From an uncultured bacterium (GTDB lineage: Bacteria; Patescibacteriota; Minisyncoccia; Phycocordibacterales; CAIRYW01), in the NCBI GenBank assembly GCA_963766885.1, contig CAVYBO010000002.1:293048-357047 (forward strand): a DNA stretch of 64,000 nt. Reading direction: 5' to 3'. A program made the translations under genes and the position numbers. Of this stretch, positions 1-64,000 are shown one piece after another; positions within the stretch are counted from its first letter, which is position 1; every line of letters begins with the position of its first letter. Below the pieces are notes generated by a model, which saw nothing but the letters and a program-made list of their open reading frames with translations, did not search any database and had not been told where the DNA came from.

Positions 1-402
1 CATAGCCTCCACTTCAATTTCATGCATAACTTTAACCAAAATCGCTCCCTGCTCTTTGACCACAGGAGCAATGCCGACGAATTCCACAGGAATTTTAACT
101 TGCACTTTCTTGCCTTTTTCCATCACGTAAAAGTCGGCGTGGATGATTTTGCCAGTCACAGGATCGCGAGCTACGTCGTGAATCAAAGCATCATGCTCTC
201 CAGCATCTCCAACAATGGAAATAACACTGGATTCTCCCGCGTGGCTCAAAACCTTCTCAAACTGTAAATAATCCAATGAAATTGAGGTTGATTTTTCCTT
301 TGGACCATAAAAAACAGCAGGAATTCTGCCCAAAGCGCGAAGCTTCTCGTTTTTTATGCTTGTGTCTCGTTTTTCGGCTTGTAGCGTTACCATAAATTCC
401 AT
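1..402 (-). CDS. rplY: 50S ribosomal protein bL25 / general stress protein Ctc, N-terminal part; gene runs off the window start
   Basis: Reverse-complement translation from ATG (rc of 400-402, alternative ATG at 391-393) gives MEFMVTLQAEKRDTSIKNEKLRALGRIPAVFYGPKEKSTSISLDYLQFEKVL...HADFYVMEKGKKVQVKIPVEFVGIAPVVKEQGAIL, typical of bL25/Ctc. Absent from the ORF track because it has no in-window stop. Confidence 0.8.
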   Translation of the reverse strand, partial: MEFMVTLQAEKRDTSIKNEKLRALGRIPAVFYGPKEKSTSISLDYLQFEKVLSHAGESSVISIVGDAGEHDALIHDVARDPVTGKIIHADFYVMEKGKKVQVKIPVEFVGIAPVVKEQGAILVKVMHEIEVEAM

Positions 403-436
403 TATATATAGATTTTTGGGAAAATCAAATTATTTA

Positions 437-465
437 TTGACTTGAACTAGATAAAAAGTAATATA
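437..465 (+). promoter_or_regulatory. Candidate sigma70-like promoter (TTGACT, 17 bp spacer, AATATA) driving the 466-722 transcript
   Basis: TTGACT at 437-442 and AATATA at 460-465 with a 17-nt spacer. The downstream GC-rich segment begins about 7 nt later. Confidence 0.3.
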
Positions 466-696
466 GGCCTATGAGTGCAAATGAGATCCTTGAGCATCTG
501 AAAAGGGAAATCGTAAGGCCGCAAGAAGCCCTAGCCACGGTGACCTGCGACCCAATCGGCATCGCCATACCTTTTCCGGAGGAGATTTCTCCGGAAGCGG
601 TAAAAGAAGTGGAAACCGGATTAGTTCATCTTCACTGGCGGTTCGAAATCCTCAAAATCCAGAGCAAGACACACTGCGTGTTCTTCCCTTTTTAAT
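466..696 (+). ncRNA. Candidate structured non-coding RNA or long regulatory leader of unknown family, GC-rich relative to its surroundings
   Basis: An approx. 230-nt segment with much higher GC than the flanks, bounded by a promoter-like element and a strong intrinsic terminator. The predicted 74-aa ORF (471-695) has atypical GC-rich codon usage and no recognisable protein features. Internal complementarity: GAAAAGGGAA (512-521) pairs with TTCCCTTTTT (683-692). Confidence 0.35.
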
Positions 697-722
697 CGCA
701 TCTCCGGATGCGAATTTTTTAT
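697..722 (+). terminator. Rho-independent terminator (CGCATC-TCCG-GATGCG followed by a T run)
   Basis: Perfect 6-bp GC-rich stem 697-702/707-712 with a 4-nt loop, followed by AATTTTTTAT. Confidence 0.6.
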
Positions 723-740
723 ATTTGATATACTTTTAGA

Positions 741-1355
741 ATGAAGAATAAAATTCAAATACTAATGATTCACGGAGGAATGACCTTCAAAAACAGAAAG
801 GACTATTTGCATTATCTAAAGACTAGAGAAATACGTATTAAAAAGAAAGTATATTGGTCTATAGATTATTTAGACAAAAAAATAGGCAAAGACTTTGGAA
901 TCATCAGGCCCCGCATGCCCATGCAAGATAATGCCAAGTATGAGGACTGGAAGATTTATTTTGAAAGATTTATTCCGTATTTAAAATCTCCTTTTATCTT
1001 GATCGGGAGTTCGCTTGGTGGAATTTTCTTGGCTCAATATTTATCTGAACACAAGTTACCCAAGAAAGCGCTCTCCACTTATCTTATATGTCCCCCTTTT
1101 GACAATGAAATAACTGAAGAAGATTTGGTTGGCGGATTTAAACTCAAGTCTGATTTATCTCTTCTTGAAAAGAATTCCAAAAATCTCTACCTGCTATTCT
1201 CAAAAGATGATGACGTTGTGCCTGTCAATCATGCAGAAAAATATAGAAAGAAACTAAAAAATGCAAAGATTATTATCTACGAGAGTAAAGGCGGACATTT
1301 TGATGTGACTGAGTTTCCTGAGATTGTGAAGATGATTAAGGATGATGTAAAGTAG
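741..1355 (+). CDS. YdeN/RBBP9-type alpha/beta serine hydrolase
   Basis: 204 aa. ILMIHGG start, nucleophile elbow GSSLGG, and C-terminal SKDDDVVP...KGGHF, matching the YdeN-like Ser_hydrolase layout. Confidence 0.7.
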   Translation: MKNKIQILMIHGGMTFKNRKDYLHYLKTREIRIKKKVYWSIDYLDKKIGKDFGIIRPRMPMQDNAKYEDWKIYFERFIPYLKSPFILIGSSLGGIFLAQYLSEHKLPKKALSTYLICPPFDNEITEEDLVGGFKLKSDLSLLEKNSKNLYLLFSKDDDVVPVNHAEKYRKKLKNAKIIIYESKGGHFDVTEFPEIVKMIKDDVK

Positions 1356-1383
1356 GACTTCTTAGCCACCTGATTAAGGAATT

Positions 1384-3033
1384 TTATTGTTGAGCTATAT
1401 GATCCTCAATATACTTTTTGGTATCACCTACTTTTTTGCCAGGATTGAAGATGTTTAATGGGTCAAAAATATTTTTAAGGTCTTTGAAAAATCCGTAAAC
1501 TTTTTCTCCGTACATTTCTTCCAAATACGGCGTGCGGATTATTCCGTCGTTGTGCTCGGCTGTCATTGAGCCACCGAATTCTTTAATTAGAGCAAAAACC
1601 TTTTCTTCCACAGGCACAATTTTTGCTCGCTCGCTTTCTTGAGTCAAATCCATAAGAGGAATTATGTGATAATTCCCGTCCCCGGCGTGGCCTGCAATAT
1701 TGGCTTTGATTCCAGCGTCTTTGAGAATTTTAAGAAGTCTTGGCAAAAACTTTGGCATATTTTCTGGCAGAATCGAAAAGTCGTCCACAAAAGGCGCCGT
1801 GCGTTTGCCGTGCACATGGCTTCGCAAAAGATTAAAGCTCTCTCGCCTCATCACCCAATATTTCTCCTCGTCCTTTTCAGTTTCAAGTACCCGAATTTGG
1901 ATGTCTTTAAAGCCTTTTAGCGTTTCAACAATACTTTTTGTTTTTTCTGTAATTGTTTCTTGCTGCTCTTCTGCCAGTTCAATCATCACAATAAGTTTTG
2001 GAAGTCGAAACATCTTGATTCCAACCCACACTTCCGGCAAAAACTGCAGAGCAAATTTAATAAAACTTTCTCCAACTTTTTTGGCAATCTCGGGCATAAA
2101 CCTAATGCCAAGTTTGAGCGTTGCGTCATCAAAAGTTTCCAAGCTCTCCGGCTGAAACGGCAAAACTTTGTTCACAACACTTGGAAGCGCATCCCAGCTT
2201 TTGAAAAACACCACAATCATTTTCCTAAACGGCTTTTCTTTAATGACACGAACTTTAGCTTCTGCCAAAATTCCAAGCGTGCCCTGAGAGCCAACAAACG
2301 CTTGAGTGAGGTCAAAAATCTTTTTGTCTTTATCCCAAATTCTCCACAGAGCATATCCTGAAGAATTTTTGTGGACGTGCGGCTCCGCTGCTTTGATTGC
2401 GTCATAATTTTGATCGACAAGATCAAATGTTTTTTTGTACAATTGCCCCTCAAAATCATTTTGCGAAATTTTTTGCTGCAACTCATTCTCTGACAGCGCT
2501 TTGATTGTGTATTCATTGCCGTCCGCAAGAATCATCTTCAATTCTTTGACAAAGTCTCTTGCTTGGCCATAGCGCAAAGTCTTTTCTCCAGCAGAATTAT
2601 TCATCATCATTCCTCCAAAGGCAGCAAGCTGCTTGGATGCAGGATAAACTGGATATTCAACTTTTTTGGACATCGAGTCCTTTTCAAAATCTCTGAAAAA
2701 CACTCCCGGCTCAACTGTTGCCTCCAATTTTGCCGTGTCTATGGATTCTTTTTTGAAATATTTTGTGAAGTCCAAAATAATTGATTCGTTTAGCGGTCCT
2801 CCTGTCATATCGCTTCCAGCAGATCGACCAGTTAGGGAAAGAGTTGGATCGGATTTTTTGTTCTGATTAATAAAATTTACAAGTTTTTTTACATCTTCTG
2901 TATCTTTAGGATAAACAATTACTTTGGGACACACTTCAAACAAACTCGCATCATGGCTGTATTTTGTGAGCGTGTCTGCATCATCCAAAACATCGCCTTC
3001 TATAATTTTCTGTATTTCTTCTTTTAAATTCAT
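1384..3033 (-). CDS. FAD-linked oxidase (GlcD / D-lactate dehydrogenase family)
   Basis: 549 aa. FAD_binding_4-like GRSAGSDMTGGP motif and C-terminal FAD-oxidase_C signature AEHNDGIIRTPYL...DPLNIFNPGK. Confidence 0.85.
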   Translation of the reverse strand: MNLKEEIQKIIEGDVLDDADTLTKYSHDASLFEVCPKVIVYPKDTEDVKKLVNFINQNKKSDPTLSLTGRSAGSDMTGGPLNESIILDFTKYFKKESIDTAKLEATVEPGVFFRDFEKDSMSKKVEYPVYPASKQLAAFGGMMMNNSAGEKTLRYGQARDFVKELKMILADGNEYTIKALSENELQQKISQNDFEGQLYKKTFDLVDQNYDAIKAAEPHVHKNSSGYALWRIWDKDKKIFDLTQAFVGSQGTLGILAEAKVRVIKEKPFRKMIVVFFKSWDALPSVVNKVLPFQPESLETFDDATLKLGIRFMPEIAKKVGESFIKFALQFLPEVWVGIKMFRLPKLIVMIELAEEQQETITEKTKSIVETLKGFKDIQIRVLETEKDEEKYWVMRRESFNLLRSHVHGKRTAPFVDDFSILPENMPKFLPRLLKILKDAGIKANIAGHAGDGNYHIIPLMDLTQESERAKIVPVEEKVFALIKEFGGSMTAEHNDGIIRTPYLEEMYGEKVYGFFKDLKNIFDPLNIFNPGKKVGDTKKYIEDHIAQQ

Positions 3034-3060
3034 GTTTTTATTCTAACACGCCGCAAAAGA

Positions 3061-4128
3061 TTACTGATTTATAAGATACTGCTTTATGTTTGCATCCTGT
3101 TCTTCTAGAGTAGCGGCGCAATGGGTTATATGGTTTGAGTCGTGAATATAATACAAACAGTCAGTTTGAGTTGGATTGAGCACCGCCTCAATTGCCGGCA
3201 AACCTGGATTTGAAATCGGATGTGGAGGCAAGCCTTTATTTGTATAACTATTAAATGGTGAGTCAATTTGTTCATCACTTGCTTTAATAGGCGCCCACCA
3301 GCCGCTGCCAGTATTGCCTCTTGCATATTGCAATGTCGAATCAACATCCAAATACATATTATTGTTCAGTCTGTTCCAGAGAATTCCAGCAATCAAAGGC
3401 ATATCTGCATCTCCGGATGCTTCCCGCTGAACAATTGATGCAAGAGTGAGCGCCGTTGTCCATTTAACATTTTGCGCCGCAAACTGAGGCAAAAGCGGAG
3501 CGAACTTTTCATTAAACATCGCAATCAATCTTTTAGCTGTATCAGCAGGTTTTTCATTAACAGGAATCAAATACGTATCCGGAAAATATACTCCTTCGAC
3601 ATAATCAGGATTACTTGTAGTGTCTACATTTATCCATTCGTTTTCTTCTGCTTTTGTCCATCCCAAAGTCTCTGCCAAAAGCGCTGCAATTTCTTCTTTT
3701 CGTAGACCTTCTGGAATTACAACCCATTTCATATACGGATTGCCATCAAGCACTTGAACAATTTGATTTGGCGTCATTTTTGTTGAAAGCATATACGCCC
3801 CAGGTTCAATTGCATTGCTTCCAGATGAATTAAAAGCTGAAACAAAATCCGACGTGGTTGCCACAAATCCCGCTTGAAAAAGATTTTCTGCAATATCATC
3901 TGTAGTGGTTGCATTAAGCGCGATTACAAACTGAGTATCACCTAAAGGCATAGGCAGAGCAGCAGGAGCAGTTGAAGTTCCAACAACAGCAGTTTGAATT
4001 ATTTTTTTGGGTTGGATAATTTCTAAATTTGAATTTTTGTGGCCTAGCAAATTAAACACCAAAAACCCGCCAACTATCATGATAAGCAGAATAAAAACAC
4101 TTAAAATTATTTTCGGATAAATGCCCAT
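3061..4128 (-). CDS. mltG: Endolytic murein transglycosylase MltG (YceG-like)
   Basis: N-terminal TM segment and a YceG domain with the GLPPHPISNPG motif near the C-terminus. Confidence 0.8.
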   Translation of the reverse strand: MGIYPKIILSVFILLIMIVGGFLVFNLLGHKNSNLEIIQPKKIIQTAVVGTSTAPAALPMPLGDTQFVIALNATTTDDIAENLFQAGFVATTSDFVSAFNSSGSNAIEPGAYMLSTKMTPNQIVQVLDGNPYMKWVVIPEGLRKEEIAALLAETLGWTKAEENEWINVDTTSNPDYVEGVYFPDTYLIPVNEKPADTAKRLIAMFNEKFAPLLPQFAAQNVKWTTALTLASIVQREASGDADMPLIAGILWNRLNNNMYLDVDSTLQYARGNTGSGWWAPIKASDEQIDSPFNSYTNKGLPPHPISNPGLPAIEAVLNPTQTDCLYYIHDSNHITHCAATLEEQDANIKQYLINQ

Positions 4129-4134
4129 TATTTA

Positions 4135-4539
4135 TTATTTCTTTTCCTCAAGATCCAAGCAGACAGAATTCAAGCAATATCTTTTGCCGGTCTTTGTTGG
4201 TCCATCATCAAACATATGACCCAAATGCGATCCGCACTTGGCGCATACTACTTCAATACGATTCATTCCATGCGAATGGTCTTCATTTAAAATTACAGCC
4301 CCTGGAAGCGCTTCATCAAAACTCGGCCATCCAGTACCCGAATCAAATTTTGCATCTGAAGCAAACAAAGGATTGCCACAGGCCATGCAGCGATAAATTC
4401 CATCTTTGTCGGAGTGCAAAAGCTTTCCAGAAAAAGGCGCCTCTGTGCCCTTCTGCCGAAGCACCTGATACTGCTCTGGAGTTAAAACTTTTTTCCACTC
4501 TTCTTCTGTTTGGGGCATTGGCTTATTGTCTTTGTCCAT
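4135..4539 (-). CDS. msrB: Peptide-methionine (R)-S-oxide reductase MsrB
   Basis: 134 aa. CxxC...CxxC zinc site (CMACGNPLF / CAKCGSHLGHMFDDGP), a classic SelR/MsrB fold. Confidence 0.95.
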   Translation of the reverse strand: MDKDNKPMPQTEEEWKKVLTPEQYQVLRQKGTEAPFSGKLLHSDKDGIYRCMACGNPLFASDAKFDSGTGWPSFDEALPGAVILNEDHSHGMNRIEVVCAKCGSHLGHMFDDGPTKTGKRYCLNSVCLDLEEKK

Positions 4540-4554
4540 AAATTTAAAAATTAT

Positions 4555-5094
4555 TTAGTACAACTTATCTAATAACTGCGCAAAATTTTTTTGAACTTTT
4601 TCCAGCTTTGGATTTATCACAACTTCGCAATACGGATTGCCAGGGTGGGTGGCAAAATAATCGTGGTGATAATTTTCCGCTTCATAAAAATTCTCCAAAG
4701 GTACCACTTCAGTTACTACGGATTTGCCATCCTTGTTTGATGCATTTATTTCTTTGATAAAATCCTCTGCTTGTTTTTGCTGCTCTGGAGTGGTGTAAAA
4801 AATAACAGAACGATATTGAGTGCCGACATCATTGCCCTGCCTGTTTAAAGTTGTCGGATCGTGGCTTCCAAAAAATACCGTCAGCAAATCCCTGTATTTG
4901 ACAAGACTTGGATCATATTCGATTTTGACAACTTCTGCGTGTCCTGTGGTTCCCGAACAAACTTGTTCATAAGTTGGATTTGGATTTTTGCCGCCCGAAT
5001 ATCCGGGCAATACCGAAGAAACGCCTTTCATCATTTTGAAGACTGCTTCCGTACACCAAAAACATCCTCCTCCAAAAATTGCTGTTTCTTTCAT
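4555..5094 (-). CDS. msrA: Peptide-methionine (S)-S-oxide reductase MsrA
   Basis: 179 aa. N-terminal [12 protein letters not shown] active-site motif. Confidence 0.95.
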
Positions 5095-5118
5095 AAATTT
5101 TTATATTTATTTATAAAA

Positions 5119-6327
5119 TTATCCGAATGTGAATGTATACGCATCAAGTCCGCCGCTTGGAACTGTGATTTGCAAAGTATGTTCTCCATAACTTGTTCCG
5201 TTAACAAGACTATAAAGCTTGTTGGCTTGAATCAAAGCCGTGCTGTCGCTTGAGACATCTGCCCCCGCTTGATTTCCCAAAGGTTTGCCATCTAAAAGAA
5301 TTTGAATCTTTGTTCCATTTACGGAACTAGCTACCATATAGACATTCTTAGCGTCATATTGATACGTAATTGTGTCGTCGGTTGTGCCTGTCGGCGCTGA
5401 CTCTGCATATTGGCTTTGAAAATTCCAAGTGCCGCCCAAATAAAGAGTGTTCAAAGTAATATTCACTGGAATTGTCAAAGTTTGTGTGCCTATCGTGGCT
5501 TGCGTTCCGTCGCCAAGATACTGGTTTCTTTCTGCTCCAAAATACGTTTCTGGACTTTGCACGCCATTTGCATCCATCGAAACAATATCAGAAGGACTGA
5601 CGATTCCTGCTGGAATATTATCCGGCAATCCCAAAACTTCTGCGCGTTCCTTGAGCGCGGCTTGAATTGCTTGTTCTGTCTCAGCGTAATTTCCTTCGCC
5701 AATATTGTTGTGTACAACATAGCCATCAATGTCTATCAGATATTCTTCCGGCCAATATTCATTGTTGTATGCATTCCAAGTTCCCATATTGCTGTCTAAA
5801 ACAACAGGATATATTACACCGTCTGCTTTTACAGCAGACGCAACATTGCTGTAAACTTTTTCAAAATCAAATTCCGGAGTATGAACGCCTACAATCACTA
5901 GTCCGTAATCTTTGTATTTTTGATACCAGGCTTTGAGATACGGCAGAGTCCTCTGGCAATTAATGCAGCTGTATGTCCAAAAATCTAACAGCACAACTTT
6001 ATTGCCAACCAAAGATGAAAGCGTGAATGGCGGAGTATTTATAAATCCTGTCGGATCAACAAATTCTTTGGCCTTTGAATATTCTGAAGCTTTGGCTGCC
6101 AAAATAGCCGATCTGTTTACAACATTTTTAACCGAGGTTTGAGTTGAAGTTGCTTCGCTTGTGGTTGCTGCAGTAGTGGTCGCCGGCTCAGAAAGAATCG
6201 GCTTTGAAACAACCTCAGGGGCCGGACCAACAAGCGTCGGCGCCTTCTCGGCTTCCAAATACCAAATTGCTCCTCCGATGATTATCAAAACCAAAACTAA
6301 AATTATATTCCTTGTGTTATTTGTCAT
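5119..6327 (-). CDS. Membrane-anchored thioredoxin-like (TlpA/Etrx/ResA-type) protein with an extra approx. 180-aa C-terminal beta-rich domain
   Basis: N-terminal TM, then LLDFWTYSCINCQRTLPYL (CxxC redoxin motif). Sits in an operon between ccdA and msrA. The C-terminal 180 aa (YLGGTWNFQ...YTFTFG) do not belong to the Trx fold. Confidence 0.75.
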   Translation of the reverse strand: MTNNTRNIILVLVLIIIGGAIWYLEAEKAPTLVGPAPEVVSKPILSEPATTTAATTSEATSTQTSVKNVVNRSAILAAKASEYSKAKEFVDPTGFINTPPFTLSSLVGNKVVLLDFWTYSCINCQRTLPYLKAWYQKYKDYGLVIVGVHTPEFDFEKVYSNVASAVKADGVIYPVVLDSNMGTWNAYNNEYWPEEYLIDIDGYVVHNNIGEGNYAETEQAIQAALKERAEVLGLPDNIPAGIVSPSDIVSMDANGVQSPETYFGAERNQYLGDGTQATIGTQTLTIPVNITLNTLYLGGTWNFQSQYAESAPTGTTDDTITYQYDAKNVYMVASSVNGTKIQILLDGKPLGNQAGADVSSDSTALIQANKLYSLVNGTSYGEHTLQITVPSGGLDAYTFTFG

Positions 6328-6332
6328 ATTTT

Positions 6333-7100
6333 TTATATTTTTTCTTGCTTAATTGCTGTTGAGGCAAGATATGAAAGAAATCCGGGAATAATCGGCAGAA
6401 TGCACGGACTTAAAAACGAACTTAAACCTGCAATAAATGCGATACCCAAGTTAATAATTGAAACTGAATTTATGTTTCCTCCGGCGTTTGTGCCAAAATT
6501 AAGTTTATCCAAAACACCGGCAAGTATTGGCAGATTCGCAATATTGCTCAATTCCCCGACAAAAATAAAAATTCCGATTATTATAAGCAGAATACCGAAA
6601 AAATATTCAAAATATTTCAGCCACTTGCCCGCTTTATCAATCAAACTCTGGGCTTGATTGGTAAAAAGTCCTACAAGCAAAAACGGAATTCCGATTCCAA
6701 GGGTGTATGCAAAGAGCAAAAGAAACGCGCTTGAAGCATCTGTTGCAGCCAGCGCAAGAATAGCTCCAAGAGCCGCACTGACACACGGTGTCCATCCCAC
6801 GGCAAAGGCAGCTCCAAAAACAAATGATGTTATGTAATAAGAGCCGAACTTTTTTTTGACAGCGATTTTGTGATCGCGCATCAAAAAGCTCGGACGAAAT
6901 AAATCCAAAAGAAATAGCCCGAAAAGAATTATTATAACACCGCCGATTCTGCCGAGCCACATTTGAAATTCTTTGGAAGAATGGACCAAAACAGTCTGAA
7001 GCAAAATTCCAACAATAGAAAAAACCACAGAAAATCCCAGAACAAAAAACACGCTGCTAAAGAATATGCTCCAGTCTCTCTTTTTATTTGACTCCTCCAT
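6333..7100 (-). CDS. ccdA: Cytochrome c-type biogenesis / thiol-disulfide electron transporter CcdA (DsbD family)
   Basis: 255 aa polytopic membrane protein with the two transmembrane Cys motifs GWTPCVSAALGA and LSPCILPIIPGF. Confidence 0.85.
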   Translation of the reverse strand: MEESNKKRDWSIFFSSVFFVLGFSVVFSIVGILLQTVLVHSSKEFQMWLGRIGGVIIILFGLFLLDLFRPSFLMRDHKIAVKKKFGSYYITSFVFGAAFAVGWTPCVSAALGAILALAATDASSAFLLLFAYTLGIGIPFLLVGLFTNQAQSLIDKAGKWLKYFEYFFGILLIIIGIFIFVGELSNIANLPILAGVLDKLNFGTNAGGNINSVSIINLGIAFIAGLSSFLSPCILPIIPGFLSYLASTAIKQEKI

Positions 7101-7330
7101 ACCTATATTATAGTTTTAACCGAACAATTTTGCCACTCCATAAAACTATTCTCCGTAAAAGACGTATATTATCAGTATGATGAAGAAAACCCTTTATATA
7201 ATACTGATTTTGATAACCATACTAATGCTGGTCCTATTGTTTTACTTGTATAGCCTAAATCAAAAAATAGAACATGCCGCAAGTAGATCAACCTCAAATT
7301 CGGTATATTTGAGTAATACTTAAAACAAAA

Positions 7331-8866
7331 ATGATGCGGAAAAACCAAAAAACGCCCCGTCAACAATTTGGAAAATTGTTTGATGAAATACAACTCTCTA
7401 GAGCGCTGATAGACAGCAAGACTTTTGTTGACTGCACACCAAAGATAGATCCTGAAAAAATTATTCTTGATTATAAAGAAGGCGAAATAAAAAAAGAAAG
7501 CATCAGGGAATTCGTAGAAAAGCATTTCTCTTTTCCAAAAGAACCGGAAACTCCGCACGCTCGAAATCACCACCACAGAGACACAAACGACGCACGAGCA
7601 TATATAGAAAAAATGTGGGATTTTTTGACCCGTGAAGCTGATATTTATCAAGAAAATTCTTCGCTTATTGCGCTGCCATACAAATACGTGGTCCCCGGAG
7701 GACGCTTTAGGGAAATTTATTATTGGGATTCGTATTTTACAATGCTAGGACTCAAAGAAAGCGGCCGATTTGATTTGATTTTCGATATGGTAAAAAACTT
7801 TTTATCTCTGATTGATACTCACGGTTTCATACCAAACGGCAATAGAAATTATTATCTTTCCAGGTCACAACCACCGATGTTTGCACTGATGATCCAGCTT
7901 CTCGAAACTTCCAAAGACATCAGTATTTATGAAATTTATCTTTCTGCCATGATCAAGGAATATGAATACTGGATGAATGGTGCAAAAAACATCAAATTTA
8001 AAATAGGGATATCAGAAACTGCGGAGCATGTTGTTAAAATGCCAGGCGGAGAAATTTTAAACAGATACTTTGACCAATTCGCGGAACCAAGAGAAGAGGC
8101 TTTTGCCGAAGATGTTGATCTGGCAACAGAAGTTTTGGATAAAAAATATTTTTGGCAGAATATGCGAGCCGGAGCCGAGAGCGGATGGGATTACTCAAGC
8201 CGCTGGTTTGCAGATGAAACAACCCGTGCAACAGCGCGCACAATAGACATTCTTCCTGTTGACCTAAATTGCCTTCTTTTTATGACAGAACTCATCATTG
8301 CGGATGCATGTGATGTATGCGAGCAAACAGAAGACGCTTTGAGATTCAGAGAAAAAGCTGAAGCAAGGAAAAAAGCAATCCAAAAATATTGCTGGAGCGG
8401 CAAAGACGGCTGGTTTTGCGATTATCTTTTAAAAGAAAACTCTCATTCTCCGAACCTTTCGCTTGCCGGCGTATTCCCTCTTTTTGCGGGAATTGCCACA
8501 GACAGACAAGCTGAAATTATAAAGGAAAATATTATGAAAAAATTTTTAAGAGACGGCGGACTTCTAACCACCCTCAAAGAAACCGGTGAACAATGGGATG
8601 CGCCAAACGGCTGGGCGCCCCTTCATTACATTTCAATAATCGGATTGGAAAAATACGGATTCAAAAATGAAGCAGAGGAAATAGCAAAGAAGTGGATTGG
8701 CACAAATATCAATGCATTCCAAAAAACTGGAACTTTTTTTGAAAAATATAATGTTCGTAATCCAGAATCTTTTGCTTCCGGAGGAGAATACCCCGTCCAA
8801 GACGGATTCGGATGGACAAACGGAGTACTGCTTTATCTTTTGAATAGGTATAGTAACTTTATTTAA
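7331..8866 (+). CDS. treA: Alpha,alpha-trehalase (GH37)
   Basis: 511 aa. GH37 signature PGGRFREIYYWDSYFTMLGL and a C-terminal GH37 catalytic region (WAGAESGWDYSSRW, GWTNGV). Confidence 0.9.
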   Translation: MMRKNQKTPRQQFGKLFDEIQLSRALIDSKTFVDCTPKIDPEKIILDYKEGEIKKESIREFVEKHFSFPKEPETPHARNHHHRDTNDARAYIEKMWDFLTREADIYQENSSLIALPYKYVVPGGRFREIYYWDSYFTMLGLKESGRFDLIFDMVKNFLSLIDTHGFIPNGNRNYYLSRSQPPMFALMIQLLETSKDISIYEIYLSAMIKEYEYWMNGAKNIKFKIGISETAEHVVKMPGGEILNRYFDQFAEPREEAFAEDVDLATEVLDKKYFWQNMRAGAESGWDYSSRWFADETTRATARTIDILPVDLNCLLFMTELIIADACDVCEQTEDALRFREKAEARKKAIQKYCWSGKDGWFCDYLLKENSHSPNLSLAGVFPLFAGIATDRQAEIIKENIMKKFLRDGGLLTTLKETGEQWDAPNGWAPLHYISIIGLEKYGFKNEAEEIAKKWIGTNINAFQKTGTFFEKYNVRNPESFASGGEYPVQDGFGWTNGVLLYLLNRYSNFI

Positions 8867-8915
8867 ACTGCGAACTATTGACATATCAAAATAATTATTA
8901 TATCAATAATGCGAA

Positions 8916-9365
8916 ATGAACATTCTCAAAAAAATAGCTATGGTGCTAACTGGCTTGCTATACGCAATCGCCATGTTTAAAGCAGAAGACTTCAATTACA
9001 ATCTTCAAACCGCTCAATACCAAGATTACTTCGGTATCGTTACTTCAGATGCTCCGTATTGGATGCATCTGGTGCTGCTTCCGGCAGCGGTAACTATGGT
9101 GCTCGGCGTGATAAATGTCGGCGTTTGGCTACGACTCATCGGGTTGAGCCTCAGTTCTCTCTTTGTTTGGAATGAACTGACATCGTCTTTGAGCTTTCTC
9201 AAGGAAGCCAGTCAAATGGCTGACTACTGGAAAGCTGTCGGGCCGGTCCCTCAACCTCCTGTTATGCTTCTCTACCTTATTCTTTACGCTACGGCCATCT
9301 GGGCAAGCGTGGCGATCATTGAGAAAATCCTGAAAAGAGAAGGTCCTTCTCTGCTTGACGATTAG
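8916..9365 (+). CDS. Hypothetical membrane protein
   Basis: 149 aa with 3-4 predicted TM helices and AT-rich codon usage consistent with a host gene. No recognisable domain. Confidence 0.4.
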   Translation: MNILKKIAMVLTGLLYAIAMFKAEDFNYNLQTAQYQDYFGIVTSDAPYWMHLVLLPAAVTMVLGVINVGVWLRLIGLSLSSLFVWNELTSSLSFLKEASQMADYWKAVGPVPQPPVMLLYLILYATAIWASVAIIEKILKREGPSLLDD

Positions 9366-9381
9366 CGTCGTACGTTCTCAC

Positions 9382-9410
9382 ACGCACTAAATTAGGTGCG
9401 TATTTTTTAT
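9382..9410 (+). terminator. Intrinsic terminator (ACGCAC-taaattag-GTGCGT followed by a T run)
   Basis: 6-bp stem 9382-9387/9396-9401 followed by ATTTTTTAT. Lies between convergent genes. Confidence 0.5.
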
Positions 9411-10135
9411 TTCAAATTTTTGGAAAGAAATTCTAAAGTTTTTTTCCATGCGTCATCGGCTGCTTCTTTGTTATACATTCGCGTATTATTCTCATTCATA
9501 AAAGCATGACCGCAGTTTGGATACACGATTGCTTCAAAATTCTTATCAGCAATTTTCATATTTTCTTTGAGCTCTGGAAGTGTTTCTATAAGTCGCGTAT
9601 CTTGTTCTCCATAAAAAGCCAAAACCGGACAATTTAGATTTGGAATTTTGTCTTTCTCCAAAGGCTGTCCATAAAACGGCACTGAAGCTTTGATTCTTTG
9701 TTCTGCAGCTGCTAGCGCAAAGCTGTATGTACCGCCAAAACAAAATCCCAGAACTCCGATGTTGCCATTTACATTTTCATCATCCAAAAGATATTCAAAA
9801 CAGTCCTTAAGTTTATTGACAGCTTGCTTTGCAAATTCCGGACTTCTCATTGGACCAAACTGTTCGCGCATTTTCTTCTGCGCTTCGTCCCGGGTTTCTG
9901 GATCTTGAGCTTCTTTAAAAAGCTTTTCTCCCGCCAAACTTTCAAGTGGAGTATCAAAAAATAAATCTGGCGCAAGCACAGAGTAACCTTCCTTTGCAAA
10001 CCTGTCAGAAATATTTTTGATGTTTGGAATCAATCCCCAGATTTCGTGGATGACGATAAGCCCTGGATGCTTGCCTCCTTTGTCCGGATAAGAGTGATAC
10101 GCGGGAATATTTTTTATATTGACTGTTTTATTCAT
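9407..10135 (-). CDS. Dienelactone hydrolase family protein
   Basis: 242 aa. GLIVIHEIWGL and a GFCFGG nucleophile elbow typical of DLH-type alpha/beta hydrolases. Confidence 0.8.
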   Translation of the reverse strand: MNKTVNIKNIPAYHSYPDKGGKHPGLIVIHEIWGLIPNIKNISDRFAKEGYSVLAPDLFFDTPLESLAGEKLFKEAQDPETRDEAQKKMREQFGPMRSPEFAKQAVNKLKDCFEYLLDDENVNGNIGVLGFCFGGTYSFALAAAEQRIKASVPFYGQPLEKDKIPNLNCPVLAFYGEQDTRLIETLPELKENMKIADKNFEAIVYPNCGHAFMNENNTRMYNKEAADDAWKKTLEFLSKNLK

Positions 10136-10184
10136 GTTATTTATTATAAAAAAATTAACTGTTTTACCTATTAATTTGATTGTA

Positions 10185-11000
10185 TTACTTTGAAGTAAAT
10201 ATTACTCGCGCGGGTCCATCCGCTTGATTGTCTGAATAATCATAATCGTGGAGTGATGACATATACGTGTTGTAGTCGTAATAATGGTTCACTCCGTCAG
10301 TTTCATCGCCCGGGTCGTTCACAATAAATGAATTCTTGCCGTCATCATAACCGGCAATTACCGTTGAGTGATATGCGGAACCGTTCGGCAAAAATGGAAT
10401 ATCGGGATTATTAAGATCGAAGCCGTCATGAAATGCGATCACGGGATGTCCTTCGTTCAACTGCTCTTTTATCTGCTCGATTGTCGGATCGGTTACAATT
10501 GTGCCTTTGAAATCTGAATAATTATTAATTATATAAGCGCTCTCCTCCGCAGATTCATTGACATTTGAACCGTAAATTTTATCTTCAGCGGCAAAAAGTG
10601 TTTCCATAAACTGTTTGGCTTCTGACACGCTTGTCGTCGCAACGCCCGCATAATATTTATCCACCATGGTCATTGAGGCTTCTTCGCAGGCGTTTTTCCA
10701 AGGGCCAGTCCAATAGTTTCCTGGCGCTTCGGCCGCGTATGGCACGGCAAGCAAAACTTTTGCAGGCAGCGCATTTTTTGGAGTCGATGAGGCCGCTAAT
10801 GATTTTGCGCTTTGCAAATTATTTGGAGAAGCGTTTTGCGAAGACGATGCGGCAATAGAATCTTGACTTTGCGGCAAATGCTTGAACAATTCAAATAATC
10901 CCACTATGACAATGGCAGGAATAAGAAAAACAATCAGAAATGCTTTTAAATTCTTTTGCAACAAATAAATATTCGCGCTGTTAGACGAATTTTTGCTCAT
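10185..11000 (-). CDS. Membrane-anchored protein with a C39-like (papain-fold) peptidase domain
   Basis: 271 aa. N-terminal TM, Ser/Ala-rich linker, then WTGPWKNACEEAS ... HSTVIAGYDD...FIVNDPG, resembling a Peptidase_C39_2 Cys/His arrangement. Confidence 0.45.
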   Translation of the reverse strand: MSKNSSNSANIYLLQKNLKAFLIVFLIPAIVIVGLFELFKHLPQSQDSIAASSSQNASPNNLQSAKSLAASSTPKNALPAKVLLAVPYAAEAPGNYWTGPWKNACEEASMTMVDKYYAGVATTSVSEAKQFMETLFAAEDKIYGSNVNESAEESAYIINNYSDFKGTIVTDPTIEQIKEQLNEGHPVIAFHDGFDLNNPDIPFLPNGSAYHSTVIAGYDDGKNSFIVNDPGDETDGVNHYYDYNTYMSSLHDYDYSDNQADGPARVIFTSK

Positions 11001-11060
11001 ACACTTAAATAAAAAGACGATTGAAAATATTTGTTCTTACTTTTAAATAAGTTGAGGAAA

Positions 11061-12326
11061 TTAAATAAAAGTTATCGCCTTTCCTTTTTTGCCGGCGCGG
11101 CCGGTTCGGCCTATGCGGTGAACATAATCTTCGTATGTGGCAGGAATATCGTAGTTGATGACATGGCTCACGTCGCTCACGTCAATTCCACGAGCAGCAA
11201 CGTCTGTAGCCACCAAGACTTGAATGTGATTGTCCTTGAAGAGTCCTAAAGCTTTTTGCCTTTTGGATTGATTTTTGTTGCCGTGGATTGATTCTGCTTT
11301 GAAGCCTCTAGAAATAAGCTCCTTGCTTAATCTTTCAACTCCATGCTTGGTTTCTCCAAAGACAAGGACTTTTGTAAAACCATCTTTTAGAAGAAGTTCG
11401 TGAAGAACGTCAACTTTGTTTTTCCCCGCTTCAACTTTGACAACATCTTGATCCACGCTCTTTGCGGTGTCTCCAGTTTTTACAGAAATTGATACCGGCT
11501 CTTTCAAAAATTCTTTGATCAAAATTTCAATCTCGCGAGACATTGTTGCAGAGAAAAATAAAGTGTGGCGATCATGAGGCATTTTGGACATAAAAAACCT
11601 CATATCGTTCACAAATCCCATATCAAGCATTCTGTCAGCTTCATCAAGCACAACTGTTTTAAACAGCGAAAGATTCAAAGCCCTTTTTTCCACAAGGTCT
11701 TTGATTCTGCCTGGCGTTCCAATAACAAAGCTGTGCTGGCGTCTGAGGCCTGCAAGCTGTTTGGAAATCGGCGCTCCGCCGACAGCGCACACAGAAAATA
11801 TCGGCAGGTTTTTGGCAAAGCCGTAAAGCTCTTCTTCAATCTGCTGGGCCAGTTCGCGAGTTGGAACAGCTACAATTATTTTTTCCGATGAATTTTTTAA
11901 AACTTTATCAATTAACGGAATCAAAAACGCCGCGGTTTTGCCTGTGCCGGTGTTTGCAATTCCAACCAAGTCAACACCTTTGAGCACATGAGGAATAGCC
12001 CTGTCCTGAATCGGAGTCGGAGTTTTGTATCCTTTGGTTATGATATTTTCTTTCAGACGATGATCAATAACAAAATCCACAAAATTGTGCTCGGGTACAA
12101 AGTTTACTGTTTCTTCTGTGATAACAGCTTTATTTATAAACTTAGCAGGATCAATTGATCGTCTAAATCTACTGCCTCCGCCACCGCGACCGCCTTTGAA
12201 TCCTCCACCTCTTCCGCCACCAAAAGAACGTCCTTTTGAAGGACCTCTTGATGAGCCGCTACGTGAGGGTCCTCTAAAAGAAGAACCTCTATTACTGGAG
12301 TTTCCCCCAAAACTTTTTTTATACAT
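11061..12326 (-). CDS. DEAD-box ATP-dependent RNA helicase with an N-terminal Gly/Arg/Ser-rich tail
   Basis: Motifs ATGTGKTAAF (motif I), DEAD (LDEADRML), SAT, HRIGRTGRAG. The first approx. 60 aa are an RGG/GS-rich low-complexity region. Confidence 0.95.
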   Translation of the reverse strand: MYKKSFGGNSSNRGSSFRGPSRSGSSRGPSKGRSFGGGRGGGFKGGRGGGGSRFRRSIDPAKFINKAVITEETVNFVPEHNFVDFVIDHRLKENIITKGYKTPTPIQDRAIPHVLKGVDLVGIANTGTGKTAAFLIPLIDKVLKNSSEKIIVAVPTRELAQQIEEELYGFAKNLPIFSVCAVGGAPISKQLAGLRRQHSFVIGTPGRIKDLVEKRALNLSLFKTVVLDEADRMLDMGFVNDMRFFMSKMPHDRHTLFFSATMSREIEILIKEFLKEPVSISVKTGDTAKSVDQDVVKVEAGKNKVDVLHELLLKDGFTKVLVFGETKHGVERLSKELISRGFKAESIHGNKNQSKRQKALGLFKDNHIQVLVATDVAARGIDVSDVSHVINYDIPATYEDYVHRIGRTGRAGKKGKAITFI

Positions 12327-12516
12327 ATTATTAAACGCAGAAACTGCGTCTTTTCTAATCTTTAAAATAAAAGTAAGGCGATTAGATGTTCTCGCCAGTT
12401 TTTAAAGATTTTTAGCCCTCGAATCCGCACATTTGCGAACAAAACCAATGAGATTTAACTTACCTTTATATAATATACTAAAAATTGATTGATGTCAAAT
12501 TTATTTCCTAGTATGT

Positions 12517-12846
12517 TTAGTCATCAATATTTTTATTTTTCCCTAACACCCTAGCCCTAGCAAAAATTTTATGTATTTGTGATGGATTAAATCCTTGATC
12601 TATAAGCGTTTGCTGATAAGTCTGCTTTGACTCCGAATTGGTTATCTCATCATCTGCCCTAACTCCGACATCTATAGATACAGAATCTGATGAATCGGTT
12701 CCATTTTCAGTATCCGAGTCTCCAACAGCTTCCAACTGAGTTCTGACTTGTGGAACTTGAATTGTTTGAGCGCCAGCTTGATGAATACTGCTAAGCAAAA
12801 ACGTGGTTGCGATTGCCCCAGTGGCTAATATTTTTCTTTTTTTCAT
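12517..12846 (-). CDS. Small secreted hypothetical protein
   Basis: 109 aa with an N-terminal signal peptide (MKKRKILATGAIATTFLLSSIHQAGA) and an acidic S/D-rich body. Confidence 0.4.
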   Translation of the reverse strand: MKKRKILATGAIATTFLLSSIHQAGAQTIQVPQVRTQLEAVGDSDTENGTDSSDSVSIDVGVRADDEITNSESKQTYQQTLIDQGFNPSQIHKIFARARVLGKNKNIDD

Positions 12847-12938
12847 TGTTCTGTGTAATTATTTAATATTAATGTTCTAAGACACTCTTACTAATACGAA
12901 CGAAATAGGAATTTGTTTCAAATAGGGACACGAAAAAA

Positions 12939-13415
12939 TTATCTGTTTATTTCGACAAGCAGGACCCAAGCGTCAAACACAGCTTTACTGAAAGAGAAAA
13001 CAATAGCCAGCACAAGCCAATAGAAGCCGACAAGGCCTTGATTCAAGATTACGACACCAGAGATAACATATGGAAAAACGGCAAGCTCGGTTAATACCAT
13101 TTGCCAGAGAAATTCTTTTTTGTACTGTTTGTCCGTATTCCTGAGAATTCTCAAATCAAGCCTGAGTGTAGTAATCCAAACAACAAGACCTATGCCTAAA
13201 ATCTCAATGCCAATGAAAAGAACGGGCTGGCTTGGCACCAGGCAAAGTAAGGAGACGATCAAAACTGTAAGCATTAAAAGGATTGCCTGAAAAGCTCGGT
13301 CTGGCAATCGGGAAATGGAAATTATCCTGGTGAGATTGATAGACACGCCAACAAAGATGAGTCCTGTAAGAGCGGCCGCAGCACCGGCTATAGCGACAAA
13401 AAAATCATTCCACAT
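12939..13415 (-). CDS. Hypothetical integral membrane protein
   Basis: 158 aa with 4-5 TM helices. No recognisable domain. Confidence 0.4.
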   Translation of the reverse strand: MWNDFFVAIAGAAAALTGLIFVGVSINLTRIISISRLPDRAFQAILLMLTVLIVSLLCLVPSQPVLFIGIEILGIGLVVWITTLRLDLRILRNTDKQYKKEFLWQMVLTELAVFPYVISGVVILNQGLVGFYWLVLAIVFSFSKAVFDAWVLLVEINR

Positions 13416-13499
13416 ACATTTAATTATACCTCTCCCCTATAAATTCTTACAGGCCCGACTAAATCAAATGGAAATCTGGGAGTTGATTAAGTATGAAAA

Positions 13500-14276
13500 C
13501 TAAATCACTACCTTCGGATACATATAGGCGCTGAGCGCGGAGATTATTATTGCAGTCACAAAAAGAATTCCTATGTCAGTGCCGAGTCCTGCTGTGCTGC
13601 CGTTTATTAAGAGCGCTCGCAGTCCATTGACCATATAACTCAGCGGATTGACTTTGGCCACCACTTGGAGCCAGCCCGGCATTATGCTTATCGGATAAAT
13701 CGCGCTTGATGCAAAAAATAAAGGCAATGTGATGACTTGCCCAATTCCCATAAATCGTTCGCGAGTTTTTACAATTGAAGCAATAATCAAAGAAATTCCT
13801 GTAAAACAGCTCGCGCCAAGAATAACAATCACAATAACTCCAATAATTGAAAGAATATTTATATGAAGCCCAATACCGAGTATTAAAGCAAAAACGAGCA
13901 CGATAACCGCTTGGCAAAGTCCGCGCACTGCTGCAGAAAGCATCTTGCCCCAAACGATTGCAAGCCTTGGCGTTGGCGTAACCAAAAGTTTTTGAAGAGT
14001 TCCTGCGTCTCTATCCATAATAATGTAGAGTCCATAAAAAATCGCAACAAACGTGACCGATTGAGTCAGAATTCCTGGAGTAATGAATTGCAAATACGTT
14101 GCGCCTCCGGTTGGAATGGCACGAATTTTGCTCAGCGCTTCTCCAAAAATTCCAAGCCACAGAATCGGCTGCACTGCGCGAGAAATAAGTTCTGTTGGAT
14201 CATGAAAAAGCTTGCGAGTTTCCATCTCGGTGAGAATGTATGCTTTTTTGAAACTTTCTATAAAATATTTGATCAT
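13500..14276 (-). CDS. ABC-2 type transporter permease
   Basis: 258 aa, six TM helices, ABC-2 family topology. Its start overlaps the end of the ATPase gene upstream. Confidence 0.8.
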   Translation of the reverse strand: MIKYFIESFKKAYILTEMETRKLFHDPTELISRAVQPILWLGIFGEALSKIRAIPTGGATYLQFITPGILTQSVTFVAIFYGLYIIMDRDAGTLQKLLVTPTPRLAIVWGKMLSAAVRGLCQAVIVLVFALILGIGLHINILSIIGVIVIVILGASCFTGISLIIASIVKTRERFMGIGQVITLPLFFASSAIYPISIMPGWLQVVAKVNPLSYMVNGLRALLINGSTAGLGTDIGILFVTAIIISALSAYMYPKVVI

Positions 14277-14280
14277 AAAT

Positions 14281-15108
14281 TTATCCTAGTTTTTGCTCAT
14301 TGCGACGCATTCTTCTGGTTTCCTTAAAGCTTGCCGGCATATTTTCTTCCAATTCTTTGCCGGTAAAAAATATAAATGCTTCTTCAAGAGTTTTTGCGTT
14401 CGCTTTTTGTTTTAATTCCGTTGCTGTGCCGATTTCTGCAAGCTTGCCGCTGTGCATAATAGCCACACGACTTGAAACGCTTTCCGCTTCTTCCATTTGA
14501 TGGGTGGAAAAGAAAATCGTAGTTTTGTATTTATCTTTCAGTTCAAGCAAGTGCTCCCAGACATTTTGTTTGGCCAGAGGATCCAAGCCCGAAGTCGGCT
14601 CATCCAAAAACAAAACTTGCGGATGGTGGATTATTGCCTGCCCGACTTCTATGCGTCTAATCATTCCACCGGAAAAAGTTCGAACCAAAGAATCTGCATG
14701 TTTTTCCAATTTCATAAAAGAAAGTATTTCTGCAACTCTGTCTTTTCTGATTTTTGCTGGGACGTCATAAAGCCGCGCCATCAGCATCAAGTTTTCGTAG
14801 GCAGTCAAAGTGCCGTCAACAGAGATAAGCTGCGGCACATAGCCAATAGCGCGGCGGACTTCAGCCGGCTCCAAATTAATGTCATGTCCAGCCACAGTTC
14901 CCTGGCCGCTTGTGGACTTGATCAAAGTAATAAGCATTTTGATAGTTGTGGACTTGCCCGCGCCGTTTGGCCCAAGAAAAGCAAAAACTTCTCCCCTTTT
15001 TACAGAAAAAGAAATATTATCCACAGCTTTGAACTCTCCAAAACTTTTGGTCAGTCCTGAAACCTCGATTATTGTGCTATCTATTGTGCTCTTTGCCGAT
15101 TCGTTCAT
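14281..15108 (-). CDS. ABC transporter ATP-binding protein
   Basis: Walker A GPNGAGKST, signature LSGGMIRR, Walker B LFLDEPTSGLD. Confidence 0.95.
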   Translation of the reverse strand: MNESAKSTIDSTIIEVSGLTKSFGEFKAVDNISFSVKRGEVFAFLGPNGAGKSTTIKMLITLIKSTSGQGTVAGHDINLEPAEVRRAIGYVPQLISVDGTLTAYENLMLMARLYDVPAKIRKDRVAEILSFMKLEKHADSLVRTFSGGMIRRIEVGQAIIHHPQVLFLDEPTSGLDPLAKQNVWEHLLELKDKYKTTIFFSTHQMEEAESVSSRVAIMHSGKLAEIGTATELKQKANAKTLEEAFIFFTGKELEENMPASFKETRRMRRNEQKLG

Positions 15109-15170
15109 ATTTTTTTATTATATTACTAACTTCATACGAATTGAAGATTAATTTAGTTTCAAATTTGGGT

Positions 15171-15176
15171 TATAAT
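15171..15176 (+). promoter_or_regulatory. TATAAT -10 element 6 nt upstream of the bcp ATG (possible leaderless transcript)
   Basis: Exact TATAAT at 15171-15176 with the ATG at 15183. No SD sequence fits in the intervening 6 nt. Confidence 0.3.
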
Positions 15177-15182
15177 GTCAGT

Positions 15183-15626
15183 ATGTTAGAAACAAACACT
15201 ATCGCTCCTGATTTTAAACTCCCTGACCAAGACAACAAGACTCATTCCCTTTCCGATTATCGCGGCAATTATGTGCTTGTTTATTTTTATCCTAAAGACG
15301 ACACGGCAGGATGTACCAAAGAAGCCTGTACCATCCGCGATATGTACAAAGACTTTGAAAGCAATAATGTAAAAGTTTTTGGTATAAGCAAAGATTCAAC
15401 AGAAAGCCACAAAGAATTTGCCGAAAAATATCAGCTTCCGTTTACATTACTTGCAGATACTTCAGAAGAAGTCATCAAAAAATACGGAGCGGACGGCACG
15501 CTGTTTAACAAAAGAATTTCATATCTAATTGATCCAGAAGGAAAAATTGTCAAATCGTATCCAAAAGTTGATCCCACCGAACACGGCGACGAAATATTAA
15601 AAGATATTTACGCTCTGAAAAAATAA
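15183..15626 (+). CDS. bcp: Thiol peroxidase Bcp (peroxiredoxin Q-type)
   Basis: MLETNTIAPDFKLPDQDNKTHSLSDYRGNYVLVYFYPKDDTAGCTKEAC, with the catalytic Cys in an AhpC/TSA fold. Start taken at the internal ATG 15183, in frame with the 15072 ORF. Confidence 0.9.
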   Translation: MLETNTIAPDFKLPDQDNKTHSLSDYRGNYVLVYFYPKDDTAGCTKEACTIRDMYKDFESNNVKVFGISKDSTESHKEFAEKYQLPFTLLADTSEEVIKKYGADGTLFNKRISYLIDPEGKIVKSYPKVDPTEHGDEILKDIYALKK

Positions 15627-15639
15627 CAAGGTAGTATTA

Positions 15640-15668
15640 TTGACAAAACTCAAATAATTTGGTATTAT
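15640..15668 (+). promoter_or_regulatory. Near-consensus sigma70 promoter (TTGACA, 17 bp spacer, TGgTATTAT extended -10)
   Basis: TTGACA 15640-15645, a 17-nt spacer, then TGG + TATTAT at 15660-15668. A predicted approx. 120-nt leader precedes the 15798 ATG. Confidence 0.5.
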
Positions 15669-15797
15669 ATCGACTGAAATTCCTCTTGCACAAGTTGCTT
15701 TATTAACGTACAAATCTTGTCGGCCTGAAGCCGAATTAAGAGGGCCTGAAGCCCCGTTGGCAATAAGTGTGAGTTGGATAGTTAGAAAGTTAGTACC

Positions 15798-16469
15798 ATG
15801 AAAAACAGTGAAGTTTATTTCCTATTGAAAAAAGGACTCATCCCTGAGCACCTTCTAAATGGATGGAACAAGAGCAGAAGGTTTGACGATGATATGGAGC
15901 CTAAAGCCTCCGACTCGCAGATGAAATACCAAGTCGCTGCAGGCTGGTTCGCAACTATCATTAGCATAATCACGCCCGTGGTTATATCGCTTGATATGTT
16001 CGACCGCCAACAATACCACAGCTACCTCAACTGGAAGAATTGTGCCGTTGATGTCTTCATATGGTGTCTTTTTCTCATCGCGCTCTCAGCCTTCTGGAGA
16101 ATGGAGCGTGCCAAGAAAAGCATGTTCGGCGTCAAGCTGGTCAGACTGTACACGTTTTTGGCCACGACACTCCGGGATATCCTGACAGCAGAAAAGCAGG
16201 AACTGATCGACCGCGTCAACGTGCGATTGATTGGCAGAGCCTCGATGATTCTCTACGCCGAGAAAACATTCGGCAGAGACTCTGAGTCCGCTAACAAACT
16301 GCGGGAGTGGTTCAGAGAATGCCACAAGCTGTGCCTTGCATTCGGACTGGCTGAAGCGAAGTTCGATACTTATTACGAGCAAGCTTCACTCGATCACCCG
16401 ATTCTTTCTCCAGTGAATGAGGGCTGGATACGGGAACTCGAGCATGGCAAAATCATCACTGAACTGTAA
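15798..16469 (+). CDS. Hypothetical 2-TM protein, GC-rich relative to the genome (probable horizontal acquisition)
   Basis: 223 aa with two TM helices (approx. residues 45-65 and 80-100) and a C-terminal helical soluble region. Long ORFs in all overlapping frames (15991-16382) indicate much higher GC than neighbouring genes. Confidence 0.5.
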   Translation: MKNSEVYFLLKKGLIPEHLLNGWNKSRRFDDDMEPKASDSQMKYQVAAGWFATIISIITPVVISLDMFDRQQYHSYLNWKNCAVDVFIWCLFLIALSAFWRMERAKKSMFGVKLVRLYTFLATTLRDILTAEKQELIDRVNVRLIGRASMILYAEKTFGRDSESANKLREWFRECHKLCLAFGLAEAKFDTYYEQASLDHPILSPVNEGWIRELEHGKIITEL

Positions 16470-16493
16470 AAGGAGCGTTAAATCGTTCTCCAA

Positions 16494-16525
16494 CCCCATC
16501 TCGCAAGAGCTCTGGGGAATTTTTT
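16494..16525 (+). terminator. Intrinsic terminator (CCCCA-loop-TGGGG followed by a T run)
   Basis: Stem 16494-16498/16513-16517 followed by AATTTTTTAT. Sits between convergent genes. Confidence 0.45.
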
Positions 16526-16529
16526 ATAT

Positions 16530-17309
16530 TTAATTTTTATTTCTTTTCTCCGTTCTTCCCTTCAGCCACCAGACAGCAAGCGTGGTTGAGGTTGGCATTG
16601 CGATGATGAGTCCGATTGTGCCGACAAGCATACGGATTATTTCGCTGACCAAAGGTTCGTAATTCAATGTGTTATAAAGCGAGGCGCTACTGCCAGCATA
16701 AATTATTATCAAAGGAAAAGAAACTCCGGCATAAACTAAAAATAAAGTATTAATAATTGAACCGAGGTGCGCAATTCCCACTTTGTATGATTGATTATAA
16801 ATTTGTTTGCTCTCTGCGGCGGGATTGCTTTTTATGAATTCCAAAACAGTTGCAATTTGGGTGACAACCATTTCAGTCAAGATTCCAAGAGTGCCTAGCA
16901 TAATCCCAGCAATCAAAAGTTCTTGAAGATTTATTCCAGTAAGGCCGAGGAAACTGGCGTCTGTTGAAACAAGCCCCGTAAGCCCGGCCAAAGAAACCGA
17001 AAAATACGACAAAACACAAACAATCAAAAAATTAAGAGCCACAGCAATGACAGAAATATGGGACAAAACAGAAAACCCTTCTGTCAGATAAACTATGCAA
17101 AGCATAATTATCAAACCAGAAAAAAATATCACAAGTTCAGGATTGTAGTTGTGAACAATAAGCGGAGTGATGATCCAAATAATCGCAACGATTGTCAGAG
17201 CCAAAGAAAAAACCAATCTCAATCCTTTTTTTCCGCAGACAATAAAAAGCAGAATCAAAAATATTATCGATAACAAGAAAACCGTGGGTTCCATATTATT
17301 TTTTAGCAT
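16530..17309 (-). CDS. Polytopic membrane protein (YibE/F-like)
   Basis: 259 aa with about 8 TM helices. The arrangement and LGILTEMVVTQIA segment resemble the YibE/F family. Tentative. Confidence 0.4.
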   Translation of the reverse strand: MLKNNMEPTVFLLSIIFLILLFIVCGKKGLRLVFSLALTIVAIIWIITPLIVHNYNPELVIFFSGLIIMLCIVYLTEGFSVLSHISVIAVALNFLIVCVLSYFSVSLAGLTGLVSTDASFLGLTGINLQELLIAGIMLGTLGILTEMVVTQIATVLEFIKSNPAAESKQIYNQSYKVGIAHLGSIINTLFLVYAGVSFPLIIIYAGSSASLYNTLNYEPLVSEIIRMLVGTIGLIIAMPTSTTLAVWWLKGRTEKRNKN

Positions 17310-19158
17310 TTAAAAGCGACAATAAATTATACCTCACTGCTATGTCCGAAGCCTTGATCGTGTTTGACTCTTCGTCATACAAAGTTTTGCAGGAATCAGT
17401 TGGCAAAGTGTTATCTTTTGGAACGCTAAGGCACGTTCCATCCTCAAAAACGCCGTCCGCAGAAGCTGTGTACTTGAGACTTGGACTCAAAATAAATTTT
17501 ATCGCTCCAGTGCCGATGACTCTTTGGACTGCAACTGGAGTTTTGGTGCTAAAAAGATCCTGTCCGAGAGCTGTAATGGGATATTGAATTCCAAGTAAAC
17601 TTGCCGCGGTCGGATACAAATCCAAATGGCTTGCCGGTTCGGTTTCTATACCTTTAAACGTACTGTCGGGTGTCAGGACAATAAGCGGCACATGCTCGGT
17701 CTGCGAATCCGGCGTGCCAATGAAAGCTGTATGATCTCCAAAAATAAATATTATTGAATTTTGATAAAGACCGTCTTTTTTGAGGCTCGCGACAAAGTTC
17801 CCAAGCGCGGCATCGCTGTAGTGAATTGCTTCCAAATACTGCTCCTGCGTTGGAGTGAGATTTGTATTTTGAGGAATTTTCAAAGTCTCCAGATCGGCAG
17901 GCAGTGTAAAAGGAGTATGAGTGCTCAAGGTGATAAGGGTTGCCATAAACGGCTGTTTAAGCGCTTGAAGCTTTGGCAAAGACTGCGACAGGAAATCGGC
18001 ATCGCCCAAGTTTTCATATCCAACCGGACGCGGAATTGTGTAGGAGTCCTGGCTTATTTGATGTCCATAGCCGATTGGCGGATATGCATTGGATCGATTC
18101 CAAAATGTGGCAACATCCCCGTGCATGGCAACAGTTGTGTAGCCGTTATTATCCAAAAGCTTAGGCAGCGCATCTGTTTTGATGTTCGGTTCTGTGATAA
18201 AAACAACAGAATCAGGTAAAGGATAAAGCGAATTAAGAGTCGAAAATTCCGCGTCCGCGGTGTTGCCCACTCCGATTTGAGAATAATAATTTGTGAAATA
18301 TTTTCCTTGTTCTGAAAGGGCGGTTAAATTTGGCGCCACGTCTACTCCGTTTATTTTGTAGCCTATTACCCAATTTTCCAGAGATTCAACCTGGATAAAA
18401 ATCAGATTTTTGCCTTTGAATTTTCCAAACTCCACTCCCTCTGGAGGCAATGCCCTGGAATTTGCCCAACTGATAAGAAAATCTTTGTCTTTTGGACTTA
18501 TCTTGTGTGATCCAAAAAAATATTCTGCAAAACTTTCCAGATAGAAATTAACAACGCCCGCTTTGCCCACCAAAGTTGAGAGATTATACATTTCACTGTT
18601 ATCATAAAGCCTGCCTAAATCTCCGGAATCGGCTTCCTCATCTTTCAAAAGAATTCCATACCCAACACAAAAAATGATCATCATCAAAATGATTGTGACG
18701 ATTTTTTCTTTGACAGAAAGTTTTGCTTCTCTATCGATTTTCACCGCAAAAAATCCGATGATTAATAGAAAAATCGGACTTATAAATAAAAGCAGTTTGT
18801 AAGAAAGCAAAGTCTGAATTGTGCCAAAAAGGGTAAAGGCCTGTCCGGCGTATCCCAAGGACGAAGCTTCAAGAAATCCGTTTGAATATTTGTAATAAAG
18901 AAATTCGGAAACAAAAATCAAGGAAACGATTATAGAAACCAAAGACAAATACATGTACCTGAAATTTCTTTTGGAGAAAAACACTGCAGGGAAAAACAAA
19001 AGCATGCTTAAGCCGACCGATGCGGCAACTAGGCGCGGAAAATAATACTGATTTGCAAGATTGAGCCAGACATTAAAAAAATTTGTTTCTACTGCCAGCA
19101 AAACAGAGAGCACTATAGGCAGCCAAAAAAATTCAATCTGACGTTTAATAAATTGCAT
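17296..19158 (-). CDS. LtaS-like sulfatase-family membrane protein (phosphoglycerol transferase / lipoteichoic acid synthase family)
   Basis: 620 aa. Five N-terminal TM helices followed by an extracytoplasmic sulfatase / alkaline-phosphatase-fold domain (IFIQVESLENW..., HTPF). Confidence 0.8.
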   Translation of the reverse strand: MQFIKRQIEFFWLPIVLSVLLAVETNFFNVWLNLANQYYFPRLVAASVGLSMLLFFPAVFFSKRNFRYMYLSLVSIIVSLIFVSEFLYYKYSNGFLEASSLGYAGQAFTLFGTIQTLLSYKLLLFISPIFLLIIGFFAVKIDREAKLSVKEKIVTIILMMIIFCVGYGILLKDEEADSGDLGRLYDNSEMYNLSTLVGKAGVVNFYLESFAEYFFGSHKISPKDKDFLISWANSRALPPEGVEFGKFKGKNLIFIQVESLENWVIGYKINGVDVAPNLTALSEQGKYFTNYYSQIGVGNTADAEFSTLNSLYPLPDSVVFITEPNIKTDALPKLLDNNGYTTVAMHGDVATFWNRSNAYPPIGYGHQISQDSYTIPRPVGYENLGDADFLSQSLPKLQALKQPFMATLITLSTHTPFTLPADLETLKIPQNTNLTPTQEQYLEAIHYSDAALGNFVASLKKDGLYQNSIIFIFGDHTAFIGTPDSQTEHVPLIVLTPDSTFKGIETEPASHLDLYPTAASLLGIQYPITALGQDLFSTKTPVAVQRVIGTGAIKFILSPSLKYTASADGVFEDGTCLSVPKDNTLPTDSCKTLYDEESNTIKASDIAVRYNLLSLLNAKK

Positions 19159-19208
19159 TTGTAGTTTTTATTAATACGCCCAGACTCGTCATATAGTTTC
19201 GGAAAATA

Positions 19209-19568
19209 TTATATGGAAAGATCGCTCTCAGCGCTATTGACCGAAGACTGAACAAACTGCTTGGTCCACACTATTGCGTACCACACAGTAACAATCGTAG
19301 AAAGCGCCAAAAGAATTGAAGCGATTATTCCAATCATTCTGGCTTTTTGCTCTTTTGACTTCAGATACTTTCCACCGGGCCATTTGGAAACCATCACATA
19401 GCAAATTATCGGCAAAATAATACTGAAAGCATATATCCAGCACTGTGTCCAAAAAGAGGTAGAAAGCGGAGCCGAATTCAATTTGTTGCCGCAGTTCGGG
19501 CAAAAATACCATTCCGTCTTTGTAGGCTGATGGCAATAAGAACAAATCGTTTCGGTAGTTGATTCCAT
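19209..19568 (-). CDS. Zinc-ribbon membrane protein
   Basis: 119 aa. N-terminal CxxC-x11-CxxC (CSYCHQ...CPNCGNKL) followed by two TM helices. Confidence 0.5.
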   Translation of the reverse strand: MESTTETICSYCHQPTKTEWYFCPNCGNKLNSAPLSTSFWTQCWIYAFSIILPIICYVMVSKWPGGKYLKSKEQKARMIGIIASILLALSTIVTVWYAIVWTKQFVQSSVNSAESDLSI

Positions 19569-19572
19569 ATTT

Positions 19573-20184
19573 TTATTTATTTAAGACAAGTGTCCGGCGA
19601 ATCTGATTGAAATCATTCACAATGGCGTTCTCATCGAATTGCTTGACTATCCCCGCAGGATAATTTTCAATTGCTCCATAGTGGATAAAATATCGTACCG
19701 CAACACAAGGGTTTGTGCCTGGGATTGCATAAACAGTTTCGTCGTATCTGTTGCCTGCAGCCGCGCCGTCTGAAGAAGCGACAGAATACGTCACCCCATC
19801 ATCAATAACTGTCTTTGGTGTTTGCGCGGGATAAAGAAATAGCGAAGCAGAACAACTCGGCGCTTGCGGAATTTCTTCAACGCTTATGTACGAATCACTT
19901 GAAAGATTTGTGCCTGTTGCAACCGAATCAGGAATTGTAAACTTGACCCCATTTATATCTTTTCCCGGGCCAAGTTCTTGATATTGATACGACTCGTCAG
20001 GCTCATATCCGATTGGCAGGCTGATTGAGAATCCTAATTTAGTATTTGTGTACCTTAGCAGAAGATTTGATACTGGCGGTTTATTTATAACAACTGGACT
20101 AATGGCTGCTTGTGGACGAGTTAAATACCAGCCGATAAATGCGAGAGTGATTAAAATTATAAAGATAATTAAATATTTTTTCAC
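19573..20184 (-). CDS. Hypothetical membrane-anchored extracytoplasmic protein
   Basis: 203 aa with an N-terminal signal anchor and a beta-rich body. No known domain. Confidence 0.4.
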   Translation of the reverse strand: MKKYLIIFIILITLAFIGWYLTRPQAAISPVVINKPPVSNLLLRYTNTKLGFSISLPIGYEPDESYQYQELGPGKDINGVKFTIPDSVATGTNLSSDSYISVEEIPQAPSCSASLFLYPAQTPKTVIDDGVTYSVASSDGAAAGNRYDETVYAIPGTNPCVAVRYFIHYGAIENYPAGIVKQFDENAIVNDFNQIRRTLVLNK

Positions 20185-20269
20185 AAGATAATTATATCAG
20201 AATTAATCTTCATCGAATGCAAAAGAAAGCAACCCAAGCCCGGCCGTCTGCCTTAAATAAAATTTAATA

Positions 20270-20671
20270 TTACTTTCCCGACCACCTACCGCGGGCGACC
20301 AATACGCAGAGTATTCCAACAACCAACGGCATTATTGCAGGTACTAACCCCATAGTCATAACCGTCACTACAACCGCGCCGATCATAATTATTACGAGTC
20401 CTATTGCAGCAAGCGGCGTCAGAAACAACTGTTTTTTAAAAATTCCTGGTAATACAAGTCCGAGTCCACCAAGTATTTCACAAACACCGATAAATCTTAC
20501 AAAAAGCACTGGCAGTGGAAACTCCTTAATCAATGCCGCGATCGGACTAATCAGTTTTATCACTCCGCTAAAAATAAAAAGTGCTGCGAGCAATGATTGA
20601 ATAATCCATAGCGCCCAAATTTTAAAACCAGCTTTTTTCTTTACCTCTCCGCCTAAAATTTCTTCGGTCAT
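20270..20671 (-). CDS. DoxX-family membrane protein
   Basis: 133 aa with 4 TM helices and a DoxX-like N-terminal pattern (FKIWALWIIQSLLAALFIFSGVIKL). Confidence 0.5.
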   Translation of the reverse strand: MTEEILGGEVKKKAGFKIWALWIIQSLLAALFIFSGVIKLISPIAALIKEFPLPVLFVRFIGVCEILGGLGLVLPGIFKKQLFLTPLAAIGLVIIMIGAVVVTVMTMGLVPAIMPLVVGILCVLVARGRWSGK

Positions 20672-20742
20672 TTTATTTTTAAATTATTTTTTAATTAAGT
20701 AAATTATAACACGAAACAGCATCTTTGTGATAAGATGCCGCA

Positions 20743-22011
20743 ATGGAAACAAAATCTACAGAAATTATTTGGGATGTGGCTGTGATTGGTGGCGGACCAG
20801 CTGGAATGATGGCAGCAGGAAGAGCAGCCGAACGAGGCTTGAAGGTAATTTTGATTGAAAAAAATGAAATCCTCGGCAAAAAACTTTTGATCACTGGTGG
20901 AGGCAGATGCAATGTCAGCAACGCCGAATTTGATACCAGAAAATTGCTAGAAAAATTCAAAGAAGATGGAAAGTTTTTGTTTTCCGCCTTTTCGCAGTGG
21001 AACGTAAAGGAAAGTTTAGAATTTTTTAATTCCAGAGGCATGGAAACAAAAGTAGAAAAAGAAAATCGCGTATTCCCTCTCAGTAATAAATCTCAATCCG
21101 TCCTGGATGTCCTTGTAAAATATATTGAAGTTAGCAAGGTTACTATCCTCAAAAATTCTCCTGTGTCAGAAATTATTTTGTCAGATGATAAAAATGAGGT
21201 TGTAGGAGTTAAACTCAAAAGCAAAAAGATTATTTGCGCAAAATCAACAATCATCGCAACCGGCGGCACTTCCCGACCAGAAACAGGTTCAACTGGCGAC
21301 GCCTACGCTTGGCTCCAAAAAATTGGGCACAAAATAATTCAGCCGACACCATCTCTTGTGCCTCTTGCAACAAAAGATGTTTGGATTAAAAGGCTTGCGG
21401 GAGTAAGTTTGACCGACATCAAACTGACAGTATTTCAAAACGAAGAAAAACAGGATATTAAAAAGGGGAAAATTCTTTTTACACACGTTGGAGTAAGTGG
21501 ACCTACAATTTTAAATATGAGCAAAGACGTTGGAGAACTTTTGAAATATGGTGAAGTTGTAGTTTCCTTAGACGTACTACCAAAACTTGATTACAGTATG
21601 CTCAATTCCAAACTTCAAGAAATATTTAAAGCAGATGCAAACAAGAAATTAAAAAACTCTTTGGGGAGCTTGCTTCCAGGAGCCTTAGTTCCTGTTTTAA
21701 TTGAACTTTCAGGAATCGATGCCGAAACTAAATGCAACAGTATAACCCGCGAAGAGCGTCTGCTGCTTGTAAAATTATTAAAAGATATTCCGATTCATAT
21801 TGATAAACTGCTTGGAGTGGACAAAGCCATCATCTCAAGCGGCGGAGTGGATCTCTCTGAAGTAGATTTTAAAACAATGCAATCGAGAATTTTTCCAAAC
21901 CTTTATCTCATTGGAGATATCTTAAATATTGATCGCCCTTCGGGCGGATTCAGCCTGCAGCTTTGTTGGACTACCGGTTTTGTCGCAGGAAATTCTGCTG
22001 GGAATAAATAG
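20743..22011 (+). CDS. HI0933/BaiN-like NAD(P)/FAD-dependent flavoprotein
   Basis: 422 aa. Dinucleotide-binding VIGGGPAGMMAA and the family signature GGGRCNVSN. Confidence 0.85.
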   Translation: METKSTEIIWDVAVIGGGPAGMMAAGRAAERGLKVILIEKNEILGKKLLITGGGRCNVSNAEFDTRKLLEKFKEDGKFLFSAFSQWNVKESLEFFNSRGMETKVEKENRVFPLSNKSQSVLDVLVKYIEVSKVTILKNSPVSEIILSDDKNEVVGVKLKSKKIICAKSTIIATGGTSRPETGSTGDAYAWLQKIGHKIIQPTPSLVPLATKDVWIKRLAGVSLTDIKLTVFQNEEKQDIKKGKILFTHVGVSGPTILNMSKDVGELLKYGEVVVSLDVLPKLDYSMLNSKLQEIFKADANKKLKNSLGSLLPGALVPVLIELSGIDAETKCNSITREERLLLVKLLKDIPIHIDKLLGVDKAIISSGGVDLSEVDFKTMQSRIFPNLYLIGDILNIDRPSGGFSLQLCWTTGFVAGNSAGNK

Positions 22012-22019
22012 AAAGATTT

Positions 22020-22562
22020 TTACTTCTTCTTTTTTGGAGCTGCTTTTTTGAGAGATTTTTTCTTTTCTGGAGTTTCAATAACCGCTGCGACAGGCTTTGG
22101 AGTAGGTTCTGAAGATTTGTTTGCAGGAGCCTTGTCGGATAATATTTCAATAAGTTTATCTAGCTTAATGTTCATAAATTCCATCTGCTTTTTCAAATCG
22201 CCTATTCCATTGCTTCCTTCTAGTTTAAATGTTTGCTTACTTTCATTATTGTATTGAGGCTTGTTGAATGATGGTTTGGAACCAAAATCTCTTTTTGGAG
22301 CGAAGTCTCTAGACCCTCCGTCTTGTCCTCCGTTTGCCGCAAAACATTCCTTGCAATAAACAGGTTTTCTGCCGTTTGGTTTAAAAGGCACTTCGCAGGT
22401 CTTGCCGCAAGATGCGCAAATAGCCTGAAACATTTCTTTTGGTCCAGAATCTCTACCTCTATCACCACCGAAGCTTGGACGGCCAAATTCCCTTTTGTTA
22501 CCAAAATTTCCTCCACCTCTGTTGTCTCTGCCACCAAATGGTTTTTTCTTGAAATCGTTCAT
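22020..22562 (-). CDS. Gly/Arg-rich zinc-ribbon protein, possibly nucleic-acid binding
   Basis: 180 aa. RGG-like N-terminus, CASCGKTCEVPF...RKPVYCKECF (CxxC-x17-CxxC), and a Lys-rich C-terminus. Confidence 0.5.
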   Translation of the reverse strand: MNDFKKKPFGGRDNRGGGNFGNKREFGRPSFGGDRGRDSGPKEMFQAICASCGKTCEVPFKPNGRKPVYCKECFAANGGQDGGSRDFAPKRDFGSKPSFNKPQYNNESKQTFKLEGSNGIGDLKKQMEFMNIKLDKLIEILSDKAPANKSSEPTPKPVAAVIETPEKKKSLKKAAPKKKK

Positions 22563-22612
22563 AAAAAAACTATATCAGGTTTTTTAAAAAAATCAATACT
22601 AGAGTTTCAGTA

Positions 22613-23275
22613 CTATAATTTATTGAGCTCTATCTCCGCTCCGCGGTTATTTCGATAATAATACCTAAATCCCATTCGCAGAAAGAAAAGTACAACCCAA
22701 AGAACTTCTGCGGCATAAGTCGAAACAAGTGCAACAAAAATAGAGATTATGAACACGACAGGCGTGCTTAAAGTATAAAAAGTGAATATTTTTAAGAAAT
22801 TGCGGTCTCGCAAATCATCGCTTATAAGCAATCCATTCCTGTTGGCATGCCTGCCAATTAGATACTGCAAGATACCGACTATCGCAAAACAAGCGGCGTA
22901 CATTATCACTGCGTCTTTATTTTCAATATGTGTTCCAAATATTGAAACAACAAATGGAAATATGGTAATAAAAAATAACAGCGTGTTATTGAGCATTATT
23001 ATTGCTCTATCAACTTCTTTTATTATTGCAAACAAGCGAGTATGAGACATCCAAAAACGAGCAATGATAACAAACGTTGCCACAAAAATTATAAGTGCGG
23101 AGGCATTTGTCTTAAATATTGGCATAAGAGATCCGTCACCTGCTGGAACGTGCAGATCTATTAAGTTCAATACCAAAAGTGTAATCGCAAACGCAAAAAT
23201 CCCATCCGTAAAACCAAATAGTCTCTGCTGCGGCCACATACTAATTTTTTCTTTTCGTGTTTCTTCTTCTGCCAT
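22613..23275 (-). CDS. TMEM175/DUF1211-family potassium channel homolog
   Basis: 220 aa. N-terminal RLFGFTDGIFAFAITLLVLNL matches the RxxxFSDGVFAIAITLLV signature, with 6 TM helices. Confidence 0.75.
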   Translation of the reverse strand: MAEEETRKEKISMWPQQRLFGFTDGIFAFAITLLVLNLIDLHVPAGDGSLMPIFKTNASALIIFVATFVIIARFWMSHTRLFAIIKEVDRAIIMLNNTLLFFITIFPFVVSIFGTHIENKDAVIMYAACFAIVGILQYLIGRHANRNGLLISDDLRDRNFLKIFTFYTLSTPVVFIISIFVALVSTYAAEVLWVVLFFLRMGFRYYYRNNRGAEIELNKL

Positions 23276-23312
23276 GTTTAGGATTATAGCAAATTATTTT
23301 ATATGGATGTCT

Positions 23313-23344
23313 GGAACTATATCCGAACGGAATTGATAATAAAA
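23313..23344. repeat. Copy 1 of a 32-nt intergenic motif (GGAACTATATCCGAACGGAATTGATAATAAAA); 26/32 identical to 37791-37822
   Basis: Shared 12-mer core CCGAACGGAATT plus flanks. Both copies are intergenic between same-strand minus genes, immediately 3' of a stop codon, and contain a -10-like TATAAT/TATTAT on the minus strand. Confidence 0.35.
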
Positions 23345-23375
23345 TTATAAAAATAGCCAAGTCCTATGCTTGGCG

Positions 23376-23867
23376 CTAGTTGAATCCTGCTGGGTCGGTA
23401 ACCTGAACCACTTCCTCACGGTTTAGAGTGTAACCGAAGCGGGTGTAAGGAACGTTGTGAAGAACGAGATATTTCTCGAACCATTCCGCAAGTTCGTAGA
23501 CTGGCGCAACCTTGGAGCGTATATCTTCGTGATCGCGCATCACAATACCCTTTTTATCTTCTCCGAATCCACGTTCTCCACCGTCGTAAACGTAGAGCTT
23601 GCAACTATCGAAGTATTTCTCCCCGATGTGGATACCGCCGACACCACCCTGCTGTCCTACCGCCGAAAAGTAGAACCGACTGGCAGCAGATTCATTCCTC
23701 ATGTTGTTCGACAGAAAGCGAATAAACGCTTGAAAGTGGTCAGTGAGCCATCGAACATATTCGCAACCGGTCAAATCAGAAACAATGTGGAAGTGAACTC
23801 GAGGTGTGTAGGTCTCAAAAAAATTATCCTTATTTTCCCCGAACACGAACATAATTGGTTTATTCAT
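23376..23867 (-). CDS. Hypothetical protein, GC-rich relative to the genome
   Basis: 163 aa with no recognised domain. A long antisense ORF (23457-23891) and GC-rich codons suggest a foreign origin. Confidence 0.45.
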   Translation of the reverse strand: MNKPIMFVFGENKDNFFETYTPRVHFHIVSDLTGCEYVRWLTDHFQAFIRFLSNNMRNESAASRFYFSAVGQQGGVGGIHIGEKYFDSCKLYVYDGGERGFGEDKKGIVMRDHEDIRSKVAPVYELAEWFEKYLVLHNVPYTRFGYTLNREEVVQVTDPAGFN

Positions 23868-23963
23868 AGGTCAAAGATTTCCTGCCTATAAACTACATTC
23901 AAAATACAAAAAGTCAATTGCTGGACATCTGAGAAGATATTATAAAAAATAATCTATTCTAAT

Positions 23964-24530
23964 CTAATACTTCCTTATCACCCCCTTCACTACTGCGGCG
24001 ATGTTGAGTTCTTCTTTGGGATAAATATTTTTGTATTTTTTGTTGGCGGGCTCGAGATACGGCTTGCCGTTGTTTTTGCGCAGATACTTCATCGTCCATC
24101 CACCATCCACTTCAGCAATTACAATGTCTCCCTCTTTGGGTTCCTTTTTGCGTTCCACAATCACCAAGTCGCCCTCACGAATCCCTTCATCAATCATTGA
24201 ATCTCCTTTGACTTCCAAAATATAAGTCGCTTCTTTATGTTCAATCAAATATTCATCAATACTCATCGTGTCTGAATTATCTTCCTCAGCAGCAGACGGA
24301 AATCCCGCTTCAACCAATCCAAGTATTGGAACTTCGCTCAAAGATTTATTTAAAGTTATCCTACCCTCTGCATCTTTGGAAACAATCCCCGCTTCAACAA
24401 GCTTATTGATCAGTTTATAAACCGCATTCTTGGATTTGAAACCTGTGATGTCCATTAACTCTTTATACCCCGGCATCCTTTTGTGCTTATGATAAAAAGA
24501 AATGATTTTTTCTTTGTAGGTATTAAACAT
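23964..24530 (-). CDS. lexA: LexA repressor (S24 peptidase)
   Basis: 188 aa. N-terminal winged HTH and C-terminal S24 domain with GDSM (Ser nucleophile) and catalytic Lys (MKYLRK). Confidence 0.9.
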   Translation of the reverse strand: MFNTYKEKIISFYHKHKRMPGYKELMDITGFKSKNAVYKLINKLVEAGIVSKDAEGRITLNKSLSEVPILGLVEAGFPSAAEEDNSDTMSIDEYLIEHKEATYILEVKGDSMIDEGIREGDLVIVERKKEPKEGDIVIAEVDGGWTMKYLRKNNGKPYLEPANKKYKNIYPKEELNIAAVVKGVIRKY

Positions 24531-24542
24531 GTGTTAAGAAAT

Positions 24543-24746
24543 TTAAAAAATAAAAGTTGAAACAAATTGCATTGACCTGGCGAAAATAAATCTAGGCTTT
24601 GAGAGTCTGGCAAGCTGTGCCATCAGAATTTTGTGATGCCTTGATTCTATTCTATATGAAAGACCTTTAATTATTTTAAAATCGATCGCTTTGTTAATTC
24701 TAATTATTTCCCTCTCGATCTCTTTTATTGTTTGTTGCTTGCTCAT
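24543..24746 (-). CDS. Small hypothetical protein co-transcribed upstream of lexA
   Basis: 67 aa, 12 nt upstream of lexA on the same strand. The promoter and SOS box lie immediately upstream. Confidence 0.35.
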   Translation of the reverse strand: MSKQQTIKEIEREIIRINKAIDFKIIKGLSYRIESRHHKILMAQLARLSKPRFIFARSMQFVSTFIF

Positions 24747-24752
24747 ACAATT

Positions 24753-24781
24753 AGTATAGGTGAACTCTAGTTCACTTGCAA
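24753..24781 (-). promoter_or_regulatory. Promoter of the small-ORF/lexA operon (minus strand: TTGCAA, 17 bp spacer, TATACT) with the LexA box in the spacer
   Basis: The minus strand reads TTGCAA-gtgaactagagttcacc-TATACT. The -10 lies about 7 nt before the ATG region. Confidence 0.45.
24762..24773. promoter_or_regulatory. LexA operator, Cheo-box type (GAAC-N4-GTTC; extended palindrome TGAACTCTAGTTCA)
   Basis: Perfect GAACTCTAGTTC at 24762-24773, located 16 nt upstream of the 24746 start codon and inside the promoter spacer. Confidence 0.65.
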
Positions 24782-24830
24782 GTTCGTAACTGTGGATAAC
24801 TCAACGTATGACCCTTAACAACATAATTTT

Positions 24831-25304
24831 ATGAACAAATTAAATCAACGTATAAAAGATTTAGGAAATTACCCAAGTTTTCTAAGAAGTGGTAATATGA
24901 TAAATAAGCATATGAAAACGCAAGTATCTTATCTTTTAACCACAGGGAGAGTTGTTAAGGATGAATATAAAGGGGGGCTTTATTCTTATATAGATATTTT
25001 TGAATCTATACTTATCCCTAAGAATCAAAATTTTTGGATACAAAGCTTTGTTGTAGCGGGTAAAATTTATACTTCTAAAAATGGACTTTTAAATATTGAG
25101 GTATCAATTTTAGACCCTGAAAATATAGAGTTCAAAACAAATAAACTTTCAGGTACTTTTGTAGTGGGAGATATTGAAGTAACTACGGCTTTTAACCTTA
25201 TGAAATTTGAAAAATTAGGTAGATATTTAATAAAAATAAAGGTAGATGGAGAACTCTTGGAAGATAATGATAAATTTTATCTTGAAGTGGTGAAAGAAAA
25301 ATAA
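24831..25304 (+). CDS. Hypothetical protein (passenger ORF inside the IS element)
   Basis: 157 aa, AT-rich. Begins 3 nt after the left IR. No known domain. Confidence 0.4.
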   Translation: MNKLNQRIKDLGNYPSFLRSGNMINKHMKTQVSYLLTTGRVVKDEYKGGLYSYIDIFESILIPKNQNFWIQSFVVAGKIYTSKNGLLNIEVSILDPENIEFKTNKLSGTFVVGDIEVTTAFNLMKFEKLGRYLIKIKVDGELLEDNDKFYLEVVKEK

Positions 25305-25306
25305 AT

Positions 25307-25657
25307 ATGAGTTCAAATGAACAAAAAGGGGCTTCTGATTTAGGTAAATCCGGACAAGGAGTTGATAGTCTTATTGACTTAGGTCAAATTGTTGATGATA
25401 TACAAGAACTTTCCAAATCAACAAAGGAGCTTTTTGATTCTACTAAGAAACTTCAAGAAGATGCTAAAGCTCAACAAGGAATAATTGCCAATATGTTAGC
25501 TGAATTGAGACACTCCCAAGGAATAGTATACTTTGGATTTATTATATTAATATTTATGATGATTGCTGTAATTGTAGATGTTATGGTAAATGTTTGGAAA
25601 CCAACACCCCAACTGACCACAACTATCCCCCAAATAATTTATGTCAAAGGACAATAA
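25307..25657 (+). CDS. Hypothetical protein with a C-terminal TM helix (passenger ORF inside the IS element)
   Basis: 116 aa. N-terminal coiled-coil-like region, C-terminal TM (IVYFGFIILIFMMIAVIVDVMVNVW). Starts 2 nt after the previous ORF. Confidence 0.4.
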   Translation: MSSNEQKGASDLGKSGQGVDSLIDLGQIVDDIQELSKSTKELFDSTKKLQEDAKAQQGIIANMLAELRHSQGIVYFGFIILIFMMIAVIVDVMVNVWKPTPQLTTTIPQIIYVKGQ

Positions 25658-25671
25658 GTCAGATTTTCTTT

Positions 25672-26541
25672 CTATCTTGAAGCGTGCAATAAGGCACCCA
25701 TTAAAGCGGAAAAACGCTGATTGTCGTTGTGCCGATTGTTATAATGAAAGACAAAAGCATCAAGGTAAGACTGCAAATGCTCCTTTGAAATAGCCTTGTA
25801 GGTGCCTTTTATACTTCTTTTCAAATGAGCAAAAAAGGTCTCAATCGTATTGATGTGAATATCACCTCTGGCAAATTCTCTTTTGTGGTGGTCTACTGCT
25901 ACTCTGTCGTGTGTCTTGTCGCTTCTTAAGTAAACTTTGCTACTGTCCGTCATTATTGTTGTAGCTTTGATTTCTATGTTCCTTGCTACAAAGTCGCTCA
26001 TACTTTTTGCTGTAGCATCTGGCATAACTTCCGCTTTGATGTTTCCTCCTCGTTCTACTGCGATTGTAACAACAGATTTTTTAGCCATTACCTCGCTCAA
26101 ATTCTCATTGTTTTTTCCAGCGTAGTGTCTGCCTCCAAAGTATCCAGTATCAATTTCAATATCGCCTCTTAATTTTGTATCGCTTTGCTTTAAAGCTTTT
26201 CTAATCATTGAAAGGATCCTCCAAGCACATTTGTAGGTTACGCCAAGCTGTCTTTCCAATTCTTTTGCTGAAATTCCGCTTTTAGCGTTAGAGAAAACAA
26301 AGACAGCGTGGAACCATAGAGAAAGCGGAGTATCTGACTTATGGAATATAGTGTTAGCTGTAGGTGCAATCTGATAACGGCACTTACTGCATTGATACTG
26401 CTTTCTGCCCTTAATCCTCTTGTATTCGCCGCCACAAGAGCATTTCTTGGAATGTAGAGTGTTATAGATAAAATCAAGGCAAGCTTCTTCATTAGGGAAA
26501 TCCGCCTTTAGATTTCTAATGGAATATTTTGTGTTTTTCAT
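25672..26541 (-). CDS. IS1595-family transposase (N-terminal zinc ribbon + DDE domain)
   Basis: 289 aa. N-terminal C-x2-C...C-x2-C ribbon (KCSCGGEY...CSKCRYQ) and a DDE region with IEIDTGYFGG, typical of DDE_Tnp_IS1595. Confidence 0.85.
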   Translation of the reverse strand: MKNTKYSIRNLKADFPNEEACLDFIYNTLHSKKCSCGGEYKRIKGRKQYQCSKCRYQIAPTANTIFHKSDTPLSLWFHAVFVFSNAKSGISAKELERQLGVTYKCAWRILSMIRKALKQSDTKLRGDIEIDTGYFGGRHYAGKNNENLSEVMAKKSVVTIAVERGGNIKAEVMPDATAKSMSDFVARNIEIKATTIMTDSSKVYLRSDKTHDRVAVDHHKREFARGDIHINTIETFFAHLKRSIKGTYKAISKEHLQSYLDAFVFHYNNRHNDNQRFSALMGALLHASR

Positions 26542-26619
26542 AAATACAGTATATACCCTGTAATTATGTTGTCAAGGGATAAGCTTGGATAACTCTTGGA
26601 AATTGAGAGTTTAATCTCC

Positions 26620-27036
26620 CTAAGACTTTATTTTTGTATATGTTTGAACGATTATAAAACGGGTATGCTCTGGCATTGCCAAAGAAACAGCCTTATCTCT
26701 AAATGTATCGACATCAACAAGTCCATAATACATCATATCCCTTAACTCCTCACTTGACGGTCCAAGTAGCTTGCTTGCAAGAAAATATCCAGCGGTTATT
26801 CCGACTTCTTCCTTAGTCAAATCATTTTCTTTTTTAGCCAATAAATATGAAACTAGATCCTGGTCAAGAGTTTGAAGCCTTATAAATATTTGATCAAGAA
26901 TATCTGCTTCTTCTTCAGAAGGTTTTTTATCCTCAATAATTCTTTGCGCGTAATCATTCAGAAAGAAATGCAACTCCGGTTTAACAGCTGGCATTGAATC
27001 AAGGCTTTGTTGAAATGAGTCTGGGTTATACGGCAT
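26620..27036 (-). CDS. Hypothetical protein
   Basis: 138 aa. Overlaps the end of the 1188-aa gene by 11 nt, suggesting an operon. No domain recognised. Confidence 0.4.
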   Translation of the reverse strand: MPYNPDSFQQSLDSMPAVKPELHFFLNDYAQRIIEDKKPSEEEADILDQIFIRLQTLDQDLVSYLLAKKENDLTKEEVGITAGYFLASKLLGPSSEELRDMMYYGLVDVDTFRDKAVSLAMPEHTRFIIVQTYTKIKS

Positions 27037-30000
27037 AATTTTTTGTCTTGGCAGAATTATTTGTAATAGAATCTTTATTATCCTTTAAAAGCTCCTCCAT
27101 TCTCTTATTAAAATTATTTAATAAAATTTGGGATTTGTGGGTAATCATTTCCTCCGACGCGCCTTGGACATAATAATATCCTTCCCGCATTTTTCCATCT
27201 CTATCAAAAATTGACTGCTGAGGAGTCCCGCTATCGTCTGAAATTTTATATCCCTCATTTTTCATGACAGAAAGCATTGAGGCGGCATTAACTGAACTGT
27301 TATCAAGCTGTGTCTTTCTTTTGCCTGTTGGAGCCTTTAGAAAAAGATTATTGACTCTGACCAAACCATTTACAAAATCAGTTTGTTGACCCTGAAAAAG
27401 AAGATTCTCGTTAATTTTAAATCTTTCCCTAAATTCATCTGAATCAGCATCCAAATTACCAAGCAGTTTCTTGTTTCGCGCAATATCAATATGTTCAGCT
27501 GTGTCAACAAATTCGCCATCGGGCAAAACCACATAACCATTAAACTCACTGTCGCCAAATGATTCATTGTGCTCGCGCAAAGCATTGGTAATTTGTTTTT
27601 CCAATTGCAACCATTCAAAAAGTATCTGCCGTTCTTGATTTGAACTAAACGGTTCAGCAAGCATTTTGCGCTCTTTTAAAAACCCATCAAGTTCCTCTTC
27701 ATAATCTGGAAGCTGATCAATAAATTCATTATTAAATAATTCGCTTTGTCTGGTGTACTTGGAATAACCTGTGTATTTATTAAACAACTGAATTGCGATT
27801 CCAGCATGGTATGAAGTCAGAATTGATCTCTCAAATTGCTCAAAGCTGTCTGTTGCCATTCCTTTGATCTCTACCCTTTCTCCGCGTGTTTGAGCAAAAT
27901 ATTTATCCAGACTATTTGAAACAGGATACTTAGCGCGCAACACTTCTCTACCGGCATTAATTCCGGTGAGGCTTGCCATAGTCATAGCATTATGCAAAAA
28001 ACATGCACTTGAATCTGCCGCCAACCCACCCTCTCCACCCAAGTTGAGATGATATCCTCTGGCAGCCGATGGATATTTCTCAAAATTAAAATCCAAAAAT
28101 CCTGCGTCCTGCAAAAGTTTTACTTCGGCGATCAATATGTATGGGTTATCAGTCGGCCTTATTGCAATTTCATGCACCCCATCACCTCCAGAAGAAATTC
28201 CCGCACTTCTATTAACAAGCTCAATATCACCGTTGTATCCAAACGCACTTATTTTAGAATATTCTGTTGCCAAAGAATGCCCCACTTCATACTCAATGCC
28301 AAAAGAGACTTTGGTTCCCGAGGGAATATTGTCCCGACTATACAAATCCAAAACTTTTTCTATTTTAGCCATTTTTTCTATGAACGCATCCTCATCGTCC
28401 AATCCGTATGCCACAATAGCCAGTGCCATCAAAGTCTCGCCTTTTGGCCCGTATTTATCTCTAAACAACTCCACTTTTTCCTTTACCCTAGGACTTAAAT
28501 CTTCTGGGTTTTCTTTTACTGAAAAAGATTGCTCTATTCGCTTTATTTTTGAAAGCTTGGTTTCTCTTTCTTGATTTTCTTCAATTTTCCCAAAATCGGC
28601 TAATTTCTTTTCAAAGAAAATATCTCGATATTGTTTTGATTCCAGAAAACCGAATCTTCTGGAATTAAAATCATTTACTAAAAATATCTCCATAGCTTTT
28701 TCAACCGGCAATGCAATAATATCAGGTGTTAAATTTTGAAACGTCTCTATTGTTAGTACTCTATCGCTATATTTAATCATTCTGTCTACGAACTCAAGTG
28801 CGCCAGGCATTTTGATAAGATGAATATATAAATAATAATCGTTATAACTTAGAGGCCGTTCTCCAAATAATTTTTTAATCTCTAAAAACTTTTCTAGTTG
28901 GTCTAGAACACCGGATTCAGATAATTCCAAAATAGTTCTAGGATCGCTGATCGTATAACCAAAGATAGTTTTCATTTTTTCAAGAATTTCAGCGCAGTTG
29001 TCTATCTTCGCCAGCTCTATATATTTTGGATAGTTATGAAAAAAGTTCTCCCCCTTGAATAAACCTGCAATTTCTACAACCTTCGGAGTAAGTACAAGCT
29101 CCATATCCTGTTTATAATTTTTATATAAAAAAAATACATCCTGCCACTCTGTTTTAAAATTAAAAGATGTTGTTCCTTCAAAAGCATCACGAAATTTTTT
29201 GGCAAATGGATCAAAAATAAACTGCTTAAAATCATTATCTTTCATCCTCTCAGCAATAGTTTTTAGACCTTCTAAAACAGAATATCGATTATCCATGTAA
29301 ATCTGAAGAAGATTCACTTCTTCCATAATTGAAAAATAAGCGAAGACCTCCTTCCAATAAGGCTTAATATCACTAATTATTCGAACATTTTCAACCATTC
29401 CTTCAATATATAATTTTTCACCCACTATCTCAGAAATCTTTTCCAGATAGGAAATACTTTCTTGGTCTTTCAAAATTATTTCCATTTTTTTGACCTTGGC
29501 AGTCAAATCTTCTTCAGTACTTCCCTCGTAAAAACCGTCAAATATCCTATTAACAAGGCTTTGCGTGTCGGAAAAAGAATCCAATTTGATAATATCTTCC
29601 AAAACGCTTTTGTCTTTCAAAGATAAAATTCTCTCCAAAATGGCGTTATTTCTTTCAAAGGAGTATGTTACAAAATTGCCGTTGAATTTTTTGCAAAAGT
29701 CCATAGCTGTAGCATCTTCAAGCAATTTCTTCATTATTTTGAGAGATTCTGGACTAGGATACAGCTTTATTCCTGTTTCGGCGAAAAACTTCTCCAGAGT
29801 TTCTTTGTTTTTTTCTGCAAAATCAAGATCTTCTTTGTCGCCAACAAGTACTTTCGCTAAATCAACCGCATTTACATCCTCAGCAAAAGAACTTCGGCCC
29901 AGGCTTGCAGGAATAGTAAATCCACTCTCTTTCATTTTTTCAAGCGCATCGATCGCCCCATCTGAATCAGCAAAATAAAGCAGAGAATCAAAATCCCTGT

Positions 30001-30592
30001 ATCGAAAGGTGTCCGGATGAAATCCAAATCCCATGCGTTCCAGGCGTGTAATCGTGGTTATTGGATCATTAGTCTTCCCTATCAACTCTGGCAATTTCGC
30101 CACCGATTCTCTATCTAATTTGCGGGACTCCCTTTTATATACGTCTGATTGGTAGTAAACAGGACTTTCAATAAATTCCTGCAAAGCCACAACATCTTCT
30201 GGGTTCTTTATTCCTTTAATTTCATTTATTTTAACCCTGAAAGAATTTTTTATTCTGGAAATAAAAGAGCTTTTTGCCACAGCTTCTTTTTCTTCTTCAA
30301 GGCTGCTAATTTTTACAGGCTCAGAATTGCTTTTGTTTTCTGAAGATTTCGGCGGTGTTTTTTCTGCAGCCACCTTTGCTTTGAGCTTATTTCTTTCGGC
30401 AATCATATGCCCGAAACGAAGCATGGATTTTTGATATGCAATTTCGACTTGCTCTTTGTATTTTCTCTCCCGAGCCGATTCAGGGCTTTCTAAATCTGAG
30501 ATTTGCTCTTCGGTCGTCGTCAATTCTTGTTTCCCCTCCTCTGATTCAAAGTCAGTATTTTCTTTTCTGTTTTTTAAGAGATTTTCCGTCAT
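27026..30592 (-). CDS. Large (1188 aa) cytoplasmic hypothetical protein; C-terminal region possibly glutamine-synthetase-like carboxylate-amine ligase (amidoligase)
   Basis: Acidic/KE-rich disordered N-terminus, a long alpha-helical middle, and a C-terminal segment with GIEYEVGH ... VHEIAIRP ... ARGYHLNLGGEGG, reminiscent of the GxExE strand of GS/GCS2-type ligases. The domain call is tentative. Confidence 0.5.
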   Translation of the reverse strand: MTENLLKNRKENTDFESEEGKQELTTTEEQISDLESPESARERKYKEQVEIAYQKSMLRFGHMIAERNKLKAKVAAEKTPPKSSENKSNSEPVKISSLEEEKEAVAKSSFISRIKNSFRVKINEIKGIKNPEDVVALQEFIESPVYYQSDVYKRESRKLDRESVAKLPELIGKTNDPITTITRLERMGFGFHPDTFRYRDFDSLLYFADSDGAIDALEKMKESGFTIPASLGRSSFAEDVNAVDLAKVLVGDKEDLDFAEKNKETLEKFFAETGIKLYPSPESLKIMKKLLEDATAMDFCKKFNGNFVTYSFERNNAILERILSLKDKSVLEDIIKLDSFSDTQSLVNRIFDGFYEGSTEEDLTAKVKKMEIILKDQESISYLEKISEIVGEKLYIEGMVENVRIISDIKPYWKEVFAYFSIMEEVNLLQIYMDNRYSVLEGLKTIAERMKDNDFKQFIFDPFAKKFRDAFEGTTSFNFKTEWQDVFFLYKNYKQDMELVLTPKVVEIAGLFKGENFFHNYPKYIELAKIDNCAEILEKMKTIFGYTISDPRTILELSESGVLDQLEKFLEIKKLFGERPLSYNDYYLYIHLIKMPGALEFVDRMIKYSDRVLTIETFQNLTPDIIALPVEKAMEIFLVNDFNSRRFGFLESKQYRDIFFEKKLADFGKIEENQERETKLSKIKRIEQSFSVKENPEDLSPRVKEKVELFRDKYGPKGETLMALAIVAYGLDDEDAFIEKMAKIEKVLDLYSRDNIPSGTKVSFGIEYEVGHSLATEYSKISAFGYNGDIELVNRSAGISSGGDGVHEIAIRPTDNPYILIAEVKLLQDAGFLDFNFEKYPSAARGYHLNLGGEGGLAADSSACFLHNAMTMASLTGINAGREVLRAKYPVSNSLDKYFAQTRGERVEIKGMATDSFEQFERSILTSYHAGIAIQLFNKYTGYSKYTRQSELFNNEFIDQLPDYEEELDGFLKERKMLAEPFSSNQERQILFEWLQLEKQITNALREHNESFGDSEFNGYVVLPDGEFVDTAEHIDIARNKKLLGNLDADSDEFRERFKINENLLFQGQQTDFVNGLVRVNNLFLKAPTGKRKTQLDNSSVNAASMLSVMKNEGYKISDDSGTPQQSIFDRDGKMREGYYYVQGASEEMITHKSQILLNNFNKRMEELLKDNKDSITNNSAKTKNYAV

Positions 30593-30646
30593 AGTTTCAT
30601 TGGTATAATTTTAACATAACCAAAGAAACCTTCGTCTTTATTATAA

Positions 30647-31132
30647 CTACTCTCCGTCGTAAGCTCTCTTTAAAACCTCTATATCCAGCTTAGTCATTTT
30701 GAGCATTGCGGCCATTACCCTGTCTGATTTTACGGGATCAGGATCACTCATTAATTCTCCCAAAGCTTCTGGAACAACTTGCCAAGACAAGCCTAATTTG
30801 TCTTTCAACCATCCGCATTGGCTTTTTTGGCCGCCTTCTGAAAGTTTTTCCCAATAATAATCCACCTCTGCCTGATCCTTGCAATCAATTGAAAAAGACA
30901 CGGCTTCTGTGAATTTAAAATGCGGTCCGCCGTTTAGTGCAGAAAATTTCTGCCCATCAAGTTCAAACTGAACAACCATAATCTCTCCCTTTGGTTTGCC
31001 ATGAATCTCTTGACCTTCGTCTCCGTATTGCGAAGAGTCTAGAATTTTTGAGTTCTTAAAAATAGAAACGTAAAACTTTGCCGCTTCCTCTGCTTGCGTA
31101 TCAAACCACAAAAATGGTGTAATTTTTTGCAT
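30647..31132 (-). CDS. VOC-superfamily protein, PhnB / 3-demethylubiquinone-9 3-methyltransferase-like domain
   Basis: 161 aa. [25 protein letters not shown] is the characteristic start of this family. Confidence 0.8.
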
Positions 31133-31187
31133 AATTTTATTTATTAGTTTTTAACCTACTAATTATAACGAACGACAAGCAAAAAAA

Positions 31188-32965
31188 TTAACTCTCCCTC
31201 TTTCCATGCAAAAGCATATCTACAGCGTGCTCCATTGAACCGGCCTCTGTCACTTCGCCGGCGTTGACGAAGAAAATATCATCGGCGTTTTCAATTGTGT
31301 TCAAACGGTGAGCAATAATGACTTTGGTAGTTTTTACCGGCAGTTGATTTAAAATTTCATCCAAAAGTTGTTCAGTAACAGTATCAATATTGGCCGTGGC
31401 TTCATCCAAAATCAAAATATCCGGATTGCGGAGCGCGGCGCGGATAAAAGCAATCAATTGCTTCTGCCCCAAACTTATAGCATCCCCACCAGAAGCAATC
31501 TTTGTATCCAAACCTTCAGAAAATCTTTCAAGAAGCTTTGTCAGATGAGCTTTTTCCAAAACTTCTACTAATTCTTCGTTTGAATATCCTTTGTGCTCTT
31601 CATTGCCATAGAGAATATTTTCGCGGACAGTGCCGGTAAAAAGAAACGGTTCTTGAAGAATAAATCCGATTTTTTTGGCGCGCTCGGCCGGATCATAGCA
31701 GCGCATATCCTTGCCTTCCAAATACACTACGCCTTCGGTTGGATCATACAAGCGAGCCATTAGAGACGCGGTGGTGGTTTTGCCACCTCCTGTTGGCCCG
31801 ACAAGAGCGTAAGTTTTGCCCGCTTCTAGCGCAAAATTAATATTTTTTAAAATATCTTTGCCCTCCACGTATCTGAAAAATACATTTTTGAATTCAAGGA
31901 CAGCTTTGGATTCGGAGTCGGAACTGCAATTTTCTTTTGGAATTTTTTGGATATTGGATTCAAGAGAAAGCACTTCAGAAATTCGGTCCAATCCGGCAAG
32001 CGCAAGCTGAAGCGAAGACCAGACAGACGCAAGCTGCCTGAGCGGCGTATAAAAGTTGTTGACATAAAGCAAAAATCCAATGAGCAGACCGACAGTGAAA
32101 TTGCCGTGGGATATCAAATAAATTCCGTAAGCCAAAACTGCAAGCTGCGCCAAGGACTGAAACAAGGACATATATCGGGTTGAATACGTTGCTTGAAATT
32201 CCAGCTGAAACGGAAGCTGAATAATTCAGTTGGTTTGATTCCTTGAATTTGTCGCGGAAATAATCAAGGCGATTGAAAGCCACGATGACTTTGAAATTAT
32301 TTATGCTCTCTTGGATTTCTCCGCTCATCGCTCCCAGTGTGCGGAGACTTTTTAAACTGGTGCGCTTGACCCAAGGAGAAAGCAATTGGGTGGCAATCAA
32401 GAGCAAGAATCGCCGGGACGAGTGCAACAATGCCGAGACTGATAATCAATTGCCACTAGAAATATTCCAGCGCCGATGATAAGCACGATGTTGCTCACAA
32501 ATTGCATCAGAGCCTGAGCAAAAAATTGGTTGAGCTTGTCGGTGTCGTTGTTGATGCGGGAAACAAGGTCGCCAGCTTTGTTTTGGTTGAAGAACGCCAC
32601 AGGAAGCTCTTGGAGCTTGCCAAATATTTTATTTCGCAAATTAAAAACAGTCGCCTGCCCAATCCTCCCATCGTTTTGACTTGGACATAGCTGGCAACAA
32701 GACCAAAAAGAAAAACAACAAACAGAAGTCCGGAAAAAACCAATACTCCATGAAAATCTTTGCCCACAATATAAGTATCCACGATGTGCGCAATGATTAT
32801 CGGCACCACAAGGGTGGATGTGGCATTTACAAGTATTGCCATAAACGCTATGGTCACGGATTTGCCTTCTTCCGCCATCAGAGGAACAAGTCTCTTCCAC
32901 GCGGTCGTCAAAACGCCTTTTTCTTTTTCTCTTTCTACATCTGTTTTGATTAATGAATAGTTCAT
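31188..32965 (-). pseudogene. ABC exporter (TMD-NBD fusion) disrupted by multiple frameshifts; the NBD is intact in ORF 31188-32171
   Basis: TMD pieces lie in three different frames (32507-32965, 32397-32900, 31975-32430). An intact NBD follows (GPTGGGKTT, LSGGQKQ-like ISLGQKQ, ILDEATANID). It is the immediate neighbour of an intact paralogous exporter, the typical heterodimer layout. Assembly error cannot be excluded. Confidence 0.55.
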
Positions 32966-32970
32966 ATCTT

Positions 32971-34725
32971 TTATTCGTATTGATTGGTGCTTCGCTGCGA
33001 CTGATAAATCTGAACGTACTCCGGACAGGATTCCATCAATTCCTGATGGGTGCCTTTGGCAATCAACTCGCCTTCCATCAAAAGGATAATTTGATCGTAA
33101 TGTTCAATAGACGAAATTTTTTGGGTAACGGAAATGAGAGTCAGGTCTGGGTAATTTTTGGACAAATTATCCAAAATTTTTCGCTCGGTATTAGTATCAA
33201 CACGTGCAGTAAAATCATCAAGAAGCAACACCTTTGGATTAAGCGCCAGGGCTCGGGCAAGCATGATGCGCTGCTTCTGTCCGCCGGATAAACTTGTGCC
33301 TCGCTCTGAGACAATAGTGTCCAGTTTTTGCGGCAGGGCGTCAATAAAATCTCTGAGCTCTGCGGTCTCGATCGCCATTTCAATGTCTTGGTCTTTGACA
33401 GTATTGCTGAAAGCGATGTTTTCTCGCAGGCTCAAGTTGAACATCACACTGTCTTGAAAAACAAATCCGACTTGGCTGTGCAGGTTTTCCTTGTCGTATT
33501 CATTTAGATCCTTGCCGTCAAAATCTATAGCGCCTTCTGTGGGCGTCAAAAGTCCCGTCATCAAATACAAAAGCTGGGTTTTGCCTGCGGCTGTCGGGCC
33601 GATGACTGCTGTTTTGCTTCCGGCTGAAACATCAAAAGAAACGTCTTTGAGCGCAGACTTTTGGCCGAATTTGACGATTATGTTTTTGACTTCAATGTCT
33701 CCTCGGAGCTTTGCCTTTAATCCGCCTGTCTTTTTTTCAACCGGAGCCTTCAGAACTTGGAGAATACGGCCGTATGAGGCTTCAGCTTGAGCAATGACGT
33801 TGCTCATAAATCCAATGATTAGAATCGGGAAAATAAGGATTGCCAAGTAGCTGTTGAATGCGGTGAAATTTCCCAAAGACATTGTTCCCTGAATGACAAA
33901 ATGTCCGCCCATTAGGACAATGGCGAGAGTCGCAATGTTGGTAAAGAAAGTAATTACAGGCACAAGGCTGGCAAAAAGCCCTAAAATCTGCAAACTGATC
34001 CTCTTGGCTTCGGTGTTGGCCGGAAGAAATTTTTCGTATTCGTAATTTTGCGAGTTAAGCAAGCGAATCAGGGCTGCGCCCAAAATGCTTTCGCTGATTA
34101 CTTTGTTGAGCCAGTCAATCGCTTCCTGCGATTTTACAAACAGTTTGCGGACTTTGCTCAATACAAAAAAGAAAACTATTCCGATAATCGGTACGACAGC
34201 AATTACAGTGAGTCCGAGTTTCCAGTTGGTGATAATAAGCAACACCGCAGTGCCCAAAATCAAAAATATTGAAGAAATAATCGATGCGATGGCTGTGGAT
34301 ACAAAAGTTTTGACCGCGTCCGTATCAGATGTAAGATTGGTCAAAAGTTTTGCGGGAGTAGCGGTTTCAATATATGAATAAGGCTGGACCGATATTTTGG
34401 CCGCAATGTCATCTCTAATATCGCGAGCAACGCGCTCGGACGCGTAAACCTGCACAATGTTTTGCAGATAGGTAAAGATAAAAATAAAAACCGCAATGAT
34501 AGAAAATTCAACAACAAGATGTTCGGATGAAAAACTTCCCTTTGTGAATGTATCAATCGCCTTTGAAATAATTTCAGGAACGGCAAGAGAAAGTCCGTTG
34601 GCAACAATAGTCAGGACTACAAGCATGCTTATGAGAAATCCATATCTGCCAAGCAGTCCCCAAATTGTCGGCGCCGGTGAACTTATATTTATTTGTTTAC
34701 TGTTTTGTTGTCGTTTTTCTTTCAT
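32971..34725 (-). CDS. ABC transporter permease/ATP-binding protein (type I exporter half-transporter)
   Basis: 584 aa. Six N-terminal TM helices and an NBD with GPTAAGKTQ, LSGGQKQR, LLLDDFTARVD. Confidence 0.9.
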   Translation of the reverse strand: MKEKRQQNSKQINISSPAPTIWGLLGRYGFLISMLVVLTIVANGLSLAVPEIISKAIDTFTKGSFSSEHLVVEFSIIAVFIFIFTYLQNIVQVYASERVARDIRDDIAAKISVQPYSYIETATPAKLLTNLTSDTDAVKTFVSTAIASIISSIFLILGTAVLLIITNWKLGLTVIAVVPIIGIVFFFVLSKVRKLFVKSQEAIDWLNKVISESILGAALIRLLNSQNYEYEKFLPANTEAKRISLQILGLFASLVPVITFFTNIATLAIVLMGGHFVIQGTMSLGNFTAFNSYLAILIFPILIIGFMSNVIAQAEASYGRILQVLKAPVEKKTGGLKAKLRGDIEVKNIIVKFGQKSALKDVSFDVSAGSKTAVIGPTAAGKTQLLYLMTGLLTPTEGAIDFDGKDLNEYDKENLHSQVGFVFQDSVMFNLSLRENIAFSNTVKDQDIEMAIETAELRDFIDALPQKLDTIVSERGTSLSGGQKQRIMLARALALNPKVLLLDDFTARVDTNTERKILDNLSKNYPDLTLISVTQKISSIEHYDQIILLMEGELIAKGTHQELMESCPEYVQIYQSQRSTNQYE

Positions 34726-34798
34726 AAAATACCTATTCTACCGTGTTTTTATAGACGTTAGGCGCTGCAATATATTTCGATTAATTTCTCATGAAAAC

Positions 34799-34818
34799 AG
34801 CAGGCTTTGCGTCCTGCT
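34799..34818 (-). terminator. Hairpin AGCAGG-ctttgcgt-CCTGCT downstream of gene 34869-35372; possibly a bidirectional terminator
   Basis: 6-bp stem with T-rich flanks on both strands (TTTTAC on plus, TGTTTTC on minus). Confidence 0.35.
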
Positions 34819-34868
34819 TTTACTTTCAACTTATTTATTATATCTTAATTTTCTTTAAGTTATAAATT

Positions 34869-35372
34869 TTATTGCTGTTCACTTATATCTCCGCAAGTGG
34901 CGTAGGTATCGGGTTGGGCGCTTGAGTCTTGCACATTTATCGCCAGAGGAAGCTGTTGATACAAAAGTTCAGAAAAAGGGACATCTATTGTGGTTGTTGA
35001 GCTGCCACCGACGAGATTGTTTAAAGTATAAGCGATTCCTCCAACAAGATTACATGAACCTGTATCAATAGTCACCGGTTCACTGGTTGCAGTCGGTTCC
35101 CCTTCTATATCGATCACTACTTTTGATTCATTGCTTCCGTTGTCTGTAATTACCGCGGTGCCGTTTTGTCCAGACTCATCTTGGTCTATCATTTGAACTG
35201 TTGTGCTTGCAAAATATGCCGGCTTGATTTCACTTGCTTTTGTAGTCTGTTTTCCAATATCCTGATCATTAAAAATTACAATTGCCATGAGAATTAAAAT
35301 AAGAACTATTATTATAAACATTACTATCCTATTTCTTATTTTTTTTATTCTTTGTCTTCTTAACATAATCAA
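34869..35372 (-). CDS. Hypothetical membrane-anchored extracytoplasmic protein
   Basis: 167 aa. N-terminal TM followed by a Thr/Ser-rich beta-rich domain. Translationally coupled (ATGA overlap) to the upstream M15 peptidase gene. Confidence 0.4.
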   Translation of the reverse strand: MIMLRRQRIKKIRNRIVMFIIIVLILILMAIVIFNDQDIGKQTTKASEIKPAYFASTTVQMIDQDESGQNGTAVITDNGSNESKVVIDIEGEPTATSEPVTIDTGSCNLVGGIAYTLNNLVGGSSTTTIDVPFSELLYQQLPLAINVQDSSAQPDTYATCGDISEQQ

Positions 35373-36058
35373 TCATTGTTAAAATCCGGCGCTCCACACT
35401 GCTGTAAATCTTGAAGAGTTAATGGTGTTCCAGATGCTACACGCGAAGCCATAACAGAACACGGAAGCTTGAGAATAGACGGTCTCTGACCTGCCATAAA
35501 TTGTTCGGTTGACAAGCCACCCCTTTCTTCAAAATGGGGCAGATCACCAATGCCTCCCGATTCAAGAGAGCAATATTGCCCGATTTTTACCAATTCTGTC
35601 CAATCGATATCATATCCTTTATACCTATCAACAACATCCACCGCATAACCGTAATTGTGCAAACTGTGACCCGGCGAAGCTTCAGAAACTACGTGGCCGT
35701 CAACTGTGCGCCCTTGATCAAACATAGCTGTCTGGTCAGCAATTGATCTGTATGCAGCCGTAATTCGCAAGTCATATCCGTAAACAGCTGCTGTCGGAAG
35801 AAAACAATCATCAACTTGAGTAAGAAAATTTGGATCCTCTCCTGTTGGATAAGTAACTGGTTTATTCATACTTGTCCAGGAAATTTGATTGCTAAAAAAG
35901 AAACCTGCAATTATACAAATGATGCAAATCAAAAAAAACAAAATGCTAAATATATAAAAGTGGCGTCGCCGATTTTTCCTTTTCTTTCTAAACCTCCGCA
36001 CCTTAATTGCTATTTCTTTACTATTTATATGAATATTCGGATTGTTTTCTGGCTCCAT
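35369..36058 (-). CDS. M15-family zinc D-Ala-D-Ala carboxypeptidase-like peptidase (VanY/endolysin-type), membrane-anchored
   Basis: 229 aa. N-terminal TM, then SPGHSLHNYGYAVDV (SxHxxGxAxD zinc-ligand motif) and a downstream His/Asp region. Confidence 0.7.
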   Translation of the reverse strand: MEPENNPNIHINSKEIAIKVRRFRKKRKNRRRHFYIFSILFFLICIICIIAGFFFSNQISWTSMNKPVTYPTGEDPNFLTQVDDCFLPTAAVYGYDLRITAAYRSIADQTAMFDQGRTVDGHVVSEASPGHSLHNYGYAVDVVDRYKGYDIDWTELVKIGQYCSLESGGIGDLPHFEERGGLSTEQFMAGQRPSILKLPCSVMASRVASGTPLTLQDLQQCGAPDFNND

Positions 36059-36115
36059 AAAAGCGATCTATTGATATTATATCCCAAGTTTTACAAAACG
36101 CTGATAACTGGAATT

Positions 36116-37501
36116 TTAATTTTGAACAATAGTCTTCTCTTTCTCAATATAATTTCCGTTCAGAGCAAATATTGTGTGATCATTTGCAGCCAGCGCAACC
36201 ACGATAGTGTGCGGGCCTTTTGTCAAATCAATCGTGTGATACCACGGTCCGTAAACCACAAACAAATTGCCGTCAATGTACAAGTGCGCGTGTCCCTGAT
36301 CAAGAACTACCGCCTGATTTACATTTTGCGGCGTCCAGGTGAAATTTGTTGTTGTAATATGAATGTCCCAGCCGCCCATTGCCACAGGATCTTCAGTGAT
36401 CTGAAAATCAACAGTTGGTACTGGGTCAGTGGGCTTAAGATTGTATGTTTTGACCATCATACCCATCGGAGCCATGGCGCCCGGACCCATTGAAGCGGGT
36501 TTTGGCGCGGTTAAATACGGAGTAATAATTATTGCCAAAAGAATAATGATAACAAGAACCAGGAATTTAATTATAGAATCTTTTTTAATATTTTGCATAC
36601 CGCCCATATTAGCATTAAACTTATTTTTATTTTCAAAATCTAATTTGTAATCAAAGAATATGGGCAACATAAAAAGAGCTAAGATTGGGGCGGTATTTGG
36701 ATCGGTACTTGTTCCTGTAATCAGGGTGCTAAGCATCCCAAAATCCTGTCCAAGCCACCAGACAAAGAAAAGAAAAAACAGTCCTATCGTTCCAGTTATA
36801 CGATTCGGTTTGATAATAATTGCCAAGCCAACAATGAGTGGAATTAAAGCAAGCAGAGAGTTTCCTAATACAGGATTTATAGAAAGTAGATTTGAAATAT
36901 ACATTGGAAAACTACTGAGAAAACGTAGGGATTCCATACTCGACGCCATTATATTTCCTTGCACGCCGTCAGACGTCCAAAAAGCAGCTTGTAGTTGCAA
37001 AGCCGATTCAAGAATCAATGTCCAACCGGCGATTTTTGGAAACCACTCGAGTTTTATTTTCTCTTCCCAAAGCAAAAATGCTGAAATCAGGACATAAATT
37101 AAAACAGAACCTGGAGCGCCGGTGTAGAAACTGGCGCTGCCCGCAAAAAGATCACCCAATCCTTCTCCAAAAATCCAAACTATTAGACCCCATATAATTG
37201 ACAGATACAATCCTGTTTTGAATTTCTTGCATGAAGCAGGAAAAAATAAAAGAACCCCTATTGCGATTTGAATAAGCGCAGCCAGAATATTTGCAAGACT
37301 TGTATTTATATTCCAGAGATATATTCCAAATGCGATTGTCGCATGGATAAAAAACGGCTGACCGCTTAAATTAGGAGAAAGTACTGAGTTTACAAAATCC
37401 GCCCCAAACATTTTGGGCTGAAACTGCAACAAACCATCCAGTATCCAAAAAGCCCCTAGAGCTTTAGCAATAATATTTCTTACTACCAACATATTTTTCA
37501 T
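36116..37501 (-). CDS. Hypothetical polytopic membrane protein with a C-terminal extracytoplasmic beta domain
   Basis: 461 aa. About 9 TM helices in the first 330 aa, then a Pro/Met-rich linker and an approx. 120-aa beta-rich C-terminal domain. Confidence 0.5.
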   Translation of the reverse strand: MKNMLVVRNIIAKALGAFWILDGLLQFQPKMFGADFVNSVLSPNLSGQPFFIHATIAFGIYLWNINTSLANILAALIQIAIGVLLFFPASCKKFKTGLYLSIIWGLIVWIFGEGLGDLFAGSASFYTGAPGSVLIYVLISAFLLWEEKIKLEWFPKIAGWTLILESALQLQAAFWTSDGVQGNIMASSMESLRFLSSFPMYISNLLSINPVLGNSLLALIPLIVGLAIIIKPNRITGTIGLFFLFFVWWLGQDFGMLSTLITGTSTDPNTAPILALFMLPIFFDYKLDFENKNKFNANMGGMQNIKKDSIIKFLVLVIIILLAIIITPYLTAPKPASMGPGAMAPMGMMVKTYNLKPTDPVPTVDFQITEDPVAMGGWDIHITTTNFTWTPQNVNQAVVLDQGHAHLYIDGNLFVVYGPWYHTIDLTKGPHTIVVALAANDHTIFALNGNYIEKEKTIVQN

Positions 37502-37548
37502 TATTCAATTATAAACCTAAAAGCACTTCATGAGGATGAAGTGCTTGC

Positions 37549-37664
37549 GAGAGAAAGAGAGGAGAAAGAAGAGAAAGTTGGTTGAGTTGGGTGGGTTGGT
37601 GGGGTTTGGGGTGAAAAAGGGATTGGTTGGTGGTTGTGGTGAGTGGATTTTGGAGATTGTAAAT
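37549..37664 (+). repeat. 116-nt cytosine-free purine/G-tract region with strong G-quadruplex potential (GGGTGGGTTGGTGGGGTTTGGGG)
   Basis: No C on the plus strand from 37549 to 37664, read directly from the sequence. GA-repeat (gagagaaagagaggagaaag) followed by G-tracts. Preceded by a perfect 9-bp hairpin GCACTTCAT-gagg-ATGAAGTGC (37522-37543). Confidence 0.5.
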
Positions 37665-37790
37665 CTCCCAACTTTGTTTGCTTGCGCAAGTTTTCTTTCC
37701 TCAATTTGAAATAACTTACTGAGGTAATAATACTCTCTGTCAAAAAGCTGTCAAATAGGGGGTGTGGATAACTTTTTTAGTCTTCTTTAA

Positions 37791-37822
37791 GGACTCATAC
37801 CCGAACGGAATTAATTATAAAA
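37791..37822. repeat. Copy 2 of the 32-nt intergenic motif (GGACTCATACCCGAACGGAATTAATTATAAAA)
   Basis: 26/32 identity to 23313-23344 with a shared CCGAACGGAATT core, in an equivalent intergenic position. Confidence 0.35.
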
Positions 37823-37924
37823 AATTGCTCCGCAGTGTAAGTGCGAAGCGTGGTTAAGAAAGATCGTCGTTATGCGGCTATCCTATTACCTGCCGCACGT
37901 AGTGGTCCCCCTCATAAATGGCGT

Positions 37925-38551
37925 TTACCTTTTAAGTCCAATGGCAACAAATACGACTGTGCTTCCAATCATGATTCCTAAAACATTCAGCAAAAAAACT
38001 ATAAATGTGTTTACAGGTGAAAAACTATTTACATCTACAAGTCCAATGCCAGTGGCAACAAGTGGCGGCATAAGCGACACAGCGATTCCAATGCCTGTCA
38101 TCACCCCACCAACTTTGGAGCGCACAAGTCCATACGCTGCAGTACATCCGGCAATTATTGCGATCGCTAGAGACAAATAAAGATTTGATTCAAAAGATAT
38201 GAACACATTATCTACTCGAACATCGCCGAATAATATTGTCAAAATCCCCGCTCCAAAAATTGCCAGAAGAAGTGAAATAAAAAGCATTATCACACAACGC
38301 CAAAATAATTTTCCGTCCATAGAGACAATTCCAAAACTCATGCCAAGTATTGGATACGCCAGCGGCGCCACAATCATAGCGGCAATAAGTACTGCGATAC
38401 TGTCGGAAAAAATACCAGCTACGGCCAAGAGAATTGCTCCGATTACCAAAATATAGAAATCCCGATCAGGAATTGTATTATTTAAAAGGTTCGCTACGGC
38501 ATCTCGTTTGTCTTGTTCGCTCAAAGAACGAGAGGTGTATATAAAATTCAC
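37925..38551 (-). CDS. DUF389-like hydrophobic membrane protein
   Basis: 208 aa with 5-6 TM helices. The pattern resembles the DUF389/TIGR00341 family. Tentative. Confidence 0.4.
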   Translation of the reverse strand: MNFIYTSRSLSEQDKRDAVANLLNNTIPDRDFYILVIGAILLAVAGIFSDSIAVLIAAMIVAPLAYPILGMSFGIVSMDGKLFWRCVIMLFISLLLAIFGAGILTILFGDVRVDNVFISFESNLYLSLAIAIIAGCTAAYGLVRSKVGGVMTGIGIAVSLMPPLVATGIGLVDVNSFSPVNTFIVFLLNVLGIMIGSTVVFVAIGLKR

Positions 38552-38620
38552 TCTTTTATTGTATCATAAATATTTTCTGGACGTATGGCCTGCCTGCCAC
38601 AGGCAGGGACAATCTTGAAA

Positions 38621-39046
38621 CTATTTTGTTAATCCCGTAAGACCCGGAGATTTTGCTGCAAGCTTGATAACTTTTTCCAAGACTTTAAGATTTAAGTCCT
38701 CAACTTTTTTAAAACTGATGCACGTTTTACCTACAGTTACCTTACCCAATTCTTTTTTATAACTTTCTACTAGATACTTTCCATCTGCTACTGAGCAAAC
38801 AAATATACTTATGTGATTCTTCTGGCTTGCCAAAGAAATAATTGGCCAGTCAAGCATTTCTTTTTTATTGTTTTTATATTTGAAGCTCCCATACCCGGGC
38901 ATATTATAAATAAAATTTGATTTTAATTTAGGTGCAGCCTTTTTGATAAATGTATGTAAAAATTTCATCGGTGCCACGCGCTCTTTGGGAAGAATGTCAA
39001 AATATTCTTTAACGGATTCTGCCTTTGCAGGCTTAAACATGTTCAT
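38621..39046 (-). CDS. DUF1801 (YdhG-like) domain protein
   Basis: 141 aa. ESVKEYFDILPKERVAPMKFLHTFIKKAAPKLKSNFIYNMPGYG resembles the DUF1801 N-terminal pattern. Confidence 0.45.
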   Translation of the reverse strand: MNMFKPAKAESVKEYFDILPKERVAPMKFLHTFIKKAAPKLKSNFIYNMPGYGSFKYKNNKKEMLDWPIISLASQKNHISIFVCSVADGKYLVESYKKELGKVTVGKTCISFKKVEDLNLKVLEKVIKLAAKSPGLTGLTK

Positions 39047-39064
39047 GTTTTTAGTATAAAATTA

Positions 39065-40003
39065 CTATGTGTATTTAATTAGGATACTCATGAAATCTCC
39101 AGACTTTTGAGCCTCTTGTAGATCTTTTGTAAAATCGGCTCCGAATATTTCGTCTAAATCACTCAAAAAAATGTTGTCTCCGTTTATATACGCTACAAGT
39201 GCCTCATCAACGATATCCTTGAAAATCTCCTTAAACGGGCGACTTGGCCCATTCGTTGATTTAAGTCTTTTTTCAGCTTTTCTTAAAAGATAACTATGAA
39301 CAAAAATAGCTTCCGCCTCGTACGGCTTTGGCCTTTTTTCTGAAAGCAAAAATAGCCAATCTACTTTCTTCTGTTCTAATGAAGCTCTAACTTTTTCATA
39401 AAAATCCAGATCAATCTGCTCGGCAGAAGTTCTAGGGTCAATTTTTTTTAAATCTTTAATCCACTTTGTTACTTTTGCACTTTCATCATCGTACTGTTTT
39501 TCACACAACTGAATCATCTCATCCTTGTGATCATCATATTCGTCTTCCATACCTTCTGAAAACCTTCTCGCAAAAAACTCAGTGAATCCTTCATTTAGAT
39601 CGCGATACTCCTCTTCTTCATTAACCCCTCTCTTGATTGAAAATCCTGATTGATACTCGTGAAATTTTCCTAATTTATTTTTCTGCCAAAATCTCCAATT
39701 CGAGGCAAAATGTAACCCTTCATGAATTACTATTGCTGGAGTATACATAGACGAAGGAAGCATAGATATTTTCTCTTCAACCTGCGAAACACCGCCATGA
39801 GCGTGAGTCATCTCAGGAAATCTTTTAATTTCAAAATTCTCTATCGTAATATTTTCACCCCCATATTTTCCTTGTCGTTTCAAATCTTCTAAAACATTAT
39901 TCAATTTTTCCAAAGCCTCTCTAAACGCCGGAGATTCAAAATTTGAAGCTGTAATTTCTGCTTCTTCTGTCTGATTTTGTATATAGGTTTGTTCTGATTC
40001 CAC
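39065..40003 (-). CDS. Hypothetical protein with an HExxH motif (HEGLH)
   Basis: 312 aa, acidic, with no signal peptide. VIHEGLHFAS could be a zinc-peptidase motif or coincidence. Confidence 0.4.
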   Translation of the reverse strand: MESEQTYIQNQTEEAEITASNFESPAFREALEKLNNVLEDLKRQGKYGGENITIENFEIKRFPEMTHAHGGVSQVEEKISMLPSSMYTPAIVIHEGLHFASNWRFWQKNKLGKFHEYQSGFSIKRGVNEEEEYRDLNEGFTEFFARRFSEGMEDEYDDHKDEMIQLCEKQYDDESAKVTKWIKDLKKIDPRTSAEQIDLDFYEKVRASLEQKKVDWLFLLSEKRPKPYEAEAIFVHSYLLRKAEKRLKSTNGPSRPFKEIFKDIVDEALVAYINGDNIFLSDLDEIFGADFTKDLQEAQKSGDFMSILIKYT

Positions 40004-40067
40004 AAACTAATTATATCAAAAGTTCGAGTCCCAGCTATTTTCTGGCTGACTCAAGCAGATAAAATAT

Positions 40068-40529
40068 CTATAATCCTGCCATTGTGAGAATTTCCTTATA
40101 ATGCGTTTCTGAAACAGGTTGGACAGAAAGTCTCGATCCTGGAGCCGCGACCCTAATCCCCCTTAGTTTTGGGTTAAATTTTATCTGAGGCAATGTAACT
40201 GGTTTTGCTAATTTCTTTTTGAATTTGATTTGAGCAGCATACCAAATTGGATTTTCTTTTGTCGCTTTTGGATCAAAATGATCATCCCTTTTGTTAAGTG
40301 CTGTCATGTCGAACATAGACGAGCCAGAAATTTCAGCAACGCCTACAACACCTACCACCCCAGCGCTTGAATGGTAAAACAAAACAAGATCGCCAGATTT
40401 CATAGAATCTCTCATAAAATTTCTGGCCTGATAATTTCTGACACCAGTCCAAAGTGTCTGCTTATCCTTGGCAAGATCATCAATTGAATAGGCAGAAGGT
40501 TCGCTTTTAATCAGCCAGTAATTTTTCAT
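40068..40529 (-). CDS. EVE (PUA-like) domain protein
   Basis: 153 aa. MKNYWLIKSEP...WTGVRNYQARNFMRDSMKSGDLVLFYHSS is a near-textbook EVE-domain N-terminus. Confidence 0.85.
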   Translation of the reverse strand: MKNYWLIKSEPSAYSIDDLAKDKQTLWTGVRNYQARNFMRDSMKSGDLVLFYHSSAGVVGVVGVAEISGSSMFDMTALNKRDDHFDPKATKENPIWYAAQIKFKKKLAKPVTLPQIKFNPKLRGIRVAAPGSRLSVQPVSETHYKEILTMAGL

Positions 40530-40538
40530 ACTATAGGA

Positions 40539-40976
40539 CTACACTATGAAGCTGAAGACGAGGATGATCACGAAATAAGTGACGAGGTTAGATAAAATGT
40601 CTGAGAAGAACTTCTTCCATCGTAATTTCTTTTCACAATTTCCCCAGAGCAAAGATTGTCCAACTATTGGCACGGTGAAGCAGAGCCACGCAAGACCTAC
40701 TTCTCCGTAAATAACTCCCAAACCCAGGCCTTGCTGCTCAATCATAATAAAAGCTATAAAGAGAGAGGTTAGAAAAGCTAAGAATGCCTGCGCAAGAAGA
40801 TATTTCCACATATGCGGCTTCATGTCTTCCATACGCTTCAGCTGTTCCTCCTTGGAAAGGTTTCCATGGCCAGTTGTTGCCATTTGAATTCTGCCCATCG
40901 GCGTATTCAATGAATACCAAAACATACCGATTAGCATGCTAATAATCACACCCAGGATTCCAAGTAATATAATCAT
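40539..40976 (-). CDS. Hypothetical membrane protein (DUF1761-like)
   Basis: 145 aa with 4 TM helices. Confidence 0.4.
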   Translation of the reverse strand: MIILLGILGVIISMLIGMFWYSLNTPMGRIQMATTGHGNLSKEEQLKRMEDMKPHMWKYLLAQAFLAFLTSLFIAFIMIEQQGLGLGVIYGEVGLAWLCFTVPIVGQSLLWGNCEKKLRWKKFFSDILSNLVTYFVIILVFSFIV

Positions 40977-41103
40977 TGTAATTTATAATTTACCTTTTAA
41001 AACTTGTTATGGATAAATTATAACATGGAGAAATTAGCTATCTTACTTACAAAAGACTGGAGCGTGGACGGCTTATGATATAGTCTTAGAAATTATAAAC
41101 TAA

Positions 41104-41361
41104 TTACCAGATTCCCGGACCATCCCCTTCCAAATACCACTTCCTATTTATCTCAACTATTTTAATAGTCTGCCCAGAAGAAGTTTTGCAAATTCCATAT
41201 GTGTCAGTTTTTTCCAGCAATTGAACACAGCCTCTAAAGTTATAGTAATTTTCAAAAGTGCTGTGGGCTTTCTGCAAAAACAAAAATTGATTAATACCAA
41301 AAATAATCACGAGTAGTATAACTAAAACAAATAGTAGTAAAAATATTTTCTTTCTTGTCAT
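41104..41361 (-). CDS. Small secreted hypothetical protein
   Basis: 85 aa with an N-terminal signal/TM segment. Confidence 0.35.
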   Translation of the reverse strand: MTRKKIFLLLFVLVILLVIIFGINQFLFLQKAHSTFENYYNFRGCVQLLEKTDTYGICKTSSGQTIKIVEINRKWYLEGDGPGIW

Positions 41362-41421
41362 ATTTCAATTATAACTCAAGAAATATTACGCATGTTACGA
41401 ACTGGAATGTCTAAACCCGTG

Positions 41422-41775
41422 TTATAACTTTTTTGAATTCTCCTTAACCCTAAACTTCACGATCTTAGTAATGAGATTAAACGGGATCGGCTTATTGATT
41501 GGAAATCGCACTGTACCTTTCGAGTTTTCATATTTTGAAATCTCTTTTTTAAAAGCCGAGATACCAGATGAAGTCGGATAAAACCCGATATGTTTTTCAA
41601 ACGCTCCAAAGTGGACTAAGTTGCCATTAAGTGTAAAAGTAGGAATTCCATAACTGATCTTTTCTTCGGCTTTTGGTACGGCTTTTTTGATTGTCGCTCG
41701 CAGTTGCTCCAAAATTTTTTGGGTAGATTTTGGATAGTTCTTTATATAGTCGTCTATAGTTTTTGAATCCTTCAT
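41422..41775 (-). CDS. DUF1801 (YdhG-like) domain protein
   Basis: 117 aa. IDDYIKNYPKSTQKILEQLRATIKKAVPKAEEKISYGIPTF is the canonical DUF1801 pattern. Confidence 0.65.
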   Translation of the reverse strand: MKDSKTIDDYIKNYPKSTQKILEQLRATIKKAVPKAEEKISYGIPTFTLNGNLVHFGAFEKHIGFYPTSSGISAFKKEISKYENSKGTVRFPINKPIPFNLITKIVKFRVKENSKKL

Positions 41776-41843
41776 AATTTTATTATATCAAAAGTATTTG
41801 CTGGGTGTGTGGGACGATGTTGGAACCTTTATAAAGCAAGAAA

Positions 41844-42926
41844 TTACTTTAAAATCCTAACGGCTCCATTATCTGCATCAACTTCCACCAAATCTCCATC
41901 TTTAATTTTCTGCGTTGCGTTTTGCGTACCCACAATGCAAGGTATTTTAAACTCTCTACTTACAATTGCTGCATGAGACATCATACCACCCTGATTTGTG
42001 ACAATGGCAGAAGCCTTTTTGCAAGCCATTAAAAGCTCTGGGGAGGTTGTATCCGCAACCAAAACATTACCCTTTGGCATAGCTGCTAATACAGTCTTCA
42101 AATTTTTAAACAAACTTGGTCCATATTCAATAACTGTGGCTTTTGCTCGAACCTTACCTTTATAAACAGGTATGCCTCTAATTTCTTTTTCATTATGATT
42201 CTTTTTTGAGAAAAATTCATTGGCAATTTTCGAAGCTTCAGATCCATCAAAATAAATGATTTTATTTCCATAACTATAATGAATGTATGCTTTCTTTCTG
42301 TTATTAATTACAACTTGAGGTAATTTCTTACCTTTATACAGATTTAAGATATCTAGCTTTGAGTATCCAAGGATATTTTGAAAAGGAAGGCTAAATTGTT
42401 CAGATATTTTTTTCAAAAACATTATCCTGTGAGAATCTTTACTAAAAAGCAATTTATTCATCCTAAGACGAGCTGTATTTTTTATTTTCTCAAACTGTTT
42501 TAAATTGTCGGCTATAGTTTTGTTGCTATCCTTAAATTGATAGGCTTTATCAACATAAAAGAATTCTGTTTTTGAATAATATTTATGATTATCAGAAAGC
42601 CAATTTAATGCCTGTTTACATTCTGACAAAGAAATTTCTTTTTTCTTTAAAAGATCGTTGAAGAATTTGTCTGCATGATCGTAGTATGAATAAATTTCAT
42701 TTTTGAAATCTGAGAATTTATTTGTGTTTTTAAAAAGCTTAAGTCCGTCATCTAGAGTTTCTTTGATTACTTTTTCTGGTAGAAAAGTTGTCCAGGTATT
42801 ATTTGAAAATACAGCAAGACCATGCAACTTTTTGTAATTTGTCATGAATAAATCAGAGCCGAGATATGAAGTGTTTGTGGTAGAAAAAAGCTGTCTGTAT
42901 TTAGAATAATCTAGTTTTAGATTCAT
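41844..42926 (-). CDS. PEP-utilizing-enzyme mobile (phosphohistidine swivel) domain protein, paralog 5 of a tandem array (RPH-like substrate module)
   Basis: 360 aa. C-terminus EIRGIPVYKGKVRAKATVI ... TNQGGMMSHAAIVSREFKIPCIVGT...DGDLVEVDADNGAVRILK matches PF00391-type GG-x-TSHAAI-ARE-GIP-VVG. The N-terminal approx. 240 aa are paralogous to the other array members. Confidence 0.8.
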   Translation of the reverse strand: MNLKLDYSKYRQLFSTTNTSYLGSDLFMTNYKKLHGLAVFSNNTWTTFLPEKVIKETLDDGLKLFKNTNKFSDFKNEIYSYYDHADKFFNDLLKKKEISLSECKQALNWLSDNHKYYSKTEFFYVDKAYQFKDSNKTIADNLKQFEKIKNTARLRMNKLLFSKDSHRIMFLKKISEQFSLPFQNILGYSKLDILNLYKGKKLPQVVINNRKKAYIHYSYGNKIIYFDGSEASKIANEFFSKKNHNEKEIRGIPVYKGKVRAKATVIEYGPSLFKNLKTVLAAMPKGNVLVADTTSPELLMACKKASAIVTNQGGMMSHAAIVSREFKIPCIVGTQNATQKIKDGDLVEVDADNGAVRILK

Positions 42927-44593
42927 TTGATTATTTTCACAATCCCTTTATCTGCATCAACTTCCACCACATCACCATCTTTTAAAACCTTAGTAGCAAT
43001 TTTTGTGCCAATTATACAAGGCTTCTTTAATTCCCGTGCAACAATTGCGGCATGGCAAGTTATCCCACCCTCATCAGTCACAAAAGCTGCCGCTTTTTTC
43101 ATTGCAGGAAGAAAATCTGGGGTGGTCATTGGAGAAACAATAATGGCATCCACGGGAACACTTTTGACTTGTTCTCTTCTGAATAGTAAGAAAACTTTTC
43201 CTTGAACCTTACCTTTAAAAGCAATGCCTCCTTTAATTTCTCTATTATCTTTTACTATTTCCTTTGAAAGAACTGTACCGATTTGTTCGGCAAAAATATC
43301 TAAACTAGCTTTTCCGTACTTAATACCGTCAACAAGAATATAATCATTTAATCTCTTTTTTAGCTCAACTTTATCCGGAGGGTTAGAAATCTCTGAACTC
43401 AAGATTGTTGTCTCAAAACCTTTAAGATTAGGATAAATATGTAGCAGGGAATTTCGGATTAATTCACTACTAGAAGCAAAAAATGTTTCTTTTTCTCTAA
43501 AACCTTGTGCCAAGGATTTAATAGCCTTAGGAGTCCTTTCATCTATTGCAGAGTAGTAATAAATGAGAAAACCAAACATCAATTTATCTACTTTTTCAAC
43601 AAATTTTTTCAGTTCTGTTTTTTTAGATAAATGTTTTTTATTTAAATACTCTTTCTTTAAAAGAGCGTAGTCTTTCTCAAATTTTTTACCTATCTTTTTG
43701 TAGAATTTATCACTTTTTTTATTCTCCTTGAGTATTTGATCCTTAAGCCATTCTGTACCTGAAATGTTTTCCCAAATCTCTATTGTCCCATTCTTAAAAT
43801 AATGAATTACTAGGGGTTTGTGTGGATTTTTCCAGCCCCAATTTTTTTGTACGTATTGTCGACAAGCTTTACCCCAAGATTCTTGAATTATAATCGTAGT
43901 ATCTCTTGTATATACTTTTTCAAAAACTTCTTTATTTACTTCAGGATTATTGATACCTTTTTTGGAACAAAAATCTGCGAAATTATTCCCATTCAAAATA
44001 TTTTCATCCTCTACAATGTATCCCTGAGAGCGTTTTCGAATTTTTTGCTGATTTATACTTTTACCTTTTAATAATTGTTGGATTTCCTTATATGAAATTA
44101 TATGTTTCAAGTTTTTATTTATATTGCTCTTCTTCAATAAAGAATTAACTGTATCTTCTATTTTTGAGTCAAAAGAATACAAAATTCCTTCTGACAAAAC
44201 TCTTGAATCCCAAGCTTCTGGAATTGCTTTTACAAATCGATCACTGACAACAAAAATGTAGAAAGACATTATCTGGCCAATTAATCTGAAGATATTTTCT
44301 AAGTTTTCAGAAGTAACATTAATTTTTTTTAATTTATTTATACTGCTGATAAATTCCGAATTCAACTCTTTGAAAAGTTTTTTATTATCAATTATCTTCC
44401 CCGTAATAATCTCTTTAAAATATTTGAAGTCATTATTGGAATGGTAAAAATTAACTTTTTCACCATCATAATGAAAAATCACAGGGTAGTACCAATCTAA
44501 GGACTTTTTTAAATATTTACCATATCCTTGTTGCCAGGCCTGCACTGAAAATAGACTTAAATCTCTTTTAACTGTTGGCTTAAGTTCCTTCAT
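42923..44593 (-). CDS. PEP-utilizing-enzyme mobile-domain protein, paralog 4
   Basis: 556 aa. C-terminus EIKGGIAFKGKVQGKV ... TDEGGITCHAAIVARELKKPCIIGTKIATKVLKDGDVVEVDADKGIVKIIK. 4-nt overlaps with both neighbours. Confidence 0.8.
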   Translation of the reverse strand: MKELKPTVKRDLSLFSVQAWQQGYGKYLKKSLDWYYPVIFHYDGEKVNFYHSNNDFKYFKEIITGKIIDNKKLFKELNSEFISSINKLKKINVTSENLENIFRLIGQIMSFYIFVVSDRFVKAIPEAWDSRVLSEGILYSFDSKIEDTVNSLLKKSNINKNLKHIISYKEIQQLLKGKSINQQKIRKRSQGYIVEDENILNGNNFADFCSKKGINNPEVNKEVFEKVYTRDTTIIIQESWGKACRQYVQKNWGWKNPHKPLVIHYFKNGTIEIWENISGTEWLKDQILKENKKSDKFYKKIGKKFEKDYALLKKEYLNKKHLSKKTELKKFVEKVDKLMFGFLIYYYSAIDERTPKAIKSLAQGFREKETFFASSSELIRNSLLHIYPNLKGFETTILSSEISNPPDKVELKKRLNDYILVDGIKYGKASLDIFAEQIGTVLSKEIVKDNREIKGGIAFKGKVQGKVFLLFRREQVKSVPVDAIIVSPMTTPDFLPAMKKAAAFVTDEGGITCHAAIVARELKKPCIIGTKIATKVLKDGDVVEVDADKGIVKIIK

Positions 44594-45999
44594 TGAATTA
44601 ATTTAACAATCCCTTTATCTGCATCGACTTCTACTAAATCTCCATCTTTGAGAATTGAAGTAATTCTAGGAATTCCAACTATTGAGGGAATATTAAGCTC
44701 TCTAGTAATAACGGAAACATGGGCAGTTATTCCTCCTTCTTCTGCTAAAACCGCAGAAACCTTGTGAAGTATGGGGACAAAATCTGGACTGGTATTATGA
44801 ACCACCAAAATATCTCCTTTCTCGACTTTTTTAAATTGTTCCGGCAATAAGACGATTTTTACCCTTCCTTTGGCTTTACCCTTACAAGCAGATCTGCCTT
44901 TTATTTCCTTATTTGCATCTGCTTTAGGCTCAATATATTTATTAATGAAATCTTCTGCTTTATCTCCAGAAATATAAAACTTATATCCTTTCGGCTTAGC
45001 AACAAAAACAATAGTTTTTTTGTAAAGATTTAATTTATCTTTTGAAAGTTTTTTACCCTTAAGAAGATTAATTAGATCTTCATGCATTAGATTTTTCAAT
45101 TGGCCAACAGGAAGACCTATTTGTTTGGAAGCAATTTTCCATAATTTTTCAAATTCAAACTGCGCTTTATTTATATAGAACTTGTAACAATCTTTCATCC
45201 AAGAAGTCTCACCAATCAACTTTAAAATGACTTGGTCTCCAGAATATTTCTTTAAGTATCCATTGAGCTCTTTTAACCTAGATTTGTGTTCTGAAATAAT
45301 TTTTTTCTTGATAATCTCTGGCTTTTCTTTTTTGAGAGCATCTAGTCTTTTTTTGTAATATCCGTATGTTCGTGGTTGTTCGTCGTAATAACCGAGAGTT
45401 ATGTGTTTGTATGAATTAAATATTTTATTTAATTCTAATGATAAATCTTTCTTTGGGTTGTTTTTAATCTTAAGCACTAAATCACACAAAGCAATCTCTT
45501 CTTCGGCAAAAAAACTTAATCTATTCGAAACATTACAAGCAGAAAGAATATTTACTGATTCGCTTCCGAACTTATCAGTTATTTTATTAATTATAGCTTT
45601 ATCAATTTTTCTAAGATATGTAGCCGTGTGATGCATATACTCAAAAAGATCAAAGCAACTTGCAAATGACTTTGAAAGAGATTTGCTTGGGTCTGATTCA
45701 TTAATACAAATATTTTGGATTTTTGTTGAAAGGGTTTTTATCTCCTTTTCCAGAGACTTCATTCCACCTGGTTTAGATAGTCTTTCAAAAGCTGAATTTA
45801 TTATTTTAGGAATAAATGAAAGATAAAGTTTAAAAGAAGTATTTTTAAATACAACTACTCCAGGAAGATCTAGGCTCCACGAACCTTCTTTTGCCAAATA
45901 ATTATAAAGAACATTGGCAACCCAAAGATAACTTGCCCTTCCTGCTTCGTATTGAATTGGAACTTTTTCAATATCTTTTTCAAAATTTTTAATATCCAT
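44590..45999 (-). CDS. PEP-utilizing-enzyme mobile-domain protein, paralog 3
   Basis: 469 aa. C-terminus EIKGRSACKGKAKGRV ... EEGGITAHVSVITRELNIPSIVGIPRITSILKDGDLVEVDADKGIVKLIQ, with the His retained in an AH context. Confidence 0.8.
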   Translation of the reverse strand: MDIKNFEKDIEKVPIQYEAGRASYLWVANVLYNYLAKEGSWSLDLPGVVVFKNTSFKLYLSFIPKIINSAFERLSKPGGMKSLEKEIKTLSTKIQNICINESDPSKSLSKSFASCFDLFEYMHHTATYLRKIDKAIINKITDKFGSESVNILSACNVSNRLSFFAEEEIALCDLVLKIKNNPKKDLSLELNKIFNSYKHITLGYYDEQPRTYGYYKKRLDALKKEKPEIIKKKIISEHKSRLKELNGYLKKYSGDQVILKLIGETSWMKDCYKFYINKAQFEFEKLWKIASKQIGLPVGQLKNLMHEDLINLLKGKKLSKDKLNLYKKTIVFVAKPKGYKFYISGDKAEDFINKYIEPKADANKEIKGRSACKGKAKGRVKIVLLPEQFKKVEKGDILVVHNTSPDFVPILHKVSAVLAEEGGITAHVSVITRELNIPSIVGIPRITSILKDGDLVEVDADKGIVKLIQ

Positions 46000-46001
46000 A
46001 A

Positions 46002-47012
46002 TTATTTAAGAATTTTCACTATTCCCCTATCTGCATCCACTTCCACTAAATCTCCGTCTTTCAAAACCTTTGTCGCTATCTTAGTACCAACAATGCAAGG
46101 CTTTTGAAGCTCTCTTGCAACAATTGCAGCATGACAAGTTACACCGCCCTCATCTGTAATAAAAGCTGAGGCTCTTTGCATGGCAGGAAGAAATGATGTT
46201 CTTGTCATTGGACTAACTAGAATGTCTCCATCACTAACATTTACTAAATCATTTTCGTTAGTAATGATAATCACTTTACCTGAAACTTTACCTTTGAAAG
46301 CTGGGTTTCCTTTAAACTCAGAAATATTCTCATCAATTTCATTCTTGATATTTTTTAGAAATTCTTTGGTATAGGCTACAGCCTCTTCTCCGATTAATAA
46401 GCGTGCTTTTCCTGCTATCGATTCTATAACGTATTGCTTTTGCCTTAGGGTTAATAAACCTGCATCAAGATTTAAAGATACAATTTCATCAGGTAGAGCG
46501 TATTTGAGTAGCTCGGTATCAATATTCAAAGTTTCTGAAATCTGTTTATATAACTTTGGAAGAAATTCCGAAGTTGCTATATGCTGCGCGCTTTTCGTTC
46601 CTCTTAAGTCCGAAATCATATCAATCGACTCTTGGTCTGTGACATAAAATCCCAGGAAAAAAGAAGTAATCTCATGGATCCATAACTGTCTAAATATTTT
46701 CATGAATTCCTCTCTGTTTTCAAGAGGATCTTTTTCAAAAAAAGGAAATACTAACTCTTCGTATTTTTTAAATCCTTTCAGAAGCTCCAAAAAACTTCCT
46801 GCTTTTGCTAGATTTTCAAATCCATCTAATTCTTTCTGATCCACATACCTTTCCATGATGCCATGCTTACCTAAGACAATCGTATCCAGGTTAAAACCAC
46901 CCTCTTTTATAGGAAAATTTGGATATACTTCAGTAGCTAACCATATTTCGAAAAGTCCAAACACTCTCGTTGCCACAAGATTCCAAGCTCTATTTTCATC
47001 AGTATTATCCAT
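46002..47012 (-). CDS. PEP-utilizing-enzyme mobile-domain protein, paralog 2
   Basis: 336 aa. C-terminus EFKGNPAFKGKVSGKV ... TDEGGVTCHAAIVARELQKPCIVGTKIATKVLKDGDLVEVDADRGIVKILK. Confidence 0.8.
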   Translation of the reverse strand: MDNTDENRAWNLVATRVFGLFEIWLATEVYPNFPIKEGGFNLDTIVLGKHGIMERYVDQKELDGFENLAKAGSFLELLKGFKKYEELVFPFFEKDPLENREEFMKIFRQLWIHEITSFFLGFYVTDQESIDMISDLRGTKSAQHIATSEFLPKLYKQISETLNIDTELLKYALPDEIVSLNLDAGLLTLRQKQYVIESIAGKARLLIGEEAVAYTKEFLKNIKNEIDENISEFKGNPAFKGKVSGKVIIITNENDLVNVSDGDILVSPMTRTSFLPAMQRASAFITDEGGVTCHAAIVARELQKPCIVGTKIATKVLKDGDLVEVDADRGIVKILK

Positions 47013-47015
47013 ATT

Positions 47016-48527
47016 TTAAGAAGATTTATTTTTGATTATTCTTACTATTCCTTTGTCTGCATCCACTTCAACCATATCACCATCTTTCAGAATTTTAGTA
47101 GCAATCTTGGTGCCAATGATACAGGGCTTCTTCATTTCACGGGCAATTATAGAGGCATGACAAGTGACACCGCCCTCATCCGTGACAAAGGCGGCCGCTT
47201 TCTGCATCGCCGGTAAGTAATCAGGACGAGTCATAACAGCAACCAAAACATCACCAGTCTGAACTTTATAAATTTCCTCAACACTCTCAATTATTTTTAC
47301 TTTACCCCTGACAATACCTTTGCTCGCTACAAATCCTTTTAATTCTTGATTTCCTTTCTTATATTCTCCGGTACCGATGCGATCCAGTTTTTCAATCAAA
47401 GGTAAATCAGTTGTAACATCATATTTGCCCTTAACCCAGAGAATAATGCAGTAGTTTATTCTTCTATCCAATTCTTTAGTGTCTATCTTTTCATTTAAAA
47501 CTGCTTCCATTTCTGGAGGAAAAGCATACTTCAATTGTTCCAAAGAATATTTGGTTCTTTTTGATATTTCTTCAAGCAGTTTACTGAAGTAGTGCGTTGC
47601 CCAGAAAGTTCCCTTTTTACGTTCATCCTGCCACCAGTTGAAATCGTCCGTGATTGCAAGCAAAGTGATTTCTTCTTTGGGTAACATAAGCGTTTTGATA
47701 AGGTGTAATTTTTGTTTCTTGTGATCCGAAGCAATTGATTTAATTTCATTTATTTTCTTATCGATTCCTTTAACATCAAGTTTCAGGTATTGATTAATTC
47801 TTTTTTCAAAAAATTCCTCTGTAAGAATATTATCCTTAACATAATTGTTTTGAGTCCAGAAATAATTTTTCTGATGTTTTTTAATAAGAGGATTTTTAAG
47901 TTTTGGATTTGCTTTTACTTTCTTTGCGACTTTTAGTAGCTCAATATCTTCTAACTGTAGGAACGATGTAAAAATTGGAGACGTTAGGATTCCGAAATAT
48001 TCTACAAACCTATTTTCCAATCCTTTGCTTTCAAGAAAGGTTTTAATTTTTGAAGCAATCAATGTGTCAGTACTTAAAGTAAAACCGTCAATTAATCCGG
48101 AGCTGTTCAATTTCTTGGTGTAAATATCAGCCAAACTATTATATTTATCCAAAAGTTCTTTCTTGCTTAAAGAACCGAGGTCAAGACTGTTTAATTTTAA
48201 GCAGTCCTTATAAAACCTTTCTTGCCAAGGCATAAAGTTACTAATCATCTTTCTACTAACTTTAGGATCTTTTTTTGAAGCTTTGATTATTTTGGAAGTT
48301 GTATATTCAAGCTCACCCAAATTGTGATACCAATCCGCTCTATGCTTTGAAAAACCGGCGTATGCAATTCTTTGACCATATTGGTACTTAGTTCTCTGAA
48401 TAGATGATATATGCGAATCACCTAGGAAAAACATAAAGTGGGGACAAGCATCAAATCGTTGCCTGTACCAAAGACTTTTTTCTATCTCCGGCAATCTTGA
48501 TTGTAGTAATTTAGAGTACTTAATCAT
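47016..48527 (-). CDS. PEP-utilizing-enzyme mobile-domain protein, paralog 1
   Basis: 503 aa. C-terminus ELKGFVASKGIVRGKV ... TDEGGVTCHASIIAREMKKPCIIGTKIATKILKDGDMVEVDADKGIVRIIK. Confidence 0.8.
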   Translation of the reverse strand: MIKYSKLLQSRLPEIEKSLWYRQRFDACPHFMFFLGDSHISSIQRTKYQYGQRIAYAGFSKHRADWYHNLGELEYTTSKIIKASKKDPKVSRKMISNFMPWQERFYKDCLKLNSLDLGSLSKKELLDKYNSLADIYTKKLNSSGLIDGFTLSTDTLIASKIKTFLESKGLENRFVEYFGILTSPIFTSFLQLEDIELLKVAKKVKANPKLKNPLIKKHQKNYFWTQNNYVKDNILTEEFFEKRINQYLKLDVKGIDKKINEIKSIASDHKKQKLHLIKTLMLPKEEITLLAITDDFNWWQDERKKGTFWATHYFSKLLEEISKRTKYSLEQLKYAFPPEMEAVLNEKIDTKELDRRINYCIILWVKGKYDVTTDLPLIEKLDRIGTGEYKKGNQELKGFVASKGIVRGKVKIIESVEEIYKVQTGDVLVAVMTRPDYLPAMQKAAAFVTDEGGVTCHASIIAREMKKPCIIGTKIATKILKDGDMVEVDADKGIVRIIKNKSS

Positions 48528-49549
48528 TTTAGTGTTGTAATGGGCCTGCTTTGAGTAATATAGAATTTTCTTTTCTCATATGCCCATTCGATATCACAAG
48601 GGAAATCGTAGTGATTTTCTATTTTTAAGATGAGATCTGAAAATTTCAATATTTCTTTGATAGAAAGGCATTGCTCATTAGCTTTTTTATTTGGGATGTT
48701 TTTCCAAACGTTGCCTCCAGTGGATTTTCTAAATAGCCCTTTTGATTTTTCTGAAACATTTACATCAATGATATTCCTTGGTTCTTTTTCAATTACATAG
48801 CTGTCTGGGGTGATTTGTCCAGAAACAATAGCTTCTCCGAGTCCCCAAGAGGCTTCAATGATCATTTGATTTCTATCTTCCGTAACAGGATGAACAGAGA
48901 AGACGATTCCTGATTTTTCACTATTTACCATTTTTTGGACTACTACAGCCACAGAAATATGAGTATCATTTAATCCTTTTTCAAATCGATAAAATATAGC
49001 TCTCGGGGTAAAAAGTGAAGCAAAACATCTTTTGATATTTTCTTCCAGATTTTTACTTGTTGTATTGAGAAAACTATCTAGTTGACCAGCCCAAGCATGC
49101 ATTGCCCCATCCTCTGCCGTGGCACTTGAACGGACAGCAACAAACTTTGCATTTAATTTCTTAAATGAAGTTTTTACTTCTTTCAGCATTTCTTTGGGCA
49201 TTTTTGCCTCAAGAATCATTTCTTTGATATCTTCGGAAGCTTTTTCAACTTCTTCCATTTCCTTATGGTTTATCTTGTCCAAAATTGCATCAATTTCTTG
49301 AGTTAGATCATTTTCGGATAGAAAGTATTCAAAAGAGCTTGAAAGTATTACAAATCCTGGTGGAACTGGGATTTTGGCATTTATCATTTCACCCAAAGAT
49401 GCCCCTTTACCACCGGCTATTGGAGAGTCGTTTTTGCCCAAATCCTTGAAAAATTTGATGTATTTCACACCAATATTATGCAGTAAATTCACATTATTAT
49501 AAAGGCTAAGAATAAGGCGTCTCGGGCGCAATAACCTAGCTCGTGTCAA
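48524..49549 (-). CDS. Stand-alone PPDK_N-type ATP-binding (ATP-grasp, pyruvate phosphate dikinase / PEP synthase / rifampin phosphotransferase N-terminal) domain protein
   Basis: 341 aa. VKYIKFFKDLGKNDSPIAGGKGASLGEMINAKIPVPPGFVI ... DIEWAY...ITQSRPIT matches the PF01326 start and end. No swivel or TIM-barrel domain. The true start may be an internal GTG (VNLLHNIGVKY), as the annotated N-terminal 25 aa are encoded by a GC-rich patch. Confidence 0.8.
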   Translation of the reverse strand: MTRARLLRPRRLILSLYNNVNLLHNIGVKYIKFFKDLGKNDSPIAGGKGASLGEMINAKIPVPPGFVILSSSFEYFLSENDLTQEIDAILDKINHKEMEEVEKASEDIKEMILEAKMPKEMLKEVKTSFKKLNAKFVAVRSSATAEDGAMHAWAGQLDSFLNTTSKNLEENIKRCFASLFTPRAIFYRFEKGLNDTHISVAVVVQKMVNSEKSGIVFSVHPVTEDRNQMIIEASWGLGEAIVSGQITPDSYVIEKEPRNIIDVNVSEKSKGLFRKSTGGNVWKNIPNKKANEQCLSIKEILKFSDLILKIENHYDFPCDIEWAYEKRKFYITQSRPITTLK

Positions 49550-49666
49550 CTGCGATCTAAGGTCTGGTGCGTACGTAGTTAGACGTCGTAAGGGTATTCT
49601 GACAACTTTTCATCTTCATGAGACACCCGTCTAGGTCTAAGTAAATTTCAAAATATAATGAACAGT
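49550..49666 (-). other. GC-rich, potentially structured 5' leader/intergenic element upstream of the phosphotransferase array
   Basis: An approx. 115-nt patch (plus strand ...cgtctcgggcgc...ggtctggtgcgtacgtagttagacgtcgtaagggtattctgac...gagacacccgtctaggtc) is far above local GC. Contains complementary TAGACG/CGTCTA and palindromic ACGTACGT. Confidence 0.3.
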
Positions 49667-50806
49667 TTATTGCTCTAGAGTCTTTCTCCCTTCCTCAAGT
49701 TCACTACCAGAAAAAACCGTGCTCTTTTTATCCCAATCATTTGTGATTAAATCTGCCTTACGTTTTAACAATTCTATCAATTTGTCGGTATCAATATCTC
49801 CTTCAAAAAGAAAAGCGTAATTTGGATCTTGTTTCAGAATTTTTACCATTTTTTCTTTAGTTGTCCATGGATCATTATCATGTAGAACAACTTTTACATG
49901 ACTAAGGGAATCTTCAAATAAAACAGTATTCTTACTTCCTACTTCTGAGCCGATTGAAACAACCATGCTTTCAGGTGCATCTAATTTTCCAACTGATGTA
50001 ATCTTAACCTGAACCCTAGTATCTTTATGATCTTCTCGTTGGTGATGACGACCAAGGATATATGAATCCTCGTATTGAATCTCGGCTTCACTCACTTTAT
50101 CTTGACGCATTCTTAAATATCTAAGCCACCTTACTGGTGTTTTTGCAGAATCCCACTCAAAAATACCTTCATCCATCCGATTGAATTCTGAATTAACTAG
50201 TTTTTTACTTCCAACTGGATCAAGTTCATAAACCATTTCAGCTGAACCGTACGGAGAATCAGTTTGATTTTCTGAGGCTGTGTTTATAGTCGCAAACGAT
50301 TTATTCATTAAAGAATCTCTAACAAACATAAATTGAATATTCCCGAGGCCTTCACTAGGCGCAGGTTCAGATACACTGATCTCGCGAATCTTATCATCAG
50401 TTTGGGATCGCTTAGGAACCGTAGACAATTTAATGAGCCGCATATTAGTGCCCTTTGCATAATACGGATCAAATCGATCTTCAAAGGAAACTGCCCAATA
50501 TTTTCCTGGATATTCAGCAATAATTGGATAAAATTTCTGCGGCAATTCTATCGCAAACGGATTATCTGAAAACTCATTATTCACATCAGAATATCTAAAA
50601 CCTCCTTCATGTCCCAAATTATTATCCTGAGCAAATTCAAAAAGTTCTCTAGTAAGCCCGAAGAGATTCATCACCTCTTGCCTATTAACAGTAGCAAGAG
50701 TTTCTGGTTGTTCAGAAAGAGTATCTGGCGCCTCTTCAACATTATCGGGCTGATCACCTTGTTTAACTTTAAAAGCTTTTAGACTTCTTTCGAAAGGATT
50801 GTCCAT
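49667..50806 (-). CDS. Hypothetical protein (379 aa), immediately upstream of and co-oriented with the phosphotransferase array
   Basis: No recognisable domain. Acidic N-terminus. Confidence 0.45.
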   Translation of the reverse strand: MDNPFERSLKAFKVKQGDQPDNVEEAPDTLSEQPETLATVNRQEVMNLFGLTRELFEFAQDNNLGHEGGFRYSDVNNEFSDNPFAIELPQKFYPIIAEYPGKYWAVSFEDRFDPYYAKGTNMRLIKLSTVPKRSQTDDKIREISVSEPAPSEGLGNIQFMFVRDSLMNKSFATINTASENQTDSPYGSAEMVYELDPVGSKKLVNSEFNRMDEGIFEWDSAKTPVRWLRYLRMRQDKVSEAEIQYEDSYILGRHHQREDHKDTRVQVKITSVGKLDAPESMVVSIGSEVGSKNTVLFEDSLSHVKVVLHDNDPWTTKEKMVKILKQDPNYAFLFEGDIDTDKLIELLKRKADLITNDWDKKSTVFSGSELEEGRKTLEQ

Positions 50807-50993
50807 GTAAAAAATATAACATATTTCTCACTATTAGACCGAGTTCGGCTAGTGTGAATCCTTGTCCCTGACCAGTCATGGACTCCCACCAAATTAGACT
50901 TGTAAGCAGTTTTTATAAATACACCTATTTTATAGCCCATTTTATATGGAGTGTTTGGAATTTTCAAATACAATGCGCTACAATTAAATTGCT

Positions 50994-51443
50994 ATGAAAG
51001 TAGGAGATGACACTAGAGAAAGGTATAAAAAAGCTATTAATGAGTCCTTCGTTAAGGACCCTTTTATGCCCTTGAGAGATTTACAAAAATATCTTGAAAA
51101 GAAAGGGGTCTATATTTCGAATTTGAATTACCTCAGTGAACTACGTAAAGAAGTCACAAAAGATAATGCTAAAAACGTTAAGGAAGAAACTCGATATAAA
51201 AAATACTCAGAATATTCAGAAAGCTGTCGTATCCTTAGAACTGAGTTATTTAAAATTGCTATTCCTGGATGTCTTGGTGGAAATGATCCTGAAACGACCC
51301 CCAAAGAAAAAATTGCTGCTATAAATGAACTCATGAAACTTGACAAGAACTTAGTTGAAGTTGGATTTATTCTCGGAATATTTGAAGAACATGAGCCCCC
51401 AGTAAATCTAAGAACTGGTAAAGTAAACTATAAACCTCATTGA
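50994..51443 (+). CDS. Hypothetical protein
   Basis: 149 aa, Lys/Glu-rich. No domain recognised. Confidence 0.4.
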   Translation: MKVGDDTRERYKKAINESFVKDPFMPLRDLQKYLEKKGVYISNLNYLSELRKEVTKDNAKNVKEETRYKKYSEYSESCRILRTELFKIAIPGCLGGNDPETTPKEKIAAINELMKLDKNLVEVGFILGIFEEHEPPVNLRTGKVNYKPH

Positions 51444-51453
51444 TTAATTTTCC

Positions 51454-52278
51454 CTAAACAAATTTTTGATTGTTTAATATTAAGTTATAAATCTCTGAAA
51501 GAAAATGTGCAAAAGATAATTCATCCATTATATAAGAAGATGGATGAGCGCAACTATTTCTTATATCAAAAAGATGTAAGATTGCTTGAAGTTGATTTAA
51601 ATCTAGAGAAATCATACCGGAAATTATAATAGTTAGGTCTTTTTCAAAAACCTCTTGTAATTCATTTTCAATTTTAATATTAAATTCTTTATTAAATTTT
51701 TTATAAAATCCAGACTGACTTGCTTTTAGTTTTTTTGATGTTGAGTTGAAACTAGCAAAACCTTTTTTTATTACAAAATCACGAAGTCTATCGACAACGG
51801 CACATCCTGCCATAACAGTCGCTGCTTTATAACATTGATTTTTTGCAGCCCTAAAAGCTTCTTCGTAGTATTGTCTTTCATCATTCGAAGTAATCTTTAC
51901 AAGAATTTTTTGAGATATACCTTCCCAAACCATCGGCGAGGAGCGCCCAGTTCTAATCATCGGGATCAAAATATCTCTCTGTATATTTTTTCTTAAGGGA
52001 CTCAAAAGCGCAATGTATGAACTTTTTCTGTTATTAGCAGTTGACATTTGGATCATCTTTTCCATTACTGAATCTACTTTGTTTATCTCTTCGTCAGAAA
52101 TAACAGACTCTTTTCTTATTTTGGTCGAAAACTCCTCAAACCAACGGCTTGAAAGATTAGATATTTTATCTTTAAGATTTTTTTGAGAGATAAAAGCAGA
52201 TTTGTTTGCTCTTATCTTGTTTACTACATCATCGACATACGTTAGATAGGTCTCAAGTTCCTCTATTATTTCTTTCAT
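51454..52278 (-). CDS. Putative HEPN-domain protein (Rx4H motif), abortive-infection-like
   Basis: 274 aa. C-terminal LHLFDIRNSCAHPSSY contains R-x4-H in the context typical of HEPN RNase motifs. Otherwise alpha-helical. Confidence 0.45.
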   Translation of the reverse strand: MKEIIEELETYLTYVDDVVNKIRANKSAFISQKNLKDKISNLSSRWFEEFSTKIRKESVISDEEINKVDSVMEKMIQMSTANNRKSSYIALLSPLRKNIQRDILIPMIRTGRSSPMVWEGISQKILVKITSNDERQYYEEAFRAAKNQCYKAATVMAGCAVVDRLRDFVIKKGFASFNSTSKKLKASQSGFYKKFNKEFNIKIENELQEVFEKDLTIIISGMISLDLNQLQAILHLFDIRNSCAHPSSYIMDELSFAHFLSEIYNLILNNQKFV

Positions 52279-52286
52279 TTAATTTC

Positions 52287-52889
52287 CTAAGAGGCAAGCT
52301 CTTTTACCAAATCTGCAGCTAACTTTTTACCAATTGGAGAAAGTTTGTTTGTTGTTCCAGGTTTAAATCCAGCAAAAATTTCTTTCATTGCTTTAAGATT
52401 TGTTGTAAAATTTGCAGCGTCATATGTACCATAAGTCACACACATTTCTCTAAGCTCCTCAGTTGGGACATCAAAAGAGCCCTCCATAAATTGATGTCTT
52501 ATTCCTATAAGCAATGCAAGATTTTTTTGTCTTCGGCTAGTTTTATTAGATTTAAGATCAGTGACTTCAATACTTATATTCCCTAATTCATCTATACTAA
52601 AAACTTTACGGATTAAATCATCACTAATACCGTTTGGGGTTGTAAAGACTTTTATTCTTTTGTTTACTTCATTAGGAATATCTGATACACCCGCAACAAT
52701 AGTATCAGTTATTGAAACCGGAGGTTTATGAGATTCTCCTTTTAGCAAAGAATTTAAGAGAATTTCGAAGCATTTTTCCTGAAGGTTTTGGGGGCACAAT
52801 TTAACTAGTTCAAGAATTTCCTTTAACTCTTTTTTAAAATCATCTTTTTGCATGGCTAAAATAATAACACAAATTTCTTTATAGGCCAA
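52287..52889 (-). CDS. Hypothetical protein (200 aa), in an operon with the flanking defence-like genes
   Basis: 8-nt gap to the downstream HEPN gene. No known domain. Confidence 0.4.
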   Translation of the reverse strand: MAYKEICVIILAMQKDDFKKELKEILELVKLCPQNLQEKCFEILLNSLLKGESHKPPVSITDTIVAGVSDIPNEVNKRIKVFTTPNGISDDLIRKVFSIDELGNISIEVTDLKSNKTSRRQKNLALLIGIRHQFMEGSFDVPTEELREMCVTYGTYDAANFTTNLKAMKEIFAGFKPGTTNKLSPIGKKLAADLVKELAS

Positions 52890-52958
52890 GCTTATTTTGA
52901 ACTACTCTTAGATCTTCTAACATAATTCTAAACAGCCGTATCTCTTGATAAATAATTA

Positions 52959-54359
52959 TTAATATCTTGTATCTACATAATATCCATTCCTACCATTGCA
53001 AGGATAGCCATCTTTAGTTTTATGGGGACTTAATGTCACATTACCATATGTGCTTCTAGTAAAGCGTCTACCACAATAACTACATTCATAAATATATTTC
53101 GGACCAGAAAAACTTCTCGCTATAACAGATCTATGTCTTGCCGCACGAAATGGTTTGTTTATATCAAAAAAATAAGGATTTTCTGGTCTTTCTCCGGATT
53201 TGGATAACTCTATTTGATATCGAGGAATAAATTTTTCTTCTGTGTTTACTATCCCTTCAACTTTATCTGCAACAAAACATCTTACACCGACTCCGCTACC
53301 ACCACTAAGATTATAGGCGTAAAAATACTCCCGTTGAGATCCGTCCTTGCGTTGCATATATTTTAGCGAGTATGGTTCAATCATTCTATCTGAATCTGTG
53401 TAACGGATTTTCAAAAGAGTTTGTTCTCTTGCACCTTTCATTATTACTGCACGCGCCTCAGGACTGAAATATACAAACTGAGCATACCCGTTGTCGGTAT
53501 AAATACCAAAAAGAGATTCAACGTCAGATACAAAAGATGTGATAGCATCTTCTACATCAATAAAAAGTTGTTTTGCACAGACTATACCTTTTACCCAATA
53601 GGTTCTGAAATAATCAAAAGCTGTCATCTTCAGTACATCTTTTAACGCGTAAGGATTTCTTTCAAAAATGGTCTTTTTTACAAAGGTTTGTACCACCTCC
53701 TCTTTATTCAAGTTTCCTCCTAACAACCGGATTGAGTGGACATAGTCAAACAAATCTGGAGCATGCTGTCTTTGCATTAAACATTTTAGTTTTGTTGCAA
53801 TTATCTCCTCAAGTTTCATACACCTGATCTTACATACGACCTCAGCAGCATCAGAATAAGGATGAATAAGATAAACATCTTGTATATCGAGAAGAACTTT
53901 ATCGAATCTAGTGATATCCATCGATATCTTTATTTTCATATGATCTGATCCTCCATTAAAATCCTTAAAATAGATTCGTGCTTCATATACTTTCAAGCCA
54001 GGTATTGGGGCTTCGGCTGCTGCAAACTTTTCTTCAATTTTATTATCTTCTTTAACAAAAGTTATACCTGCTTTTTCCTGAATAAAATCACAAACCTTAT
54101 TGATTTCACCCAATAGTAAATTTTGATCAATATCACCCATGATTCCAAAATCTAAGTCTGAAGAAAATCGAGTATTTTCAAAATACCCTTTACGAAGAGC
54201 ATTTCCTCCTTTTAGAAAGATCTCATTTTTTAGATCACTTATTGTGAAAAGGCCAAAAAGAAACCAGCCAAATAGATAATCCCTTTCGACGTTGGTCGGG
54301 TGAATCTCAAATTCTTTTGATTTCGCTTCAATTTCGTCTCTTAGAATCATAACCGCCAT
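52959..54359 (-). CDS. AbiEii/DUF1814-type nucleotidyltransferase fused to a WYL domain and C-terminal zinc ribbon
   Basis: 466 aa. NTase core FLKGGNALRKGYFENTRFSSDLDFG (AbiEii KGGTAL...RFSEDIDF-like pol-beta fold). WYL-like LLKIRYTDSDRMIEPYSLKYMQ...REYFYAYN...VRCFVADKVEGI. C-terminal YECSYCGRRF...CNGRNG. Confidence 0.7.
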   Translation of the reverse strand: MAVMILRDEIEAKSKEFEIHPTNVERDYLFGWFLFGLFTISDLKNEIFLKGGNALRKGYFENTRFSSDLDFGIMGDIDQNLLLGEINKVCDFIQEKAGITFVKEDNKIEEKFAAAEAPIPGLKVYEARIYFKDFNGGSDHMKIKISMDITRFDKVLLDIQDVYLIHPYSDAAEVVCKIRCMKLEEIIATKLKCLMQRQHAPDLFDYVHSIRLLGGNLNKEEVVQTFVKKTIFERNPYALKDVLKMTAFDYFRTYWVKGIVCAKQLFIDVEDAITSFVSDVESLFGIYTDNGYAQFVYFSPEARAVIMKGAREQTLLKIRYTDSDRMIEPYSLKYMQRKDGSQREYFYAYNLSGGSGVGVRCFVADKVEGIVNTEEKFIPRYQIELSKSGERPENPYFFDINKPFRAARHRSVIARSFSGPKYIYECSYCGRRFTRSTYGNVTLSPHKTKDGYPCNGRNGYYVDTRY

Positions 54360-54430
54360 TATACCCCTCTAGGTCATTTGGTACGATTTTTAAACGGCTG
54401 GACGTCTGGAACGATGTTGGAACTGTATTG

Positions 54431-55121
54431 CTAAGATAGCCAAGTGATACCATCTTTGTCTATTCGTGCCGAATTAATCGGTAATCCTATGTCTGGCGTG
54501 CCAGCGTCAATTTCAAGTTGTACAAGAAATCTCGCTCCTTTTTCTGTCGAAATGATACTCCCGGTACCATGTTTTTTTAGATATTCTTGAATTACTTTAG
54601 CGTGGCCAAGATAAAAAATATGTCTACCTGCAAGTCGCTCTGTGTCAATAATTAGTTCTCCTTTTTCATTTAACTTTGCAGCGAAACGAATAGCGATAGT
54701 AGAAGGCCCATCCATTCTCCCAATGAGCAAGAATGACACATGTTCCTTTCTTATCACCTTCAGTTTCATTTTTAAAAACATCTGGTTCATTAGTTTTAAT
54801 TTTAAGTAAGAATTTCTTAAGCGCTTCCGAAATATTTGTTTCTAATTTATTAATTGTACTAGGAACTGTCTGACCATCCTGTATGGAAGCTTCAACTATT
54901 TTAGCTACATCAAAATCCCCACCGTGATGTTTTACCAAACCACTTACCCCGAAGAGATTGTCTTTATATTCAAAAAGTTTTTTTACTTCACTTTGACTTT
55001 TTTGTTTTCCTCCACCAACAAAAGTACCCATTCCGTCAGCTGCAATTACAACCATTTGAGAATTTTGAATTGCAACAATAGTTGTTCCATAACGTATTGT
55101 TTTTTTGATTTTTTTTATCAT
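54431..55121 (-). pseudogene. HslV / proteasome-beta-like Ntn hydrolase with a 12-aa propeptide, split across two frames (frameshift or sequencing error)
   Basis: Frame 1 (55121-54666): MIKKIKKTIRYG|TTIVAIQNSQMVVIAADGMGTFVGGGKQ...[26 protein letters not shown] aligns with HslV [21 protein letters not shown]...[23 protein letters not shown]. Frame 2 (54790-54431) continues with HVSFLLIGRMDGPSTIAIRF..., proteasome-like. The two frames overlap by 125 nt. Confidence 0.6.
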
Positions 55122-55163
55122 TATAAATTGGAAACAATAAAATAGATACTCCTTTTAATTGGC

Positions 55164-55838
55164 TCAATTTTCTTCAATATTTTGTAGTAGTTTACTCATA
55201 AGAGTAAAAACCCTATCGAAATTCTTCTTCGAATCTAATTTAGTTTTTTGTCCTATCGGTACTAAAGATTTAATAACCCTTTTCATTTCATTTCGAAATT
55301 TTGAGTTTGTTTTATTCCCCGAATGCTGAATTATATTTCTTATAGAATTTAAAACATTAAAATAATGCCCCTGTTTATCATCTTTAAAGACTTTAATATT
55401 AAATTTTTCTAATAAAAATTTTTTCCACTCTTTGATTTCGTAGGATTTATTAATAGCAAATGCATCAATAAAATATTCTTTTACTTCCTCAACATTAGAA
55501 AAATCTTTTACGTCATCATATGTTGCCACTTTATCAGAAGAGTAGGACTCAGGATATTTAACAAAAAGCTCTTTCAAAAACTCAAACATAAAACATTCAA
55601 AATTAGAGAAAAAGGCAACAAAACCCAATTCGTAGAGTTTATCAATCTGTTTTGGATCTACTTCAAGTAAATCCTTAAATTTTTCATAATCAGGTCGCGT
55701 CTTTGCTTTTGTATAGTTCAAAAATTCTTGAGTGGCAATCGTTTGAGCTTCTAGTGCACGTATAAGTTTATAGGTAGCCTGAAGTTCACCCTTTAGATTT
55801 ATTACTGAATCAAATTTATTTAAGTTTTTTATAGTCAC
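55164..55838 (-). CDS. Putative HEPN-domain protein (Rx4H motif)
   Basis: 224 aa. C-terminal NVLNSIRNIIQHSGN contains R-x4-H. All-alpha. Confidence 0.45.
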   Translation of the reverse strand: MTIKNLNKFDSVINLKGELQATYKLIRALEAQTIATQEFLNYTKAKTRPDYEKFKDLLEVDPKQIDKLYELGFVAFFSNFECFMFEFLKELFVKYPESYSSDKVATYDDVKDFSNVEEVKEYFIDAFAINKSYEIKEWKKFLLEKFNIKVFKDDKQGHYFNVLNSIRNIIQHSGNKTNSKFRNEMKRVIKSLVPIGQKTKLDSKKNFDRVFTLMSKLLQNIEEN

Positions 55839-55922
55839 TTAAATGAAGATAGGTCTAATAGTTTGGGATTTTTCATAAAAGATGCTTATAATTTGTTTTT
55901 CATTCATATAACGACTTTTTAA

Positions 55923-57005
55923 CTATTCGTTCTCCTTTTTATCCTCTTTTTTGTAACCCTCTGATAGGAAACCACTACTTAATCCGTAAAATTTATTCTG
56001 CTGTAATTTAAATATTTTCTTATTTCTTAAATCAATTTGTTTTTTTGAATTGTATAAAGCCTTTTGTTCTTCCAAATGTTTTATGGTTTCCTCATCATCA
56101 TCAGCTTTTGGCTCGCGAGGTTTCTCAATGGTAGGGGTTATAACTTCTGCGCTTACACCATTTTCAAAATGTTTCAGCAATAACTTAAAAAGTATTCTTA
56201 TGTTACTTTTGTTTTCGTGGTTTTCAATTTTTAATTGTTTTGTAAGTTCTTCAATTATAGCTTCACTTTTTTCTTCCTTGTCAGCGTCATTAATATCATC
56301 CATAGCCTTCTTTCTGTCATCTCTGAGATGTTCGTAAGCCTTTTTTGCCGCCTCCGTCATTTGAATTGTTTCGTATATTTTAAGAGCGTGTTCAAGCGCA
56401 ATACCAAAATAATGTGCAAGTTGTTCACCTGTTTGTATAAATATTTGTATTGTTCCGTTACTTACATAACTAATTATGAATTCTTTATCCTGATTAGTCG
56501 CTGTTGCAATTTCAACCAAAAATAATTTTAAGTCATGTAGAACTTCTTCAAAATTTGTTAATTTTTGGTATTCAAGTGGAAAAGAAAATCCGATCTCATA
56601 TTCTTTTTCAGTTAGTTCTCTTGCTTCAATATCTAGAGCATTGAGAGAATTTTTAATTGTATTTAGTTTGTCTATAGCCTCTTGACGTTGTGTTGTAAAA
56701 TCTGTAAGTTTTTTTAAAACCTCATGTCCTTGGCTACTTAAGATATTGTTTAACTCTATCCATGTTCGATCTCCAAAAAAAGTTTCTATCTTCAAATCTT
56801 CAAGAATTTCAAAATCTGTTAAAGCATAGTTAGATAGGCGTGTTTTATTAAGTTCTTTTTCAAGAGAACTTAATTCAGTATTTAATACATCTGGTGTATT
56901 TTGAGTATAAAGGGCAAGTATATTTTGGAATTTAGCCTGAAGTCCAAAGTTTTTTTCGTCTTGTTGAATATCCTCTATAACTTTTAGTAGTTTACCTGTA
57001 TCCAT
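55923..57005 (-). CDS. Hypothetical acidic coiled-coil protein
   Basis: 360 aa, Glu/Lys-rich, predicted long coiled coils. Confidence 0.4.
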   Translation of the reverse strand: MDTGKLLKVIEDIQQDEKNFGLQAKFQNILALYTQNTPDVLNTELSSLEKELNKTRLSNYALTDFEILEDLKIETFFGDRTWIELNNILSSQGHEVLKKLTDFTTQRQEAIDKLNTIKNSLNALDIEARELTEKEYEIGFSFPLEYQKLTNFEEVLHDLKLFLVEIATATNQDKEFIISYVSNGTIQIFIQTGEQLAHYFGIALEHALKIYETIQMTEAAKKAYEHLRDDRKKAMDDINDADKEEKSEAIIEELTKQLKIENHENKSNIRILFKLLLKHFENGVSAEVITPTIEKPREPKADDDEETIKHLEEQKALYNSKKQIDLRNKKIFKLQQNKFYGLSSGFLSEGYKKEDKKENE

Positions 57006-57048
57006 ATTTTAGTTTATAACATATTTTTTCATTTTTATCAAAAATGTT

Positions 57049-57834
57049 CTAGTTTAACCTATTAACAATTTGATTAAGAAAATCTCTAGTCTGCGAATCC
57101 ACAGCACCATAATCAGTATTTATCGGCGTCCTTGTAATGACATTCTCGTAAACATCAGCAAAATCTTCTGAGGGAGAAGAAGCATAACTTTCAGTAGGAT
57201 CATTTCCATCATCGTCTTCTAAGGGCATATTTGCAGGTATACCTCTAAGTGCATAATATTCTTTCCATTCTTGAGCTGTTAAAGTACCTGCAACAGCATG
57301 GCCGAGTTCGTGTGTAAGATCTCCTGCAAAATTATTGTTTAACACAATTTTGTTTATGTATATCAATGACTGACCGCTTCTATATCTGCTATATGAAGCC
57401 CCTTCTGAAAGCCACATCGTATTTAGAGGTGGTAGCTTAGCGGATAAGCCGTTGCTTGGCTCGATGATGTATTGATTATCTGAGTATGCCAAACTATTGA
57501 CAATAATTATCGGAATATTTTTTAACATACTCTCAGGAAATTTTGCATTGTAAACAATTTGAGTAATCTGATTTTTTAAATCGTCAGTTAAGTCATTTGT
57601 ATTCGGGTAATCTATTTGTCCTAGATAAAAAGTGTAGCCGAGATTATTTACCTGTTCTAAAGGAATTTGATTAGATGATGAGGGGTTTGATTGTTTTTCA
57701 GAAAGATTGTTTACAAAAGCGTGTAGTTCATAGCAAAAAGTTTGCGTTGGACAGTCTGTAATTCTCCATTGAAAGAAGATATATGTTCCGATTAACAGAA
57801 TAAAAATTATTATGAATGAATATGTATTTTTCAT
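57049..57834 (-). CDS. Secreted/membrane-anchored putative zinc metallopeptidase (HExxH)
   Basis: 261 aa. N-terminal signal anchor and LTHELGHAVAG motif. Confidence 0.5.
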   Translation of the reverse strand: MKNTYSFIIIFILLIGTYIFFQWRITDCPTQTFCYELHAFVNNLSEKQSNPSSSNQIPLEQVNNLGYTFYLGQIDYPNTNDLTDDLKNQITQIVYNAKFPESMLKNIPIIIVNSLAYSDNQYIIEPSNGLSAKLPPLNTMWLSEGASYSRYRSGQSLIYINKIVLNNNFAGDLTHELGHAVAGTLTAQEWKEYYALRGIPANMPLEDDDGNDPTESYASSPSEDFADVYENVITRTPINTDYGAVDSQTRDFLNQIVNRLN

Positions 57835-58035
57835 TTTTTAAACGCAAAAAGCCCACCACATAGGTGATTGCTTTCGCAACCCATATCGGTTTCCCAATAT
57901 GACCAGTAACGGTGACCCCATATGATGGGTTCTTTATTCGTTACTGGTTTTTTGCCATGCCATTAAAAATTAATGGTTTAGGCCCTATTTAGTTGTAAAG
58001 AAATTATAACCCAAACTTTTAAAAATTACTCCTTC

Positions 58036-58908
58036 GTGTATTCTTATAGCACTCAAATGACAGACTTAGCCGAAAGCCTTAATACGCGCCTTAACTTAGC
58101 CGTCCAGAGCACATCGGACAGAGACTTTTACCAGTGTCTCTATCACTATTTTGATTTCATAGAAAAAACGCCAGAACTGAAAAAGATTTTTGAAGATAGT
58201 GAGAAAGACTATTCAGAAAAACACGGTAAGCGATGGGAAAAGCGTCCAATGACAGATGATGAAGCTGAAGAGGCAGAATCTCAAACCATTAAGTTAGAGC
58301 GTTTTAACTTGTATGCTGTGGGATGCACAATTTATGTAAGAATATATTTGCCGATTGACGATTACAAAAATACTGATGCGCCAGATAATAAACAAGACCC
58401 CGTTGCCCTTCTTCTTGTTCGCGGAATGGATTACACCGTCAAGCTAAAAAAATGGAGCGAAAAAACTTTGAAAATATATAACAAATGGTTTGATGGTAAG
58501 CGTAATCTTTACGAATCAGAACTGAAACGTTTTCATGTCATGCTTTTAGATGAGTTAGCAAAGCCAAAACCAAGGACAACAAGTAAACCAGAAATTATTT
58601 TTGATAAAGAAAACAGTATCTTAAAAATAGATGACAAAGAAGTCCATATAAAACTAAAAAATGATTTACCCAATTCGCATTATGTTTTAGAGTATGTTTT
58701 TACTAACGAAGACGGTCTAAAAGAAAAATCTTTTTATAGCGATATCCTAGAGTCAAAATTTCCTGCTGAAAAAATGGACTGGCGATCTATTTATCGTGCT
58801 TGTAACGACATAAACAAAAAAGTTAGCGAACAAGCCAACATAAATAAATTTTTTATAGTAAAAACTGGTAAAACAGGCTATGCGCAAATAAATTCTGACT
58901 ATTTGTAA
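58036..58908 (+). CDS. Hypothetical protein (290 aa), first gene of a plus-strand mobile module
   Basis: No known domain. Followed by a weak CCCC-GA-GGGG hairpin plus T run (58957-58979). Confidence 0.45.
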   Translation: MYSYSTQMTDLAESLNTRLNLAVQSTSDRDFYQCLYHYFDFIEKTPELKKIFEDSEKDYSEKHGKRWEKRPMTDDEAEEAESQTIKLERFNLYAVGCTIYVRIYLPIDDYKNTDAPDNKQDPVALLLVRGMDYTVKLKKWSEKTLKIYNKWFDGKRNLYESELKRFHVMLLDELAKPKPRTTSKPEIIFDKENSILKIDDKEVHIKLKNDLPNSHYVLEYVFTNEDGLKEKSFYSDILESKFPAEKMDWRSIYRACNDINKKVSEQANINKFFIVKTGKTGYAQINSDYL

Positions 58909-59113
58909 ATCGTACCCGTAAGATACCGTAATAGTGTTTAGAGACAATCTCCTCAACCCCGAGGGGATTTTATGTTTTTACAATTCAGCCAAATATTAAT
59001 AATACGCATCCAGAAATACTTTAAGCAGAAGCATAGTATCGATATTTCTGATGAAGTTGCCAATGAATACTTGCACTCTCTAGCAGGAATGTTTGCTGTG
59101 CTTGCAGAGATGG

Positions 59114-59168
59114 AAGGGGGCAAGTCCCCGCCCGATCCTCTTGAGAGGACGGGCGGGGCTGACCCCGT
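59114..59168 (+). other. Cluster of G+C-rich hairpins (GGGGG-caagt-CCCC; CCCCGCCCG-N15-CGGGCGGGG; GGGG-ctga-CCCC) immediately upstream of the rep gene; candidate double-strand origin / nick site or terminator
   Basis: 9-bp perfect GC stem 59126-59134/59150-59158 with nested and overlapping alternative stems. Exceptional GC for this genome. Sits 35-90 nt upstream of the Rep start. Confidence 0.4.
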
Positions 59169-59201
59169 TTGATGACTTGCTAATTACCCAACTCAATACA
59201 A

Positions 59202-59978
59202 ATGAAAAAGAAAAGTGAATACGTAAAAATTATTATTTCAGGAAAAAATTTAGAAACATATGAATACGAACGAAAACCAAACCCTATCAGACGGAGAAAT
59301 AGAAGAAAAAGCAAAGATACTGATGGTGATGAGAATCTGGGAGTTAGTGGACAAGATACATTTTCGGAAAGAAAGCTGGGGAAAAGACAAGATCACGCAC
59401 GACACGCTGGTATGGATTTCCGAAGGCTTGTTACATCTAACCTTGTCGGAACTGAACTTCCTGTACTCGTTACTCTTACCTATAAGGAAAACATCACCGA
59501 TATCAGTGTCGGATACAAGGACTATCGGTCTTTTATCCAGTCTCTCCGCTATAAATACGGAAAAGTTTTCAGGTACGTCTGTGTCCCAGAATTTCAAGGG
59601 CGTGGTGCCGTTCATTTTCACGCTTTGTTCTGGGGGCTACCCGCTGAATTATTTTTACATGAACGAAAAACTCGTCTCCTCGCAGGAATATGGGCAAAAG
59701 GATTTGTTTACGTAAAGTTTACTGATGGTCACGAAAAAATATCTTCTTACTTATCAAAATATATGCAAAAAGCTTTTATTGATCCAAGATTAAGAAATCA
59801 AAAGGCCTATGTGGCCTCTAGAAATATAAAGCGTCCATATGTAAAATCGGGCTCTTTTTCTGTTTCCTATATCATTGACGATTATGTTGGTGATGACAGC
59901 TCTCCTGTGATAGATAAGACCTACGACACTAAATGGCTAGGTAAATGTAGGTATCGGGTATTCAAGGCTTCCAATTAA
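59202..59978 (+). CDS. Rolling-circle replication initiator (HUH endonuclease; phiX174 gpA / Microviridae VP4-like Rep)
   Basis: 258 aa. Motif II KVFRYVCVPEFQGRGAVHFHALFWG (HUH) and motif III SYLSKYMQK (YxxKYxxK catalytic Tyr), with the spacing typical of superfamily I Rep proteins. Confidence 0.75.
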   Translation: MKKKSEYVKIIISGKNLETYEYERKPNPIRRRNRRKSKDTDGDENLGVSGQDTFSERKLGKRQDHARHAGMDFRRLVTSNLVGTELPVLVTLTYKENITDISVGYKDYRSFIQSLRYKYGKVFRYVCVPEFQGRGAVHFHALFWGLPAELFLHERKTRLLAGIWAKGFVYVKFTDGHEKISSYLSKYMQKAFIDPRLRNQKAYVASRNIKRPYVKSGSFSVSYIIDDYVGDDSSPVIDKTYDTKWLGKCRYRVFKASN

Positions 59979-60003
59979 TAAATAAAAGTGATTATATAAT
60001 GCT

Positions 60004-61518
60004 ATGAAATACATACTTTACTGCCGAAAATCAACAGAATCAGAAGACAGACAGGTTCTATCATTAGAATCCCAAAGAAAAGAACTCTTGGATTTGGCAA
60101 AATATGAAGACCTTGAAATTATTCTGACTCTTGAAGAAAGCAAATCGGCCAAAGAGCCAGGCCGTCCTATTTTTAACGAAATGCTTCAGATGATTTCTTC
60201 AGGAAAAGCAGATGCTATTCTCTGTTGGAAAATTGATCGTCTCACAAGAAATCCTGTTGATGGCGGACAAGTACAATGGCTTCTTCAAAACGGAATGATT
60301 AAACACATAAGAACTTTTGAAAAAAGTTTCTATTCTAACGATAATGTTTTGCTTATGGGTATTGAACAGGCTATGGCTAATCAATACGTTATAGATTTAA
60401 GTCTGAATGTTAAAAGAGGTCATCGTACAAAACTTGAAAAGGGCGACTGGCCTAATAAAGCTCCTTTTGGATATATCAACGATAAAGTCAGCAAAACTAT
60501 TAAGATTGATAAAAAATTTGGCTCATATGTTTTTAGAGCCTTTGAATTATATTCAACAGGTGGATACACGTTAAAACAAATTTCAGATATTTTGTATCAA
60601 GAAGGAATGAGAACAAAAACTGGAAATAAGATTAAGAAGAGCCAAATTCACAGAATTCTACACAATAAGCTTTACTGTGGCTTGATGGAGAAAGACGGAA
60701 AAACATATCATGGCAATCATGAAGCATTAATCTCTGTTTCTCTATTTAATAAAGTTGATGATGTTTTGCATGGCAGGCATCATCCTCGTCCAAATATACA
60801 CTTCTATTCTGCACGTGGATTTCTATCTTGTGCTTCTTGTGAATGTACTTTAACTACTGATACAAAAAAAGGTTACATTTATTATTACTGCACTAATGGC
60901 AAAGGAAACTGTGAGCAACATAAAAAATATCTAAGATCGGAAATGATTGATTCTCTTCTTTCAAGTATGTTCAAGGAACTGGCCTTTGACAAAGAGTTGA
61001 TTGAAATGGCTGCAGAAGCCTATAAAGAGAGAAATGAGCTCAAAAACGACTATACTGCTTCAAGCATAGAAAACCTCTCTAATGAGCTTAATTCTCTTCT
61101 GGAAAAAGAATCTGCCCTCGTAGATGGATATAGTTCTAAGATAATACGTGAAGAAGTTTATAGAGCCAAGGTTCAGGAAATACAAAACAAACGCATAGAA
61201 ATTGAGAAACAAATCAAAGAAACTGAAGCTAAAGGCGGAATAAGTAAAGTCACTTTCGAACAGATCAAAAATGTCTTTTTAGATAGTAGTAGAGCCTCAG
61301 AAACGTATTTGGAACTTACGGAAGAAGAAAAGAGAAAGATGCTAGAAAAATTACTTTCGAACGCTTCTATAGAAAACCAAAAAATCGTTAAATACCAATT
61401 CAAAAGTCCATATCAGATACTTGCAAATACCTCAAAAAATACCGATTTGGAAACACTACTGCGGGACCTGGATTCGAACCAAGATACCCTGCTCCAGAGG
61501 CAGATGTCCTACCATTAG
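60004..61518 (+). CDS. Large serine recombinase (resolvase/invertase catalytic domain + recombinase + zinc-ribbon + coiled coil)
   Basis: 504 aa. N-terminal YCRKSTESEDRQVLSLESQ (catalytic Ser), DRLTRN, and a downstream Cys cluster (CASCEC...CTNGKGNC). The last approx. 20 codons overlap tRNA-Gln on the opposite strand, so the true C-terminus may be shorter. Confidence 0.85.
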   Translation: MKYILYCRKSTESEDRQVLSLESQRKELLDLAKYEDLEIILTLEESKSAKEPGRPIFNEMLQMISSGKADAILCWKIDRLTRNPVDGGQVQWLLQNGMIKHIRTFEKSFYSNDNVLLMGIEQAMANQYVIDLSLNVKRGHRTKLEKGDWPNKAPFGYINDKVSKTIKIDKKFGSYVFRAFELYSTGGYTLKQISDILYQEGMRTKTGNKIKKSQIHRILHNKLYCGLMEKDGKTYHGNHEALISVSLFNKVDDVLHGRHHPRPNIHFYSARGFLSCASCECTLTTDTKKGYIYYYCTNGKGNCEQHKKYLRSEMIDSLLSSMFKELAFDKELIEMAAEAYKERNELKNDYTASSIENLSNELNSLLEKESALVDGYSSKIIREEVYRAKVQEIQNKRIEIEKQIKETEAKGGISKVTFEQIKNVFLDSSRASETYLELTEEEKRKMLEKLLSNASIENQKIVKYQFKSPYQILANTSKNTDLETLLRDLDSNQDTLLQRQMSYH

Positions 61519-61529
61519 ACGATCCCGCA
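61459..61529 (-). tRNA. tRNA-Gln (anticodon CUG)
   Basis: Minus-strand sequence TGCGGGATCGTCTAATGGTAGGACATCTGCCTCTGGAGCAGGGTATCTTGGTTCGAATCCAGGTCCCGCAG folds into a cloverleaf. 7-bp acceptor with U1-A72, D-loop AATGGTA, anticodon loop CTCTGGA (U33, CUG, G37), T-loop TTCGAAT, discriminator G. CCA not encoded. Confidence 0.85.
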
Positions 61530-61639
61530 AAATATTCAAGGAATACAAAAAAGCTGTTGTCAGCTTTTGAACCTATAGATTAGCGTTTTTTGGGTAAAAA
61601 ATCAAAAGCTGTGGATTTGTAATAAAGGAATAAGTGGTA

Positions 61640-61897
61640 AGATTATGTTGGTAATCCATTTAAATATGAACATTCCCACCTTTCCTCCACCACCCCCAGA
61701 ACACCCTCAAGAACAAGACCTTCGGCAATCTTTTGGGCAACTGCTTGAAGAACAAGTCGTGAAAAACTTTTTCCCCGAAAGCGGTCTGCCGATGGAACTT
61801 CCCCGCACACACGATACTGGAAACAGGCGTATGCGCAACCAGGAAAGCGGCGAGCAATCACCCTCCATACCACTTCTTTAGTTCTTTCAATAAAAAA
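61640..61897 (+). other. GC-rich segment (approx. 50% GC) of unknown nature adjacent to tRNA-Gln; candidate ncRNA or small Pro-rich ORF (61645-61881)
   Basis: Open in several frames on both strands, typical of a GC-rich patch. Ends at a strong plus-strand terminator. No match to tmRNA, RNase P or SRP motifs could be recognised by eye. Confidence 0.3.
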
Positions 61898-61931
61898 GCG
61901 GACGGCTCCCTCAAGCCCTCCGCGATTTTTT
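61898..61931 (+). terminator. Rho-independent terminator (GCGGACGGCT-ccctca-AGCCCTCCGC followed by GATTTTTT)
   Basis: 10-bp stem with one mismatch, followed by T6. Confidence 0.6.
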
Positions 61932-61949
61932 ATCTATATTTTTTAATTT

Positions 61950-62762
61950 TTAGTACCCGCTTGCTTGTGTTTGCGCGGAAGTGTTTGCGTTAACATTTGC
62001 GTTTGCGCTGCCGCTTAGATTGGAACGAAGTGTGTTGACCACAGCTTCCAGAACCTTAGCTTTAACTGCTAGAGATGACGTTGCGCTAGCAGTTGCGTTT
62101 GCATTCAATGTGGCTCTTGTATTGGATTGAAGATTGCTGTTAAGACTTGTATCATTAACCGACGCCAAGAATCTGTACCATGGGTAATGAAATTTGACAT
62201 TGCCGCTGTTATCAACACTGACAGAGACAGACATATTCATTGGAATAAATCCAAACAATTTTGCAGGCTCTTTGTAATTAACATTAACACTACTGGAATC
62301 CACAGCCACTCCGCTAACATTTGCGTTCGCATTCATTTCTGATTTTATAAACGAGTCAAGGCCAGCTGACGTTGAAACATTTGCGGCAGAAGTCACGGCA
62401 GTGTTTGAATTTGCGCTTGTATTTGAGCTTGTGTTTATATTTGCATTTGCGTTTAAATCCACACTTGGATTAGGCAAATCAATAGCTGAGCCCAAACTCA
62501 AACCTGTAGAGTTATTTGAGGAAGTAGATGCAGAAGACTGGTCACCAGCGTTAATTGTAGAACTAGAGCTTGTTTCCAAAGAAGATCCTAAATTCACGCT
62601 TAGAATATCTCCAGACGAGGATTCAGAAGCTCCTTGTGAAGTATCCGAGCCCGAAACATAAGTTGCGGCGCTTGCATACAACACTCCAGATAGAGGTAAG
62701 ACAGCAAGCAAACAGGCGGCTCCGCCATCCGCTAACAGTTTTTTGATTATTTTATTAGTCAT
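61950..62762 (-). CDS. Secreted low-complexity Ser/Ala/Asn/Thr-rich repeat protein
   Basis: 270 aa with an N-terminal signal peptide. Body dominated by S/N/A/T with ANANVN-type repeats. Likely a surface protein. Confidence 0.5.
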   Translation of the reverse strand: MTNKIIKKLLADGGAACLLAVLPLSGVLYASAATYVSGSDTSQGASESSSGDILSVNLGSSLETSSSSTINAGDQSSASTSSNNSTGLSLGSAIDLPNPSVDLNANANINTSSNTSANSNTAVTSAANVSTSAGLDSFIKSEMNANANVSGVAVDSSSVNVNYKEPAKLFGFIPMNMSVSVSVDNSGNVKFHYPWYRFLASVNDTSLNSNLQSNTRATLNANATASATSSLAVKAKVLEAVVNTLRSNLSGSANANVNANTSAQTQASGY

Positions 62763-62854
62763 AGTAAATTTTGTTTATGCACAATATGCCCGACAGCATA
62801 CAGTGTTGTAAACGGAGCAAAACCACAATTATTACAGCCAATTCAATTTTATGC

Positions 62855-64000
62855 CTACGATTTCTTCAGAGCGGCTTTTATGAACGAATTAAAAAGCGGC
62901 TGAGGATTGAGAGGCCTGGCTTTGAATTCGGGATGAAATTGTGTACCTAGGAAAAACGGATGTTTGGACTTTGGCAGCTCGGCAATTTCCATAAGCTTGC
63001 CACTTGGAGAAGTGCCAGAAAAAACAAGTCCGGCAATTTCCAAGTCTTTTATATACATAGGATTAACTTCGTATCGATGTCTATGTCTTTCGGAAATTTG
63101 TTCTTTTTTGTAGCTTTCATAAGCAATAGTGCCGTTCTTCAGGATAGCAGGGTAAGATCCAAGCCGCATTGAACCGCCGTAGTCTTTGTTCAAAAGCTTT
63201 TTTTCCTGATCAGGCATTATATCGATGACAAGACGGCTTGATTTTTTATTGATTTCAGAAGTGTTGGCGTCTTTCCAGTGCAAGACATTGCGCGCATATT
63301 CAATTACCATCAATTGCATTCCGTAGCAAAGTCCAAAATAAGGAATTTTGTTTTCGCGGGCAAATCTAATGGCCGATAGCTTGCCTTCAATGCCAGTTTC
63401 TCCAAACCCTCCAGGCACGACGATGCCGTCAAATTTTTTTAGATCCCTTAAGGCCACAGGATTCTTTTCAAAATCTTTAGAATTAATCCACGTCAGCCTG
63501 GCTTTGACTCCATGCTTGTATGCCGAGAATTTTATAGCTTCAATAACAGAAAGATACGCGTCTGACAATGTAAAATCTCCAGTATCAAAATATTTTCCGA
63601 CAATCCCGATGTTCACCGATTTTTCAGTTTCCTTGACACTTTGAACGAATTTTTTCCAAGAAGAAATATCAGGTTTCATTTTTTTCATGCTGAGAAGCTT
63701 CAGGATAATTCCGCTGATATTGTCTTTCTCCAAATTTTCAGAAACTTCATAAACAATATCAACATCTGGAGCAGAAATGACGTACTCGCTTGGAATGCTG
63801 CAAGAATTAGCGATTTTTTCTTTTCTTTTGGAATCCATACGTACTTCGCTGCGAGCCACCAAGATGTCGGCTTGCACTCCGTATGAATTAAGCATCCTCA
63901 TCGCGTTCTGTGTAGGCTTGCTTTTCATCTCGCCAAGTTTGCCCGGCACAGGTAAATACGAAACCATTATAAAAATTACATCTTTTGGATTTCTTAACTT
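62855..64000 (-). CDS. pyrG: CTP synthase, C-terminal part (glutamine amidotransferase domain and end of synthetase domain); N-terminus lies beyond the window
   Basis: GATase class I triad region (GLCYGMQ, HPEF) and upstream synthetase-domain sequence (GKYFDTGDFTLSDAYLSVIEAIKFSA). The reading frame stays open to the window edge. Confidence 0.9.
   Translation of the reverse strand, partial: KLRNPKDVIFIMVSYLPVPGKLGEMKSKPTQNAMRMLNSYGVQADILVARSEVRMDSKRKEKIANSCSIPSEYVISAPDVDIVYEVSENLEKDNISGIILKLLSMKKMKPDISSWKKFVQSVKETEKSVNIGIVGKYFDTGDFTLSDAYLSVIEAIKFSAYKHGVKARLTWINSKDFEKNPVALRDLKKFDGIVVPGGFGETGIEGKLSAIRFARENKIPYFGLCYGMQLMVIEYARNVLHWKDANTSEINKKSSRLVIDIMPDQEKKLLNKDYGGSMRLGSYPAILKNGTIAYESYKKEQISERHRHRYEVNPMYIKDLEIAGLVFSGTSPSGKLMEIAELPKSKHPFFLGTQFHPEFKARPLNPQPLFNSFIKAALKKS

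Follow-up and report, generated by a model that had tools for sequence, protein, structure and literature searches.

A passenger-carrying IS1595-family element beside a lexA promoter, and the DnaA-box-like target preferred by its clade in Patescibacteria

Organisation of the locus

The window, i.e. the whole 64-kb stretch of DNA analysed here, contains an intact-looking IS1595-family mobile element of 1.8 kb, formed by a transposase gene and two passenger genes on the opposite strand, enclosed between inverted ends and a target-site duplication (Table 1). It is inserted upstream of a host operon composed of a small ORF and lexA, the product of the latter scoring 116.8 bits against TIGR00498 (cut-off 110.95). 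Its clade within the IS1595 family occurs in Patescibacteria/CPR genomes. For comparison, genomes and metagenome loci supplied 48 distinct relatives that are complete and bear perfect 8-bp duplications (individual loci are designated by L-numbers). These relatives range from 955 to 3,665 bp and nearly all of them bear variable cargo, including a diversity-generating retroelement, a methyltransferase and a nuclease. The window itself holds a single copy, no second one being seen within its 64 kb.

Table 1. Coordinates of the element, its parts and the neighbouring host features in the window
Feature	Position	Strand	Basis or remark
Host operon outside the element: lexA (23964-24530) and 67-aa small ORF (24543-24746)	23964..24746	-	
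Promoter of the small-ORF/lexA operon, TTGCAA-N17-TATACT	24753..24781	-	LexA operator in the spacer
LexA operator GAACTAGAGTTC, GTGAAC-N4-GTTCAC	24762..24773		Between -35 and -10
Native target motif TTATCCACA	24791..24799	-	Agrees with the DnaA-box consensus at every base; unbroken on the side facing lexA
Target-site duplication, left copy GATAACTC	24795..24802	+	Identical to 26588-26595; 8-bp rule of 48 relatives
Terminal inverted repeat, transposase-distal, AACGTATGA-CCCTTAACAACATAATT	24803..24828	+	Aligns with distal ends of relatives, e.g. CACACC TCTCCCTTAACGACATAA
Passenger ORF1, 157 aa, DUF6941-like Ig-type beta-sandwich	24831..25304	+	HMMER homologues, AlphaFold model
Passenger ORF2, 116 aa, coiled-coil N-terminal part and C-terminal transmembrane helix	25307..25657	+	
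IS1595-family DDE transposase, 289 aa	25672..26541	-	Profile matches, catalytic and zinc residues, homologue alignment
Predicted transposase promoter, TTGACA-N16-TATACT	26548..26575	-	Scored 11/12; TTGACA within the inverted repeat
Terminal inverted repeat, transposase-proximal, end-inwards CAAGCTTAT-CCCTTGACAACATAATT	26562..26587	-	
Target-site duplication, right copy GATAACTC	26588..26595	+	With the element end reads TTATCCAAG, a rebuilt box at 7/9

Transposase and limits of the element

The transposase exceeds the cut-offs of the curated IS1595 models (166.3 bits against NF033547, cut-off 75; 101.8 bits against PF12762, cut-off 27, E 5e-29), in agreement with the family assignment made in an earlier, sequence-only reading of the locus. 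It displays the residues D131, D199, E234 and K241 together with a CxC...CxxC zinc ribbon, for which the Pfam zinc-ribbon model gives 16 bits, below its cut-off of 25. In an alignment of 24 transposase homologues, no variation is seen at C34, C36, C51, C54, D131, D199 or K241, and at least 90% of the sequences have E234, K241 being located seven residues past this third catalytic residue, as the IS1595 family requires. Homologues sharing 60-86% identity are found in Patescibacteria assemblies, and the transposase can be aligned over its full length with those of 63-86%. The TATACT of the predicted transposase promoter is followed by 6 nt and the ATG, so that a leaderless mRNA is predicted, a layout also present in relatives; terminators were looked for inside the element and none was found. 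The curated-model score, the zinc ribbon with its DDE triad, the inverted ends and the 8-bp duplication are all those of an IS1595-family element.

The sequence-only reading had described terminal inverted repeats of 17 bp and an identical direct repeat of 10 bp on both sides. The former are present (24812-24828 and 26562-26578, 16/17 identical), as the conserved core of ends that extend over 26 nt and agree at only 3/9 of their outer positions. The latter, TGGATAACTC, is indeed exact at 24793-24802 and 26586-26595 (3 copies in the window for 0.07 expected) and reflects a real target duplication, the length of which is nevertheless 8 bp and not 10. In the relatives, 8-bp duplications directly abut ends beginning with CAC or AAC, hence the duplication of the window is GATAACTC, and the two extra bases result from the chance coincidence of the terminal TG of the element with a TG of the target. 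The 8-bp rule of the 48 complete relatives places the element at 24803-26587 (1,785 bp), and the boundaries previously proposed were thus correct to within 2 bp. The ends of the relatives are equally placed relative to the transposase gene, with duplications flanking them; 17 of the 18 genome-derived relatives have identical 8-bp duplications abutting CACRCN-TATCCCTTGAC ends, and the proximal-end core TATCCCTTGACAACATAA has exact matches in more than 120 public contigs. The distal end in the window starts with AA, the usual start being CA; AACACC-type ends are known in relatives. A potential hairpin, TGTGG-ATAACT-CCACA, was rejected as a feature of the end, its TGTG arm being target flank and its CACA arm the element terminus.

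Exact-protein look-ups with the transposase, ORF1, LexA and a 138-aa neighbour did not find an empty site in the same species and returned nothing beyond identical junctions in a single additional sample (ERR11630394). With one copy in the 64-kb window and no same-species empty site found, recent mobility is at most a possibility, and a flanking direct repeat is not evidence of a recent random hop where the target motif itself is conserved. The element may still be mobile; the junction predicted for an empty site at this locus is AACTGTGGATAACTCTTGGAAATTG.

Passenger genes

The two plus-strand ORFs reported from the sequence are present inside the element. ORF1, whose conserved core begins near M28 (ATG at 24912), had no close homologue in a word-indexed search, and its family (103 homologues) was found only by an exhaustive HMMER search. 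In an alignment of this family (A1), 25 of 38 members match DUF6941 at E <=0.01 (best 4e-7), while ORF1 itself obtains 24.2 bits against PF22091, under the Pfam gathering cut-off of 27, and is therefore a distant relative of DUF6941 and not a curated member. Its AlphaFold model (pLDDT 90) has uncharacterised phage proteins as fold matches. A function derived from the PDB fold search was discarded, the search giving only generic Ig-like sandwiches at TM ~0.5 (Wzt carbohydrate-binding domain, RhoGDI), and the ORF1 profile had no match among PDB sequences. ORF2 resembles the 104-aa partner gene of L210 (BLASTP E 2e-6) and weakly matches PHROG 3268, "spanin" (E 0.0017, and E 0.00095 for its counterpart in L209). 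The latter locus is a phage-like contig in which the gene pair adjoins phage tail genes; no endolysin or holin was identified beside the pair there. NCBIfam returned nothing for ORF1 or ORF2, and PADLOC no defence-system match for any of the three element proteins. The cargo is a two-gene module of probable phage origin, associating a DUF6941-like beta-sandwich protein with a tail-anchored coiled-coil membrane protein.

Alternatively, these genes could belong to the host and have been caught between an IS without cargo and a stray, solitary inverted repeat, which would fit the absence of a close ORF1 homologue in the word-indexed search, the lack of any convincing plus-strand promoter for ORF1 in the promoter search, and the existence of cargo-less or short elements such as L089 (955 bp) and L092 (1,329 bp). 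We regard this as highly improbable. The 8-bp duplication encloses all 1,785 bp rather than the transposase part alone, and nothing resembling an end is found past the transposase stop codon; the passenger pair also has a GC content unlike that of the flanking host DNA. L210, moreover, has homologous passengers arranged alike, between ends and an 8-bp duplication of its own. The sequence-only reading had listed conditions that would refute it, and these turn out in its favour, given this recurrence in L210 and the placement of the ends and duplications of the relatives. The cargo region has a GC content of 29% for 39% in the transposase gene, and the two closest elements, L204 and L205, cease to be similar in DNA sequence about 20 bp past the transposase stop codon. 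All three ORFs lie within the duplication, as in a passenger-carrying "transporter IS" (tIS), and this arrangement with its parallel in L210 suggests that the passengers would move together with the transposase gene. Such cargo had been called unusual for the family in the sequence-only reading; in fact the tIS were defined on IS1595, and 46 of the 48 complete elements of the clade are longer than 1.45 kb.

A DnaA-box-like motif as preferred target

What the sequence-only reading overlooked is that the repeat TGGATAAC is no arbitrary target and represents the DnaA-box-like insertion motif preferred throughout the clade. The target motif, nAGTTATC^CACA, matches the DnaA-box consensus TTATCCACA, and the clade-wide weight matrix of the target reads T-T-A-T-C-C-A-C-A. 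Box-like targets are present at roughly two in three of the 123 distinct junctions and in 41 of 48 duplications, for about 1% expected by chance (hexamer with at most one mismatch, background of 0.5% per position and strand). Among the 123 proximal junctions, 39 read TGTG|GATAACnn|IS, 42 nAGTTATC|IS and about 10 are near-misses; this sample was drawn with the exact 18-mer of the proximal end, and its counts accordingly describe one sub-clade and ignore phylogeny. The flank adjoining the duplication is C-A-C-A in 35 to 38 of 39 cases. About one third of the junctions are not box-like, so that the targeting is a strong preference and not an absolute rule. As the element ends themselves begin with CACA, each side of the insertion retains or regains a box.

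The conservation of the motif beside the inverted repeat in most relatives, and the overlap of the CACA element end with the box, could also be expected if TGGATAAC were part of a longer element end carried along at each transposition, with no target duplication at all. This appears extremely improbable: the copies of the 8-mer are direct when the ends are inverted, its variable positions are always the same in the two copies of one element and change from element to element (CAGTTATC, CACTTATC, TATTTATC, AAGTAATC), seven elements have unrelated duplications (e.g. CAAAACAC, GAAATTTG), and the motif exists without an element in L101 and at position 37763 of the window.

The window contains three perfect DnaA boxes, scattered and forming no cluster; some other target loci have two boxes about 20 bp apart. 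The box at 37763 was tried as a marker of oriC or dnaA and dismissed, the 461-aa ORF downstream of it having no Pfam match and a box cluster being absent. The transposase itself may read the target, the TTATCC of which resembles the TATCCC of its own end, and the identity of the motif to the general consensus suggests that it could be bound by DnaA in these organisms. It is conceivable, although we hold it as a doubtful proposal, that the clade uses the DnaA box as a landing signal, possibly in its DnaA-bound form, which would steer insertions towards regulatory or replication-linked sites that are rebuilt on both sides.

Insertion at the lexA promoter

The presence of a Cheo-type LexA operator near the element is borne out: GAACTCTAGTTC (24762-24773) is the only GAAC-N4-GTTC of the window and is located within the promoter of lexA. 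Its distance to the left end had been given as 20 bp, a value that holds approximately when counted from the 10-bp repeat; the first base of the element lies at 29 bp. Box, N9, -35, LexA box and TATACT follow in this order in four genomes, those of the window, L008, L016 and L101, with 9 bp from the box down to the -35 of the lexA operon; an element occupies the box in the first three and the site is empty in L101. L008, L016 and L101 also have the small ORF, and the operator GTGAAC-N4-GTTCAC is conserved in L008, L016 and L015. The unoccupied lexA promoter of L101, which holds the same GAGTTATCCACA as the window, provides the comparison with an empty site in a relative that the earlier reading had called for. 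That reading also considered that SOS regulation could be perturbed, for which the data give no support: the lexA operon of the window retains its -35, operator, -10, leaderless start and upstream box undamaged, and three other genomes have the same arrangement.

These observations bear on two other views of the locus. An ordinary IS1595 insertion that landed by chance between genes, duplicated 10 bp and lies near the LexA operator by accident, though it may disturb regulation, would account for the exactly repeated 10-mer and for a location beside an SOS-controlled promoter. It is nonetheless very unlikely given the 8-bp duplications of 48/48 complete relatives, the motif at two thirds of junctions on unrelated contigs, the occupation of the same lexA-upstream position in other genomes, and the intact promoter, operator and box. 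The element could otherwise be ancient at this locus in a CPR lineage, passed on vertically and perhaps domesticated, and not the product of repeated targeted insertion, a view compatible with the presence of elements at the lexA promoter of four genomes, with transposase identities (62-68%) similar to those of LexA (53-67%) and with the single copy of the window. We consider it unlikely, because lexA is faced by the distal end in the window and L015 but by the proximal end in L008 and L016, and the cargo is unrelated between lexA-linked elements. Moreover, the site is empty in L101 (LexA identity 56%), whose element lies elsewhere, dozens of unrelated loci share this motif as target, a second insertion hot spot upstream of another gene among them, and perfect duplications are not expected to persist over such divergence on the unselected side.

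Proposed explanation and significance

We thus favour, with a probability of about 0.8, the interpretation of the locus as a 1,785-bp tIS of an IS1595 clade of Patescibacteria/CPR, carrying a two-gene cargo and inserted at lexA in a DnaA-box-like target chosen by its sequence. The zinc-ribbon DDE transposase would act on the 26-nt inverted ends and cut the target with an 8-bp stagger, insertion into nAGTTATC^CACA then duplicating nAGTTATC. Owing to the CACA termini of the element, the original box would survive on one side and a new box form on the other. In the window, the box struck would be the native one upstream of the LexA-repressed small-ORF/lexA -35, the promoter being left intact.

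Taken alone, the element of the window is one more cargo-carrying member of IS1595, and the clade-wide pattern is more useful. It presents a simple DDE IS with a sharply defined 12-bp target that corresponds to the consensus site of a replication initiator and is restored by the element ends, and it offers an explanation for the persistence of mobile elements and their cargo in gene-dense genomes of 0.6 Mb, where such targeting could represent a low-cost "safe site". The insertions of the clade also mark out, as a natural map, the DnaA-box-like regulatory sites of uncultured CPR bacteria, the conserved box of the lexA promoter among them, and the clade supplies a compact sequence-targeted DDE transposase open to experiment. 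If the box does act as a landing signal, this would be a non-destructive strategy in ultra-small CPR genomes; the transposase promoter or a cargo gene would lie directly downstream of a rebuilt site (box, N8, TTGACA), and their expression could be tied to DnaA or to the replication status.

Comparison with known systems

The groups of ISfinder said to have passenger genes include ISNwi1 and ISNha5. The passenger-carrying tIS were defined on IS1595 by Siguier, Gagnevin and Chandler (2009), according to the account of that work in PMC3129680. The present element shares with them a single zinc-ribbon DDE transposase, short inverted ends, an 8-bp duplication and passengers unrelated to transposition placed between the transposase gene and one end. 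It differs by the Patescibacteria/CPR hosts of its clade, by its own end sequence (CACRCN-TATCCCTTGACAACATAAT) and by a strong preference for the target TTATCCACA, for which no IS1595 description was found in the literature searched. This literature likewise yielded no description of a DnaA-box-targeting IS or of IS1595 in CPR bacteria, which is weak evidence of novelty, as the literature searched contained few of the subscription journals.

Insertion by sequence preference into a short, recurrent and mostly intergenic host motif is a trait common to the present clade and to the REP-targeting IS (PMC1525189), ISPpu9 (PMC12288879) and IS30, which targets hot spots and ends (PMC9333248). As for IS30, the target of the clade is similar to the element's own end (TTATCC and TATCCC, CACA and the CACA terminus). 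Those elements have transposases of other families and other targets, whereas the target of the present clade is the consensus of an essential regulator and replication initiator, rebuilt on both sides. An association of a DnaA-box sequence with a transposon end exists in IS50/Tn5, the outside end of which contains a DnaA box and for which DnaA is a host factor. The box of Tn5 lies inside the element end, whereas that of the present clade is the target, to which the element contributes only the CACA half.

Boundaries and transposase of the element

The feature adjoining the lexA operon is a genuine transporter insertion sequence (an IS also carrying passenger genes) of the IS1595 family, with a minus-strand transposase and two plus-strand passengers, ORF1 (157 aa) and ORF2 (116 aa). 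Re-reading of the window sequence and of its ORFs upheld the 17-nt inverted repeat, the repeated 10-mer (expected count of 0.07 in the window), the IS1595 transposase and the lone GAAC-N4-GTTC motif noticed in the sequence-only reading. The transposase scores 166 bits with NF033547 (cut-off 75) and matches PF12762 with an E-value of 5e-29. It possesses all the residues that are invariant (C34, C36, C51, C54, D131, D199 and K241) or nearly invariant (E234) in 24 homologues. Its promoter is predicted to be strong, with the -35 located within the inverted repeat and a near-leaderless start after it, a promoter-in-repeat layout kept in relatives. Patescibacteria/CPR assemblies contain many homologues of it, with 60-86% identity. 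Judged from their sequences, the transposase and the ends of the window element appear intact.

Features of the window, with positions on the 64,000-nt stretch
Feature	Position	Strand	Size	Remarks
ORF ahead of lexA, same operon	24543-24746	-	67 aa	Near-leaderless start; no match in Pfam search
GAACTCTAGTTC	24762-24773			Sole GAAC-N4-GTTC in the window
10-mer TGGATAACTC	24793-24802, 26586-26595, also 53201		10 nt
Target duplication GATAACTC	24795-24802 and 26588-26595		8 bp	Rule from relatives
Window element	24803-26587		1,785 bp	Boundary rule from relatives applied
Inverted repeat core CCCTTAACAACATAATT / CCCTTGACAACATAATT	24812-24828 and 26562-26578		17 nt	16/17 matches
IS1595-family transposase	25672-26541	-	289 aa	Curated IS1595 models passed
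Right-hand neighbour of element	26620-27036	-	138 aa	No match in Pfam search
Right-hand neighbour of element	27026-30592	-	1,188 aa	No match in Pfam search
Further perfect box AGTTATCCACA (AAGTTATCCACA)	37763-37771	-		8 nt upstream of TTGACA-N16-TATTAT promoter
LOOT RNA (RF03000)	57866-57984	-		91 bits, well over gathering score
tRNA	61459-61529	-

The window element was compared with 24 close genome loci, 120 metagenome loci harbouring the exact end core TATCCCTTGACAACATAA and the loci of the proteins nearest to its transposase (L-numbers designate such loci from other genomes and metagenomes). In these relatives, the proximal end, i.e. the repeat near the transposase start, is invariably located 40-46 bp before the start codon and reads CACRCN-TATCCCTTGACAACATAAT. 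Its inverted copy, the distal end, is found 0.6-2.8 kb past the stop codon, and identical 8 bp adjoin both ends, as observed in 17 of the 18 elements of the first comparison and in 48 distinct complete elements of the wider set (955-3,665 bp, median 1,990). Among elements that have both ends and a perfect duplication, the shortest, at L089 (955 bp, duplication CAGTTATC), displays no ORF >150 aa on its transposase strand and could be a derivative that has decayed or is non-autonomous.

Applied to the window, this rule gives ends of 26 nt each and leaves the previously proposed boundaries of a ~1.78-kb element almost unchanged, but it reduces the duplication from 10 to 8 bp. The 10-mer is longer by two bases because the element terminates in ...TG, by coincidence the same TG as in the target TGTG/GATAACTC. 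The suggestion of a recent transposition is not sustained: no copy beyond this one was found in the 64-kb window, a search for a polymorphic empty site in the same species retrieved none, and only 3 of the 9 outermost positions are identical between the two ends.

Target choice

The bases adjoining the element ends are non-random among 123 distinct proximal junctions, a sample drawn from a single sub-clade by means of an exact 18-mer and counted irrespective of shared ancestry; many of its flanks are unrelated to each other. Thirty-nine of the 123 read ...TGTG/GATAACnn/IS and 42 read ...nAGTTATC/IS, around ten further ones being near-misses with a shifted register, against a background of 0.5% per position and strand for the hexamer with at most one mismatch. 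Both classes represent a single asymmetric target, read in its two directions, and the element takes both orientations relative to it at similar frequency. Once all junctions are placed in a common orientation, the duplication is N-A-G-T-T-A-T-C and the adjoining flank is C-A-C-A in 35-38 of 39, from which the target is nAGTTATC^CACA. It contains TTATCCACA, the established general DnaA-box consensus and a putative DnaA site in CPR bacteria, and is referred to below as the box.

Because the element ends start with CACA, insertion keeps the native box at one junction and forms TTATC+CACA anew at the other; the rebuilt copy in the window, TTATCCAAG, matches the box at 7/9 positions. The transposase may recognise the target directly or as DNA bound by DnaA; the TTATCC of the target is similar to TATCCC in the element's own end. 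Duplications are box-like in 41 of the 48 complete elements and others do occur (CAAAACAC in L004, GAAATTTG in L006); box targeting is a strong preference, not an absolute rule. Two perfect boxes in inverted orientation, separated by 5 bp (AGTTATCCACATAAGCTGTGGATAACT), occur in the proximal flank at L129, and the insertion lies in the second. Our literature search, whose coverage excluded most subscription journals, retrieved no description of a DnaA-box-like target preference, and a clade-wide preference for such a target, rebuilt on insertion, appears to be undescribed so far.

The lexA site and other boxes

The gene adjoining the element, of 188 aa, scores as LexA with the equivalog model. 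Its promoter region reads, on the minus strand and in order, GAGTTATCCACA, N9, TTGCAA (-35), a 17-nt spacer with GAACTAGAGTTC, TATACT (-10), N6, the ATG of the 67-aa ORF and lexA. This promoter architecture is also found in L008, L016 and L101, where LexA shares 56-67% and the 67-aa ORF 40-48% identity with the window's. An element occupies exactly the window's position in L008 and L016; lexA is faced by the proximal end at these two loci and by the distal end in the window. The site is unoccupied in L101, with an intact box, and in L015 the element adjoins the LexA box, the insertion box being reversed and the rebuilt box lying on the promoter side. Since the site is occupied in both orientations and empty in L101, the box is a native, conserved part of the lexA promoter region, targeted at least two times independently.

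The insertion had been proposed to perturb SOS regulation. Disruption of SOS control is unlikely, because the insertion has left the sequence from the box through the operon's start codon unchanged and other genomes tolerate the same arrangement. No terminator-like site was found after the transposase gene; transcripts of this gene may run on through the antisense cargo as far as lexA, but nothing supports such read-through. The nearness to lexA is less remarkable than formerly proposed.

Insertions also recur at a second hot spot, in seven loci (proximal junctions of L119, L143, L145, L146, L170, L179 and L189), upstream of a conserved gene whose product starts M..EIFFDGVRY..LTRDYIARLCREGKI and is HTH-like at its N-terminus; the flank contains two box-like motifs ~20 bp apart. 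The further perfect box of the window is element-free and repeats the box-plus-promoter arrangement of the lexA site, followed by 71-aa and 461-aa ORFs without match in the Pfam search.

Cargo

DNA similarity to the closest relatives of the window element, L204 and L205 (86% and 80% protein identity), ends ~20 bp past the transposase stop codon, and GC content is ~29% in the cargo region versus ~39% in the transposase gene. A search for an ORF1 promoter gave none that was convincing. A word-indexed homologue search found no relative of ORF1; an exhaustive HMMER search retrieved 103, the best with 51% identity. The family spans ~128-155 aa, some members share the N-terminal extension of ORF1, and 25 of 38 weakly match DUF6941. 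The AlphaFold model based on the family alignment is a confident Ig-like beta-sandwich (pLDDT 90.3) with residues 1-28 disordered; uncharacterised ~135-aa phage proteins match its fold best, and only generic sandwiches were retrieved from the PDB (TM ~0.5).

ORF2 has a coiled-coil part and then, at its C-terminus, a membrane helix. The layout of the window element recurs in a second element, at L210, which shows in order GACTTATC, the distal end, an ORF1 homologue (151 aa, 40% identity), an ORF2-like protein (104 aa, BLASTP E 2e-6), a convergent transposase, the proximal end and GACTTATC again, the 8-bp duplication. At L209, phage tail genes have as neighbours a homologue of ORF1 and its partner, an ORF2-like gene of 84 aa, and both this partner and ORF2 weakly match the PHROG 'spanin'. 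Since the pair recurs in L210 and L209, ORF1 and ORF2 form a module. None of the defence-system models was matched by the proteins of the window element, and the pair is read as a phage-derived, membrane-associated accessory module.

Nearly all complete elements far exceed the ~950 bp needed for a transposase and two ends. Their cargo varies and is common only to small groups; L012 carries an NYN-domain protein. The cargo at L007:4948-7913 comprises an N6/N4 DNA methylase, an endonuclease VII-domain protein and a small-ORF pair common with L005. The 3.7-kb clade member at L024:4939-8603 carries a reverse transcriptase together with a bAvd-like protein, and its cargo is therefore a diversity-generating retroelement travelling as IS cargo. 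The window's passengers had been considered unusual for the family. This view fails, since cargo is the norm in the clade and, as PMC3129680 indicates in citing Siguier, Gagnevin and Chandler (2009), transporter ISs with passengers were defined on the IS1595 family; the cargo of the window element is less remarkable than first proposed.

Follow-up and report, generated by a model that had tools for sequence, protein, structure and literature searches.

Six abutting minus-strand open reading frames, located at positions 41844-49549 of the window (the whole stretch of 64,000 nucleotides that was analysed, from an uncultured CPR bacterium), encode one stand-alone PPDK_N ATP-grasp protein (W1) and five proteins which end in a PEP-utilizers swivel domain (W2-W6). 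The array is read here, with a probability of about 0.6, as a two-component dikinase of the RPH/HpeHI type with several acceptors, encoded by one operon. Domain content, a conserved His, an RPH-like fold of two N-domains, homology of all N-domains, gene packing, one-to-many ratios and fusions in relatives are the direct observations behind this model. The features are the following:

48524-49549, minus strand: W1, separate PPDK_N ATP-grasp protein, presumed to bind ATP and donate the phosphoryl group
47016-48527, minus strand: W2 (503 aa), long RPH-like N-domain (~390 aa) and swivel domain; His457 codon at 47157-47159
46002-47012, minus strand: W3 (336 aa), short N-domain (~225 aa) and swivel domain; His294 codon at 46131-46133
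44590-45999, minus strand: W4 (469 aa), long N-domain (~355 aa) and swivel domain; His427 codon at 44719-44721
42923-44593, minus strand: W5 (556 aa), two short tandem N-domains and one swivel domain; His514 codon at 43052-43054
41844-42926, minus strand: W6 (360 aa), short N-domain (~245 aa) and swivel domain; His318 codon at 41973-41975

The W1/W2, W4/W5 and W5/W6 junctions are ATGA overlaps, the remaining junctions are gaps of 2-3 nt, and W1-W6 look like one tightly packed six-gene operon. The overlaps suggest translational coupling, which is counted in favour of the single-operon model. All six frames lie where the earlier note had placed them, and its split array of one ATP-grasp protein and five swivel-His paralogs is borne out by the Pfam domains. 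An assembly artefact of collapsed repeats, a concern raised in the same note, is ruled out by the 62-76% DNA identity among the swivel-coding stretches of the five genes (family D1) and by an independent assembly (Logan ERR11630394), which matches window positions 41818-61487 at 99.99% identity.

In the proposed mechanism, W1 would bind ATP and pass its beta-phosphate to the swivel His of each of the five partners, releasing AMP and Pi. The charged swivel domain would then swing back to its own RPH-like N-domain and hand the phosphate to the bound acceptor. The transfer from W1 to all five modules is proposed by analogy with HpeI/HpeH and RPH. Since the five N-domains (six with the W5 pair) are strongly diverged, the modules most likely serve different small-molecule acceptors. 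Such an operon would act as a hub, in which several phosphotransferases, each specific for its substrate, are fed by a single ATP-binding subunit. With their small size and soluble appearance, and with models of high or moderate confidence for two of them, the proteins make the central claim directly testable in vitro.

ATP-grasp subunit and swivel domains

W1 consists of PPDK_N and no further domain (Pfam PF01326, E 3e-98, model positions 3-312 of 328). Among NCBIfam models it matches the N-terminal third of PEP synthase (NF005057, E 2e-100) and the N-terminal third of RPH (E 2e-76). Its PDB matches follow the same order, with PEP synthase 8a8e at 1.9e-74, the RPH ATP-grasp domain 5hv6 at 1.2e-54, and 9goj at 1.5e-50, the last being a 387-aa chain (9goj_A) deposited as 'Phosphoenolpyruvate synthase'. 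The first gene had been described as encoding 341 aa. That frame exists as the maximal one from a TTG, but a second gene caller places the start 19 codons downstream (322 aa). Homology begins at about residue 29, and the true start is probably the GTG at 49492, giving 322 aa.

The sole Pfam match of W2-W6 is the C-terminal PF00391 (PEP-utilizers), covered over the full-length model at E values from 6e-22 to 3e-27 (W3 4e-26, W4 6e-22, W5 6.5e-26). In the same search, the TIM-barrel PEP/pyruvate domain PF02896 has no match in any of the six array proteins, as the earlier note had expected. The catalytic His is invariant and lies in a GGxxxH motif in all five acceptor proteins (TDEGGVTCH or a variant), each of which also shows the T/SxxGGxxxH motif of two-component dikinases. 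Four of the five swivel domains carry the PEP-synthase-type GGxT(C/A)H, whose Thr is a regulatory phosphorylation site in PEP synthase. In W4 the motif reads GGITAH, with Ala preceding the His; in W6 it reads GGMMSH, and W6 therefore lacks the regulatory Thr. The best sequence match of the swivel domains is again PEP synthase 8a8e (1.3e-26, or 1.2e-42 using the family profile). W4 is additionally aligned by the NCBIfam RPH-like model PRK06241.2-1 over residues 222-467.

The retention of this motif with its regulatory Thr in four swivel domains is one reason to consider a phosphorelay, in which the swivel-His proteins would be phosphocarriers or sensors (comparable to PTS Enzyme I/HPr or the C-terminal domain of pyruvate kinase) whose phosphorylation state controls partner proteins or transcription, in place of catalysis on a small molecule. 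Phosphatase genes embedded in arrays of other genomes fit such a role, as do HTH-bearing relatives on the same scaffold, namely a 557-aa protein of locus L002 (HTH_3/HTH_26) and protein P0111 (MerR/HTH_17), which hint that some modules are regulators and not enzymes. However, the N-domain fold is that of an enzyme substrate-binding domain, the characterised proteins of the same architecture (HpeH, CreH, PpsA, RPH and PigC) are all catalysts, and Pfam finds no DNA-binding or signalling domain in W2-W6. A phosphorelay is thus improbable for the array.

N-domains and the age of the modules

All array N-domains are mutually homologous, although strongly diverged. A single BLAST component joins 264 of the 286 N-domains, and profile comparison by hhalign links W3 to the short-class profile (probability 70%, E 4e-5, 161 columns) and W4 to the W2-type profile (probability 97%, E 9e-11, 199 columns). 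W5 contains an internal repeat (BLAST E 1e-4, ~200 collinear residues) with N-domains at residues ~1-222 and ~223-445; the first half matches the short-class profile with a probability of 86%, and the second is 32% identical to a 335-aa protein of locus L002. The description of one N-domain per acceptor thus holds for four proteins and fails for this 556-aa one. The KGKKL duplication signature reported previously is real, and it is located in the conserved final ~75 residues of the N-domain.

Two array proteins give structure models of high or moderate confidence. Outside the swivel domain, the predicted folds of their N-domains align with just one solved structure, the RIF-binding domain of RPH, in agreement with the substrate-binding-like character suggested earlier, and the two N-domains are modelled with an RPH-like fold. 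For short N-domains the RPH alignment spans only ~100 residues outside the swivel domain. The W6 model is built on a 5-sequence alignment, because word-index searches with the short-class N-domain recovered only 2-4 homologous proteins. Short-class N-domains evolve fast. W2, in contrast, belongs to the most conserved family of the system: its N-domain type is 60-66% identical across Parcubacteria and has 39 invariant positions, mostly polar or charged, with the motifs YRQRFD, LIDGFALxTD, NNYV and WQDERKK.

Each of W2-W6 has separate orthologs in other genomes, swivel domains included. Swivel domains are 54% identical within a locus versus 51.7% between loci, and for each swivel of the window the nearest sequence is an ortholog elsewhere. 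Such a pattern rules out recent local amplification or concerted evolution of the swivel domains. The unit which had been described as amplified five times is therefore present as five paralogs, but these are ancient, with their own orthologs elsewhere, and the array is not the product of a local event. For W3 there is one BLAST ortholog, a 328-aa protein of locus L035. Gene order is partly conserved between the window array and locus L002, which, together with the separate orthologs, indicates that each module is maintained separately by selection.

Relation to known dikinases

HpeHI (Rhodococcus), CreHI (Corynebacterium) and PpsAB (Thauera/Aromatoleum) are characterised two-component dikinases in which both components are required, and mutation of the HpeH His abolishes activity (PMC12167813). 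They consist of a separate ~40-kDa ATP-grasp protein and a partner in which an RPH-like substrate-binding domain precedes the C-terminal swivel with the catalytic His. W1 (322-341 aa) resembles their stand-alone PPDK_N component of ~35-40 kDa, and the array acceptors share the order of an RPH-like N-domain before the swivel. The acceptor side differs in number and size, with subunits of ~600 aa in 1:1 gene pairs in these systems and five subunits of 336-556 aa (1:5) in the array. Their substrates are phenolics and their hosts Actinobacteria and Proteobacteria, whereas the array belongs to a CPR bacterium and its swivel motif is PEP-synthase-like (GGxTCH). The NCBIfam PRK08296 models (a ~600-aa 'hypothetical protein'), taken by inference as a stand-in for the PpsA/HpeH type, align only with the last ~110 residues of W2-W6, the swivel, at 54-108 bits against cut-offs of 578-730; by this score (best 108 versus 578 bits) the acceptor subunits are not members of the PpsA/HpeH-like family.

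RPH unites its parts in one chain of 860 aa and has just one substrate domain, in contrast to the separate ATP-grasp protein and five acceptor chains of the array. Identity between them is only 16-20%, and the short class retains just part of the RIF-binding domain. With the RPH family model NF041857, W1 scores 258 bits and W2-W6 score 40-67 bits against a cut-off of 999, placing none of them in that family. Other single-chain relatives include PigC/RedH and the PRK06241 'PEP synthase' families. PEP synthase is the best sequence match for W1 and for the swivel domains, the GGxTxH motif included, but the array proteins reach at most 337 bits against the cut-off of 598 in NF005057 and fall outside PEP synthase/PPDK. 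The domain order also differs: the substrate domain precedes the swivel in the array, with the parts spread over six genes, while in PEP synthase the swivel precedes a TIM barrel. Both W1 and the swivel domains reach better scores with PEP synthase than with RPH, which leaves an RPH-like ancestry uncertain.

The split of ATP-grasp and acceptor proteins, which the earlier note treated as unusual, is already known from PpsAB, CreHI and HpeHI (PMC12167813). The one-donor, many-acceptor layout does look undescribed, as no account of one-to-many arrays, or of the giant fusion described below, was found in the literature searched, subscription journals being mostly outside its coverage. If true, such a layout would extend the new subfamily of two-component dikinases past aromatic catabolism and offer a modular scaffold for the ATP-driven phosphorylation of diverse substrates.

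Genomic surroundings and related arrays

The host is placed in CPR on account of its nearest homologs and the 596-kb length of the contig. The array is located in a low-GC segment bounded by tRNA-Gln, beside AbiEii and HEPN-like genes; GC3 of the array and these neighbours is 0.22-0.32 versus 0.37-0.46 in core genes. The block 41818-61487, a separate contig in the independent assembly, ends in tRNA-Gln and holds a Rep protein and a serine recombinase. These features, and the shared low GC3 in particular, would suit anti-phage defence cargo of a mobile island. PADLOC-DB 2.0, however, gives no credible match: four of the six array proteins have no hit, and those of W1 (E 0.0016) and W6 (E 0.0041) are weak, at about 13-15 bits, while the neighbouring AbiEii gene does match. 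Orthologous arrays elsewhere lie among core genes, with no relative in IMG/VR or PLSDB, and defence cargo is a highly improbable reading. No second copy of the tRNA-Gln 3′ end was found as an att site at up to 3 mismatches, and a 27-nt repeat, whose resemblance to the tRNA T-arm is weak, was not called as one. The direct neighbours in the window (a 379-aa protein, DUF1801, EVE and others) are not adjacent to arrays in other genomes.

The same surroundings bear on a special case of the main model, a battery of phosphotransferases inactivating xenobiotics or antibiotics, with a different toxic small molecule per module, in the way that RPH phosphorylates rifamycins. In favour of it, no solved structure other than RPH resembles the N-domains, the low-GC segment places the array beside AbiEii and a HEPN-like gene, and the fast evolution of the short class is expected for defence or resistance. 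The polar or charged invariant residues of the W2 type are nevertheless unlike a hydrophobic drug pocket, and this type is well conserved across Parcubacteria. Arrays elsewhere sit among the housekeeping genes gyrB, pheS and mraZ, scores against the NCBIfam RPH models are far under the cut-off, and the plasmid and viral sets hold no relative. The antibiotic battery is therefore considered unlikely, and for W2, the most conserved paralog, it is disfavoured.

The split layout, which the earlier note proposed to survey, is widespread in related genomes. Across 86 related CPR/DPANN loci, in which ATP-grasp genes were sought within 10 kb, 40 contain 3-11 swivel modules and 36 a lone W2-type gene. 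Exactly one stand-alone PPDK_N gene occurs within 10 kb in 17 of the 40 multi-module loci, and two in none; the donor-to-acceptor ratio is 1:5 in the window and up to 1:11 in relatives. Fusions in relatives unite one ATP-grasp domain with 2-7 modules per polypeptide. The largest is a called gene of 3363 aa in Candidatus Parcubacteria GCA_039796615.1 (L011/L088), with seven swivel modules and a W2-type gene directly downstream; it contains the same building blocks as the array in one polypeptide instead of six proteins. There are also 1130-aa and 1675-aa forms, and L002 has a single RPH-like fusion of 673 aa. The fusions, and the fact that arrays of up to 11 modules never have more than one stand-alone ATP-grasp gene, lend comparative support to the previously suggested shared kinase subunit. 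In half of the surveyed arrays an ATP-grasp gene was not found within 10 kb, which, with the lone W2-type genes, indicates that the donor may be encoded elsewhere or differ. Canonical PEP synthase is encoded nearby in L021, L022 and L066.

A second special case of the main model, possible but tentative, is that the modules are kinases of metabolism or salvage which act on ordinary polar metabolites (sugars, organic acids, nucleosides, lipid head groups), providing modular activation of scavenged compounds in genome-reduced symbionts. The polar invariant residues of the W2 type and the size of the family (3298 clusters at 50% identity) agree with such a function, as do genes recurring in or beside other arrays: phosphate acetyltransferase (PTA_PTB, Pfam 1e-84) at 11 loci, where its stop or start often overlaps those of module genes; HAD-like proteins of three families, at 9, 8 and 7 loci; phosphatases of the His_Phos_1 and LMWPc types; and hexapeptide transferases as well as methyltransferases. 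A TrmB-family sugar regulator adjoins the W2-type gene at 15 loci. In DPANN, some modules may make acyl phosphates, which phosphate acetyltransferase would convert to acyl-CoA. On the other hand, these associations are guilt by association, counted without a background rate, and single out no substrate; the window array contains none of the accessory genes. The idea that a ~290-aa CPR accessory protein is a divergent PTA is not supported, as the protein has no PTA similarity and only weakly matches an uncharacterised methyltransferase-like structure (9nzy).

CPR and DPANN represent a large share of microbial diversity; most of these organisms are uncultured, and their genomes are very small. 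A family occupying 5-11 adjacent genes in such tiny genomes, across the bacterial-archaeal divide and in thousands of clusters, likely matters for their lifestyle. It is conceivable, although speculative, that both groups share an unrecognised lineage-wide kinase hub, in which one ATP-grasp subunit or domain charges up to ~11 modules with their own acceptor pockets, the parts being encoded separately, partly fused or joined in a single giant multi-headed protein. Such a hub would be a major route for activating scavenged metabolites in genome-reduced symbionts; carboxylates may be among them, activated through acyl phosphates and phosphate acetyltransferase. A metabolic survey of CPR set its PEP synthase cut-off with extra Pfam domains or manual tree inspection (PMC7304191); as the array proteins score well against PEP synthase models, recognising arrays should prevent false gluconeogenesis calls.

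Architecture of the array and its two-component relatives

The minus-strand stretch 41844-49549 is filled by six open reading frames, designated W1 to W6 in the order of transcription:

48524-49549, minus strand: W1, PPDK_N ATP-grasp protein
47016-48527, minus strand: W2, module protein, PF00391 at the C-terminus, motif GG(V/I)TCH
46002-47012, minus strand: W3, module protein, PF00391 at the C-terminus, motif GG(V/I)TCH
44590-45999, minus strand: W4, module protein, PF00391 at the C-terminus, motif GGITAH
42923-44593, minus strand: W5, module protein, PF00391 at the C-terminus, motif GG(V/I)TCH
41844-42926, minus strand: W6, module protein, PF00391 at the C-terminus, motif GGMMSH

W1 consists of a complete PPDK_N ATP-grasp domain, its sole Pfam match (E 3e-98). 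Each of the module proteins W2-W6 ends in one full-length PEP-utilizers swivel domain (PF00391, E 6e-22 to 3e-27), in which the phosphoryl-carrier histidine, at positions 457, 294, 427, 514 and 318 of W2 to W6 respectively, is invariant within GGxxxH; the motif of W2, W3 and W5 is the PEP synthase form. The 225-445 residues preceding this domain have no Pfam match, and the PF02896 TIM barrel is absent from all six proteins in the Pfam search. The split into one ATP-grasp gene and five swivel-His genes, claimed in the earlier note, is confirmed by the six reading frames, their Pfam domains and the invariant histidine, and this reading of the architecture survived every test run. The gene spacing is that of an operon: W1/W2, W4/W5 and W5/W6 are joined by ATGA overlaps, and the two other junctions have gaps of 3 and 2 nt; promoter and terminator consensus scans within the array did not rise above shuffled expectation. 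The TTG start of W1 is only the outer limit of its reading frame, as an independent gene call starts 19 codons downstream and homology begins near residue 29.

That the ATP-grasp part can be a protein separate from the substrate-plus-His part is well established. It is known from PpsAB (phenylphosphate synthase), CreHI (4-methylbenzyl phosphate synthase) and HpeHI (hydroxyphenylethanone kinase). In each, one component is an ATP-grasp protein of ~40 kDa, and the other, of ~70 kDa, combines an RPH-like (rifampin phosphotransferase-like) substrate domain with a swivel domain carrying the His. HpeHI needs both components, loses its activity upon substitution of the histidine, and its components form no stable complex (PMC12167813). 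For HpeH:HpeI, an interface that brings the histidine close to the gamma/beta phosphates of ATP is reported. The architectural features of these systems are all present in the window array, whereas the gene ratio differs, 1:5 instead of 1:1. The acceptor proteins of the window match the ~600-aa PRK08296 NCBIfam models, taken to represent the PpsA/HpeH type, over the swivel domain only and far below the cut-off. The array is rather likely (probability about 0.6) a one-donor, five-acceptor dikinase of the RPH/HpeHI type. By analogy with the characterised relatives, phosphate would pass from ATP to the histidine and on to the acceptor.

Divergence of the N-domains and age of the paralogs

The swivel-coding DNA of the five modules is mutually only 62-76% identical, and window positions 41818-61487 are matched by a separate public assembly, with one gap in the 15-12 kb alignments; together these rule out a collapsed-repeat artefact. 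The five modules are paralogous, as the earlier note had proposed, but their recent amplification is ruled out, since each has its own orthologs in related loci (L-numbers) of other genomes. For the W2 N-domain these are proteins in L002 and L008 (63-66% identity), for the second half of W5 a 335-aa protein of L002 (32%), for W6 proteins of L002, L004 and L051 (29%), and for W4 ~490-aa proteins in L051 and L079 (25-28%). The same orthology is seen in the swivel domains (W2-L009 81%, W5-L002 70%, W4-L079 67%), and paralogous swivel domains that share a locus (mean 54%) resemble one another no more than those of different genomes do (mean 51.7%). The sequence relationships therefore indicate that the module set is old and that each member is maintained separately.

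Sequence comparisons link the N-domains to one another and to RPH. The L-NLYKGKKLPQ / LINLLKGKKLSK motif, noted earlier as a sign of duplication, is indeed present, within the C-terminal part common to the N-domains. In hhalign comparisons with the W2-type profile, built on the family of W2 relatives, the W4 N-domain reaches a probability of 97% and the short class, comprising module proteins with a short N-domain, 89% across the last 75 residues. The short-class profile is matched by W3 at 70% and by the first half of W5 at 86%; W5 is a tandem pair of short N-domains preceding a single swivel domain. A single BLAST-connected set holds 264 of the 286 N-domains from related loci. The RPH alignment of the W2-family profile starts at profile position 327, ~65 residues before the swivel domain, and the NCBIfam RPH-like models align from residue 222 in W4 and residue 192-197 in W6. 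In W2-type N-domains 39 positions are invariant, many of them occupied by Arg, Asp, Gln, Asn, Lys, His, Trp or Tyr, and the invariant residues include the motifs YRQRFD, DGFALxTD, NNYV and WQDERKK; judged from the sequence, their ligand would be a conserved polar compound and not a hydrophobic antibiotic.

Related arrays, fused forms and accessory genes in CPR and DPANN

The W2 N-domain has 112 homologs in a collection of 5.8 billion proteins. Nearly all are ~495 aa long and end in PF00391; where a source is named, which is seldom, it is Candidatus Parcubacteria, Kerfeldbacteria, Nanoarchaeota or Woesearchaeota. An exhaustive profile search returned 3298 clusters (50% identity) at E <=1e-3 and 1916 at <=1e-10. 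Scanning of one genome per species gave 80 loci from Patescibacteria/CPR or DPANN metagenome-assembled genomes, with a few labelled otherwise; the exceptions' labels, Gammaproteobacteria and Methanosarcinales, are probably pipeline defaults. These loci and seven others were surveyed with our own ORF caller and HMMs, and counts are given for 86 loci. At least three module genes lie inside 10 kb in 40 of the 86, with a maximum of 11. Exactly one stand-alone PPDK_N gene (280-390 aa) is found in 17 of these 40 multi-module loci and two in none, while a fused PPDK_N-swivel protein replaces it in one. A lone module gene is present in 36 loci, so the W2 type occurs singly too.

The domains are also found in fused proteins. 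The eight-gene array of L002 includes a 673-aa protein of PPDK_N, N-domain and swivel domain, the complete RPH arrangement. Larger forms occur in L012 (1130 aa; PPDK_N and two modules), L037 (1292 aa; three modules) and L044 (1675 aa; three modules before a C-terminal PPDK_N); the representative library holds further members of 1836, 2309 and 2648 aa with several N-domain matches. The giant 'multi-headed' version of the array is a 3363-aa protein of Parcubacteria GCA_039796615.1, in which PPDK_N is followed by seven PEP-utilizers swivel modules. It is a single, independently called gene (JBDKJL010000038.1; L011 2-9997 / L088 1-9997), immediately downstream of which come a 499-aa gene of the W2 type and a His_Phos_1 gene. 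Covalent linkage of a single ATP-grasp domain to many acceptor modules is to be expected if the donor is shared. The ATP-grasp/acceptor split is already known; the one-to-many arrays and the fused forms in CPR/DPANN are undescribed in the literature that was searched.

Accessory genes in or beside the arrays and W2-type genes of other genomes include the following:

L026 6004-6999; L027 1917-2891; L028 7410-8411; L030 8955-9941; L040 7490-8500; L043 11492-12469; L047 7497-8489: PTA_PTB (phosphate acetyl/butyryl transferase, PTA)
L003 9186-9917; L008 12926-13726; L018 8823-9557; and 12 more loci: TrmB-family regulator
L058 7842-8726 and six more CPR loci: recurrent ~290-aa protein

PTA_PTB (Pfam 1e-84 for L026) is embedded in 11 DPANN arrays, often overlapping neighbouring module and ATP-grasp genes at their stop or start (the order in L027 is W2-type, PTA, module, ATP-grasp), which hints at acyl-phosphate chemistry. 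The L002 array contains His_Phos_1 and LMWPc phosphatase genes, three HAD-like families are present in 9, 8 and 7 loci, hexapeptide transferases in 11, and methyltransferase genes are clustered in L004 and L036. The ~290-aa family of CPR arrays has no Pfam match and, in the PDB, matches by sequence only MTH_231 (9nzy_A, E 4.7e-7), an uncharacterised methyltransferase-like protein. Phosphatases, PTA, HAD-like proteins, transferases and TrmB-family proteins are all absent from the window array. Part of the module family may have a regulatory role: HTH_3/HTH_26 (L002 4804-6477) and MerR/HTH_17 (the homologous protein P0111) are fused ahead of the N-domain and swivel domain, suggesting that some members are regulators. 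In 15 of the 86 loci the W2-type gene has a gene for a TrmB-family (sugar-specific) transcriptional regulator beside it, and in most of these loci the W2-type gene is a singleton.

Genomic setting of the array

The array has a GC content of 0.31-0.35 and a GC3 of 0.22-0.32; core genes (ABC transporter, DEAD helicase, sulfatase) have a GC3 of 0.37-0.46. The stretch upstream of it encodes a 379-aa protein and more genes without Pfam match, together with the following features:

51454-52278: HEPN-like protein, 274 aa (weak HEPN_RiboL-PSP match, E 8e-4; PF27235 AF_1680 in a precomputed table)
52959-54359: AbiEii-type nucleotidyltransferase toxin (PADLOC E 3.6e-47, residues 4-260)
59202-59978: rolling-circle Rep protein (PF23343)
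60004-61518: large serine recombinase
61458-61530: tRNA-Gln

The HEPN-like gene is placed between AbiEii and the array, and the 200-aa ORF 52287-52889 has no family match. In the AbiEii-type toxin, a further ~200 residues at the C-terminus end in a Cys-rich stretch resembling a zinc ribbon; no gene next to it was recognised as an obvious AbiEi antitoxin. A contig from an independent sample, Logan ERR11630394_753625, corresponds exactly to window positions 41818-61487 (19.7 kb, 99.99% identical), with one end inside tRNA-Gln and the other inside the 41800-41826 copy of a 27-nt direct repeat. The two repeat copies (41800-41826 and 54397-54423, 85% identical) each lie 25-38 nt ahead of the start of a minus-strand gene, jointly flank the array and AbiEii block, and show only a weak resemblance to the tRNA T-arm; the repeat may be an att remnant or a regulatory site. 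The positions of the contig ends, the GC and GC3 of 41818-61487, both below the rest of the window, and the Rep/recombinase context suggest that the array lies here within a horizontally acquired, tRNA-linked segment, and 41818-61487 as a whole is probably a genomic island, either integrated or variable, with the dikinase array in it. Against a function as mobile cargo stands the position of orthologous arrays in other genomes, between gyrB/pheS and mraZ/rsmH or close to V-ATPase genes; searches of IMG/VR and PLSDB yielded no relative.

Two further features were observed in the window. The 1188-aa ORF at 27026-30592, without Pfam match at E<=0.001, lies in a stretch (28-30 kb) of locally low GC and strongly negative GC-skew. 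The 270-aa ORF 61950-62762, also without Pfam match, contains a 19-nt motif (CGTTAACATTTGCGTTTGC-like) that occurs four times at 61988-62450, at spacings of 96-228 nt, which points to a repetitive protein.

Follow-up and report, generated by a model that had tools for sequence, protein, structure and literature searches.

A stand-alone AbiEii-type nucleotidyltransferase with a WYL domain and a zinc-binding module in a mobile or defence island of an uncultured patescibacterium

Introduction

The toxins of the AbiEi-AbiEii (AbiE) and MenA-MenT toxin-antitoxin (TA) systems are nucleotidyltransferases (NTases) of the DUF1814/COG2253 family, and the systems, classed as type IV, are now proposed as type VII. 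MenT1, MenT3, MenT4 and the S. agalactiae AbiEii add nucleotides at the tRNA 3'-CCA end, and how AbiE and MenT toxins switch on in infection or stress is recognised as a question still to be answered (preprint 10.64898/2026.01.19.700257, discussion). The locus described here, in a 64,000-nucleotide stretch of DNA from an uncultured patescibacterium (the window), raises the question of what might control an AbiEii-type enzyme that has no AbiEi gene beside it and carries additional C-terminal domains. An initial annotation had read the gene as an AbiEii-type NTase fused to a WYL sensor and a CxxC...C ribbon, and had suggested that the fusion could replace the missing antitoxin. The domain fusion has been on record since 2014 and overturns nothing known: Makarova et al. 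listed an 'AbiGII-like nucleotidyltransferase (DUF1814)' among the enzymatic domains fused to WYL, and described the WYL partner of DUF1814 as a ligand sensor (PMC4012209). That listing is a single line, without the zinc module, a distinction between paired and solo genes, or experiments.

Results

A three-module member of the AbiEii family

The open reading frame (Table 1) is a real protein-coding member of the AbiEii family, far beyond chance, with 773 database homologues, more than 120 of which are full-length at 64-73% identity. A Shine-Dalgarno-like GAGGGG lies 4-5 nt ahead of the first ATG (54359), although the public annotation begins at M4 (54350), giving 463 aa. We are highly confident in the identity of the protein and in its three-module architecture. 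All of the motifs quoted for it at the outset were located, namely KGGNAL (aa 50-55), RFSSDLDF (64-71), IEPYSL (327-332), REYFYAYN (343-350), VRCFVADKVEGI (359-370) and C426-x2-C429...H446...C454.

Table 1. Features of the AbiEii-WYL-Zn locus, in coordinates of the window
Feature	Position	Strand	Evidence
Whole gene, 466-aa AbiEii-WYL-Zn protein	52959..54359	-	ORF list; 773 homologues
Stop codon of the AbiEii-WYL-Zn gene	52959-52961	-	
aa 1-290, DUF1814/AbiEii nucleotidyltransferase core and helical C-terminal subdomain	53490..54359	-	Pfam, PADLOC, Foldseek
aa 50-70, KGGNALRKGYFENTRFSSDLD: motif I G51-G52, R64, S66, D68/D70	54150..54212	-	Alignments
aa 185-205, motif IV E185..K190..R197..D202-L-F-D205	53745..53807	-	Alignment of both clades
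aa 298-380, WYL domain: one helix and a five-stranded Sm-like barrel	53220..53468	-	AlphaFold, PDB structural matches, Pfam
aa 381-419, conserved acidic segment (SKSGERPENPY), then Arg/Ser/Pro-rich disordered linker	53103..53219	-	
aa 420-466, small beta-rich C2HC zinc-binding module (C426, C429, H446, C454)	52962..53102	-	
Upstream gene, 229-aa proteasome/HslV-like (Ntn hydrolase), not AbiEi	54431..55121	-	Weak Pfam Proteasome match
Downstream 200-aa ORFan	52287..52889	-	Present only in the window and L001
Right end of integrated element	59202..61530	.	Pfam, ARAGORN, Rfam
Rolling-circle Rep	59202-59978	+	Pfam REP_ORF2-G2P
Large serine recombinase	60004-61518	+	Pfam Resolvase, Recombinase, Zn_ribbon_recom
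tRNA-Gln, overlapped by recombinase 3' end	61458-61530	-	ARAGORN, Rfam tRNA

The assignment of the N-terminal region to the AbiEii-type NTases was confirmed. Pfam AbiEii (PF08843) matches aa 32-231 with 85.5 bits against a cutoff of 22.5 (E=6.9e-24), PADLOC gives an AbiEii match at E=3.6e-47, and in Foldseek the fold resembles those of MenT4 (6y56, E=7.1e-9) and MenT3 (7c46, E=2.7e-8). Across 43 homologues, and likewise in a sister clade described below, residues G51-G52, R64, S66, D68, D70, D148, K190, R197 and D202 do not vary, and the check for the pol-beta catalytic Asp residues thus finds D68, D70 and D148 conserved without exception in the alignment. The motif I region aligns to 'KGGTSLRK...RFSTDLDF' of MenT4, and motif IV, invariant across the solo and sister clades, aligns to 'AEKL...ARDLYD' of the same protein. 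By alignment, R64 occupies the position of the gamma-phosphate Arg and S66 that of the phosphoacceptor; R64-F65-S66 corresponds, by sequence position only, to R63-S64-T65 of AbiEii, in which the roles of R63 and T65 have been described (preprint 10.64898/2026.01.19.700257). As the catalytic residues are invariant across both clades, the NTase is under selection as an active enzyme.

With the AbiE and MenT toxins the protein therefore shares the NTase family, the fold and the catalytic motifs, including the R-x-S/T phosphoacceptor position. The activity is presumed to be the same, nucleotide addition to the tRNA 3'-CCA end, by analogy with MenT1/3/4 and the S. agalactiae AbiEii. In contrast to those toxins, the solo gene lacks an AbiEi/COG5340 partner, and its product has 466 aa rather than about 290, the ~175 extra C-terminal residues comprising the WYL domain, the linker and the zinc module.

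The C-terminal tail is a WYL domain followed by a zinc module

Matched directly, the Pfam WYL profile (PF13280) stays below its cutoff, at 14.2 bits versus 21.8 (E=0.044), although the match takes in positions 4-67 of its 70, and it is structure and relatives that bear out the WYL reading. In the AlphaFold model the region has a pLDDT above 90, with a helix at 300-312 and strands at 314-376. Its 18 best PDB matches are CapW, DriD and BrxR, with a probability of 0.99-1.00 and, for most matches, an rmsd of 2.2-3.8 A over 85-95 columns; Sm/Hfq proteins rank next after these WYL entries. A profile of the C-terminal region reaches relatives at E~1e-21 to 1e-24, and the WYL domain of these relatives passes Pfam at 23.7-41.7 bits. 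Because the 18 best PDB matches are WYL proteins and the sister-clade WYL passes Pfam, we consider the domain established. Whereas the sister-clade WYL carries the canonical R-x-Y-R-x-D-R-I strand motif, the residues of the solo clade are remodelled and the motif is lost, so the ligand may differ from single-stranded DNA (ssDNA). The solo clades have gained the basic and aromatic residues R303, R311, K317, Y345 and Y349.

The WYL barrel is shared with DriD, CapW, BrxR and PafBC, whose WYL domain, according to PDB entry titles, binds ssDNA as an activating signal. These proteins are wHTH-WYL-WCX transcription factors controlling other genes, whereas here the WYL domain is fused to an enzyme. 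The N-terminus is an NTase, Pfam and other profile searches of the protein gave no family match to an HTH domain, and in the AlphaFold model the WYL domain is followed not by a WCX domain but by the linker and the zinc module. The closest solved WYL relatives, DriD and CapW, are ssDNA-bound, an observation that bears on the gating considered below.

The proposed ribbon was partly right. A zinc module is present, and C426, C429, H446 and C454 are invariant in the solo and sister clades, but the ligands are Cys-Cys-His-Cys rather than all-Cys. The module is modelled at a pLDDT of 93-96 with strands only, without the helix of a C2H2 finger. Profile matches to zf-C2H2 and Zn_ribbon_8 are sub-threshold, and C2H2 fingers among PDB profiles are matched at per-domain E values of at least 0.006. 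Between the barrel and the zinc module, aa 392-416 are disordered (pLDDT <50), and the linker varies in length across the alignment. In the solo clades an acidic segment, SKAGExPENPY (aa 386-396), takes the place of a Pro-rich segment, and K387, E390, E393 and Y396 are specific to these clades. The AlphaFold model shows no confident docking of the tail on the active site, the pLDDT being below 50 for 392-416.

Among 150 representatives with the WYL-Zn module, all recognisable N-termini are AbiEii and the module was found on no other effector domain. As the module is paired only with AbiEii N-termini, the tail is an integral part of the enzyme.

AbiEi is absent from solo loci and retained in a sister clade

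The absence of an AbiEi partner, noted in the initial annotation, holds for the window and for related loci, as Pfam searches of the flanking genes and an AbiEi HMM both came back empty. AbiEi families were found in 0/33 co-oriented upstream genes and in 0/40 other flanking genes (36 downstream and 4 divergent upstream). At E<=10 the HMM recovered its own 4 training sequences and no others from the window and 71 fetched loci, and no AbiEi gene lies within about 8 kb per side in 65 related loci, or in the window. The downstream 200-aa ORF at 52287-52889, which had been put forward as a candidate AbiEi, was rejected: it has no Pfam, NCBIfam or PADLOC match, no AbiEi HMM match and no AbiEi or HTH similarity, and it is not conserved beside the gene. 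The upstream gene was considered as a divergent AbiEi and likewise discarded. The window's copy is a proteasome-like gene with a frameshift, split by one extra T relative to the independent assembly L001, with no AbiEi HMM match and no AbiEi or HTH similarity, and the upstream genes of 33 loci are of unrelated families.

A sister clade with the same NTase-WYL-Zn architecture has a tightly coupled AbiEi gene in 4/4 loci examined, as in the Rhizobium sp. CB3090 plasmid (WP_283060974.1, with AbiEi WP_283060973.1). The two clades share the three modules and the catalytic, WYL-core and zinc-ligand residues, yet the sister clade is only 26-31% identical to the solo clade. Its AbiEi gene encodes 261-287 aa and either overlaps the toxin gene by 4-8 nt or lies 4 nt upstream. 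Since the fusion occurs together with AbiEi in the sister clade, it came before the loss of the antitoxin, and since that clade keeps AbiEi despite having the same tail, the tail by itself is not enough to render the enzyme safe. The earlier proposal that the fusion replaces AbiEi is therefore not supported as stated.

Solo genes reside in mobile or defence islands

The solo clade resides in mobile or defence islands. In the window, the gene lies in the same stretch as the right end of an integrated element; a search for a second attachment site, as repeats of the tRNA-Gln region, gave nothing longer than 13 nt. Neighbours across loci include serine and tyrosine recombinases, Shedu, HEPN families, PLD, RelA/SpoT and methyltransferases. 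A conserved protein partner was sought by all-against-all BLAST of four genes per side in 65 loci and rejected, as no cluster occurs in more than 11 of the 65 and none at a fixed position. The upstream gene is tightly coupled in many loci (gap -17 to +80 nt), and the upstream genes come from unrelated families, including a racemase, a vitamin transporter, DUF6804, PLD and RelA/SpoT, none of which recurs in more than 4/65 loci.

Three other associations were considered and dismissed. LOOT RNA is found in this island and in three other CPR loci, but 14 further CPR loci and 9 loci outside the CPR lack it, which rules out a general partnership. An integron cassette array had been suggested by the closely spaced, co-oriented ORFans, but the 8-85-nt gaps within that run of genes contain no R'/R'' core motifs or attC-like hairpins. 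A phage-borne gene was rejected for the collections searched, with no match in 50,697 phage genomes or in IMG/VR contigs.

Members of the solo clade occur in many phyla and are 58-75% identical from minimal-genome CPR bacteria to Proteobacteria, Bacteroidota and Planctomycetes; the hosts also include Actinobacteria and an archaeal MAG. The GC3 of the gene ranges from 0.16 to 0.73 and tracks host or flank GC (r about 0.8). That GC3 follows the host while the protein stays 58-75% identical indicates strong purifying selection. It also argues against a recent horizontal sweep as the main cause of the high identity, and implies that the copies have long been resident.

Discussion

The protein stands alone and belongs to an old AbiEii/DUF1814 subfamily in which the NTase is permanently fused to a WYL-linker-C2HC tail. 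Most likely, we infer, the solo form is a one-gene toxin, modifying the 3' ends of tRNAs under nucleic-acid gating, although the ligand-gating mechanism itself is put forward tentatively, as quite possible. The NTase would add nucleotides to the tRNA 3'-CCA end and so halt translation. The WYL-linker-zinc tail would bind single-stranded nucleic acid, after the manner of the DriD and CapW WYL domains, and this binding would couple NTase activity to the appearance of single-stranded nucleic acid, possible triggers being phage or plasmid replication intermediates or damage products. We propose that a gated NTase of this kind would be off by default and so would need no separate antitoxin; the outcome would be a one-gene abortive-infection or stress toxin. 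In this subfamily a toxin is joined directly to a domain recognised as a ligand sensor, and the solo clades, from which the antitoxin is gone, offer a simple single-gene system for asking what signal controls it.

The tail could also recruit substrate rather than act as a switch, which we regard as somewhat unlikely. The barrel, basic linker and zinc module would then hold the single-stranded 3' end of the target, whether tRNA or the end of a foreign RNA or DNA, and determine specificity. The enzyme may in that case be constitutively active, and if what it acted on were foreign or non-essential, an antitoxin would be superfluous. The presence of the tail both with and without AbiEi fits a subfamily-wide catalytic accessory role, and its exclusive pairing with AbiEii NTases is consistent with this, as sensor domains usually have many partners; so are the RNA-binding Sm/Hfq proteins that follow the WYL entries among structural matches, and the basic and aromatic residues gained in the solo clades. 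However, characterised MenT/AbiEii toxins act on tRNA without such a tail, the nearest WYL domains of solved structure sense ssDNA allosterically, and the island context suggests conflict functions. A further reading, hardly credible, makes the protein a catalytically dead DNA-binding regulator that retains the NTase shape. WYL proteins are mostly transcription factors (PMC4012209), and the zinc module and basic linker could bind DNA, but the catalytic residues are all invariant over large evolutionary distances, no HTH was detected, and there is no conserved neighbour gene to regulate.

Other explanations concern how a conventional toxin might be kept in check. A neutraliser that is unlinked or unrecognised, which we judge unlikely, could be encoded by an AbiEi homologue elsewhere in the genome or by the variable upstream gene, or could consist of a host Ser/Thr kinase-phosphatase pair with S66 as its target. 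The invariance of the phosphoacceptor position S66, two residues past R64, argues for it, as does phosphorylation being the known off-switch of AbiEii and MenT1/3, and the absence of a COG5340 partner does not imply absence of phosphorylation (preprint 10.64898/2026.01.19.700257). The upstream gene, though tightly coupled in many loci, is drawn from families too scattered to fit this well, and dependence on one host-specific factor is hard to square with hosts as diverse as CPR bacteria, Actinobacteria and an archaeal MAG. It is distinctly improbable that the C-terminal region is itself a built-in antitoxin replacing AbiEi. AbiEi was lost only in clades with specific changes around the WYL domain, such as the K387/E390/E393 segment, and AbiEi neutralises through an acidic loop (D85/E86) that enters the active site; yet the fusion coexists with AbiEi in the sister clade, the acidic segment is of low confidence and undocked in the model, and its likeness to the AbiEi loop is one of composition only. 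A more elaborate version, which we consider a long shot, would make the solo clades one-polypeptide type VII TA systems. Here aa 386-396 would stand in for the AbiEi acidic loop, enter the active site and prompt the enzyme to auto-phosphorylate S66 in cis; single-stranded nucleic acid bound by the remodelled WYL-Zn tail would withdraw the segment, allowing a phosphatase or newly made protein to bring activity back. If true, it would give a direct view of how AbiE-type toxins are triggered.

Current defence-finding rules require both AbiEi and AbiEii, and a solo gene would therefore go unreported. Given this gap and the size of the clade, the solo gene is probably an overlooked, common module of mobile islands. 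The tail alone accounts for 805 clusters at 50% identity.

The AbiEii family nucleotidyltransferase retains its catalytic residues

The ORF list of the window gives the solo nucleotidyltransferase (solo NTase) 466 aa. An identical gene occurs in an independent public assembly, where it starts at the fourth codon (463 aa). As a ribosome-binding-like GAGGGG lies 4 to 5 nt 5' of the first ATG while the public call begins at the fourth codon, either start is possible. Every motif quoted in the initial annotation is found in the translated ORF.

By all sequence and fold criteria tested, the predicted protein belongs to the AbiEii/DUF1814 family, as first proposed. Pfam AbiEii (PF08843) matches aa 32 to 231 (E=6.9e-24; 85.5 bits, cutoff 22.5), and PADLOC AbiEii models match with a best E=3.6e-47. 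The AlphaFold model of the full-length protein (input of 43 homologues; mean pLDDT 80.6, pTM 0.72) resembles the solved toxins MenT4 (6y56, E=7e-9) and MenT3 (7c46, E=3e-8). Among 43 aligned full-length homologues, K50-G51-G52, R64, S66, D68, D70, D148, K190, R197, D202, and D205 are invariant; the catalytic residues are also kept in a distant sister clade and align with 'KGGTSLRK...RFSTDLDF' and 'AEKL...ARDLYD' of MenT4. Loss of the catalytic Asp residues would have spoken against the original proposal, and D68, D70, and D148 are all present and invariant. Because these residues are invariant, the enzyme looks active. R64 and S66 correspond, by sequence position only, to R63 and T65 of Streptococcus agalactiae AbiEii, in which R63 coordinates the nucleotide gamma-phosphate and antitoxin-induced auto-phosphorylation of T65 is the off-switch (preprint 10.64898/2026.01.19.700257).

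A WYL domain and a zinc module form the C-terminal tail

Pfam reports no WYL domain when the full-length protein is scanned; with the C-terminal region alone, aa ~302 to 367 match almost the whole WYL profile at 14.2 bits (E=0.044), below the cutoff of 21.8. The WYL assignment of the initial annotation is nonetheless settled by two independent lines, predicted structure and transitive homology. A separate AlphaFold model of aa 291 to 466 (pLDDT 87; barrel >90) shows, like the full-length model, one helix followed by five strands. Its PDB ranks 1 to 18 are exclusively WYL proteins (probability 0.99 to 1.00), including CapW (7tb5, 9c5g), DriD (7tzv, 8tp8, 8tpk, 9cu3, 9pfv), and BrxR (7qfz), several of them as ssDNA complexes. 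Most WYL superpositions have an rmsd of 2.2 to 3.8 Å across 85 to 95 columns; Sm/Hfq proteins rank next. The C-terminal profile, searched against 1.84 billion representatives, returned 805 proteins at E<=0.001, among them a distant group (e.g., proteins P0254, P0260, and P0263; E ~1e-21 to 1e-24) whose Pfam WYL matches exceed the threshold (23.7 to 41.7 bits). The weak direct score is explained by the absence of the canonical R-x-Y-R-x-D-R-I strand from the solo clades, the relatives without an AbiEi gene. The solo NTase contains a WYL domain yet is no WYL transcription factor.

A linker of variable length follows (aa 392 to 416; pLDDT <50), rich in Arg, Ser, and Pro, and then a compact strands-only module with invariant C426, C429, H446, and C454. 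The CxxC...C ribbon first proposed is a C2HC set of four ligands; since resemblance to C2H2 fingers and zinc ribbons is sub-threshold only, the name C2HC zinc module is used here and no family is assigned. Streptomyces copies (locus L061 and plasmid match H3) are 415 aa and stop after the basic linker, so the module can be lost in some lineages.

The gene is solitary in the loci examined

Four genes on each side were compared in 65 loci fetched from reference genomes, with relatives at 36 to 75% identity. No family of neighbors occupies a constant position across these loci. In many of them the upstream gene is co-oriented at a gap of -17 to +80 nt; 33 such genes belong to unrelated families (racemase, vitamin transporter, DUF6804, PLD, RelA/SpoT, PDDEXK nuclease, ThiF, peptidase M48, and others). 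Neither these 33 nor a further 40 flanking genes (36 downstream, 4 divergent upstream) include a match to an AbiEi family. An AbiEi HMM trained on four genuine AbiEi proteins found, at E<=10, no match beyond those four among 5,185 ORF segments from the window and all fetched loci. These searches bear out the earlier remark that a partner is missing; the ORF then offered as a candidate is rejected, with no match in three libraries and, among the loci compared, an occurrence in this genome only. With no AbiEi and no fixed-position neighbor family among the loci searched, the gene is truly solitary there, and it is not part of a two-gene AbiE system, since the defining antitoxin was looked for and is absent from the loci examined. 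In the window, the upstream proteasome/HslV-like gene has one T more than in the independent assembly and is thereby broken into two ORFs, which is either an assembly error or a true pseudogene.

The fusion predates the loss of AbiEi

The distant group of the C-terminal profile search is a sister clade with the same three-module architecture. At three metagenomic loci, a gene of 273 to 287 aa lies directly upstream of its toxin gene, overlapping it by 4 nt in two and ending 4 nt before it in the third. Pfam AbiEi_4 matches two of these upstream genes, and all are homologous to one another. On a Rhizobium plasmid, RefSeq annotates an 'AbiEi family antitoxin' and then a 474-aa 'AbiEii/AbiGii toxin', while Sphingomonas and Sinorhizobium plasmid copies (~38% identity) stand alone. 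As the sister clade combines this architecture with AbiEi, the WYL and zinc fusion is older than AbiEi loss and coexists with AbiEi. The tail by itself is therefore no substitute for the antitoxin, contrary to the suggestion that the fusion replaces AbiEi.

Comparison of 29 solo with 12 paired sequences shows basic R303, R311, and K317 conserved in solo clades only. Solo clades have a strand 'EYFYxY' where paired sequences have 'LLLxAV', and an acidic segment 'SKAGExPENPY' where these have a Pro-rich one. Speculatively, such changes may be tied to living without AbiEi.

Relatives are widespread and long adapted to their hosts

Many CPR/Patescibacteria lineages carry full-length relatives, as do Omnitrophota, Bdellovibrionales, Bacteroidota, Planctomycetes, Proteobacteria, Verrucomicrobiota, Acidobacteriota, Actinobacteria, Chloroflexota, and one Methanosarcinales bin. 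Within the main clade, third-codon-position GC spans 0.16 to 0.73 and tracks flank GC (r=0.82) while the proteins stay 58 to 75% identical, indicating copies long adapted to their hosts under strong purifying selection; this tracking rules out a recent sweep as the main explanation. No relatives were found in 50,697 phage genomes or in IMG/VR. Large serine recombinases are recurrent neighbors (8 loci), as are tyrosine integrases, XRE regulators, a LexA-methyltransferase fusion, TraG/TraD-like proteins, Toprim/primase, Shedu, and several HEPN families. The window copy sits in a low-GC stretch. At one border the recombinase 3' end overlaps tRNA-Gln on the opposite strand, and this region resembles the terminus of an integrated element; neither a second attachment site nor the other boundary was found in the window.

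A possible one-gene module

MenT1, MenT3, MenT4, and AbiEii add nucleotides to the tRNA 3'-CCA and so block translation (preprint 10.64898/2026.01.19.700257), and in DriD and CapW, ssDNA bound by the WYL domain serves as the activating signal (matched PDB entries). Beyond what is observed (the architecture, the intact catalytic center, the absence of AbiEi from the loci examined, and the island context), the most likely reading, still tentative, is a one-gene abortive-infection or stress module. By analogy with these toxins, the solo NTase would modify the tRNA 3'-CCA and stop translation; the tail, like the DriD and CapW WYL domains, would bind single-stranded nucleic acid, and this binding would gate the toxin. 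The main rival, that the tail merely holds substrate, is rather unlikely but deserves weight, as the tail is common to solo and paired clades and, among 150 representatives that carry it, is joined to no recognizable enzyme other than AbiEii. We consider it improbable that a neutralizer is unlinked or unrecognized, and slightly more so that the solo-specific acidic segment is a built-in antitoxin; that the protein is an inactive regulator is very hard to credit.

Makarova and colleagues catalogued an 'AbiGII-like nucleotidyltransferase (DUF1814)' combined with WYL in 2014 (PMC4012209), and a full-text literature search found no further paper linking the two and no functional study. The new elements are a strongly conserved clade that lacks the antitoxin, the zinc module, and the order in which fusion and antitoxin loss evolved. 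The solo NTase is unsurprising in kind but makes a clean system in which to ask how these toxins are triggered.

Other features of the window and of related loci

Features of the window and of fetched loci with relatives (L numbers)
Sequence	Coordinates	Strand	Feature
Window	40068-40529	-	EVE-domain protein (Pfam E=2.4e-49)
Window	41844-49549	-	Six tandem genes
Window	51454-52278	-	Weak HEPN-type similarity
Window	52287-52889		Rejected AbiEi candidate
Window	52959-54359	-	Solo NTase
Window	54431-55121	-	229-aa proteasome/HslV-like (Ntn hydrolase) protein, directly upstream of NTase
Window	55164-55838	-	Weak HEPN-type similarity
Window	57049-57834	-	261-aa protein with HELGH motif
Window	57866-57984	-	LOOT RNA (Rfam RF03000)
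Window	59202-61530		One border of low-GC stretch: rolling-circle Rep (REP_ORF2-G2P), large serine recombinase, tRNA-Gln
L027	7753-7871	-	LOOT RNA
L023	865-982	-	LOOT RNA
L015	10351-10475	+	LOOT RNA
L004	3907-3981	+	Fluoride riboswitch
L004	5914-5977	+	Fluoride riboswitch
L061	8001-9248		Streptomyces copy

The six tandem genes, several with 4-nt overlaps, lie in a low-GC stretch (0.29 to 0.36) and are an unusual paralogue array, with PPDK_N (ATP-grasp) in one gene and a PEP-utilizing 'mobile' domain in five. The EVE-domain gene lies just beyond the low-GC stretch. Two neighbors have HEPN-type similarity below thresholds (RiboL-PSP-HEPN, E=8e-4, plus a precomputed PF27235 AF_1680 match; CARF-HEPN Csx20-like, E=1.5e-4, PADLOC), consistent with a defense-island setting. 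The HELGH protein has an N-terminal hydrophobic segment and a metallopeptidase-like motif and is without family assignment.

A complete LOOT RNA (91.4 bits; gathering score 46.4) heads the run of co-oriented genes in which the NTase lies; the surrounding 201-nt gap folds much better than shuffled sequences do (z=-4.2). LOOT is above threshold near the solo NTase in three more Patescibacteria loci, in one of them (L027) only ~130 nt upstream and divergent, and is absent from 14 other CPR and 9 non-CPR loci; the co-occurrence looks island- or lineage-level. In an Omnitrophota locus (L004), two fluoride riboswitches follow directly 3' of the solo NTase, probably a coincidental neighborhood.

Follow-up and report, generated by a model that had tools for sequence, protein, structure and literature searches.

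A split proteasome-like Ntn-hydrolase gene on a Patescibacteria contig, probably a single 229-residue reading frame interrupted by an assembly error

Among the genes of a 64,000-nucleotide stretch of DNA (hereafter the window, meaning the whole stretch that was analysed), one that resembles the proteasome and HslV peptidases is spread over two overlapping reading frames. The locus therefore raises the question of whether the gene is decaying, is joined in translation by a programmed frameshift, or has been broken by an error in the sequence, and of what kind of enzyme it encodes. A preliminary description of this DNA had offered all three explanations side by side and had called the product an orphan HslV-like protease.

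The split reading frame and its cause

The gene and its two parts are as follows.

54431 to 55121, minus strand: proteasome-like Ntn-hydrolase gene, 229 aa when the base inserted at 54710 is left out
54666 to 55121, minus strand: ORF of 151 aa, first half of the split gene, opening with MIKKIKKTIRYGTTIVAIQNSQMVVIAADG
54431 to 54790, minus strand: ORF of 119 aa, second half, shifted by +1 against the frame of the 151-aa ORF
54710, minus strand: extra base, read as T in the coding strand and as A in the plus strand, context GGA[T]GGG

The two ORFs overlap by 125 nt, exactly as previously described, and they are the halves of one gene broken by a frameshift. With the two halves provisionally joined as the query, a word-indexed search matched only P0001, which is the 151-aa ORF itself, and P0002, a protein of 257 aa (42 to 45% identity) that spans 97% of the joined sequence with a gap-free junction. 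Homology in the first frame extends up to ...GTCVILAHWEN (GTNIVLARWEN in P0002) and resumes in the second frame at PSTIAIRFAAKL (PTLVAINFAAKL in P0002). Since the first frame is homologous this far, the shift was placed at about 54707 to 54712 and not earlier in the overlap, and the position implied in the preliminary description has to be moved to a break at 54710. The break point coincides with a hairpin turn, WEN-GG-PST; in an AlphaFold2 model (described below), the shift falls in the hairpin joining strands 127-135 and 138-150, and according to this model the 151-aa product would miss half the fold.

The extra base changes the frame by +1 after ...AHWENG, at a site that is not a homopolymer. 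Clustering at 90% identity grouped P0001 with an intact protein of 229 aa, P0151, from the Logan assembly of run ERR11630394. We compared 17,056 bp of Logan contig ERR11630394_753625 (19,669 bp in length; the compared part is referred to as L006) with window positions 61487-44431, and found no mismatch across the 17,056 aligned bp, the sole difference being one gap opposite the T at 54710. The gene order was the same in both, and the coding strand at the shift reads AAT GGA [T]GG GCC in the window and AAT GGA GGG CCT in the Logan contig. Removing the T yields ...AHWENGGPSTIAIRF... and an uninterrupted ORF of 229 aa, whose product aligns to P0002 without a gap across the junction. The single-nucleotide correction that restores one frame is thus already present in an independent assembly. 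Shifts in the T5A5 or AAGAAAGG runs, or the addition of a G to GGG, were also considered and were rejected, as the DNA alignment identifies the change as a T inserted at 54710. The truncated product was recorded only from the 596,164-bp NCBI/ENA contig, and no Logan contig encoding it was found.

These comparisons bear directly on whether a programmed +1 ribosomal frameshift could fuse the two ORFs in translation. The overlapping frames and the intact downstream frame are all that speaks for such a mechanism, whereas an otherwise identical allele has no shift at all. To see how the gene is organized in relatives, an exhaustive HMMER search with P0002 was used; it returned 640 representative clusters at E<1e-3 (192 at E<1e-10), and the approximately 640 homologue clusters all consist of single uninterrupted ORFs of about 250-270 aa, so that the shift is not conserved in the family. 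At the site itself, AAU GGA UGG GCC offers neither a P-site codon prone to slippage nor a stop or rare codon that could cause pausing, and frame 0 continues 14 codons further; neither the conserved shift nor the slippery or pausing site of a prfB-type programmed frameshift was found. Given the identical unshifted allele, the uninterrupted homologues and the lack of a slippery or pausing codon, we rejected the programmed shift, which we consider extremely improbable. Long-term decay of the gene, another of the earlier suggestions, is unlikely because there is not one substitution in 17 kb.

What remains is the choice between an error and a recent mutation, and to weigh an error against a real allele, three further Logan contigs of ERR11630394 were compared with the window.

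18222-22600: contig L008, 4,379 bp, no differences
37547-32529: contig L007, 5,020 bp, 6 mismatches and one indel
31862-26233: contig L017, 5,630 bp, 8 mismatches and 0 indels
31188-32965, minus strand: second ABC-transporter gene, broken into four ORFs, in tandem with an intact gene at 32971-34725

The indel in L007 is a G that is absent from the window at 32645, inside the second ABC-transporter gene. The four ORFs of this gene match ABC_membrane residues 2-71, 67-140 and 152-242, and then ABC_tran; as these are consecutive parts of ABC_membrane and ABC_tran, the gene must contain at least three frameshifts, the others lying near 32400 and 32000-32170. Eleven of the 14 mismatches are concentrated in 31383-33345; the Logan contigs end within that interval, at 31862 and 32529, while the remainder of the 32 kb compared with Logan is essentially identical. 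The clustered SNPs indicate that the community contains heterogeneous strains or that a segment has recombined. Two isolated mismatches (28104 and 34809) both fall, on the minus strand, within one 10-nt context, GCAGGACG[G>C]A, whereas AGGACGGA sites with another 5' context (21097 and 53340) are unchanged. This pattern resembles a base-calling error tied to a specific motif (methylation-type) in one or other assembly, and suggests that the long source contig carries residual technical errors.

The strain variation in this metagenome, with its 11 clustered SNPs and Logan contig breaks, means that a real insertion allele, in the minority or the majority, is possible. The insertion would then be a very recent loss-of-function mutation, for example one inactivating a costly or toxic island-borne hydrolase, and the intact allele would co-exist in the same or a sister population. 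The heterogeneity and contig breaks at 31.4-33.3 kb fit this explanation, as does the multiply frameshifted ABC-transporter gene at 31188-32965. So does the insertion site, which is atypical for a homopolymer error; homopolymers are the commonest place for indel errors in long reads, and the position of the extra base outside any such run counts against an artefact. On the other hand, the surrounding 17 kb carries 0 substitutions, the truncated product occurs in no Logan contig, the catalytic residues and the entire downstream frame are unblemished, and the same assembly has the motif-specific substitutions typical of technical error. We therefore regard a real insertion as possible but rather doubtful. 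With the signs of residual error in the long contig, including the indel at 32645 and the motif-specific mismatches, an artefact at 54710 is favoured over a recent null allele, with modest confidence. Accordingly, of the three options first proposed, a sequencing or assembly error is the one best supported, the independent assembly differing by exactly one base: the single additional nucleotide in the window assembly would have produced the two ORFs, the same strain, assembled independently, would carry the intact 229-aa gene, and the base itself is most probably an artefact of consensus calling or assembly in the long source contig, not a biological feature. The frameshift should thus be given no biological weight; it is best flagged as a probable assembly error, with a single ORF of 229 aa annotated.

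Fold, catalytic residues and N-terminal leader

Considering the repaired 229-aa protein, sequence searches gave faint signals for the proteasome superfamily. Pfam PF00227 (Proteasome) matched residues 10-61 with an E-value of 3e-4 and 19.8-20.8 bits, which is under the gathering cut-off of 22.4, and PHROGs returned the 'peptidase HslV family' (E 7e-5). In NCBIfam, 0 families matched the protein and none matched its neighbours; PADLOC gave no match for it, and a phmmer search of the PDB sequences with P0151 alone found neither proteasome nor HslV. The relatives were more informative. PF00227 was matched by 33 of 80 relatives (E<0.01; best 9e-7), and the NCBIfam HslV model (NF003964 / PRK05456) was matched weakly by five of the 80 (best E 1.2e-3). 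When a profile of the 80 members was run against the PDB, it found the betaproteobacterial proteasome homologue BPH (5ovu) with an E-value of 2.6e-5, HslV at about 1e-4 and many 20S subunits, and the profile alignments to all three begin at their Thr1.

The AlphaFold2 model of the repaired protein, built as a monomer on the 80-member family alignment, had a pLDDT of 93.9 and a pTM of 0.89. In a Foldseek search of the PDB with this model, the top 50 matches were all 20S beta subunits, with a probability of 1.00, E-values down to 3.4e-9 and TM-scores of 0.5-0.6; the predicted structure thus has the proteasome beta-type fold.

The predicted catalytic residues are encoded as follows.

55086 to 55121, minus strand: N-terminal leader MIKKIKKTIRYG, 12 codons, hydrophilic, not a signal peptide
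55083 to 55085, minus strand: Thr13 codon, predicted N-terminal nucleophile, Thr1 equivalent (aligned to BPH/HslV Thr1), nearly invariant
55035 to 55037, minus strand: Asp29 codon, Asp17 equivalent, the only invariant column in the 80 members
54978 to 54980, minus strand: Lys48 codon, Lys33 equivalent, at least 90% conserved
54939 to 54941, minus strand: Gly61 codon, equivalent of the Gly47 oxyanion hole, at least 90% conserved

The proteasome-like protein thus has the complete Thr1/Asp17/Lys33/Gly47 catalytic set, and in the 80-sequence family alignment Thr13 and Pro214 are likewise conserved in at least 90% of members. We considered whether the similarity to proteasomes and HslV might be spurious, the protein being no Ntn hydrolase at all. 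The sub-threshold Pfam score, the single-sequence phmmer search that missed both groups and TM-scores that reach only 0.5-0.6 are what could be held in favour of this. Set against them are the independent PF00227 matches among the family members, the BPH and HslV profile alignments that start exactly at Thr1, the uniform Foldseek result, and the fact that the Thr, Asp, Lys and Gly are the most conserved columns of the family and have proteasome-like spacing. A spurious similarity is hence very unlikely, and profiles and predicted fold together identify the repaired protein as a true, though distant, proteasome-like Ntn hydrolase of an unnamed family. The earlier designation HslV-like holds in the sense of this superfamily but not for HslV proper, since there is no NCBIfam match, the protein has 229 residues compared to about 175, and its predicted fold comes closest to 20S beta subunits. 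Similarly, an N-terminal alignment to HslV had been called convincing; profiles and predicted fold do show a relationship, but the single-sequence search of the PDB reveals none.

The N-terminus reads MIKKIKKTIRYG/TTIVAIQNSQMVVIAADG, and the 12-residue leader closes on Gly ahead of Thr13, as had been reported. In the same frame, a TAA stands 12 codons before the ATG and no other start codon is available, from which we conclude that the leader is real. By analogy with 20S beta subunits, the leader, as a putative propeptide, would be removed between Gly12 and Thr13, exposing Thr13 as the nucleophile, which would work together with Asp29, Lys48 and Gly61. From what is known of the family, leader removal would be autocatalytic and the activity would be that of a protease, not of a ligase or amidase. 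The protein would be active in the cytoplasm, without an HslU-type ATPase.

Relatives with predicted signal peptides and the island setting

Where the family members have a name at their source, it is always 'hypothetical protein', and none of them has a precomputed Pfam domain. In the alignment of 80, 72 members have Thr at the catalytic position and four have Ser, and this position is preceded by 13-77 residues that include a strongly hydrophobic segment. The residue immediately before the nucleophile (-1) is Ala in 49 of the 80 and Gly in 19, and small residues are found at -3. Judging from these sequences, most members have a typical predicted Sec signal peptide, with a putative signal-peptidase site abutting the nucleophile. 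A CPGxDCPxG loop, a VCK cysteine and a C-terminal C-P are further features of most members. In the window protein, the Cys loop is deleted and the VCK and C-terminal C-P cysteines are missing, and the Kyte-Doolittle maximum over 10 residues of its leader is -0.54 compared to about +2 to +3.7 in the family. The hydrophilic leader, the deleted Cys loop and the absence of the other cysteines suggest that it could be a cytoplasmic derivative that would need Gly-Thr autoprocessing.

Further homologous loci were sought in assembled contigs. Scans of genome contigs with P0002 and a 2-sequence alignment gave no matches, not even to the window's own genome, and hence no orthologues from named species, while a scan of metagenome contigs with a 4-sequence alignment gave eight loci, mostly short. 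No relatives were found in viral contigs, phages or plasmids. Across seven homologue loci no gene neighbourhood was conserved; the neighbours were a TPR protein, LOG/SLOG-like genes, folP-cdaA-glmM-pdxJ, a beta-lactamase and a kinase. At L018, an adjacent gene of equal size was considered as a paralogue and rejected. After P0002, P0003 (L002/L003) is the nearest exported homologue; downstream of it come a 110-aa ORF and a SLOG/LOG-like gene (LDcluster4/Lysine_decarbox). In L002, P0003 also has a group II intron reverse transcriptase and an integrase in front of it, which places this copy, too, in a mobile context.

The window gene lies on an island with the following features.

About 41818 to 61530, unstranded: low-GC mobile island carrying the proteasome-like gene, GC 30-35% compared to about 40%
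52959 to 54359, minus strand: AbiEii-type nucleotidyltransferase toxin domain (Pfam E 7e-24), 71 bp downstream of the proteasome-like gene
55164 to 55838, minus strand: upstream neighbour of 224 aa, 42 bp away, weakly HEPN-like (PADLOC CARF_HEPN, E 1.5e-4)
59202 to 59978, plus strand: rolling-circle Rep, on the island
60004 to 61518, plus strand: large serine recombinase, on the island, its ORF running into the tRNA-Gln
61458 to 61530, minus strand: tRNA-Gln, island boundary

A search for direct repeats at the island flanks gave none above 11 nt. The 19.7-kb Logan contig covers exactly the island segment and ends inside the tRNA; contig limits at the island ends are expected, because the junctions of a mobile island branch in the assembly graph. 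Elsewhere on the island, at 41844-49549 on the minus strand, lies an unusual array in which a PPDK_N (ATP-grasp) protein precedes five proteins in a row, 336-556 aa long, all of which end in a PEP-utilizers mobile (phosphohistidine) domain and have an N-terminal part without a Pfam match. As for the host, the best named homologues of the ABC transporter at 32971-34725 (76-77% identity) come from Parcubacteria, Pacebacteria and Moraniibacteriota MAGs, and on this basis it was assigned to the Patescibacteria (CPR). The 596-kb source contig could represent most of such a CPR genome.

The proteasome-like gene belongs to a series of seven genes read in one direction (57834-57049, 57005-55923, 55838-55164, the proteasome-like gene, 54359-52959, 52889-52287 and 52278-51454) with spacers of 8-84 bp, which includes the AbiEii-type gene and two weakly HEPN-like proteins. 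The AbiEii-type protein has a C-terminal extension of roughly 200 aa with a C2H2-like CxxC...H motif. In AbiE systems, the abiEi antitoxin gene usually sits upstream of abiEii; upstream of 52959-54359 no recognisable AbiEi antitoxin gene was present, and the proteasome-like gene is found there instead. Its location in the abiEi position offers no more than a lead toward a possible coupling with AbiEii. No AAA+ or HslU P-loop was found in the 64 kb, where all P-loops in real ORFs belong to ABC transporters, and the earlier statement that no HslU is encoded nearby can stand.

Taken together, these features would allow a broader, and tentative, reading that we consider unlikely as a whole: the family could be an undescribed Sec-exported branch of the superfamily, with the window copy a cytoplasmic offshoot on the tRNA-Gln island, beside AbiEii. 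In such a branch, signal peptidase and not autoprocessing would cut just before the Thr to give the active N-terminus, and the conserved Cys pairs (VCK, CPGxDC, C-terminal C-P) might stabilise the enzyme outside the cell. The copy in the window would be unique in having lost both the signal peptide and those cysteines and in having gone back to a Gly-Thr propeptide; a Patescibacteria island would have captured it in the abiEi position, where it might control or join a toxin or defence module. We found no description of a signal-peptidase route of Thr1 activation for proteasome homologues in the literature, and nothing relevant on exported proteasome homologues or on proteasome homologues in phage defence. 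Proteasome-fold enzymes apparently made for export, with a putative signal-peptidase site that would yield the catalytic Thr1, could be of interest to protease specialists. The same may hold for the only member found that appears to lack the signal peptide and those cysteines, which an ultra-small (CPR) genome carries on a mobile island alongside genes of toxin and HEPN type.

Comparison with known proteasome-like systems

The closest structural counterparts are the beta subunits of the 20S proteasome (PF00227, MEROPS T1). The window protein shares with them the alpha-beta-beta-alpha Ntn fold, predicted here, with 20S beta subunits as its best structural matches; a Thr nucleophile following the Gly that terminates the propeptide; equivalents of Asp17, Lys33 and Gly47; and a mature size of about 215 aa. 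However, it is only about 13-18% identical to them and its Pfam score is below the cut-off, its gene is accompanied neither by an alpha subunit gene nor by an AAA+ or Mpa/ARC partner, and its relatives appear to be mostly exported.

To HslV (ClpQ) there is homology at the level of the group, and the likeness lies in the N-terminal motifs TTIV...(A/G)D(G/S) and K..(G)(F/L)(A/S)G, which align, with a profile E-value of about 1e-4. HslV, however, has about 175 aa and carries its Thr straight after the initiator Met, in contrast to the 229 aa and 12-residue leader of the window protein, and it is encoded with hslU, whereas no HslU is present with the window gene in 64 kb. Based on the length, the leader, the lack of a match to the HslV model and the lack of hslU, the protein is not an HslV.

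BPH (5ovu, 5ovs) gave the best PDB profile match (E 2.6e-5) and is likewise an orphan without an ATPase partner (PMC5777263). Nevertheless, the match is limited to about the first 50 residues, and the rest of the protein, its length and the family signature (QLEID, PPI, CPGxDC) differ.

Finally, Fuchs, Alva and Lupas (2021) described 22 uncharacterised proteasome-like families with no conserved context and no AAA+/ATPase partners (PMC8665760). The present protein can be likened, by description, to their clusters (WPH, PHI, PMI, PHD, GPH and others), which are also remote, orphan, prokaryotic proteasome-like proteins. In that work, propeptides are stated for proteasome beta subunits and HslV alone and signal peptides are never mentioned (PMC8665760), while in the family described here most members have a predicted Sec signal peptide directly in front of Thr1. 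The window gene thus lengthens the growing list of orphan proteasome-like proteins.
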